A stretch of DNA of 24,015 bases from a virus (lineage: Duplodnaviria > Caudoviricetes). The stretch lies in the IMG/VR virus record IMGVR_UViG_3300033981_002233, positions 1 through 24,015 of that record, one strand, 5' to 3'. A program made the translations under genes and the position numbers. This document shows positions 1 to 24,015 of the stretch, piece after piece. The notes below the pieces were generated by a model that was given only the letters and a program-made list of their open reading frames with translations, was not told the origin of the DNA and did no database searches. The first letter of the stretch is position 1. Every line of letters starts with the position of its first letter.

Positions 1-1680
1 GGGCGGTTGTTCGTTAATGCGAGTGGGAATGTTGGGGTGGGCACTACGAGCCCTAGCTTTTTGCTTACTTGCGCCACAAGCGCAGATGGCGTTGATGGAG
101 TATCAGTCGAATCTCCAAGCCTTAATGGCGTCATCCGTTTGCGGGCTGATGGAACAAACGGAAACGCTATTCGGGTGGGAGGCGTAGGCGCTCAAGGGAA
201 TACTCTTCGTTTTCTTGTTGGATCAGACGTAGAACGCATGCGTATCGACTCCAGTGGGCGCTTAGGTCTGGGGACTACTTCGCCTGATGCGAATAGCCAG
301 CTTCATGTTGTTGGATCCAGTTATCAACCTTTATACATTAATACCACTGGCACTGGTGGGGGTGGCGCAGCGTTTCTTCGCTCAGGCACTCAAGCCCTTT
401 ATGTGGGCACCGCTGGGGGGAGCTGGCTTACTGGGTCTTCGACCGCAGATGGACTTATTCGATCAGAAGCAAATCTCATTTTTGGTATTGGCAACAGCGA
501 ACGCATGAGGATTGACTCCTCAGGTCGAGTAGGGATTGGCACTACTGCGCCTGCTACAACACTTGAAGTAAATGGAACAAGTTATGTTACGGATTTATTG
601 ATTCGCAATAATGCTGGAACTCCATCCTTGGGAACATCGCCTTGGCTGTATTCACCTGCCAGTGGGGCTTTAGCTATTGCCACCAATGCTAGTGAGCGCG
701 TGCGCATCGACAGCTCCGGCAGGCTCTTAGTTGGCACGTCTTCTGCCTCTAGCGCAGGTGCTTACGCGCAGTTTGGTCTAATCAAGATCCAAGGCAATAC
801 TTCGTCGTCAGGCGGATCAGCAATCCTCAATATCGCAAGGGGTGAAACCGCAACATCTATCACAAGCGGCGAAGACCTTGGCGCAATTTCATTCACAGAT
901 AGCAGCGGAAACGAGTTCGGCACTATCGTCTGCGCGGCTGATGGAACCGCTGGATCGAATGACTATCCGGGCCGCCTAGTGTTCTCCACTACCGCCGATG
1001 GAGCGAGCAGCCCGACGGAGCGGATGAGGATTACGAGCGCAGGAAATGCTTACATTGGTCGAATTGCTGACGGCGATGGACAAGGAATTTCATTACATGC
1101 AGATGGTTTTGTCAGGATCAATCGCAGCAGCGCAGTTCCTTTAGTTGTAAATAGAAACGGAGATGACGGAACTCTTGTCGAACTACGCCAAGCAGACGTA
1201 GTTGAAGGCACTATTTCTGTTTCCGGAACTACTGTTCAACTCAACGGCGCTCACCTTTCTCGCTGGTCCCAGCTTCTTAATGGCGGGCGCGAAGATATTC
1301 TGCGCGGCACTGTGCTAAGCAATCTGGATGAGATGTGCGAGTGGGGTGATCAAGATAATGAACAACTCAACCGCATGAAGGTTTCTGACGTTGAAGGTGA
1401 CCCGAACGTGTCTGGCGTGTTTGTCGATTGGGACAACGACGACGACACCTACACCGAAGACTTCTACTGCGCGATGACAGGTGACTTCATCATCCGCATT
1501 GCCGAAGGTGTCACGGTGCAGCGGGGCGACCTGCTGATGTCCGCTGGTGATGGAACCGCTAAACCGCAGGACGACGACATTGTCCGCAGCAAGACCATCG
1601 CCAAAGTGACCAGCACTCACGTCACCTGCACTTACGAGGATGGCAGCTACTGCGTGCCTTGCGTGCTGATGGCTTGCTAA
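1..1680 (+). CDS. Modular tail fibre / receptor-binding protein, 5'-truncated, with a putative C-terminal intramolecular chaperone (peptidase G2-like)
   Basis: Frame is open from base 1 (GRLFVNASG...). Repeated ERMRIDSSGRxGxGTT junction motifs separate variable G/S/T-rich modules. The C-terminal ~140 aa (...VQRGDLLMSAGDGTAKPQDDDIVRSKTIAKVTS...) resemble phage fibre auto-cleaving chaperone domains. Confidence 0.85.
   Translation, partial: GRLFVNASGNVGVGTTSPSFLLTCATSADGVDGVSVESPSLNGVIRLRADGTNGNAIRVGGVGAQGNTLRFLVGSDVERMRIDSSGRLGLGTTSPDANSQLHVVGSSYQPLYINTTGTGGGGAAFLRSGTQALYVGTAGGSWLTGSSTADGLIRSEANLIFGIGNSERMRIDSSGRVGIGTTAPATTLEVNGTSYVTDLLIRNNAGTPSLGTSPWLYSPASGALAIATNASERVRIDSSGRLLVGTSSASSAGAYAQFGLIKIQGNTSSSGGSAILNIARGETATSITSGEDLGAISFTDSSGNEFGTIVCAADGTAGSNDYPGRLVFSTTADGASSPTERMRITSAGNAYIGRIADGDGQGISLHADGFVRINRSSAVPLVVNRNGDDGTLVELRQADVVEGTISVSGTTVQLNGAHLSRWSQLLNGGREDILRGTVLSNLDEMCEWGDQDNEQLNRMKVSDVEGDPNVSGVFVDWDNDDDTYTEDFYCAMTGDFIIRIAEGVTVQRGDLLMSAGDGTAKPQDDDIVRSKTIAKVTSTHVTCTYEDGSYCVPCVLMAC
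30..48 (+). repeat. Candidate recombination site A1 (TGTTG-GGGTGGGCA-CTACG)
   Basis: Degenerate TAG-N9-CTA copy (TTG) encoding VGVGTT; same codon phase as A2 and A3. Confidence 0.5.
261..279 (+). repeat. Candidate recombination site A2 (CTTAG-GTCTGGGGA-CTACT)
   Basis: Exact TAG-N9-CTAC; arms identical to the intergenic site at 1685-1703; encodes LGLGTT. Confidence 0.65.
528..546 (+). repeat. Candidate recombination site A3 (AGTAG-GGATTGGCA-CTACT)
   Basis: Perfect 5-bp inverted arms around a 9-bp spacer; encodes VGIGTT. Its reverse complement matches 1685-1703 at 13/19 positions. Confidence 0.65.
975..993 (+). repeat. Candidate recombination site B1 (CCTAG-TGTTCTCCA-CTACC)
   Basis: Exact TAG-N9-CTAC encoding a different peptide (LVFSTT) in the same codon phase; pyrimidine-rich spacer. 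Confidence 0.6.
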
Positions 1681-1684
1681 ACCT

Positions 1685-1703
1685 CTTAGTCCTACTCTCT
1701 ACT
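1685..1703 (+). repeat. Candidate recombination site B2 (CTTAG-TCCTACTCT-CTACT)
   Basis: Intergenic, 4 bp after the fibre stop codon; exact TAG-N9-CTAC, so not explained by protein coding. Confidence 0.65.
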
Positions 1704-1725
1704 GGGCTTGACGCCGTGTTGTAAT

Positions 1726-1765
1726 GTGGTAGGGCAGCGAGTTTCCGGCTCCTGCCCACGGCCAC
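1726..1765 (+). promoter_or_regulatory. Structured leader hairpin upstream of the 57-aa ORF
   Basis: GGGCAG/CTGCCC and GAG/CTC stems around TTTCCGG, with outer GTGGT/GCCAC. TTGACG (1708) and TAATGT (1722) lie just upstream. Confidence 0.4.
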
Positions 1766-1780
1766 AGTTCCCCAAAAACC

Positions 1781-1954
1781 ATGACCAAACAAGAATATCG
1801 TGGCTCGCCCCACACATCTTGGGCTAAAGACGGAAAAGTCTTTTTAGCCAATGAAGAAGACAGTTACTACACCGAAGAGTTCCGAAGCCGCGAAGAACTG
1901 GAAGTCTTTATCCAGGAGTTGCGTGCCACCGCTGATAAAGCGTGGCCAAGCTGA
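1781..1954 (+). CDS. Hypothetical 57-aa acidic protein (MTKQEYRGSPHTSWAKDGKVFLANEEDSYYTEEFRSREELEVFIQELRATADKAWPS)
   Basis: Manually translated (not in the ORF track); ATG..TGA; fills the gap between sites B2 and B3. Confidence 0.75.
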   Translation: MTKQEYRGSPHTSWAKDGKVFLANEEDSYYTEEFRSREELEVFIQELRATADKAWPS

Positions 1955-1972
1955 TTAACCATTCCCCCTTAA
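1954..1972 (+). repeat. Candidate recombination site B3 (ATTAA-CCATTCCCC-CTTAA)
   Basis: Degenerate copy (TAA-N9-CTT) overlapping the last base of the 57-aa ORF stop; pyrimidine-rich spacer. Confidence 0.45.
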
Positions 1973-1977
1973 CGCTC

Positions 1978-2298
1978 ATGACGCGCTCCTTTTGGGAACT
2001 CACCAAGGGCTTCAATGCTGAGCGCCGGGAGCGCATAGAGCAGCGTAAAATTGAATTACGCCATGTGTCAAAACAAAGCCAGGAGCCGCTTTCCCAAGGT
2101 GTGGTGGAGCGCGACCCCGCGATCTGCTCGGGACAGCTTGTATTTAGCGGCACGCGGATTCCCGTGGCCGTGGTGGTGGAGCAATTGCGTGCTGGCGTCT
2201 CTCCCACAGAACTGCAGGAAGACTTTCCTCAACTTAGCCGCACCGCGCTGGACTACGCGGAGATCCAGGCCCAACACGCCAAAGACCAGCTTCAGTAG
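1978..2298 (+). CDS. DUF433-family protein (antitoxin-like HTH)
   Basis: VERDPAICSGQLVFSGTRIPVAVVVEQLRAGVSPTELQEDFPQL is the DUF433 signature. ATG 1978 preferred over GTG 1942, which overlaps the upstream gene. Confidence 0.85.
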   Translation: MTRSFWELTKGFNAERRERIEQRKIELRHVSKQSQEPLSQGVVERDPAICSGQLVFSGTRIPVAVVVEQLRAGVSPTELQEDFPQLSRTALDYAEIQAQHAKDQLQ

Positions 2299-2312
2299 TT
2301 GCTTTCGATACC
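2294..2312 (+). repeat. Candidate recombination site B4 (AGTAG-TTGCTTTCG-ATACC)
   Basis: Left arm AGTAG contains the DUF433 stop codon; right arm ATACC is one mismatch from CTACC. Confidence 0.5.
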
Positions 2313-2321
2313 AAGCATGGG

Positions 2322-2350
2322 TTGACAGCTTCTGTACAAGCGACTAGTCT
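2322..2350 (+). promoter_or_regulatory. Sigma70-type promoter of the recombinase
   Basis: TTGACA-17bp-TAGTCT, ending 21 bp before ATG 2372. Confidence 0.7.
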
Positions 2351-2371
2351 GGCCGTCTTCGCCCTCAAACC

Positions 2372-3226
2372 ATGCCCACCACTCTTGCGGAGCTTTGGAG
2401 TGCCTTCTTGGAAGAGCGCTCCATTTCTCTATGTCCAACCAGCTTGACTTCCGACTACAGGCAAGTAACAAAATGGTTAAAGCGTTGCCCAATTCAAGAC
2501 TTAAATGAAGCACGCAAAATCATGATTTGGGTGTTGGGAGAAAAGCCGGTGCTTTCTTCTAGACGCGTCGCAATGTATGCAAAAACAATGTTTCGCTGGG
2601 CAGCACAAGAAGACGTGGGTTACTTGGACAAGAATCCTCTTGCAAGCTTTAAAATGCCTAAAGCTCCGCAAAGAAACGAGGAAATTGTTGTAATTCCGCG
2701 AGATGAAGTGGGATTAGTCCTTGCAGCACTAGAAGCCAAGCAAACTTATAAAAATGTTAACTGGACTTGGTATACAGAATTTATGCTTCAAACCGCCATG
2801 CGAACTGGTGAAGTAAGAGCATTGCGATGGGACGATATCAAGGACAACAAGATTCTTGTGCATCAAAACTGGACCCTTACGCATGGATTAAAAGATAGTA
2901 CTAAAACAAACAAAAAGCGATGGGTGCCATTGAACAATAAATGTCAAGAAATTATGGCGCAACTTTCTCAAGACAATGAATATATTTTTCCATGGGATCG
3001 CTTGGCGTTTCAGAGTTATTTTCGTAAAAAACTGCAGCCATTACACCAAGCAGAGTTAATTAGTCATGCTTATCGCCCTTATGATTGCAGGCACACCGCG
3101 ATTAGCCGCTGGATTGAGGCGGGCATTCCAGTGCCACAGGTGGCAAACTGGGCTGGTAATACCAGTGAAATTATTTTTAAGCATTATTGCAATACCACCA
3201 AGGAGTACGAAATGCCGGAGCTGTAA
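2372..3226 (+). CDS. Tyrosine recombinase (core-binding + catalytic domains, no arm-binding domain)
   Basis: TAMRTGE (R144), STKT (K178), YDCRH (Y237-x-x-R240), WAGNT (N263), KHY (Y272); DKNPL linker; 284 aa. Confidence 0.93.
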   Translation: MPTTLAELWSAFLEERSISLCPTSLTSDYRQVTKWLKRCPIQDLNEARKIMIWVLGEKPVLSSRRVAMYAKTMFRWAAQEDVGYLDKNPLASFKMPKAPQRNEEIVVIPRDEVGLVLAALEAKQTYKNVNWTWYTEFMLQTAMRTGEVRALRWDDIKDNKILVHQNWTLTHGLKDSTKTNKKRWVPLNNKCQEIMAQLSQDNEYIFPWDRLAFQSYFRKKLQPLHQAELISHAYRPYDCRHTAISRWIEAGIPVPQVANWAGNTSEIIFKHYCNTTKEYEMPEL

Positions 3227-3262
3227 TTTGCTCTTACAATAAAGCAGGCTATTTTGTTAATC

Positions 3263-3583
3263 ATGGCTTCTTCCATTGAATTTACTTGGGGCGTCGCTAA
3301 TCTTGAGCGCACGCTGTCAGATGGTGTAGTGTACACCATTCATTACACCATTGATGCTTTTGACGGTACTTACCGTTCGGGGGCGTATGGCTCTCTCGGT
3401 CTTGAACCGCCTGAGCCCGACTCGCTTATTCCGTATGCTGATCTCACTGCTGAAATGGTAGTGGAATGGACGAAGGAGAAAATTGGCGAGGAGAAAGTGG
3501 CTGAAATTGAAGCCGCTCTTGCCGCTCAAATTCAGCAACAAATTGCCCCGACCACGGGCGCCGGCGTGCCTTGGGCTAGCTAA
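3263..3583 (+). CDS. Conserved phage protein, possible tail-fibre-associated/assembly protein
   Basis: FTWGVANLER...YGSLGL...IPYADLTAEMVVEWTK...GVPW resembles small proteins encoded next to phage fibres; ATG 3263 preferred. Confidence 0.65.
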   Translation: MASSIEFTWGVANLERTLSDGVVYTIHYTIDAFDGTYRSGAYGSLGLEPPEPDSLIPYADLTAEMVVEWTKEKIGEEKVAEIEAALAAQIQQQIAPTTGAGVPWAS

Positions 3584-3607
3584 TATAGTGCTTTCGCACG
3601 TCCACCA

Positions 3608-3745
3608 TTGGCCGTAAAAAGCAAAGTTGGCGCTTCTTCGTCAAAGCGCATTATCATCCGCAAGCCCAAAACCACGAAGCAAGGGCAAGGAAAAAATAGC
3701 AAAGCTTCTCATGGGCGCAAGCTCATGCGAGGTCAAGGTAAATAA
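3608..3745 (+). CDS. Small basic protein, 45 aa (MAVKSKVG...KTTKQGQGKNSK...RKLMRGQGK)
   Basis: Manually translated, TTG start. The RGQGK C-terminus resembles a small cyanophage protein family; a terminator follows directly. Confidence 0.7.
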   Translation: MAVKSKVGASSSKRIIIRKPKTTKQGQGKNSKASHGRKLMRGQGK

Positions 3746-3750
3746 AGCCA

Positions 3751-3778
3751 AGGGAGAGCAATGCTCTCCTTTTTTCTT
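3751..3778 (+). terminator. Intrinsic terminator
   Basis: GGAGAGC-AAT-GCTCTCC followed by TTTTTTCTT. Confidence 0.8.
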
Positions 3779-3834
3779 GTTTAAAACAATGCAAGGCTAT
3801 AATAAAACAAAACAGTTGGGGAGAAAAGGGAGAA

Positions 3835-4176
3835 ATGTATTATCCCGCCACTTACAACATAGTGGTGCTGCAAAACTCCACTTACCGCATGCAGATTACT
3901 GCTACGCAAAGCGGCGGCACTCCCATCAATCTTTCTGGATATACCATTGATAGCGATATTTGCGGCGCATTGGACGGAGAAATTGTTGCAAGTTTTGTAC
4001 CAGCTATTACAAATGCAGCTAGCGGAATTTTTCAATTGACATTGGCGCCAAGTGTTTCTAGCGGACTGGAAGTAGGAATTTATAATTATGACGTGAGTGC
4101 CACGCAAGCCGGTGGAGATCGTTATTACTGGCTAAAAGGCGTTTGCACTGTTTCCGGCACTTGTTCTAGGAATTAA
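3835..4176 (+). CDS. Virion adaptor protein (BppU-N/Ig-like), paralog of 6253-6591
   Basis: TPINLSGYTI...ASGIFQLTL...YNYDV...RYYWLKG motifs. Confidence 0.7.
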   Translation: MYYPATYNIVVLQNSTYRMQITATQSGGTPINLSGYTIDSDICGALDGEIVASFVPAITNAASGIFQLTLAPSVSSGLEVGIYNYDVSATQAGGDRYYWLKGVCTVSGTCSRN

Positions 4177-4178
4177 TC

Positions 4179-4994
4179 ATGCCCGATATCATTCTTACTG
4201 TTGTTAGTGGTGAGCCAGTTGCTATTGGTTTGTCCATCCCTGGCGTGCAAGGACCGATGGGACAGAGTACGTTGCCGTCTGGCGGTAGCGTGGGGCAAAT
4301 TATTGCCAAGGCTACAAGCGTAGATTATGACGCATCGTGGACTTCCACGGCTTCTGGCCTGACGCTTCGTAATTCAACTATTTCCGGCACCACTGTTTTA
4401 GGGACCATTTCTGGCGGCACTTATCAAGCGGCAACAATTACTGGCGCCACGATTAATGGGCCAACAATTAATGGAGGCACGGCCAATGGCACGGCATTGT
4501 CCAATGCAATTGTTGATCAATGCACTCTTGACAATTCAACGTTTGAAGACGGCACAATTTTCAACGTAACGCTTTCCGGCACCATCACTAACGTAGCCAC
4601 AGTTAGCAGTGGCACTTATAACAATGCAGTTATCACTTCCCCAACTATTTCTGGCGGCACATTAAACAATGTCACAATTAATTCGCCAACAGTATCCGGA
4701 GGTACTTTTGCTTCTTCCACAGTCAATTCCCCCACGCTTTCAGGAGGCACTTTAGCCGCCACCAGTATTTCGTCTTCCGCTTTAATTTTTCCAACCATTT
4801 CTGGAACCATCACTGCTTCTGGAGGCGTAACGATTTTTGCCAGTGGCGCATCGATGGGCTTCTTTGGCGCATCGCCCGTCGTCTGTCCATCTGGCATCTC
4901 CATTCCTAGTGGCGGTTCTTCCACTGCTGAAGTATTGACGGCCCTAAGCGGCGTCATTCTTGCCTTGCAAAATCTTGGCCTTATTCGTGCATAA
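4179..4994 (+). CDS. Fibre/spike-like protein with pentapeptide beta-helix-like repeats
   Basis: GVQGPMG and PSGGSVGQIIAK...YDASW N-terminus; many SPTISGGT-type repeats; C-terminal ALQNLGLI helix. Confidence 0.7.
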   Translation: MPDIILTVVSGEPVAIGLSIPGVQGPMGQSTLPSGGSVGQIIAKATSVDYDASWTSTASGLTLRNSTISGTTVLGTISGGTYQAATITGATINGPTINGGTANGTALSNAIVDQCTLDNSTFEDGTIFNVTLSGTITNVATVSSGTYNNAVITSPTISGGTLNNVTINSPTVSGGTFASSTVNSPTLSGGTLAATSISSSALIFPTISGTITASGGVTIFASGASMGFFGASPVVCPSGISIPSGGSSTAEVLTALSGVILALQNLGLIRA

Positions 4995-4996
4995 TT

Positions 4997-6220
4997 ATGG
5001 GACAAATTATTGCCAACAACGAACAGTTTGAAACTCACATTCAAGCTGATTGGCGCGGACAACTTTTACAAACAGGACCAGACAGTGGCGTTGTAGATGC
5101 ATTTGGCAGGGCTCGCACCAGTTCTCCTTATACGCTGTTTGATAGCACAATGCGCTATGACAAACGGCCCGATCAATGGTTTGACAAAATTGTTGGTAGT
5201 GGTACATCCACGTTTTTAACCAATCAAAGCAGTGTGGCAATGGCTACCACCACTGCTTCTGGCGACACTGTTTTGCGCCGGACAAAACAAAATTTTCCTT
5301 ACCAAGCAGGGAAAAGCATGATGATGCTACAGAGCTTTGTTGGCTCTACTCCCACTGCTGGTTTAATTCAAGAAGTGGGGCTATTTAATGATTCTGATGG
5401 GGTGATGTTTAGGGCTAGTGGCACTACTTTGCAGTTTGTCATTAGAAGCAATGCCTCTGGCAGCGTGGTGGAAGATGTGGTCAATCAAAGCGCCTGGAAT
5501 CTTAATACATTGTCTAGCTTGGATATTTCTAAGGCTCAAATTTTCACCGCCGATCTTGAATGGCTTGGAGTGGGAAGAGTGCGTTGTGGTTTTATTATTA
5601 ACGGCGAAATTGTTTATTGCCACGAATTCAATCATTACAACACGCTTTCCTCTGTTTATATGACAACGGCTATTTTGCCATTGTCCTATCGCATTCACAA
5701 TGCTTCGGCTCAGGCGTCTGGTCATACGTTTAAACATATTTGTTGCAGCATTTTAAGCGAGGGCGGCTATGAACCAGATGGTCCTATTTATTCCATTGCC
5801 CATGATATTGGCTCTGTTCCTAATACATCTGGAGAACGTATCACTGCTGGCATTCGCATGGCTAGTGGCCGCACTGGTAATGTAATTTTGCCTGTAAAAA
5901 TTTCAACTACTGTTGGAACAAGTGATATTGTTTTGTGGCGTCTGCGTCTCAATCCAACCATCACTGGAACATCGTGGCAGGCCGCTAATAATGGCAGAGG
6001 AAACGTGGAAACAATTGCCAGTGGCACTGTGAGCGGCGGCACGATTATTGATTCTGGTTTTGTTGCACAAGGAAGCGCTATTAACTACACAATTGGAGAA
6101 GCCATTCGTTTGTCTTTAGGACAAAACGCTTCAGGTGTAAGCGACACGCTTGTGCTTACTGTGGACAGCGATACAAGCGCTAAGGCCCTTGGACTGATTG
6201 GCTGGGTAGAAGTGGTTTAA
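4997..6220 (+). CDS. Putative virion structural protein, 407 aa
   Basis: Long beta-rich ORF tightly coupled within the tail cluster; DAFGRARTSSPYTLFDS and DLEWLGVGRVRCGF motifs. Confidence 0.7.
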   Translation: MGQIIANNEQFETHIQADWRGQLLQTGPDSGVVDAFGRARTSSPYTLFDSTMRYDKRPDQWFDKIVGSGTSTFLTNQSSVAMATTTASGDTVLRRTKQNFPYQAGKSMMMLQSFVGSTPTAGLIQEVGLFNDSDGVMFRASGTTLQFVIRSNASGSVVEDVVNQSAWNLNTLSSLDISKAQIFTADLEWLGVGRVRCGFIINGEIVYCHEFNHYNTLSSVYMTTAILPLSYRIHNASAQASGHTFKHICCSILSEGGYEPDGPIYSIAHDIGSVPNTSGERITAGIRMASGRTGNVILPVKISTTVGTSDIVLWRLRLNPTITGTSWQAANNGRGNVETIASGTVSGGTIIDSGFVAQGSAINYTIGEAIRLSLGQNASGVSDTLVLTVDSDTSAKALGLIGWVEVV

Positions 6221-6252
6221 TTTGCTTACAATGAAAGAAAGGGCATTTTGAA

Positions 6253-6591
6253 ATGATTGTTCCCGGCAAGCACGATATTACAATCTATCAAGGCGCCACT
6301 TTTGAGCTGCAAGTGCAATATAAGGACAATGCTGGCACGCCCGTCAACATGAGCGGCTATACAATTGCTTCTAAGCTATATGATCGTTTGGGGATTAATA
6401 AACTCGCGGATTTTACAGTTTCTTACGTGAGCCAGGCTAGTGGTATTTTTAAAATTCGCTTGGCGGCTTCCGGGACAAGTGGCATCACTGAACAAGGGCA
6501 ATATGATGTTTTAATTACTGAACCCAGCAATGATGCTTATTATATTTTGGAGGGCAATGCATATTTAAATCCTGGGCTAAGCTATAAATGA
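6253..6591 (+). CDS. Virion adaptor protein (BppU-N/Ig-like), paralog of 3835-4176
   Basis: DITIYQGATF...TPVNMSGYTI...ASGIFKIRL...QYDVL...YYILEG. Confidence 0.72.
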   Translation: MIVPGKHDITIYQGATFELQVQYKDNAGTPVNMSGYTIASKLYDRLGINKLADFTVSYVSQASGIFKIRLAASGTSGITEQGQYDVLITEPSNDAYYILEGNAYLNPGLSYK

Positions 6592-6998
6592 CAGTTATTG
6601 TTCAAGAAAGCAATAGTACAGTCGATGTGACGGAAGAAAATGCTTCTGTCATCATTGTTGATCAAGCTGGCAATGAAATAGTTGTCACGGCAAATGATGT
6701 CCCAATTGTTGCCATTGGAGCATCGTCTTCTGTTGAATTAGATTTCTTTGGCAATGGTCCTCAAGGCGTGCCTGGCCCTGGAATCATTCCTAGTGGAACC
6801 ACTGGGCAAGTGTTGGCAAAAACAAGCAATGCAAATTATGACACGCAATGGAAAACGCTAAATATTGCTGATTTAGCCGATGTCAATGTGAGCGCTAAAA
6901 CCAATGGTAGCGTGCTTGTTTATGATGGAAATAGTCAACAGTTTGTTGCTAATTCTTCTTTCACTTCATTGTCTTTGACTGACGGGGGTAATTACTAA
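6588..6998 (+). CDS. Short fibre/connector protein
   Basis: GPQGVPG, PSGTTGQVLAK...YDTQW, DLADVNV...NGSVLVYD; C-terminal DGGNY; ATGA overlap with the upstream gene. Confidence 0.7.
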   Translation: MTVIVQESNSTVDVTEENASVIIVDQAGNEIVVTANDVPIVAIGASSSVELDFFGNGPQGVPGPGIIPSGTTGQVLAKTSNANYDTQWKTLNIADLADVNVSAKTNGSVLVYDGNSQQFVANSSFTSLSLTDGGNY

Positions 6999-7960
6999 TG
7001 GCGAATACCATTCGCATTAAGAGGCGTGCAAGTGGTGCCGCTGGTGCCCCCACGAGCCTGGCAAATGCCGAACTTGCTTTTAATGAAGTTGATGACGTTC
7101 TTTATTACGGCAAAGGCACTGGTGGAGCAGGAGGTACTGCCACTACTGTTGAGGCGATTGGTGGAAGCGGAGCGTTTGTTACGCTAACTGGCAGCCAAAC
7201 TATTAGTGGTAATAAAACTTTTACTGGCACTGTTTCGTTTTCTGCTGTTAGTGGATTAACTACGATTGGTGATGCCACGATTGGTGGCAATCTTACTGTC
7301 AATGGCACCACTACAACTGTCAATAGTACAACTGTTCTTGTAGACGACAAAAATATTGAACTTGGTAGTATTGCAAGTCCCAGCGATACTACTGCCGATG
7401 GTGGCGGCATCACCCTTAAAGGCTCTACAGATAAAACTTTTAATTGGTCTAATGCCACTGATGCATGGACTAGTAGTGAGCATTTAGACCTTGCCAATGG
7501 CAAAGCCTTTTATATCAATGCCACGCAGGTATTAAGCGCCACTGCCTTGGGCGCGGGCGTGGTTTCGTCAAGCCTTACTAGCGTTGGCACGATTAGTGGT
7601 GGCACGTGGCAAGGCACGGCTGTTGCAGTGGCCTATGGCGGCACTGGTGCTGCCACTGCTTCCGGAGCCCGCACCAATCTTGGGCTGATTATTGGCACAA
7701 ACGTGCAGGCTTATGACGCAGATCTTGCGGCATTGGCGGGCGTTACGTCTGCTGCTGATAAAGTGCCCTATTTCACAGGCACTGCCACGGCTGATGTGGC
7801 TACGCTCACCAGTTTTGGCCGTAGCCTCATTGACGATGCTGACGCTGCTGCTGCCCGCACGACGCTTGGTCTTGGCACCATGTCCACACAGAATGCCAAT
7901 AATGTGAGCATCACTGGCGGCAGCATTGATGGCGTAGAGATTGATGGTGGTTCGTATTAG
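6998..7960 (+). CDS. Tail fibre-like protein
   Basis: MANTIRIKR...LANAELAFNE N-terminal attachment-type motif; GNLTVNGTTTTVNST; YGGTGATASGARTNLGL; C-terminal IDGGSY. Confidence 0.8.
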   Translation: MANTIRIKRRASGAAGAPTSLANAELAFNEVDDVLYYGKGTGGAGGTATTVEAIGGSGAFVTLTGSQTISGNKTFTGTVSFSAVSGLTTIGDATIGGNLTVNGTTTTVNSTTVLVDDKNIELGSIASPSDTTADGGGITLKGSTDKTFNWSNATDAWTSSEHLDLANGKAFYINATQVLSATALGAGVVSSSLTSVGTISGGTWQGTAVAVAYGGTGAATASGARTNLGLIIGTNVQAYDADLAALAGVTSAADKVPYFTGTATADVATLTSFGRSLIDDADAAAARTTLGLGTMSTQNANNVSITGGSIDGVEIDGGSY

Positions 7961-7990
7961 GGCTAAGATGGCGGCAAACGCTTTCTTTCC

Positions 7991-8188
7991 ATGAATCCTG
8001 AACTGTGGCCTGACAAATGGTATGAGCAAAAAATTGAAATGATCTCTGAAGCTCTTCAGGAGCTTCTTACTGATGGCGATGCAGCCAAGGCCAAGCAAGG
8101 GCTGATTGATTCCATTGCTTCGTGGACCAGTTATCACGAAGAGGAACTGGCCAAATGGAACCGGCTTAAAGCTCTTCTGGGCCTTTGA
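7991..8188 (+). CDS. Hypothetical helical protein, 65 aa
   Basis: ATG ORF with protein-like composition filling the gap before the convergent lysis cassette. Confidence 0.6.
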   Translation: MNPELWPDKWYEQKIEMISEALQELLTDGDAAKAKQGLIDSIASWTSYHEEELAKWNRLKALLGL

Positions 8189-8570
8189 GCTGGTAAGTGA
8201 TGCGAAGCTCTCCTCCGAGGGCCTTCACAGCCTCGCTGGCATCCGCTGGCAGGGCTTTCTCAATCATGACAGACGGAACAATGGCATTAGGCAAGGGCGT
8301 GACAATGGCATCAGGAAAAAGCTTTTTAGCTTGATCAGCCAAAGCATTGGCTTTTGTTTCTCTTTCTTTTTTTTCCCATTGTTTTACTAATGCTGCCGCT
8401 TGCTCGTCCACTTTTTCCATGACAATTTTGGTTTTCCATTCTGCCCAATCTGGCCGGCAATAAGCCATGAACATTTTGAACCATGGTTGAAAAGCAAGAG
8501 AGGGCCGTTTTGTAACGGCCCACAGTCCTGCTTCATAGCACAAAGCATTAAACCAGCTTTGGCCGCTCAT
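8166..8570 (-). CDS. Hypothetical protein in the lysis operon
   Basis: ATGA overlap with the endolysin stop codon; 134 aa. Confidence 0.7.
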   Translation of the reverse strand: MSGQSWFNALCYEAGLWAVTKRPSLAFQPWFKMFMAYCRPDWAEWKTKIVMEKVDEQAAALVKQWEKKERETKANALADQAKKLFPDAIVTPLPNAIVPSVMIEKALPADASEAVKALGGELRITYQLKGPEEL

Positions 8571-9511
8571 CCTTCTTGGAAAACACTGGCAAAGACGGTG
8601 CCAGCTTTAGTGAGAGGCAGAATGCGATCACGAAGATCAATATTATGACAGCGCACGCAACCATGCGTTGGGAAAAGAGGTTGCTTGGGTGCCCATGCGC
8701 CAGGCCAGCCGCATGCACTGCCGCCCCCATGAATCATCAGACCGGCGCGGCCAATGCCAGTTTCTTGCCCTTCTAAATCAATTAAATCAAAACTATACCA
8801 ACCGTAGGCCATAAGAGTGCGATCATAGGCGGGCTTATCTTTCTTGCTTTCATAGTCTTTGTAAATGGCACCAATTTTATAAACGCCAGGCGGCGTGTCA
8901 GAATTTTGCAGCTTAAATTCATTGTCAGAATATTGCCCGCGAGCAAGACAAGGAATTTCCCATAAAAATTCGCCTTCAAAATTAAAGGCTTTCATTGTTT
9001 CACTTATGTCATTAACAATGAGATGGGAATCTCCCTTTTTAAAACCAAACTGTTGGGGCTTTTTCTTGGGACCAATCATGATAATTTGCGTTGATTCAGG
9101 GGCATATTCTTTCATTAGCTTAGACAGTTTTATTGGATAGTCAGGATCAGTGGCATAGTGCTGCTCCTTTAATGCACGGGCCGCTGCGTAACGATTGGGC
9201 GCATTGTTGATACCTTTGAAATGACGATAGTCTTTATACCAGCGAGTGACAAGATAATCAATGCATGCAGCAAGGCTGGGAAAATCAATAAAACCAGCCT
9301 TAATGGTCACCCACTGACCGTCGTACCATTCTTGAGTGGTTGTGGCAGTGCCAGGTCCCTTCAAGCCAAGATAATTGTTTTTGCCACTGGTGTGCTTACC
9401 AAAGCCACTTTCTAAGCAGCATTGTGCTGCGACAAGCTCGGGATAGCGAGCGCCGCAACGACGGGCTGTCTGGAAGCATTCATTCCAGAACGCCCTACTA
9501 TCAGCCCACAT
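8567..9511 (-). CDS. Endolysin: GH73 glucosaminidase domain plus YkuD/L,D-transpeptidase-like domain
   Basis: AQCCLESGFGK, NNYLGLKG and YATDPDY (GH73); TPPGVYKIG, MIHGG and THGCVR (YkuD-like His/Cys motif). Confidence 0.88.
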   Translation of the reverse strand: MWADSRAFWNECFQTARRCGARYPELVAAQCCLESGFGKHTSGKNNYLGLKGPGTATTTQEWYDGQWVTIKAGFIDFPSLAACIDYLVTRWYKDYRHFKGINNAPNRYAAARALKEQHYATDPDYPIKLSKLMKEYAPESTQIIMIGPKKKPQQFGFKKGDSHLIVNDISETMKAFNFEGEFLWEIPCLARGQYSDNEFKLQNSDTPPGVYKIGAIYKDYESKKDKPAYDRTLMAYGWYSFDLIDLEGQETGIGRAGLMIHGGGSACGWPGAWAPKQPLFPTHGCVRCHNIDLRDRILPLTKAGTVFASVFQEG

Positions 9512-9520
9512 GACTAAGCC

Positions 9521-9664
9521 TCAGCCCTTCACGCGGAAAATAGTCTTCAGTCCTTCCAGAAGAAGCTGGAGCACGTTGTTGCTTTTCCAAGGGGAACGAT
9601 CAAGAATTTGATCTGCAGCAGCAATTAAAATGCCACCAATAACAAACCATTCAGCGCCGCTCAT
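9521..9664 (-). CDS. Small membrane protein, putative holin, 47 aa (MSGAEWFVIGGILIAAADQILDRSPWKSNNVLQLLLEGLKTIFRVKG)
   Basis: Manually translated; hydrophobic N-terminus, basic C-terminus; directly upstream of the endolysin. Confidence 0.65.
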   Translation of the reverse strand: MSGAEWFVIGGILIAAADQILDRSPWKSNNVLQLLLEGLKTIFRVKG

Positions 9665-9693
9665 TGTTTGATAAGCGAATTTATATTTACAGC

Positions 9694-9903
9694 CTAGCGT
9701 CGAATTTCTAAAGAACGCACCCTAGTTTCAAGAGTGGTGATATTTTCCGTAAGAGTGTCAAGCTTTTCCGTGATACTTTCAATTTGCGTGGCCACCTTAA
9801 CTTGTTGGTTCCCTACTGTAATTAACATTGCTCCAGTGGACAGCAGCATGCCAGCCGTCAATGTGGCTACAAAATTTGCAAGACCTTCTTGAAAATTTTT
9901 CAT
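9694..9903 (-). CDS. Membrane + coiled-coil protein (holin/lysis-associated candidate)
   Basis: One hydrophobic segment followed by heptad repeats (IESITEKLDTLTENITTLETRVRSLE). Confidence 0.65.
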   Translation of the reverse strand: MKNFQEGLANFVATLTAGMLLSTGAMLITVGNQQVKVATQIESITEKLDTLTENITTLETRVRSLEIRR

Positions 9904-9991
9904 TGATAGCAGTGCATTTATTAATTATAAACATTCTCATTGAGGCAAATTGAGCCGTTAGATTAGTGGCAAGAAAATTAAATATGCTCCC

Positions 9992-10471
9992 ATGCAAGTA
10001 GCGAATGGTCCCGATGAGCTGTTACATTCTCTCATTGAACTTCGCCCTGGAGATGCACGACGCCGATTTAGAAAAAGCATTTTTGAAGACTATCCACTGA
10101 AAGGACCGTTCGGGCAGTGTGCCTGTGCCTACTGCGGCAAGTGGAACGAAAAGCTTACTTTGGACCACATTGTTCCCAAAAGCAAGGGAGGTCCACATTT
10201 TGCAAAATATAATTTAGTGCCATCTTGCAAGAGCTGTAATTTAGATAAAGGGGCAGAGCGTATTTTTGAATGGTGGAGGCCGCAACAATTCTGGACGCCT
10301 CGTCGAGAAGAAATTTTGACGAGCTGGGTGCATTGCCATAGCTTTGTCAGTGCCCACACCTCCCTGCAAGATGTGGAAGCATATGCCGAGGATCGCGGCC
10401 TTTATATTCCTTCGCAAGAAAAAGCCCCCATTGTCGGGGGCTTTCTATTAGGAACAGTTTGCGCTGCTTAG
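9992..10471 (+). CDS. HNH endonuclease
   Basis: CAYCG...LTLDHIVPKSKGG...NLVPSCKSCNLDKG. Confidence 0.92.
   Translation: MQVANGPDELLHSLIELRPGDARRRFRKSIFEDYPLKGPFGQCACAYCGKWNEKLTLDHIVPKSKGGPHFAKYNLVPSCKSCNLDKGAERIFEWWRPQQFWTPRREEILTSWVHCHSFVSAHTSLQDVEAYAEDRGLYIPSQEKAPIVGGFLLGTVCAA
10416..10445 (-). terminator. Intrinsic terminator, possibly bidirectional, within the HNH 3' end
   Basis: AAAGCCCCC/GGGGGCTTT stem; U-tract on the minus strand, downstream of the DUF3310 gene. Confidence 0.6.
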
Positions 10472-10839
10472 CAATCGTTGATAGGAGAGAACATGGGCTC
10501 ATCAATGGCCCTTTCTCCAATGCGAGCGCCAGGCATGGGGCAGAAGCCGTCTTTACAATTGTTTTCAATGGCATCAAGGGCTTCCTTCTCTTGCTCCATT
10601 TCCATGGCAAAGATGAGAGCCTTTAGATACCACTTGGCTTTCTTTAAATCTTCCAGGCCGTTTTTATTTTCATAGCGCCAAACATATTTGACGATATTGC
10701 CCTTGAGAAAGCCGCGAAAGGCTTCAGGGCTCATGCAAGCTTCTAGTGCTTCAATGGCCTCGATGCCACCAGATGCATAGTGCATGGGGCTGTTAACTGG
10801 ATCAAACACTTTAGGGCGACCTTCAAAAGGAACAGTCAT
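10468..10839 (-). CDS. DUF3310 protein (T7 gp1.7-like nucleotide kinase family)
   Basis: DPVNSPMHYASGGIEAIEAL...GFLKGNIVKYVWRYENKNGLEDLKKAKWYL. ATG 10839 preferred, to minimise overlap with thyX. Confidence 0.88.
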   Translation of the reverse strand: MTVPFEGRPKVFDPVNSPMHYASGGIEAIEALEACMSPEAFRGFLKGNIVKYVWRYENKNGLEDLKKAKWYLKALIFAMEMEQEKEALDAIENNCKDGFCPMPGARIGERAIDEPMFSPINDC

Positions 10840-11539
10840 TGGCTTCAAAAGCATCAAAAGCCTCTCGGAACAGAGGCCGTGCCAGCAAGGATAGTGCCTG
10901 AGCATAGGCTTGGATTTCACCTTGAGCATCTGCTGGTGAGCGAAGGCTGATGAAATGCAGCAATGCTTGCAAACTACAGGTCCAGGTGAAGGAAGTATAG
11001 AGCGACGTGGGCAGTACGCCACGAGCTTGTTCTTTACTCACACCAAGCGCCATGAGCGTCTGATAAGCGCCTTTGGCGGCCTGCAAGCCCTTGGCATATT
11101 CAATCATGGCTATCTCATTGGAGCGGCCTTCCAGGGGGCCGGCTGAGGCTTGTTTATTGCTATCGCTTTGCTGGCGAAACTCACGAGGCATGTAAAATTC
11201 TTCACTATCAGCTTCACAATATCTAAAGCTTTTTTCGTTCCAGCCCAATTGGTCATTGGCATAAGTGCCGCCAATAACGTGCTTCCACCATTGCCGAGCA
11301 ATGAAGAGAGGAGCTTTTACTTGCCACTTCGTTACAACACCACGGAACGGGCTGGTATGTTGATGCTTAACTAAATAATTCAGGAGTTTTTGGTCTTTCT
11401 CCGACCATTCAGCGCTGCTTTGGCCAAAAGATTGGCGAGCATCGCAGACGATATCAATAGAACTGCCCATCCAGTCAATAAGACGCACAAAGCTGATGCC
11501 ATCGTTCAAAGGATCAATAGAGGAGTTAATGGGAGCCAT
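10823..11539 (-). CDS. thyX: FAD-dependent thymidylate synthase ThyX
   Basis: YLVKHQHTSPF, APLFIARQW, WNEKSFRY, EQARGVLP, FISLR and AQGEIQAYA; ATG 11539 preferred. Confidence 0.9.
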   Translation of the reverse strand: MAPINSSIDPLNDGISFVRLIDWMGSSIDIVCDARQSFGQSSAEWSEKDQKLLNYLVKHQHTSPFRGVVTKWQVKAPLFIARQWWKHVIGGTYANDQLGWNEKSFRYCEADSEEFYMPREFRQQSDSNKQASAGPLEGRSNEIAMIEYAKGLQAAKGAYQTLMALGVSKEQARGVLPTSLYTSFTWTCSLQALLHFISLRSPADAQGEIQAYAQALSLLARPLFREAFDAFEANDCSF

Positions 11540-11810
11540 GAAACAGAGAGGCCGGGCGTAAACGCTGCAAGCTGATTGTAGGCGAGATCTTGGTTTCTGA
11601 ATGCCAGACAACTACTGCCCGTTTCTTTCCACCATTAAAAACAAAACCAATGAGAGTACCGACAATGCTAGTCAGCATCCATCCTGCTGCTGTTGGCTGC
11701 ACATATACCACTTCTTCTCCAGGGCACCATTCGTGATCGCGCGGGGTGTGTGGAAGCTGAAATGGACGGTGCTCCGTAGCTTTAATTACGGCTTTCTTTC
11801 CATCGTCCAC
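11526..11810 (-). CDS. Hypothetical protein (start uncertain)
   Basis: ORF overlapping the thyX start. GTG 11810 chosen because the longer start (11885) overlaps the divergent gene. Confidence 0.55.
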   Translation of the reverse strand: MDDGKKAVIKATEHRPFQLPHTPRDHEWCPGEEVVYVQPTAAGWMLTSIVGTLIGFVFNGGKKRAVVVWHSETKISPTISLQRLRPASLFHGSH

Positions 11811-11873
11811 CTTGTAAACAAACTGTCTGCCATAGCCCCTCCTGGTTAGGCTAAAGCAAACAGTTTTGGAATA

Positions 11874-12245
11874 ATGTCCACGCATTTCTCTATTCCAGTA
11901 GAGTTAAGCTATCAAGGCCGTCCTTACATTGCTGCCATGGGTCCGTTTGAACGCAGTTTAGAAAGAGACTTCGCTTTGGCTGCCAATAAGCGTGCCATTG
12001 CAGAATGCTCTGACGTGGAAAAACTGCGGGAAGTGGCAGTAAATTTAATGGAAGGTTGGTCCAACATGCAAGAGGCTGTGGGCTCGTTGGTTAAGGAAAA
12101 CCTGGAGCTGCGTCAAGCCATGTCCGTGAAAGAATGGGATTTGCAAGCTGCTGCTGAACTGCTCGATGAAGCTACGCAAATGGTCAATGACGAAGTGCAG
12201 CGGCAATCTTCTCAAGCCAAAAGGCGTCTTTGGCCGTTTGGCTAG
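11874..12245 (+). CDS. Hypothetical helical protein; central part weakly NblA-like
   Basis: 123-aa ATG ORF; SLERDFAL...EKLREVAVNLMEGWSNMQEAVGSLVKE. Confidence 0.65.
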   Translation: MSTHFSIPVELSYQGRPYIAAMGPFERSLERDFALAANKRAIAECSDVEKLREVAVNLMEGWSNMQEAVGSLVKENLELRQAMSVKEWDLQAAAELLDEATQMVNDEVQRQSSQAKRRLWPFG

Positions 12246-12543
12246 TCAATAAAAACACTCTCCATCCTCCCATTGTGGCGAGGTTGAACTTTCGGGCATC
12301 ACGCTCATAACCACTGCCGGTAACGTGACGGCCTCGATTGAAAGTTCCGCCTTGGATTTCAATGAGGCTATTGGATGGGAGGTGAGCGAAGTCAGCCCGA
12401 TAACGCTTAGATCGTTTTGATTTTGCATAGCGCTCTTGAAAATCAGCTTCCCAAGTGGGAACATCACTGAATTCTCTGATCAATGTGAGATCGGGATAGT
12501 GAGCTTGCCACAGTCCGAGAAACTGATCTTCAAGGGCACTCAC
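12184..12543 (-). CDS. Vsr/DUF559-like PD-(D/E)xK endonuclease
   Basis: RYRADFAH...IEIQGG...GRH...GYERDARKFNLATMGGWRVFLLT. Confidence 0.8.
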   Translation of the reverse strand: MSALEDQFLGLWQAHYPDLTLIREFSDVPTWEADFQERYAKSKRSKRYRADFAHLPSNSLIEIQGGTFNRGRHVTGSGYERDARKFNLATMGGWRVFLLTSQTAKDAFWLEKIAAALRH

Positions 12544-12546
12544 GCA

Positions 12547-13131
12547 TCAGACGGCAGCGAAAGATACTTTAGCGCCTTGATTCTGATACTTTCCTTTGCC
12601 ATAGGCTTGGCCTACGTCGCCAGAAAGCTGCATAAACATGATTTGCACTATGCCTTCATTGGCATAAATGCGAGCCGGAAAAGCCAGGGGATTGACAATA
12701 CAAATAGTGAGAAAGCCAGACCAACCAGGCTCAATTGGCGTAACGTTAATGATGGTGCCTTGACGTGCATACGTACTTTTCCCATCGCATATGCCCATCA
12801 CATTGTTGGGCATCGTGATGCGTTCAAGACTAACGCCTAATGCGTAGGAAAAAGGAGGCAAAACAAAAAATGTGCTGCCAAGTTCTTCGATAGGCGTGGC
12901 TTCATACATCATGCTCTCATCAAAACGCTTCACATCCAGCGCCCTGACTTCCTGGTTGTTGTTGATGACCATGAAGCCCTTAGGGGACAGGCGAAGGTCG
13001 TAACCAGCGTGCGACAGGCCATAGGACAATGCCTTGGTGCCATTGTCAAGCTCACGGCGCTTTTCGCCAGTGAAGGGAAAGATAATATCGTTTTCAGCGA
13101 GGATGCTGATTTCTTTGTCAGCGAGAAGCAT
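12547..13131 (-). CDS. dcd: dCTP deaminase-family protein (trimeric dUTPase superfamily)
   Basis: LSYGLSHAGYDLRL, GKSTYARQG, TPIEPGWSG, IYANEGIVQ, GKYQNQ; ATG 13131. The catalytic Glu appears replaced by Cys (see findings). Confidence 0.85.
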   Translation of the reverse strand: MLLADKEISILAENDIIFPFTGEKRRELDNGTKALSYGLSHAGYDLRLSPKGFMVINNNQEVRALDVKRFDESMMYEATPIEELGSTFFVLPPFSYALGVSLERITMPNNVMGICDGKSTYARQGTIINVTPIEPGWSGFLTICIVNPLAFPARIYANEGIVQIMFMQLSGDVGQAYGKGKYQNQGAKVSFAAV

Positions 13132-13318
13132 CGTTTGAAGAGCGAGAGAACAAGCCCATAGAGAGCCAAACAAGAATTGCGGCAGGCCAAAAGGGCACAG
13201 ACGGCCAGATTGACTGGACCGCCCATGCCCCTAAACAAGCCGCTCCAAAACTAATGCCTAAAACAATGGCCACTGCCAAAAGGTAGATGGGCCAATCAAT
13301 AGGCTCGGAGCGCTTCAT
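13118..13318 (-). CDS. Small two-TM membrane protein
   Basis: Two hydrophobic segments; tightly coupled within the operon. Confidence 0.7.
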   Translation of the reverse strand: MKRSEPIDWPIYLLAVAIVLGISFGAACLGAWAVQSIWPSVPFWPAAILVWLSMGLFSRSSNDASR

Positions 13319-13320
13319 GA

Positions 13321-13605
13321 TCAGAACAGATCGTCAGAAGACGAGGAGCGGCTGCTGCTGCCAGCGCCGTTGCCATCGTTCTTCCAGAAGCTGGAATAAG
13401 CCTTAGGGCTGTTCTCCATCTTGTTGACGGTCACTTGCCCTTTGAAATGAGGGGAGGTGTCCTTATCGCGCTTGTCGTTGTCCCACAGCGCCACGCGGAA
13501 GCTGTAGTTACCCTGGGCGTTAGGGCCGGCTTTTTTAGCAGCATTAAGAATGTCGGGGGTGAGATCGACAGTGCCGCTAAACACGGGAAGGTTGCCAGAG
13601 GGCAT
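13321..13605 (-). CDS. Putative single-stranded DNA-binding protein
   Basis: Beta-rich core (RVALWDN...SPHFKGQV), flexible G/S linker and acidic-aromatic tail DDLF; lies next to the exonuclease and annealase. Confidence 0.6.
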   Translation of the reverse strand: MPSGNLPVFSGTVDLTPDILNAAKKAGPNAQGNYSFRVALWDNDKRDKDTSPHFKGQVTVNKMENSPKAYSSFWKNDGNGAGSSSRSSSSDDLF

Positions 13606-13676
13606 TGTTTGTTCCTCAAAGGAGTGTAGTGGGCCCTGGACGGGCTGCTCCAGCTTAAGCCCGTTTCACCAAAAGA

Positions 13677-14444
13677 CTATGTCCCGCGATCTATAGAAAT
13701 TGTTAAGGGCATCCCGCCTGGATAGTGGTCGAAGAAATACTGTTGCGTCTTTTGCACCATCAGCCCCGCTTGCATGGCAAGCTCCCCTGCCGACAAGCTC
13801 ACCACTTGCGCTTCCTGACCTTTCTCCGTGTCGGGATCATAAATGGCGATGGCGCAATGCGCTTCATTAATTTCAATGTCATACATCTGCTCAATGGCCT
13901 GCACATAGGCTCCGAGCTGCATGCGATAATCGGCTAGCTGTGTATCAGGCTTTTGCTTGTAGCTGGTCTTCCAATCGAGCAGCGCATAGTCACCATTATT
14001 CATCTTGGCGAGCATGTCAAACGTGCCTGAATAGCCAATTTGTCTGGCATTGTCATACCAAGCGATGGCGCTTTCAATGAGAAGAGGACTATCTACTTTC
14101 TCAAGGAACGATGAAATGGAAGTGAAATAGGGCACGTAGTTTGGATGGGAATCAAGATGACAATTCACATCCTCTCCATTCCATAGATCCTCCAACACGC
14201 CATGCAGCCAATTGCCACGATCTACGGCATTACGAGTGCGGCGATTCGCTTCCGCATCGCCCACTTTCTTGCGCCAGTTCATGAGCGCCGCAATTTTGCC
14301 AGGGGGCGAACACGCGCTCGCAATAGTCGTCACAGAGGGCAAAACACACCCTCCGGGGACATTGGGAAAATCGTCGCAAACGTAGTATCTCTTTTTGTTG
14401 ATCTGCAGCCGGTTGGGTTCGTATCGTGCGAGCTTGGGCATCAT
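13677..14444 (-). CDS. PD-(D/E)xK exonuclease
   Basis: LPSVTTI, WRKKVG, RGNWLH, YSGTFDM, LLDWKTS, QLGAY; ATG 14444 or 14441. Confidence 0.88.
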   Translation of the reverse strand: MMPKLARYEPNRLQINKKRYYVCDDFPNVPGGCVLPSVTTIASACSPPGKIAALMNWRKKVGDAEANRRTRNAVDRGNWLHGVLEDLWNGEDVNCHLDSHPNYVPYFTSISSFLEKVDSPLLIESAIAWYDNARQIGYSGTFDMLAKMNNGDYALLDWKTSYKQKPDTQLADYRMQLGAYVQAIEQMYDIEINEAHCAIAIYDPDTEKGQEAQVVSLSAGELAMQAGLMVQKTQQYFFDHYPGGMPLTISIDRGT

Positions 14445-14476
14445 GAGCCTGTTTAGACACAGATCGTAACAGGCCA

Positions 14477-14719
14477 TCAGCGGCTGCCATAGCTCTTCGT
14501 GCAATAATTTCCATTTTGGTACGTATTAAGCGGACAGCTTGCACCCGGCGATGCTGGTATCGACCATTTGGTGCGATTACCGTAGCTTGGCACGCAATAT
14601 CCAGACGAGGAATAGTAGCCAAGAGGGCAACTATTGCCACTTTGCTGAATAGGAAATGTTTGCGCCAATGCGGAGAATGGCGCTGCTGCAATGCAGCAAA
14701 TGGCGAGAATAGTTTTCAT
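14477..14719 (-). CDS. Secreted Cys-rich small protein
   Basis: Signal peptide MKTILAICCIAAAPFSALA; two CPLxxYxxxxYC repeats; ATGA overlap with the upstream gene. Confidence 0.75.
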   Translation of the reverse strand: MKTILAICCIAAAPFSALAQTFPIQQSGNSCPLGYYSSSGYCVPSYGNRTKWSIPASPGASCPLNTYQNGNYCTKSYGSR

Positions 14720-15036
14720 TTTTCGTTTACGTCCCAAAAGTAATCGCAGCCTTCTTCAGTGAATGGCGGCGTGCCGAAATAGCTTTGCCAACGATCAGCA
14801 GGCGCGAGATAACGCCAACAATTTTCGCGGACAGGACATTCGCCCCCTTCGCACATTGCAATGTCAGGCATGAGGATTTTGTTTGAAATTTGAGCAAGGT
14901 ATTGGCGATCCACAAGAGGATCGTCAGCAAGAACTTTGAAAACAGCAGCAATGCGAAGATCGCTACTGAGGCCATCGTCAGGCCAATTCCAAAATGCCTC
15001 GTGGCATTTGTCAAGGAGGGCTTCATGATTCTTCAT
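14716..15036 (-). CDS. Hypothetical protein with a C-terminal Cys4 domain
   Basis: PDIAMCEGGECPVRENCWRY...QSYF...CDYFW. Confidence 0.72.
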   Translation of the reverse strand: MKNHEALLDKCHEAFWNWPDDGLSSDLRIAAVFKVLADDPLVDRQYLAQISNKILMPDIAMCEGGECPVRENCWRYLAPADRWQSYFGTPPFTEEGCDYFWDVNEK

Positions 15037-15250
15037 GAACGATGGTTGATGGGCGAATACTTTCCATTTCTTCTAGAACGGCAGCAAAACCATCAATAAT
15101 GTTGCTGTCGCAAAAGCCAGCCCCACGGAGGAAGTGGGAAAAGTTTTCAATCACTTCACGACAAAAATTAGTGTCGGAAGTCATGGTTAAATGGAGATCG
15201 CCTTCGCGATAGCCATAAGTCCATTTTCCTATCGGGAAATCATGGTCCAT
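15023..15250 (-). CDS. Hypothetical protein, 75 aa
   Basis: Coupled within the operon; EVIENFSHFLRGAGF motif. Confidence 0.7.
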   Translation of the reverse strand: MDHDFPIGKWTYGYREGDLHLTMTSDTNFCREVIENFSHFLRGAGFCDSNIIDGFAAVLEEMESIRPSTIVHEES

Positions 15251-15363
15251 AGCAAATAAACGAGGAGGGCAACGATAAGGGCAATGAGAAAAACCAAAAG
15301 GAAAAGTCCTAATGGGTCATGAGCCAAATAAGGCGGAAGGAGATTCAGAAATGGGAAGTCCAT
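15229..15363 (-). CDS. Small membrane protein, 44 aa (MDFPFLNLLPPYLAHDPLGLFLLVFLIALIVALLVYLLWTMISR)
   Basis: Manually translated; single strong TM helix; fills the operon gap. Confidence 0.6.
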   Translation of the reverse strand: MDFPFLNLLPPYLAHDPLGLFLLVFLIALIVALLVYLLWTMISR

Positions 15364-15420
15364 CGCTGTCTAAGCACAAGGATCCAGCAAAGGCCCGCGC
15401 AAGGCGGGCCGCTGCCAGGT

Positions 15421-16362
15421 CTATTGCTTTTTTGCGACGAACGCTGCCACTTTGGCTGCCATCTCGTCCACTGTTGTGGCCGCAATGATGATGTCCAGCT
15501 CAGCTCGCATATCGGCCTTAGTAATGCGAATTTGCTGGTCCTTCGCCCAGAGGGTGACCATGGCAGAAACAACATTGCCAAAATGCTGCCAGCTCTTGAT
15601 TTCCGTGGCGCGGGTCATGCCAAGTGTGTCAAGGGCAGCTTTGCCAGCAGTGAGGCTGCGCTGTTCATCTTGGTAGCCCAGCGGATCGGCTTTGCAGAAG
15701 CTTGTCAGGGCCTCTTTGGCATCGAAAGCGGCGGCAGGAGCTGCCTCTGCTCCAGCATCAGCAGCATCTGCTGCAACTGGCGCTTCCTTCTTGCTTCCCC
15801 GCGTTGCAGGCTTCGGAGTTTCCTGTTGGAGCGCGAGTTTGGTCGTTGCTTTTTCATCTTCCTTGGGAATGTCCTCGCCTGCATAAAGACGCAGGCCGAG
15901 GCCAGTGAAGGTGGCAATACACTTAACGGCAGCACGCTGGCAGTTGTCGCTGATAGCGCGACCATCAAGCTGTTGGATGGCATTGTGCTTGCGGTCCATC
16001 ACGGGAAAGATCAGCGCCACTGTGCGCTTGATGCCGTCCGTCAAATAAGGGCGCAGATAATAGTAGCCAGGTCCGCCAAACACCACTTCGCCAATGGTCT
16101 TTTCTTCAAAAGCCACGAAGAGGGCGGGGAAATGCTCCTTGAGGTAGCGGTAGGCAAATGGCCACGACAGATAGGACAGGCCCTTGTAATCCTTTTCGAT
16201 GTGGGGGCCAATGTCAGGGGTGTCGTAAGCCTTCTTGAATTCACCAGCAGTGATTTCCAGAGGGGCGAACACACCGTTGTAGCGATCCATCATTGCTTGT
16301 TTGGAAAAGTCGTCCATTTGGGAAAAGTCGGAAGGAGAATAAAGCGTAAAGGAACTGGTCAT
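15421..16362 (-). CDS. Sak3/DUF1071-like single-strand annealing protein
   Basis: LSYLSWPFAY, FPVMDRKHNAI, CQRAAVKCIA and GLGLRLYAGEDIP. Confidence 0.85.
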   Translation of the reverse strand: MTSSFTLYSPSDFSQMDDFSKQAMMDRYNGVFAPLEITAGEFKKAYDTPDIGPHIEKDYKGLSYLSWPFAYRYLKEHFPALFVAFEEKTIGEVVFGGPGYYYLRPYLTDGIKRTVALIFPVMDRKHNAIQQLDGRAISDNCQRAAVKCIATFTGLGLRLYAGEDIPKEDEKATTKLALQQETPKPATRGSKKEAPVAADAADAGAEAAPAAAFDAKEALTSFCKADPLGYQDEQRSLTAGKAALDTLGMTRATEIKSWQHFGNVVSAMVTLWAKDQQIRITKADMRAELDIIIAATTVDEMAAKVAAFVAKKQ

Positions 16363-16619
16363 TCGTAAATAGTGCGTTTCTCTTTGGCGTCATCGCCATA
16401 GAACAGGACAAACTTCTGTTCTATTTCTTCGTTGGGGAAAACGAGAGAGCATCCTGGCAAAGGCCAATCCGGCACCACGCGAACATCATTAATGGGCTCT
16501 TCGTAGTCGGGGTTGTAGCCCTCTTCAAAGCAACCAAGCTCCCAAACTAGTTTGACTTCTCCATCGCCATGGGAAATCAAAAACTGTTCGGCTGCGTTTT
16601 TAAGCTGAGAAACTTTCAT
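16359..16619 (-). CDS. Hypothetical protein
   Basis: MKVSQLK... start preferred; ATGA overlap with the Sak3 gene. Confidence 0.65.
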   Translation of the reverse strand: MKVSQLKNAAEQFLISHGDGEVKLVWELGCFEEGYNPDYEEPINDVRVVPDWPLPGCSLVFPNEEIEQKFVLFYGDDAKEKRTIYE

Positions 16620-16887
16620 CGTCAGCAAGCAGAGAATCAGGGGAGTTGTTGAGGGAGACGGCATAGTCCTCAATCAAAGAGAACGCACCATCCGCGAGAG
16701 TGGCGCTGCCTTCCCAAACGGGGGTGGAACGCACAAGACGCTCCATGGTTTCGCTCAGGGACAGACGCGCCTCATGGGCGATGTTGGTGAGATGGAGAAA
16801 GGCGGTGTCAGTCATCGTGAAATGACGCCCTTTCTTGGTCTCCCCGTAGCCAGGTGGTTTTACGGGCAATGCAATCATGGCCAGCAT
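16600..16887 (-). CDS. Ribbon-helix-helix (CopG-like) regulator; start uncertain
   Basis: YGETKKGRHFTMTDTAFLHLTNIAHEARLSLSETMERLVR fits the RHH pattern; first gene after the promoter at 16901-16929. Confidence 0.6.
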   Translation of the reverse strand: MLAMIALPVKPPGYGETKKGRHFTMTDTAFLHLTNIAHEARLSLSETMERLVRSTPVWEGSATLADGAFSLIEDYAVSLNNSPDSLLADDESFSA

Positions 16888-16900
16888 GGACAACGTGGCC

Positions 16901-16929
16901 ATGTTAGCCATAGTTCCCTGGGGCGTCAA
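16901..16929 (-). promoter_or_regulatory. Sigma70-type promoter of the leftward operon
   Basis: Minus strand TTGACG-17bp-TAACAT. Confidence 0.65.
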
Positions 16930-17020
16930 CCACGGGCTTTCTGAAGCTCGCCTTAAGAAACAGCAGGGGGCTTACAGGACGGCTTTTTCCTGCTAGAACC
17001 GCCCTATCTCTTGCTACGCC

Positions 17021-18985
17021 ATGGCATTTTCTATTCTGGAGCACCTCGGCAAACTGGAGCCCAGCGATCACGCAGGCAAATATATCTGCCCAGCATGCGA
17101 CGGAAACGACTTTTCCGTCAACGAAGAAACCGGCGCATACAACTGTTTCAACGACACCTCTGCCAAACATCGCGCTGAAATACGCAACGCCATCGCGCCA
17201 TTAGAACGATGGGAGCGTCCGCAGCGCCCCTATCAAAGATATACTTTTCCCTACGCAAACCGTGACGGCGCAACGGTTCTGGAGGTGGTGCGCGACGATT
17301 CGTCGGGCAAGAAAAGCATTCGCCAGCAATATCCAACCATTCCCTCTGATGTACAAAAACGCAAGAAAGTAATTGATGAAATTAGAACAAACATACTGCC
17401 CTATCGCTATCAAGAAGCCCTTGATTTTTCTAAGGCAAATAGTCTTCCAATCTTTGTTGTTGAAGGCGAATTGTGTTGTGACAGGCTTTGGGAAGTAGGG
17501 CTTCCTGCTGTTACTTTTCTTGGTGGCAGTGGGCAATATCGAAGCAACGGTGACTATTCTTTACTGTTTCGCCAGCACCAATTAGTTCTTTGCCCAGATC
17601 GTGATGAGCCTGGCGTTGCGCTCATGCGCGAAGTGGCGGCTGATAATCCTGGCTCACAGTGGCTCTATGCGGAGCCGGACAGTTTTGAATGGGAAAGCCT
17701 GCCACAAAACGGCGGCTATGACATGGCCGATTGGTTGGATGACGGTGCCGACCAAGAACTGATTCTTGCCTCCATCGTCTTTAAAGACCGGCACGAAGGC
17801 CGCGACGGGCGGCCCTCTTTTGAGGAGATTATCGCCACATTTGAACGCATGGTTGGCCTTTACAACAACGATGCGAGAGTAATTTTTGAAGCGAGAGAGT
17901 GGCTAACGCTTCATGAAGTGAAGATGCCAGCCACGGAAGTGGAGAAGCTCCTGGCTGAAGCAAGGTCTCGCGTGCATGGCCGCGAGGAGATGGAAGTGAT
18001 GGACGCCAAGACCATCGCCATGTCTGAAGATTCTCGCGCTTGGACCATTGCAGGCATCCTGCCGGAGAGCAGCGTCATGCTGCTGGCTGCAGCGCCTGGT
18101 AGCGGCAAGAGCACGCTTCTGTACAACTGGGCATTGCACGTTGCCACTGGCTCTCCATGGAGCCGTCGCCGTTGCAAGAAAGGCAAATCTCTCATCATTC
18201 AATGCGACGAGCCAGTGGTCGATGCTGCAGAAAAGATGCAAATTATTGGCTACGACGACAACGAAAATTTAGACAAGGGCGACATTGGTTTTATTGACCG
18301 CTGGCGCTTCAATAACATCCCTCAGCTTTTGTCTTATATCAAAAAGCATCGCCCGCAGCTCATCATGATTGACAGTCTCACCTCCTGCCTTGCTGGCATG
18401 GACGTGGATTTGATTCGCTCTGACGCTGGTAATTGCATTTACGAACTCCGTGACATTGCCAATGAATATGAATGCAGCATTGTCATCCTTCACCACTTAA
18501 ACAAAAGTGGTGGCATTCGTGACAGTTCCAGTTTTGAGGCCAACGTCAGCGAAGTGGTCAAACTGTATCGGCAGGACAACAATTACGACACGACGCAGTT
18601 CATCTTTGAATGGACGAAGAGCCGAAGTGGCCTGGCTGGGAAGCATTTCCTACGGCGAGACCCAGCTACGTATGGTTGGTTTTATGAAGGGCCAGTCAAT
18701 GGCGGCAGGGATGATCTTGATCGTTTGGTGCAGGCCGTTGACACGCAGAACACGCGACGGTTTGACCGCATGGCATTGTCCCGGCACGTAAGCAGCTTTG
18801 ATAGCAATTTGGCTGGCCGTCTTGCTGAACAGGCCCGCCGTCAAGGGCTGTTAACTAGCAGCTTTAACGTGGGTCCGAATGGTGAGCGCACCCGCCTCTA
18901 CCAATCATGGAACTATAAAGAAGAAGATTTCACTGTTGCCGCTGCTCCTGAACCTATCGTTGAAGACGACGATATCTGGTTCTAG
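17021..18985 (+). CDS. Primase-helicase (Zn finger + TOPRIM + RepA/AAA_25-type helicase)
   Basis: CPACDG...YNCF; FVVEGE and CPDRDEPG (TOPRIM); AAPGSGKS (Walker A); IMIDSL (Walker B); ILHHLNK. Confidence 0.9.
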   Translation: MAFSILEHLGKLEPSDHAGKYICPACDGNDFSVNEETGAYNCFNDTSAKHRAEIRNAIAPLERWERPQRPYQRYTFPYANRDGATVLEVVRDDSSGKKSIRQQYPTIPSDVQKRKKVIDEIRTNILPYRYQEALDFSKANSLPIFVVEGELCCDRLWEVGLPAVTFLGGSGQYRSNGDYSLLFRQHQLVLCPDRDEPGVALMREVAADNPGSQWLYAEPDSFEWESLPQNGGYDMADWLDDGADQELILASIVFKDRHEGRDGRPSFEEIIATFERMVGLYNNDARVIFEAREWLTLHEVKMPATEVEKLLAEARSRVHGREEMEVMDAKTIAMSEDSRAWTIAGILPESSVMLLAAAPGSGKSTLLYNWALHVATGSPWSRRRCKKGKSLIIQCDEPVVDAAEKMQIIGYDDNENLDKGDIGFIDRWRFNNIPQLLSYIKKHRPQLIMIDSLTSCLAGMDVDLIRSDAGNCIYELRDIANEYECSIVILHHLNKSGGIRDSSSFEANVSEVVKLYRQDNNYDTTQFIFEWTKSRSGLAGKHFLRRDPATYGWFYEGPVNGGRDDLDRLVQAVDTQNTRRFDRMALSRHVSSFDSNLAGRLAEQARRQGLLTSSFNVGPNGERTRLYQSWNYKEEDFTVAAAPEPIVEDDDIWF

Positions 18986-18997
18986 TCAATAGTGAGG

Positions 18998-19020
18998 GAG
19001 GCTCTGTAGCTAGCCTCCCC
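18998..19020. terminator. GC-rich hairpin after the primase-helicase
   Basis: GGAGGCT...AGCCTCC stem; no U-tract. Confidence 0.4.
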
Positions 19021-19074
19021 GCCGTCTACCGCAGCGGACGACTTATTAGATTGTAAGAAATATTTGTCATTGCC

Positions 19075-19233
19075 ATGAAGATTACTTGGAACGATGAGCC
19101 AACGGCGCCTGAAGCGCCGTTTTTTGCTGCACCTCAAGCGGAAGAAGAACTAGAGCCTCTCGATGAAGAGGAAGAGGAGGAAGAGGAGGATTCGCCAGCG
19201 TGCTCCTGGCGGGGACAGGGCTTTGGCTCTTGA
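19075..19233 (+). CDS. Highly acidic 52-aa protein
   Basis: Manually translated: MKITWNDEPTAPEAPFFAAPQAEEELEPLDEEEEEEEEDSPACSWRGQGFGS. Confidence 0.55.
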   Translation: MKITWNDEPTAPEAPFFAAPQAEEELEPLDEEEEEEEEDSPACSWRGQGFGS

Positions 19234-19359
19234 GCGTGTGCCATTCTGAGCACTGGCACAATTGCGCTTGGCCGGTGTGCTTATAGTGGTTCCGGAAAGT
19301 CCCGCGAGTAACCACTCACCAAAGCGAGCTTCTCCAGCCTCCCTGGCCTTCTAGACCAA

Positions 19360-19483
19360 GCGTAGCCCCCAAGGGCGGAGCGCTCCAGACCCAGGCCAAA
19401 ACTCCCTAAAAACAACGGGCTAGACGAGGCCATAAACCTCCGCCAGGCCGGTCAAGACATAGTGGAGCCCCCAAGGGCGGAAC
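19360..19483. repeat. Two copies of a hairpin repeat (core AGCCCCCAAGGGCGGA at 19364-19379 and 19466-19481); candidate replication origin element
   Basis: 16-bp exact direct repeat with a 102-bp period, in a ~320-bp non-coding gap downstream of the primase-helicase. Confidence 0.65.
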
Positions 19484-19556
19484 GTGCAGGACAAAGGCCA
19501 AAGAAGCCTTCAAACAAAAATCCTGCTACTAGCATTGCAACGATTAATTCCAAACA

Positions 19557-19790
19557 ATGCTTAACGCTCCGCGCTCTGTTGACCACTTGCCCTTGCTAGT
19601 GCATAACGGAGTGGAAATTCAGCCAATTATTCATTACGGCTTTTCATCGCCTAATAAAGGGCCACGTCCAGCTTCTCGCACTCTCTATGGAGCACGCGAT
19701 AACAATGGAGAGCGCCATTGGCGCTCTAGTCTTGACGAAATTCAACAATTAATAGATAAAGGCTTTGCTATTGACAATGCTGAGCAATGA
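19557..19790 (+). CDS. Hypothetical protein, 77 aa
   Basis: ATG ORF at the head of a coupled run of genes. Confidence 0.65.
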   Translation: MLNAPRSVDHLPLLVHNGVEIQPIIHYGFSSPNKGPRPASRTLYGARDNNGERHWRSSLDEIQQLIDKGFAIDNAEQ

Positions 19791-19945
19791 CCAAGCTTTC
19801 TGCTGATGAAATTAATCGTCTCATTGACGAAAAAATTCGCCAGCACGAAATTAGAGTGGCTCTGACAAGCGGCGCTATTGGCGCCGCTCTTTTTCTAGGC
19901 ATCTTTCATGCCATTGGTTTATTGAATCATGACCTTCGCCCCTGA
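19787..19945 (+). CDS. Small membrane protein, 52 aa (MTKLSADEINRLIDEKIRQHEIRVALTSGAIGAALFLGIFHAIGLLNHDLRP)
   Basis: Manually translated; ATGA overlap; one TM helix. Confidence 0.7.
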   Translation: MTKLSADEINRLIDEKIRQHEIRVALTSGAIGAALFLGIFHAIGLLNHDLRP

Positions 19946-20111
19946 ATTTCCGGCATCCCAAGAGTTGTCTGATAATGAATGGCAAGAACTTTGCAAATTG
20001 AAAGCTGCCATTGATGAAGCTCCGGCCACTGTCGTGGCCTCGCAAATGGAACGTTTCACTGAGCTATTCGTGCGTACTCTCCATGGAAAGGGAGATACAA
20101 TGCATGGATGA
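19929..20111 (+). CDS. Hypothetical 60-aa protein of a small cyanophage-type family
   Basis: EWQELCKLKAAIDEAPATV...MERFTELFVRTL. Confidence 0.7.
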   Translation: MTFAPEFPASQELSDNEWQELCKLKAAIDEAPATVVASQMERFTELFVRTLHGKGDTMHG

Positions 20112-20123
20112 ATAGAAAAGCGT

Positions 20124-20873
20124 ATGGCACGGCCTGAGATTACGTTTGGCAGTCCAGAAGAGGAGCTTGAATATGCTTCCAATGCATTGAAGAAAGCTGG
20201 TATTTCTGAAAGCCAGTTTGAAGCAGTTCGTGACACGCAAGTGCATGGTGGTACTGGTGCAGCAGGCTATAGCAAAGATATGCTTGGCCTTAGGCGATGG
20301 ATGGTGCAAGAATTATTGGCGGCGTCAATGAGCAATCGCCAGATTGCGAATGTTCTGAAGCTAAGTAAAGAAACAGTCAATGGTGACAGGAAGTTTAATC
20401 GCCTGCTTTATACAGAAGAAATTTTGAAGAATCAAGACGTGCATCGAGCACGTCTTCTTAAAGAGCAAATGGACCTTAAGGACATGGCCCTACAAAGCTT
20501 TGAGAATAGTAAAAAGAAACGAATTATTACAATGTCTGACAATAACGGGCAAAGTAATGAAACAGTGAGGCTTGAGGAAACTGCTGGTGATTCAGCATTT
20601 TTGACAGTGGCAAAAAATAGTCTCGTAGAACAGGCCAAGCTATTGGGCCTCCATGAGGCCCGGCCAGCAGAACAGCAAGACACCAGCTACAGAAAATTCC
20701 TCCAGGATTTGTCCACAACCATTCAAAAAGAAAAAGAATCTAAAGCTACAGAGGAACGCAGGGAGAATGCCCTGCCCGCCAGTGCAGAGGCTATCAGTTT
20801 CGACCCATCGCCAGAAAACGAGCCATGGCCCGAGACGATGCCTTTACAAACAATTAATGAAGATGACTATTGA
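20124..20873 (+). CDS. HTH protein, terminase small subunit-like
   Basis: MSNRQIANVLKLSKETVNGDRK HTH, helical region, AGDSAFL...EQAKLLGL. No large terminase in the window. Confidence 0.6.
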   Translation: MARPEITFGSPEEELEYASNALKKAGISESQFEAVRDTQVHGGTGAAGYSKDMLGLRRWMVQELLAASMSNRQIANVLKLSKETVNGDRKFNRLLYTEEILKNQDVHRARLLKEQMDLKDMALQSFENSKKKRIITMSDNNGQSNETVRLEETAGDSAFLTVAKNSLVEQAKLLGLHEARPAEQQDTSYRKFLQDLSTTIQKEKESKATEERRENALPASAEAISFDPSPENEPWPETMPLQTINEDDY

Positions 20874-20898
20874 CAGGCATGGCTAGCCTGTGCATACT
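20870..20898 (+). promoter_or_regulatory. Sigma70-type promoter containing an inverted repeat
   Basis: TTGACA-17bp-CATACT; ACAGGC-N7-GCCTGT palindrome. Confidence 0.6.
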
Positions 20899-20918
20899 GC
20901 CATAGTTGCCAGATCCTC

Positions 20919-21344
20919 TTGGACTCTTCCTTCTCCACCGTCAATGACTTCCTGCGCCAGGCAACCGATGCCAAGGCCAGTAAAAAGGAGGCTATCGCCT
21001 CCTCCATCTCCCCTCACCTACAGGATCCTGGTACTGTTGGCGTGCCTCCTAAGTTTGCCAGGAGCATTGACCATCTTGTTAGTAACTATGGCGATGAAGC
21101 CTATCGGCAAATTGCGTTATTTGCCCTTGGTAAGTGGTTTGAGGCCCATACTGAAGCAGCAGAGGATCTCTTTGACAATAGTCAGCTTTCCGAAGCCTGT
21201 GCTTGCTTGATGGACGCCACGCGCATCAGCGACAGTCTTCATCTTGTTTGTGAAGTGGGCAGTCTTGGCGGCAGTGAAGACTGGAAGGAAATGCTGGAGA
21301 AAGAAATCAGTCAGGCCATTTTGGAAGACATTGAAGAGCGATGA
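20919..21344 (+). CDS. Hypothetical protein, 141 aa
   Basis: TTG start just after the promoter; ATGA-coupled to the next gene. Confidence 0.7.
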   Translation: MDSSFSTVNDFLRQATDAKASKKEAIASSISPHLQDPGTVGVPPKFARSIDHLVSNYGDEAYRQIALFALGKWFEAHTEAAEDLFDNSQLSEACACLMDATRISDSLHLVCEVGSLGGSEDWKEMLEKEISQAILEDIEER

Positions 21345-21505
21345 ACGTCTGTCGCACCTTCCTGATCATCACTGCTGACGGCCAGCGCATTGCCCTTGGA
21401 GCCATTTCTCCTAAACAGGCAGAGCACTTCCTGGCCGTTATACGGCCTGATTTGAAGGTGGCATTGGTGGAAGAAATTAAACCATTGCCAGAGCCTGAGC
21501 TGTGA
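21341..21505 (+). CDS. Hypothetical 54-aa protein (MNVCRTFLIITADGQRIALGAISPKQAEHFLAVIRPDLKVALVEEIKPLPEPEL)
   Basis: Manually translated; ATGA and TGATG overlaps at its two ends. Confidence 0.7.
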   Translation: MNVCRTFLIITADGQRIALGAISPKQAEHFLAVIRPDLKVALVEEIKPLPEPEL

Positions 21506-21687
21506 TGCGCCTTTCTTTTCATTGCAACAGCACAACTGGCCATCTCCGTATTGGCAAGCTATGCATGGTCTGGCGAAATGCAGTGCCTAGCGGCACTTTC
21601 ATCTATGGGAATGGTTATGAGCATCTTTACAATTGTTTTGGCGAAACTTCCCTATCCTGGGGCAATCGTTCTTTTCTTTTCCATTGA
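21505..21687 (+). CDS. Hypothetical 60-aa protein
   Basis: TGATG coupling to the upstream gene. Confidence 0.6.
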   Translation: MRLSFHCNSTTGHLRIGKLCMVWRNAVPSGTFIYGNGYEHLYNCFGETSLSWGNRSFLFH

Positions 21688-21690
21688 ACA

Positions 21691-22092
21691 ATGGACGGGC
21701 AACTAGCGCTCCTGACGGAGCTTGTTCCAACAGTGCATATATGCATCCCTCCTGAACTGGAAGAAGATGCTAGGGCATTAGCTGCAGAAAACCCGCCCAT
21801 TCATCCTGCATGGGCTAAGGCCAAGCGTCGTGGCCGGCATTTTGTCATCAGCACCAACAATCTCGATGACATTTCGGAGATCGCAGACTTTGCTCGCTGC
21901 TGCATCGAGGAACCGGCTGCTCCCCTAACGAAGGCTAAGCGGCAGGCCCTCCAGATCCTCCTAGACAGGGCTTATAGACATGCTGAGCTGGAGCCTATGG
22001 GGCATTGCCATTGCATGGCCGTGAAGTGGCGGGAGAAGCCGCTGAGCACTGGCGTAGTGGCTAAACACTTGCGGAGCAATAAGAAACGCTAA
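21691..22092 (+). CDS. Hypothetical protein, 133 aa
   Basis: ATG 3 bp after the previous stop. Confidence 0.7.
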   Translation: MDGQLALLTELVPTVHICIPPELEEDARALAAENPPIHPAWAKAKRRGRHFVISTNNLDDISEIADFARCCIEEPAAPLTKAKRQALQILLDRAYRHAELEPMGHCHCMAVKWREKPLSTGVVAKHLRSNKKR

Positions 22093-22104
22093 TCATTGCA
22101 GGGC

Positions 22105-22133
22105 TTGACGAGGAAATGGCTGGCCTGTAAATT
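22105..22133 (+). promoter_or_regulatory. Sigma70-type promoter
   Basis: TTGACG-17bp-TAAATT in an intergenic gap. Confidence 0.65.
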
Positions 22134-22172
22134 GCCAGCAAGCAAGACCGATCTTGCCTCGTTTTTCAAACC

Positions 22173-22508
22173 ATGACTGCTTCCTCTTTTTATCGACCAT
22201 TGGCTAAGGAAGGCATTAGCGCCTTCAATGTCAGAGGCCAAATGATCATGAGCATGGGCGAGCCCTTGGTTCAGCGCCATTTCACTGTTAATGAACTGCA
22301 GGAATTTACCTGCACATTAGAAAAGGCTATTGAAGAAGAGCCTAATTTCACGCAACGTCTGGCATTGCAACGTATTCTCTGCTGCTTTGTCGTGAGCATT
22401 GACACGCTTAAGGAAAACCACGAAGAATTCATACAATATGCTCCCACTGGCGCTGATCTTGAAGAATATCTGACCAGCTATTGCAAAGCAATCAAAGGCA
22501 CCTTCTAA
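22173..22508 (+). CDS. Hypothetical protein, 111 aa
   Basis: First ORF after the promoter; TAATG-coupled to the next gene. Confidence 0.7.
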   Translation: MTASSFYRPLAKEGISAFNVRGQMIMSMGEPLVQRHFTVNELQEFTCTLEKAIEEEPNFTQRLALQRILCCFVVSIDTLKENHEEFIQYAPTGADLEEYLTSYCKAIKGTF

Positions 22509-22687
22509 TGGCAAATATTAATCATTTGCATGATGTGGTGTTTGACTACATCGAAGATGGAAAAGCCCATCAGCTCTTGCCTGACTTTATGCAAGTAGTT
22601 AATGAGCTTTATGATTGCTATCGAACCAAGGAGCAAGCATTAGCTCCCGTGGTCAGTCGTCTTTCTTCTCTTGCTTTTGAACCATGA
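22508..22687 (+). CDS. Hypothetical 59-aa protein
   Basis: TAATG and ATGA coupling. Confidence 0.65.
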   Translation: MANINHLHDVVFDYIEDGKAHQLLPDFMQVVNELYDCYRTKEQALAPVVSRLSSLAFEP

Positions 22688-23037
22688 ACATTCCTGCATT
22701 TAAAAACGATGGTCATGAGGCTGAATATTGGCACATCTTTGACCATTACAAAAGCCGCTACCTTGACTGTCTTCAAGATGTGAAGGAGGCCATGTTTCCT
22801 GGCTATTCCTACACGCAGCTCAGCGGCCCTCTCGTTGATTGCATTCGCCATGTTGCCGATGAAATTATTTATGCAGCGACAGACGACTTTGAACGGGCTC
22901 ATCCTGAATACAAGGGCGACGACGCTGGCTTCTATGTAAGACCAGGCAGTCTTAAGGACAGCATGCAAGAAGCCCTAAAAGACTTTTGGCATGGAGACAT
23001 CAATGACAATGGAGGCAAGAATAATGATAATTCCTGA
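22684..23037 (+). CDS. Hypothetical acidic protein, 117 aa
   Basis: ATGA coupling. Confidence 0.7.
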   Translation: MNIPAFKNDGHEAEYWHIFDHYKSRYLDCLQDVKEAMFPGYSYTQLSGPLVDCIRHVADEIIYAATDDFERAHPEYKGDDAGFYVRPGSLKDSMQEALKDFWHGDINDNGGKNNDNS

Positions 23038-23191
23038 AGACTACGAAAACGATCCGCTGCTGGATTGGGACTATGAGCAACGGAAACAACGTCCGCTTAC
23101 GTTGCAACAATTGGAAGATCGTCTTGCTTTTTGGCGAGAGCGACAAAACACTCTTTACCTGGAGCTTTACCGTGCCGCCACTTCCATATAG
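23024..23191 (+). CDS. Hypothetical 55-aa protein
   Basis: GGAGG at 23011 precedes ATG 23024. Confidence 0.6.
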   Translation: MIIPEDYENDPLLDWDYEQRKQRPLTLQQLEDRLAFWRERQNTLYLELYRAATSI

Positions 23192-23429
23192 TTATAAGCT
23201 GCAACGATTCAATGGCAAAAGTAAAACGTGGGAAGATATCAATATTGTTGATGGCATTCCAGACCTTCGCGAAACAATCGAAGCTTTAGAAGCCACTGTT
23301 GACATGCAGCGCATCAAAATGCTGCATATGGCCAATGCCGTTGCCAATCAACTGCCGGACAGGGATAAATTCTTTGCTGACTTTTTAGGCCCTGACGAAA
23401 ATTCTCCATCCGAGCCTCCCCTTCCATAG
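23172..23429 (+). CDS. Hypothetical protein (GTG start inferred)
   Basis: GGAG at 23161 precedes GTG 23172; a terminator follows. Confidence 0.6.
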   Translation: MPPLPYSYKLQRFNGKSKTWEDINIVDGIPDLRETIEALEATVDMQRIKMLHMANAVANQLPDRDKFFADFLGPDENSPSEPPLP

Positions 23430-23582
23430 TCAATCCTCTAAAGCCCCATCAGGGGCTTTTTCTTTTGTCCATGAATGGTCGCCAGGGATGGGCTCAGTGC
23501 CATATTCCCAATCGTCATATTCCTCCCCGTTCCTCAGCCATCGCGCTAAACGCTCACAATCTTGCTCAGGCGACAGTTTCAT
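23430..23582 (-). CDS. Hypothetical 50-aa acidic protein (MKLSPEQDCERLARWLRNGEEYDDWEYGTEPIPGDHSW...)
   Basis: ATG 23582 preferred; the longer track ORF runs through a terminator. Confidence 0.6.
   Translation of the reverse strand: MKLSPEQDCERLARWLRNGEEYDDWEYGTEPIPGDHSWTKEKAPDGALED
23440..23465 (+). terminator. Intrinsic terminator
   Basis: AAAGCCCC-ATCA-GGGGCTTTTTCTTT. Confidence 0.7.
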
Positions 23583-23630
23583 GCCCCGGCCAGCAATGTA
23601 TAGGCCGAGTCTAGCTGGCTTCGTATAGGC

Positions 23631-23660
23631 AAAAAGAAAGGAGGGCTTTCGCCCTCCTTT
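23631..23660 (-). terminator. Intrinsic terminator
   Basis: Minus strand AAAGGAGGGC-GAAA-GCCCTCCTTT followed by CTTTTT. Confidence 0.8.
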
Positions 23661-23860
23661 CCCTTTGTGTGGCCTCCGATACGACGGCTCCCATCGAGCC
23701 CTCCTCCAGAAGATCAGCAATGGGGACAATGCGCCTCGCAGGGAACCATGATAGACCCTTGGCCGAACCATACAGTCTGGCCCGCATTGTCAGTCGCGCT
23801 TGTCCTTACGGCCCGCCTTGCGACGGGAGCAGCGATTAAGCCGCCTAAGCCGACCACTTC
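23631..23860 (-). ncRNA. Candidate ~230-nt structured non-coding RNA
   Basis: TATAGT -10 at 23865-23870 (minus); several GNRA-capped hairpins; 9-bp long-range stem; strong terminator. Confidence 0.5.
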
Positions 23861-23976
23861 CTTACTATACACCCCCATTGGCCGTTTGGTTCACAGGGAG
23901 CTTGACAAGCGTGTCACAATAGTCAGAACGCCTGCAGCGATGCTTGCGTTCCTCGCTAGCCACTCTCTCTGTTTTG

Positions 23977-24015
23977 ATGCTACGTTTCATTTTCCCCCTT
24001 CTGCTGCTTGGCAGC
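23977..24015 (+). CDS. Start of a probable secreted protein, truncated by the window end
   Basis: MLRFIFPLLLLGS... is signal-peptide-like; TTGACA at 23903 upstream. Confidence 0.45.
   Translation, partial: MLRFIFPLLLLGS

What the first reader, a model, noticed from the sequence alone, without database searches (positions are those of the whole stretch)
1..3226. Candidate recombinase-driven cassette system (integron/shufflon-like) built into a phage tail-fibre locus
Seen: seven 19-bp sites with 5-bp quasi-inverted arms (AGTAG/CTACT-like) and a 9-bp spacer, at 30, 261, 528, 975, 1685, 1954 and 2294. The last lies 9 bp before the promoter of a tyrosine recombinase. Four are exact TAG-N9-CTAC within 1.7 kb; about 0.1 is expected at uniform base composition, although the motif was defined post hoc. 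In-gene copies share one codon phase but encode different peptides (VGIGTT vs LVFSTT). The other three sit at or just after the stop codon of three consecutive genes. Spacers are purine-rich in the first three and pyrimidine-rich in the last four, implying two oppositely oriented arrays around a core at 547-974. Established: simple tyrosine recombinases act on inverted arms flanking an asymmetric spacer, and shufflon Rci and integron IntI rearrange coding cassettes. Inference: this enzyme excises, inserts or exchanges fibre modules and cargo genes. The spacers differ from each other, so the mechanism would tolerate spacer heterology.
Basis: partly seen in the sequence, partly recalled or inferred. 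Interest (0 to 1): 0.93.

Follow-up and report, generated by a model that had tools for sequence, protein, structure and literature searches.

The report
Cyanophage fibre-swapping recombinase with keyed sites
A lake cyanophage's host-recognition fibre gene and the small genes behind it are divided into slots by eight short two-armed DNA sites, each with a different 7-base centre; related phages have swapped parts at these sites, and the recombinase next door is likely the enzyme that does it, which would be a natural plug-and-play way for phages to trade host-range parts.

Summary
The seven sites are real, and there is an eighth at 726. They are 31-bp dyads (12-7-12). A matrix trained only on non-coding sites of relatives ranks six of them first in the 24-kb window. 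Each slot has its own 7-bp core, kept across unrelated cyanophages. Mosaic ends pile up at the core edges (33 of 73 at sites, at most 7% expected). New here are links to the enzyme. The sites sit beside this arm-less recombinase family next to three different tail-gene sets. One lineage has a Rin/Mu-like inverted spare fibre half that ends at a site beside the gene and occurs in both orientations. Identical-core direct repeats are missing where the enzyme is present (0 of 24 loci, against 9 of 31 without it). Best reading: core-matched exchange between genomes, not spacer-tolerant integron-like excision; the '547-974 core' is unsupported. Against: about five in six site-bearing fibre loci lack the gene, 27 of 73 ends lie far from sites, and no activity was observed. 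This scan noted the motif before on other genomes, mostly concluding that the enzyme is not involved.

The parts
1..1680 (+). 3' part of a modular tail-fibre gene (5' end outside the window)
   Evidence: PHROG tail fibre E 1e-42; homologous to fibres of S-CBP1/3/4 and S-LBS1; mosaic against near-identical strains
24..54 (.). 31-bp site, core GGTGGGC (VGVGTT), left arm degenerate
   Evidence: arms-only rank 3; homology with L002 ends at 47
255..285 (.). 31-bp site, core TCTGGGG (LGLGTT)
   Evidence: arms-only rank 5; near-identity with L004 starts at its TAG
522..552 (.). 31-bp site, core GATTGGC (VGIGTT); the core used by the inverted partner site in L083 and L303-L306
   Evidence: arms-only rank 2
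720..750 (.).
   Evidence: arms-only rank 4; codon table; identity with L003 starts at its TTAG
969..999 (.). 31-bp site, core GTTCTCC (LVFSTT), followed by a conserved block of about 58 bp
   Evidence: arms-only rank 6; about 760 viral stretches hold the 16-mer
1679..1709 (.). 31-bp non-coding site after the fibre stop, core CCTACTC
   Evidence: rank 1 in both matrices; identity with L002 becomes complete at its TTAG
1781..1954 (+). 57-aa cargo gene, no family found
   Evidence: absent from L004 and L007, whose recombinases are 99% and 94% identical
1948..1978 (.). degenerate 31-bp site, core CATTCCC
   Evidence: full-matrix rank 3, arms-only rank 14; L005 has an extra gene at this joint
1978..2298 (+). 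DUF433 cargo gene (106 aa from ATG 1978)
   Evidence: PF04255 E 7e-16
2288..2318 (.). degenerate last site, core TGCTTTC; its TAG is the DUF433 stop; TTGACA follows at 2322
2372..3226 (+). arm-less tyrosine recombinase, 284 aa; R144, K178, Y237-x-x-R240, W260 and Y272 invariant
   Evidence: PF00589; alignment of 15 homologues down to 44% identity; model matches core-binding plus catalytic domains of Tn1549 Int(82-397) and lambda Int(75-356)
3263..3583 (+). DUF7936 gene, right-hand anchor of the array
   Evidence: PF25590; follows the recombinase within 150 bp in 62 of 64 loci, with no site between

Best explanation
The eight 31-bp two-armed sites, each slot with its own 7-bp core, are likely the targets of the adjacent arm-less tyrosine recombinase, which would recombine only matching cores and so swap fibre modules and cargo genes between two phage genomes in one cell instead of deleting them from its own. 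Shown: the sites, their slot-specific cores in fixed order, in-frame placement in the fibre, and mosaic ends at the core edges. Inferred: binding and cleavage by this enzyme, the need for core identity, exchange during co-infection, and action in trans on phages that lack the gene. Where a matching core lies inverted, as in the L083/L303-L306 lineage, the same chemistry would flip a spare fibre half into the expressed gene. This window has no matching pair, so only exchange between genomes is predicted for it.
For: Site form: dyad consensus AGGCCCAGTAGT-N7-ACTACTGAGCCT, with no covariation between arms, so not a hairpin. Coding joints keep TAG and CT in 70 of 82, 53 of 57 and 38 of 45 cases, against background codon shares of 0.18-0.30 each, and conservation drops right outside 14-15 bp. 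Breakpoints: 22 of 42 left ends and 11 of 31 right ends lie at sites, at most 7.2% expected, with modes at the TAG or first core base and at the last core base. Cores: identical in 0 of 102 non-coding pairs within recombinase arrays, 23 expected. Enzyme link: (a) matrix hits lie only within 3.5 kb upstream of the gene, with none in about 379 kb downstream and no site after it; (b) the same site form lies beside homologues of 49-67% identity next to MSPIYV/MSWVIT gene arrays and DUF7483 genes, and in the convergent clade the enzyme's own stop codon lies in an arm; (c) an inverted spare fibre half ends at a site about 156 bp before the gene, its middle segment points one way in L083/L304 and the other way in L303/L305/L306, and the spare position of L014 starts with the 14 bases that start L306's expressed module; (d) identical-core direct repeats occur in 0 of 24 loci with the gene and 9 of 31 without it, Fisher p 0.003, and are not tandem misassemblies.
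Against: Of 48 fibre loci with the C-site and DUF7936 in view, 40 lack the gene. Complete phages S-CBP4 and WH11-B carry intact fibre sites, and S-RIP1 the post-fibre site, with no PF00589 gene at all. The duplicate-core contrast is not significant in loci fetched without using the enzyme (0 of 7 against 9 of 30, p 0.16), and the loci are related. Non-coding cores are also unrepeated without the gene (1 of 52). Only 12 of 38 distant homologues without this fibre have a strong site beside them. 27 of 73 mosaic ends lie over 70 bp from a site; only 3 of 21 flank-middle-flank pairs had both ends at sites by the preset limits; L004's right break lies 27 bp before a site. The inverted halves share 53-304 bp, so homologous recombination could also flip them. 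No activity was observed.
Confidence: 0.62

Rival explanations
1. The sites are frozen spellings kept by ordinary homology-based recombination (RecA or phage single-strand annealing proteins) at module and gene joints; the recombinase is a passenger or a lysogeny integrase.
For: Most site-bearing phages lack the gene. Blocks of 40-58 conserved bases adjoin the 726 and 975 sites. 27 of 73 ends are off-site. S-LBS1 has an annotated annealing protein. PeSL shuffling in T4-type phages is a precedent (PMC2839356, abstract).
Against: It does not explain why several peptide classes and the non-coding joints share the same dyad arms around different cores, nor crossovers confined to about 7-13 bp at non-coding sites. 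The gene has no site behind it, unlike cargo. No homologue lay in a cyanobacterial genome: the three close hits were short contigs in non-cyanobacterial MAGs. S-LBS1 showed no integration by mitomycin C induction (PMC6157547, passages), and its best sites lie at the fibre beside its 'integrase'.
Confidence: 0.2
2. The sites are real protein-recognised recombination sites, but the enzyme is another one, such as a host Xer-like recombinase, and this gene only rides along.
For: Sites stay intact in complete genomes with no tyrosine recombinase. All carriers appear to infect picocyanobacteria (inferred from isolates). Xer-mobilised dif modules are an analogy (recalled, not checked).
Against: Joints are more often intact with the gene (70 of 82 against 89 of 166 for the VGIGT class) and duplicate cores are depleted with it. 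A non-coding site pattern hit no cyanobacterial genome among 9 matches in genome contigs. The inverted architecture was seen only beside the gene, apart from L112, which has two complete convergent genes.
Confidence: 0.1
3. One reading: the enzyme tolerates different spacers and excises, inserts or inverts cassettes within one genome, like an integron.
For: Cargo genes are gained and lost at sites. A few genes occur behind different cores. The top fold match is Tn1549 integrase, of a group recalled as homology-independent, though at only 15% identity.
Against: Fixed core order and unrepeated cores; no hairpin covariation; no reverse-complement core pair in the window; no circle or strand-change joint among the joints shown for 8 runs, which were contigs only and partly cut.
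Confidence: 0.08

Closest known systems
Rin shufflon of Bifidobacterium prophages (PMC6109161, passages read)
   Same: Arm-less tyrosine recombinase at one end of a receptor-binding-protein locus; a site inside the gene and one just after its 3' end; spare distal halves in inverted orientation (met only by the L083/L303-L306 lineage).
   Different: Rin uses one repeated asymmetric 11-bp site and inverts within a genome. Here the arms are symmetric, each slot has a different core, most loci including this window have no inverted partner, and the sites are shared with phages lacking the enzyme.
Rci/sfx shufflon of plasmid R64 (PMC11852207, passages read)
   Same: 31-bp site of 12-bp arm, 7-bp core and 12-bp arm; varies the distal part of an adhesin.
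   Different: sfx keeps one core and has a variable left arm, and Rci has an extra C-terminal domain. Here both arms follow one dyad consensus, the core varies by slot, and the 284-aa protein ends shortly after the catalytic tyrosine.
Engineered recombinase-mediated cassette exchange with heterospecific lox sites (search listing and abstracts only)
   Same: Incompatible cores flank a slot, so exchange with a second molecule is favoured over deletion.
   Different: A laboratory method. No natural phage case came up. Here about ten cores in series are seen, several inside a reading frame.
S-LBS1 integrase A12 (PMC6157547, passages read)
   Same: 78% identical, directly behind a tail-fibre gene; the same sites lie beside it.
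   Different: Published as a lysogeny integrase with att sites proposed in the portal and helicase genes and no integration found; the fibre sites were not mentioned in the passages read.
PeSL cassettes of T4-type phages (PMC2839356, abstract only)
   Same: Short repeated elements at gene joints that drive modular shuffling.
   Different: PeSLs are promoter plus stem-loop terminator. These sites show no stem covariation, lie inside reading frames, and have slot-specific cores.

Membership tests
Tyrosine recombinases, arm-less type | Catalytic R-K-(H)-R-(H/W)-Y set | tested here: met
   R144, K178, R240, W260 and Y272 invariant in 15 of 15 aligned proteins; Y237 stands at the first H position
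Tyrosine recombinases, arm-less type | Core-binding plus catalytic domain, no N-terminal arm-binding domain | tested here: met
   Relatives of 350-400 aa align from about their residue 80; fold matches lambda Int(75-356) and Tn1549 Int(82-397)
Tyrosine recombinases, arm-less type | Binds and cleaves these sites | not testable with these tools
   needs a biochemical assay
Shufflon or tail-fibre invertase (Rin, Rci, Min) | Same-core sites in inverted orientation around spare distal halves | tested here: not met
   Not in this window: eight different cores, none reverse-complementary. Met in relatives L083, L014 and L303-L306
Shufflon or tail-fibre invertase (Rin, Rci, Min) | Both orientations found in a population | tested here: inconclusive
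   Opposite orientations in related contigs whose shared half is about 86% identical; no reads available for that lineage
Shufflon or tail-fibre invertase (Rin, Rci, Min) | One conserved core in all sites | tested here: not met
   About ten cores in fixed order
Integron | attC-type sites that fold as single-strand hairpins | tested here: not met
   Arms pair no better than shuffled arms in five site sets; feature recalled and seen as a reference title
Integron | Recombinase at one end of a co-oriented, variable gene array | tested here: met
Integron | IntI-family protein with its specific insertion | tested here: inconclusive
   No IntI model hit in NCBIfam, only weak XerC/XerD hits far under cut-off; the insertion itself was not examined
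Integron | Excised cassette circles | tested here: inconclusive
   Only assembled contigs could be laid; no circle among the joints shown
Lysogeny integrase | Occurs at prophage ends in host chromosomes | tested here: inconclusive
   No cyanobacterial genome hit in two pattern-based scans; sensitivity is limited
PeSL or boundary-sequence recombination | Promoter plus stem-loop terminator unit | tested here: not met

The most novel reading that the evidence does not exclude
A natural, multi-slot cassette-exchange system shared across unrelated cyanophages, podoviruses and a siphovirus among them: one recombinase family reads about ten mutually incompatible cores on common arms, several written into the fibre's codons, and acts in trans as a public good, so that a minority of enzyme-bearing phages keeps a community-wide pool of host-range modules and cargo genes interchangeable, with a shufflon arising whenever a matching core is captured upside down.
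Probability: 0.45. Interest if true: 0.92.

Novelty: new variant of a known kind. Interest (0 to 1): 0.8.

Why it matters
It would give a dedicated mechanism for the mosaicism of cyanophage tail fibres and for gene flow between unrelated phages at the locus that likely sets host range. It would reassign the S-LBS1 'integrase', cited as a sign of lysogeny in Synechococcus phages. It would also supply a small Cre-like enzyme with about ten naturally selected, presumably orthogonal cores that can sit inside reading frames. A two-plasmid assay tests it directly.

Tried and rejected
Chance or peptide-repeat artefact: rejected. Stop-codon artefact: the first non-coding site's TAG/TAA is the fibre stop in only 49 of 120 loci. 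RNA hairpin: no covariation, no Rfam match in 1-4200. Inversion of 547-974: not seen. Reads: 24 DNA holders and no RNA holder listed; 8 runs laid, contigs only; contigs break and show loose ends at the sites, but no circle or strand-change joint appeared among the rows shown, and 27 joints were cut from view; no verdict. PDB sequence search: no match. Scan with P0123 gave one locus, L307, between convergent tail-gene clusters; the full matrix found no site there and it was left out of the arms-only test. Genome scans for site patterns gave mostly chance matches: 1 of 9 had fibre motifs; 1 of 5 was L083's contig, and the other four were not examined. The recombinase tree finished only in quick mode and is used descriptively. 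Literature searches found no description of this system; the library lacks most subscription papers. Supplements were not read; those of PMC6157547 and the closed bioRxiv ones could mention the sites. An earlier count gave 29 of 34 and 38 training loci; the calls show 30 of 34 and 41.
Full report
Context. The window is a linear virus record of 24,015 bases, and no more of its genome is held. Bases 1-1680 encode the distal part of a tail fibre, followed by a 57-aa gene, a DUF433 gene, a 284-aa tyrosine recombinase and a DUF7936 gene. The nearest isolate is Synechococcus phage S-LBS1, whose 'integrase' is 78% identical and also follows a fibre gene. All listed sequencing holders are lake metagenomes.

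Observation. The seven 19-mers are as described. TAG-N9-CTAC occurs 4 times in 1-1710 and never in the other 22.3 kb of the + strand, against 0.04-0.10 expected; synonymous reshuffling of the fibre reaches 3 copies in 70 of 20,000 trials. To escape the post-hoc definition I trained a matrix on 77 non-coding sites from 41 related loci, leaving out the window and its near-identical strains. Its seven best hits in the window are at 1685, 528 (both strands), 1954, 975, 2294 and 30, and 261 is 11th. With the middle seven bases masked, the top six are 1685, 528, 30, 726, 261 and 975.

What the site is. The arms form a 12-bp dyad, AGGCCCAGTAGT-N7-ACTACTGAGCCT, the geometry given for Rci sfx sites (PMC11852207, passages). 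Left and right arms do not covary in any of five site sets, which fits a protein reading each half-site and not a hairpin. In fibres beside the recombinase, the VGIGT, LLVGTS and LVFST joints keep both TAG and CT in 70 of 82, 53 of 57 and 38 of 45 non-redundant cases, whereas the needed codons make up 18-30% of their synonyms elsewhere in the same genes; conservation falls off right outside 14-15 bp (that profile was conditioned on the core, not on TAG or CT). In LLVGTS the TAG sits one codon later in the peptide repeat than in VGIGT, yet the spacing to CT is kept. Two more coding classes (VAIST, VDGTP) show the same form. All in-gene sites share one phase, so exchange keeps the frame.

Slots and cores. 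Each position has its own core, in a fixed order. Behind the fibre the order is CCTACTC, CATT(A/C)CC, CGCTTCC, CACCTTC; 0 of 102 non-coding site pairs within recombinase arrays share a core, where 23 are expected from the pool. The same cores occur in the podoviruses S-CBP4, S-CBP3 and WH11-B and in the siphovirus S-LBS1. The window's eight cores all differ, and none is the reverse complement of another.

Exchange at the sites. Strains with 94-100% identical recombinases differ by whole cargo genes and fibre modules. Identity with L002, L003 and L004 starts at the TAG of 1685, 726 and 261, while L004's other end lies 27 bp short of a site. Across 248 non-redundant regions, 22 of 42 left ends and 11 of 31 right ends of near-identical shared segments lie within -6 to +20 of a site (at most 7.2% expected). 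Left ends cluster at the TAG (12) or the first core base (5), right ends at the last core base (7). 27 of 73 ends lie far from any site, so other recombination also acts. Of 21 pairs with near-identical flanks and a replaced middle, 14 resume at a non-coding site, 3 have both ends at sites by the preset limits, and 3 more miss by 3 bases, two of these pairing a phage with the gene and one without.

Is this enzyme responsible? Against: 40 of 48 fibre loci lack it, and complete genomes without any PF00589 gene keep sites. Earlier notes of this scan drew the line there. Four results point the other way. First, in 64 loci the gene closes the array: 121 matrix hits lie within 3.5 kb upstream (partly training data), none in the gene, in about 95 kb further upstream or in about 379 kb downstream; DUF7936 follows in 62 of 64 with no site between, so it is not packaged like cargo. 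Second, the site form follows the family to other tail genes: arrays of MSPIYV/MSWVIT genes, with cores of their own, lie before two recombinase clades; in a convergent clade beside DUF7483 genes the enzyme's own stop codon lies in an arm; a 49% homologue has a 21-bit site about 700 bp behind it, near the end of a convergent gene cluster with tail-like repeats. Overall 12 of 38 distant loci without this fibre have a site of 9 bits or more at the gene, against 7.4% of 391 control windows; 26 do not. Third, L083 and L303-L306 hold a full or partial fibre, a small gene, and an inverted second distal half with no N-terminal part, ending at a GATTGGC-core site about 156 bp before the recombinase; beyond about 26 bp that site shares nothing with its in-gene partner. 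The small gene and one distal half point one way in L083/L304 and the other way in L303/L305/L306, and the spare position of L014 begins with the 14 bases that begin L306's expressed module. This is the Rin layout (PMC6109161, passages), though the halves share enough sequence for homologous inversion. Fourth, identical intact cores in direct repeat, which an active enzyme would delete, occur in 0 of 24 loci with the gene (about 16 recombinase clusters) and 9 of 31 without it (p 0.003; p 0.16 in the subset fetched without the enzyme), and the repeats flank unlike sequence.

The protein. The catalytic residues are invariant in 15 homologues down to 44% identity. It lacks the roughly 80-residue arm-binding region of its longer relatives, and its model matches the core-binding and catalytic parts of Tn1549 and lambda integrases at 14-16% identity. 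Close homologues in 185,579 species genomes were three short contigs in non-cyanobacterial MAGs, and S-LBS1 showed no integration (PMC6157547, passages), so a lysogeny role has no support here.

Mechanism. From established tyrosine-recombinase chemistry (own knowledge), an arm-less enzyme recombines dyad sites whose cores match, deleting between direct and inverting between inverted copies. Unlike cores in series protect an array from deletion but let a second genome with the same cores exchange any slot or run of slots by two crossovers. One enzyme-bearing partner is enough, which would explain the sites in phages without the gene. Shown: sites, cores, order, breakpoints and opposite orientations in one lineage. 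Inferred: the enzyme's action, the core requirement, co-infection and action in trans.

Known systems. It works like Rin and Rci in enzyme type and site geometry and like engineered cassette exchange in logic. It fails membership of the shufflons in this window (no inverted matched pair, no single core) and of the integrons (no hairpin sites). A 2026 preprint calls inversion systems scarcely reported in cyanophages and describes only a 30-kb segment between long repeats (10.64898/2026.02.14.705889, passages); a tyrosine invertase of a tail-fibre module is noted for the archaeal virus phiCh1 (PMC8651126, passages). Searches returned no description of this system.

Verdict. A real and widespread system, a new variant of recombinase-linked fibre variation, with a categorically new reading at 0.45. 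Interest 0.8.

Noticed in passing
L009:223-3650: An Mtd-type target gene, bAvd and a reverse transcriptase (a diversity-generating retroelement) stand where the fibre usually is, followed by the same site array and recombinase.
   Followed up: partly
L004:1785-2276; L034:1244-1735: An HNH endonuclease gene rides as cargo behind the first non-coding site.
   Followed up: partly
window 1978-2298: The DUF433 gene looks like a fusion: its MTRSF...ERRERIEQ start occurs alone as a 39-52-aa gene in L015, L033, L038 and L044.
   Followed up: no
L112:7001-10228: Two convergent fibre genes with the same C core and a near-identical B core in inverted orientation; no recombinase in the locus, which ends soon after.
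   Followed up: partly
L097, L098, L117, L126, L160, fibre 3' ends: A second junction dialect (an AACCCGCCCCGTG-like motif) follows fibres whose VGIGT joints mostly lack TAG and CT; no recombinase seen beside them.
   Followed up: no
L307:54-5064: A 45% homologue of the recombinase sits at the switch point of two convergent clusters of similar tail genes, a possible inversion layout with another site.
   Followed up: partly
L306:402-705 and 1893-2196: One fibre module is present in both the expressed and the spare half at 97% identity.
   Followed up: partly
L066, L373, L374, L340-L349: Homologues of 63-67% identity with no fibre motif and no clear site nearby; they may use a diverged site or be inactive at this job.
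   Followed up: no
window 8567-21000: Endolysin, HNH, ThyX, dCTP deaminase, exonuclease and primase-helicase genes; no second recombinase in the 40-kb contig of the same phage.
   Followed up: no
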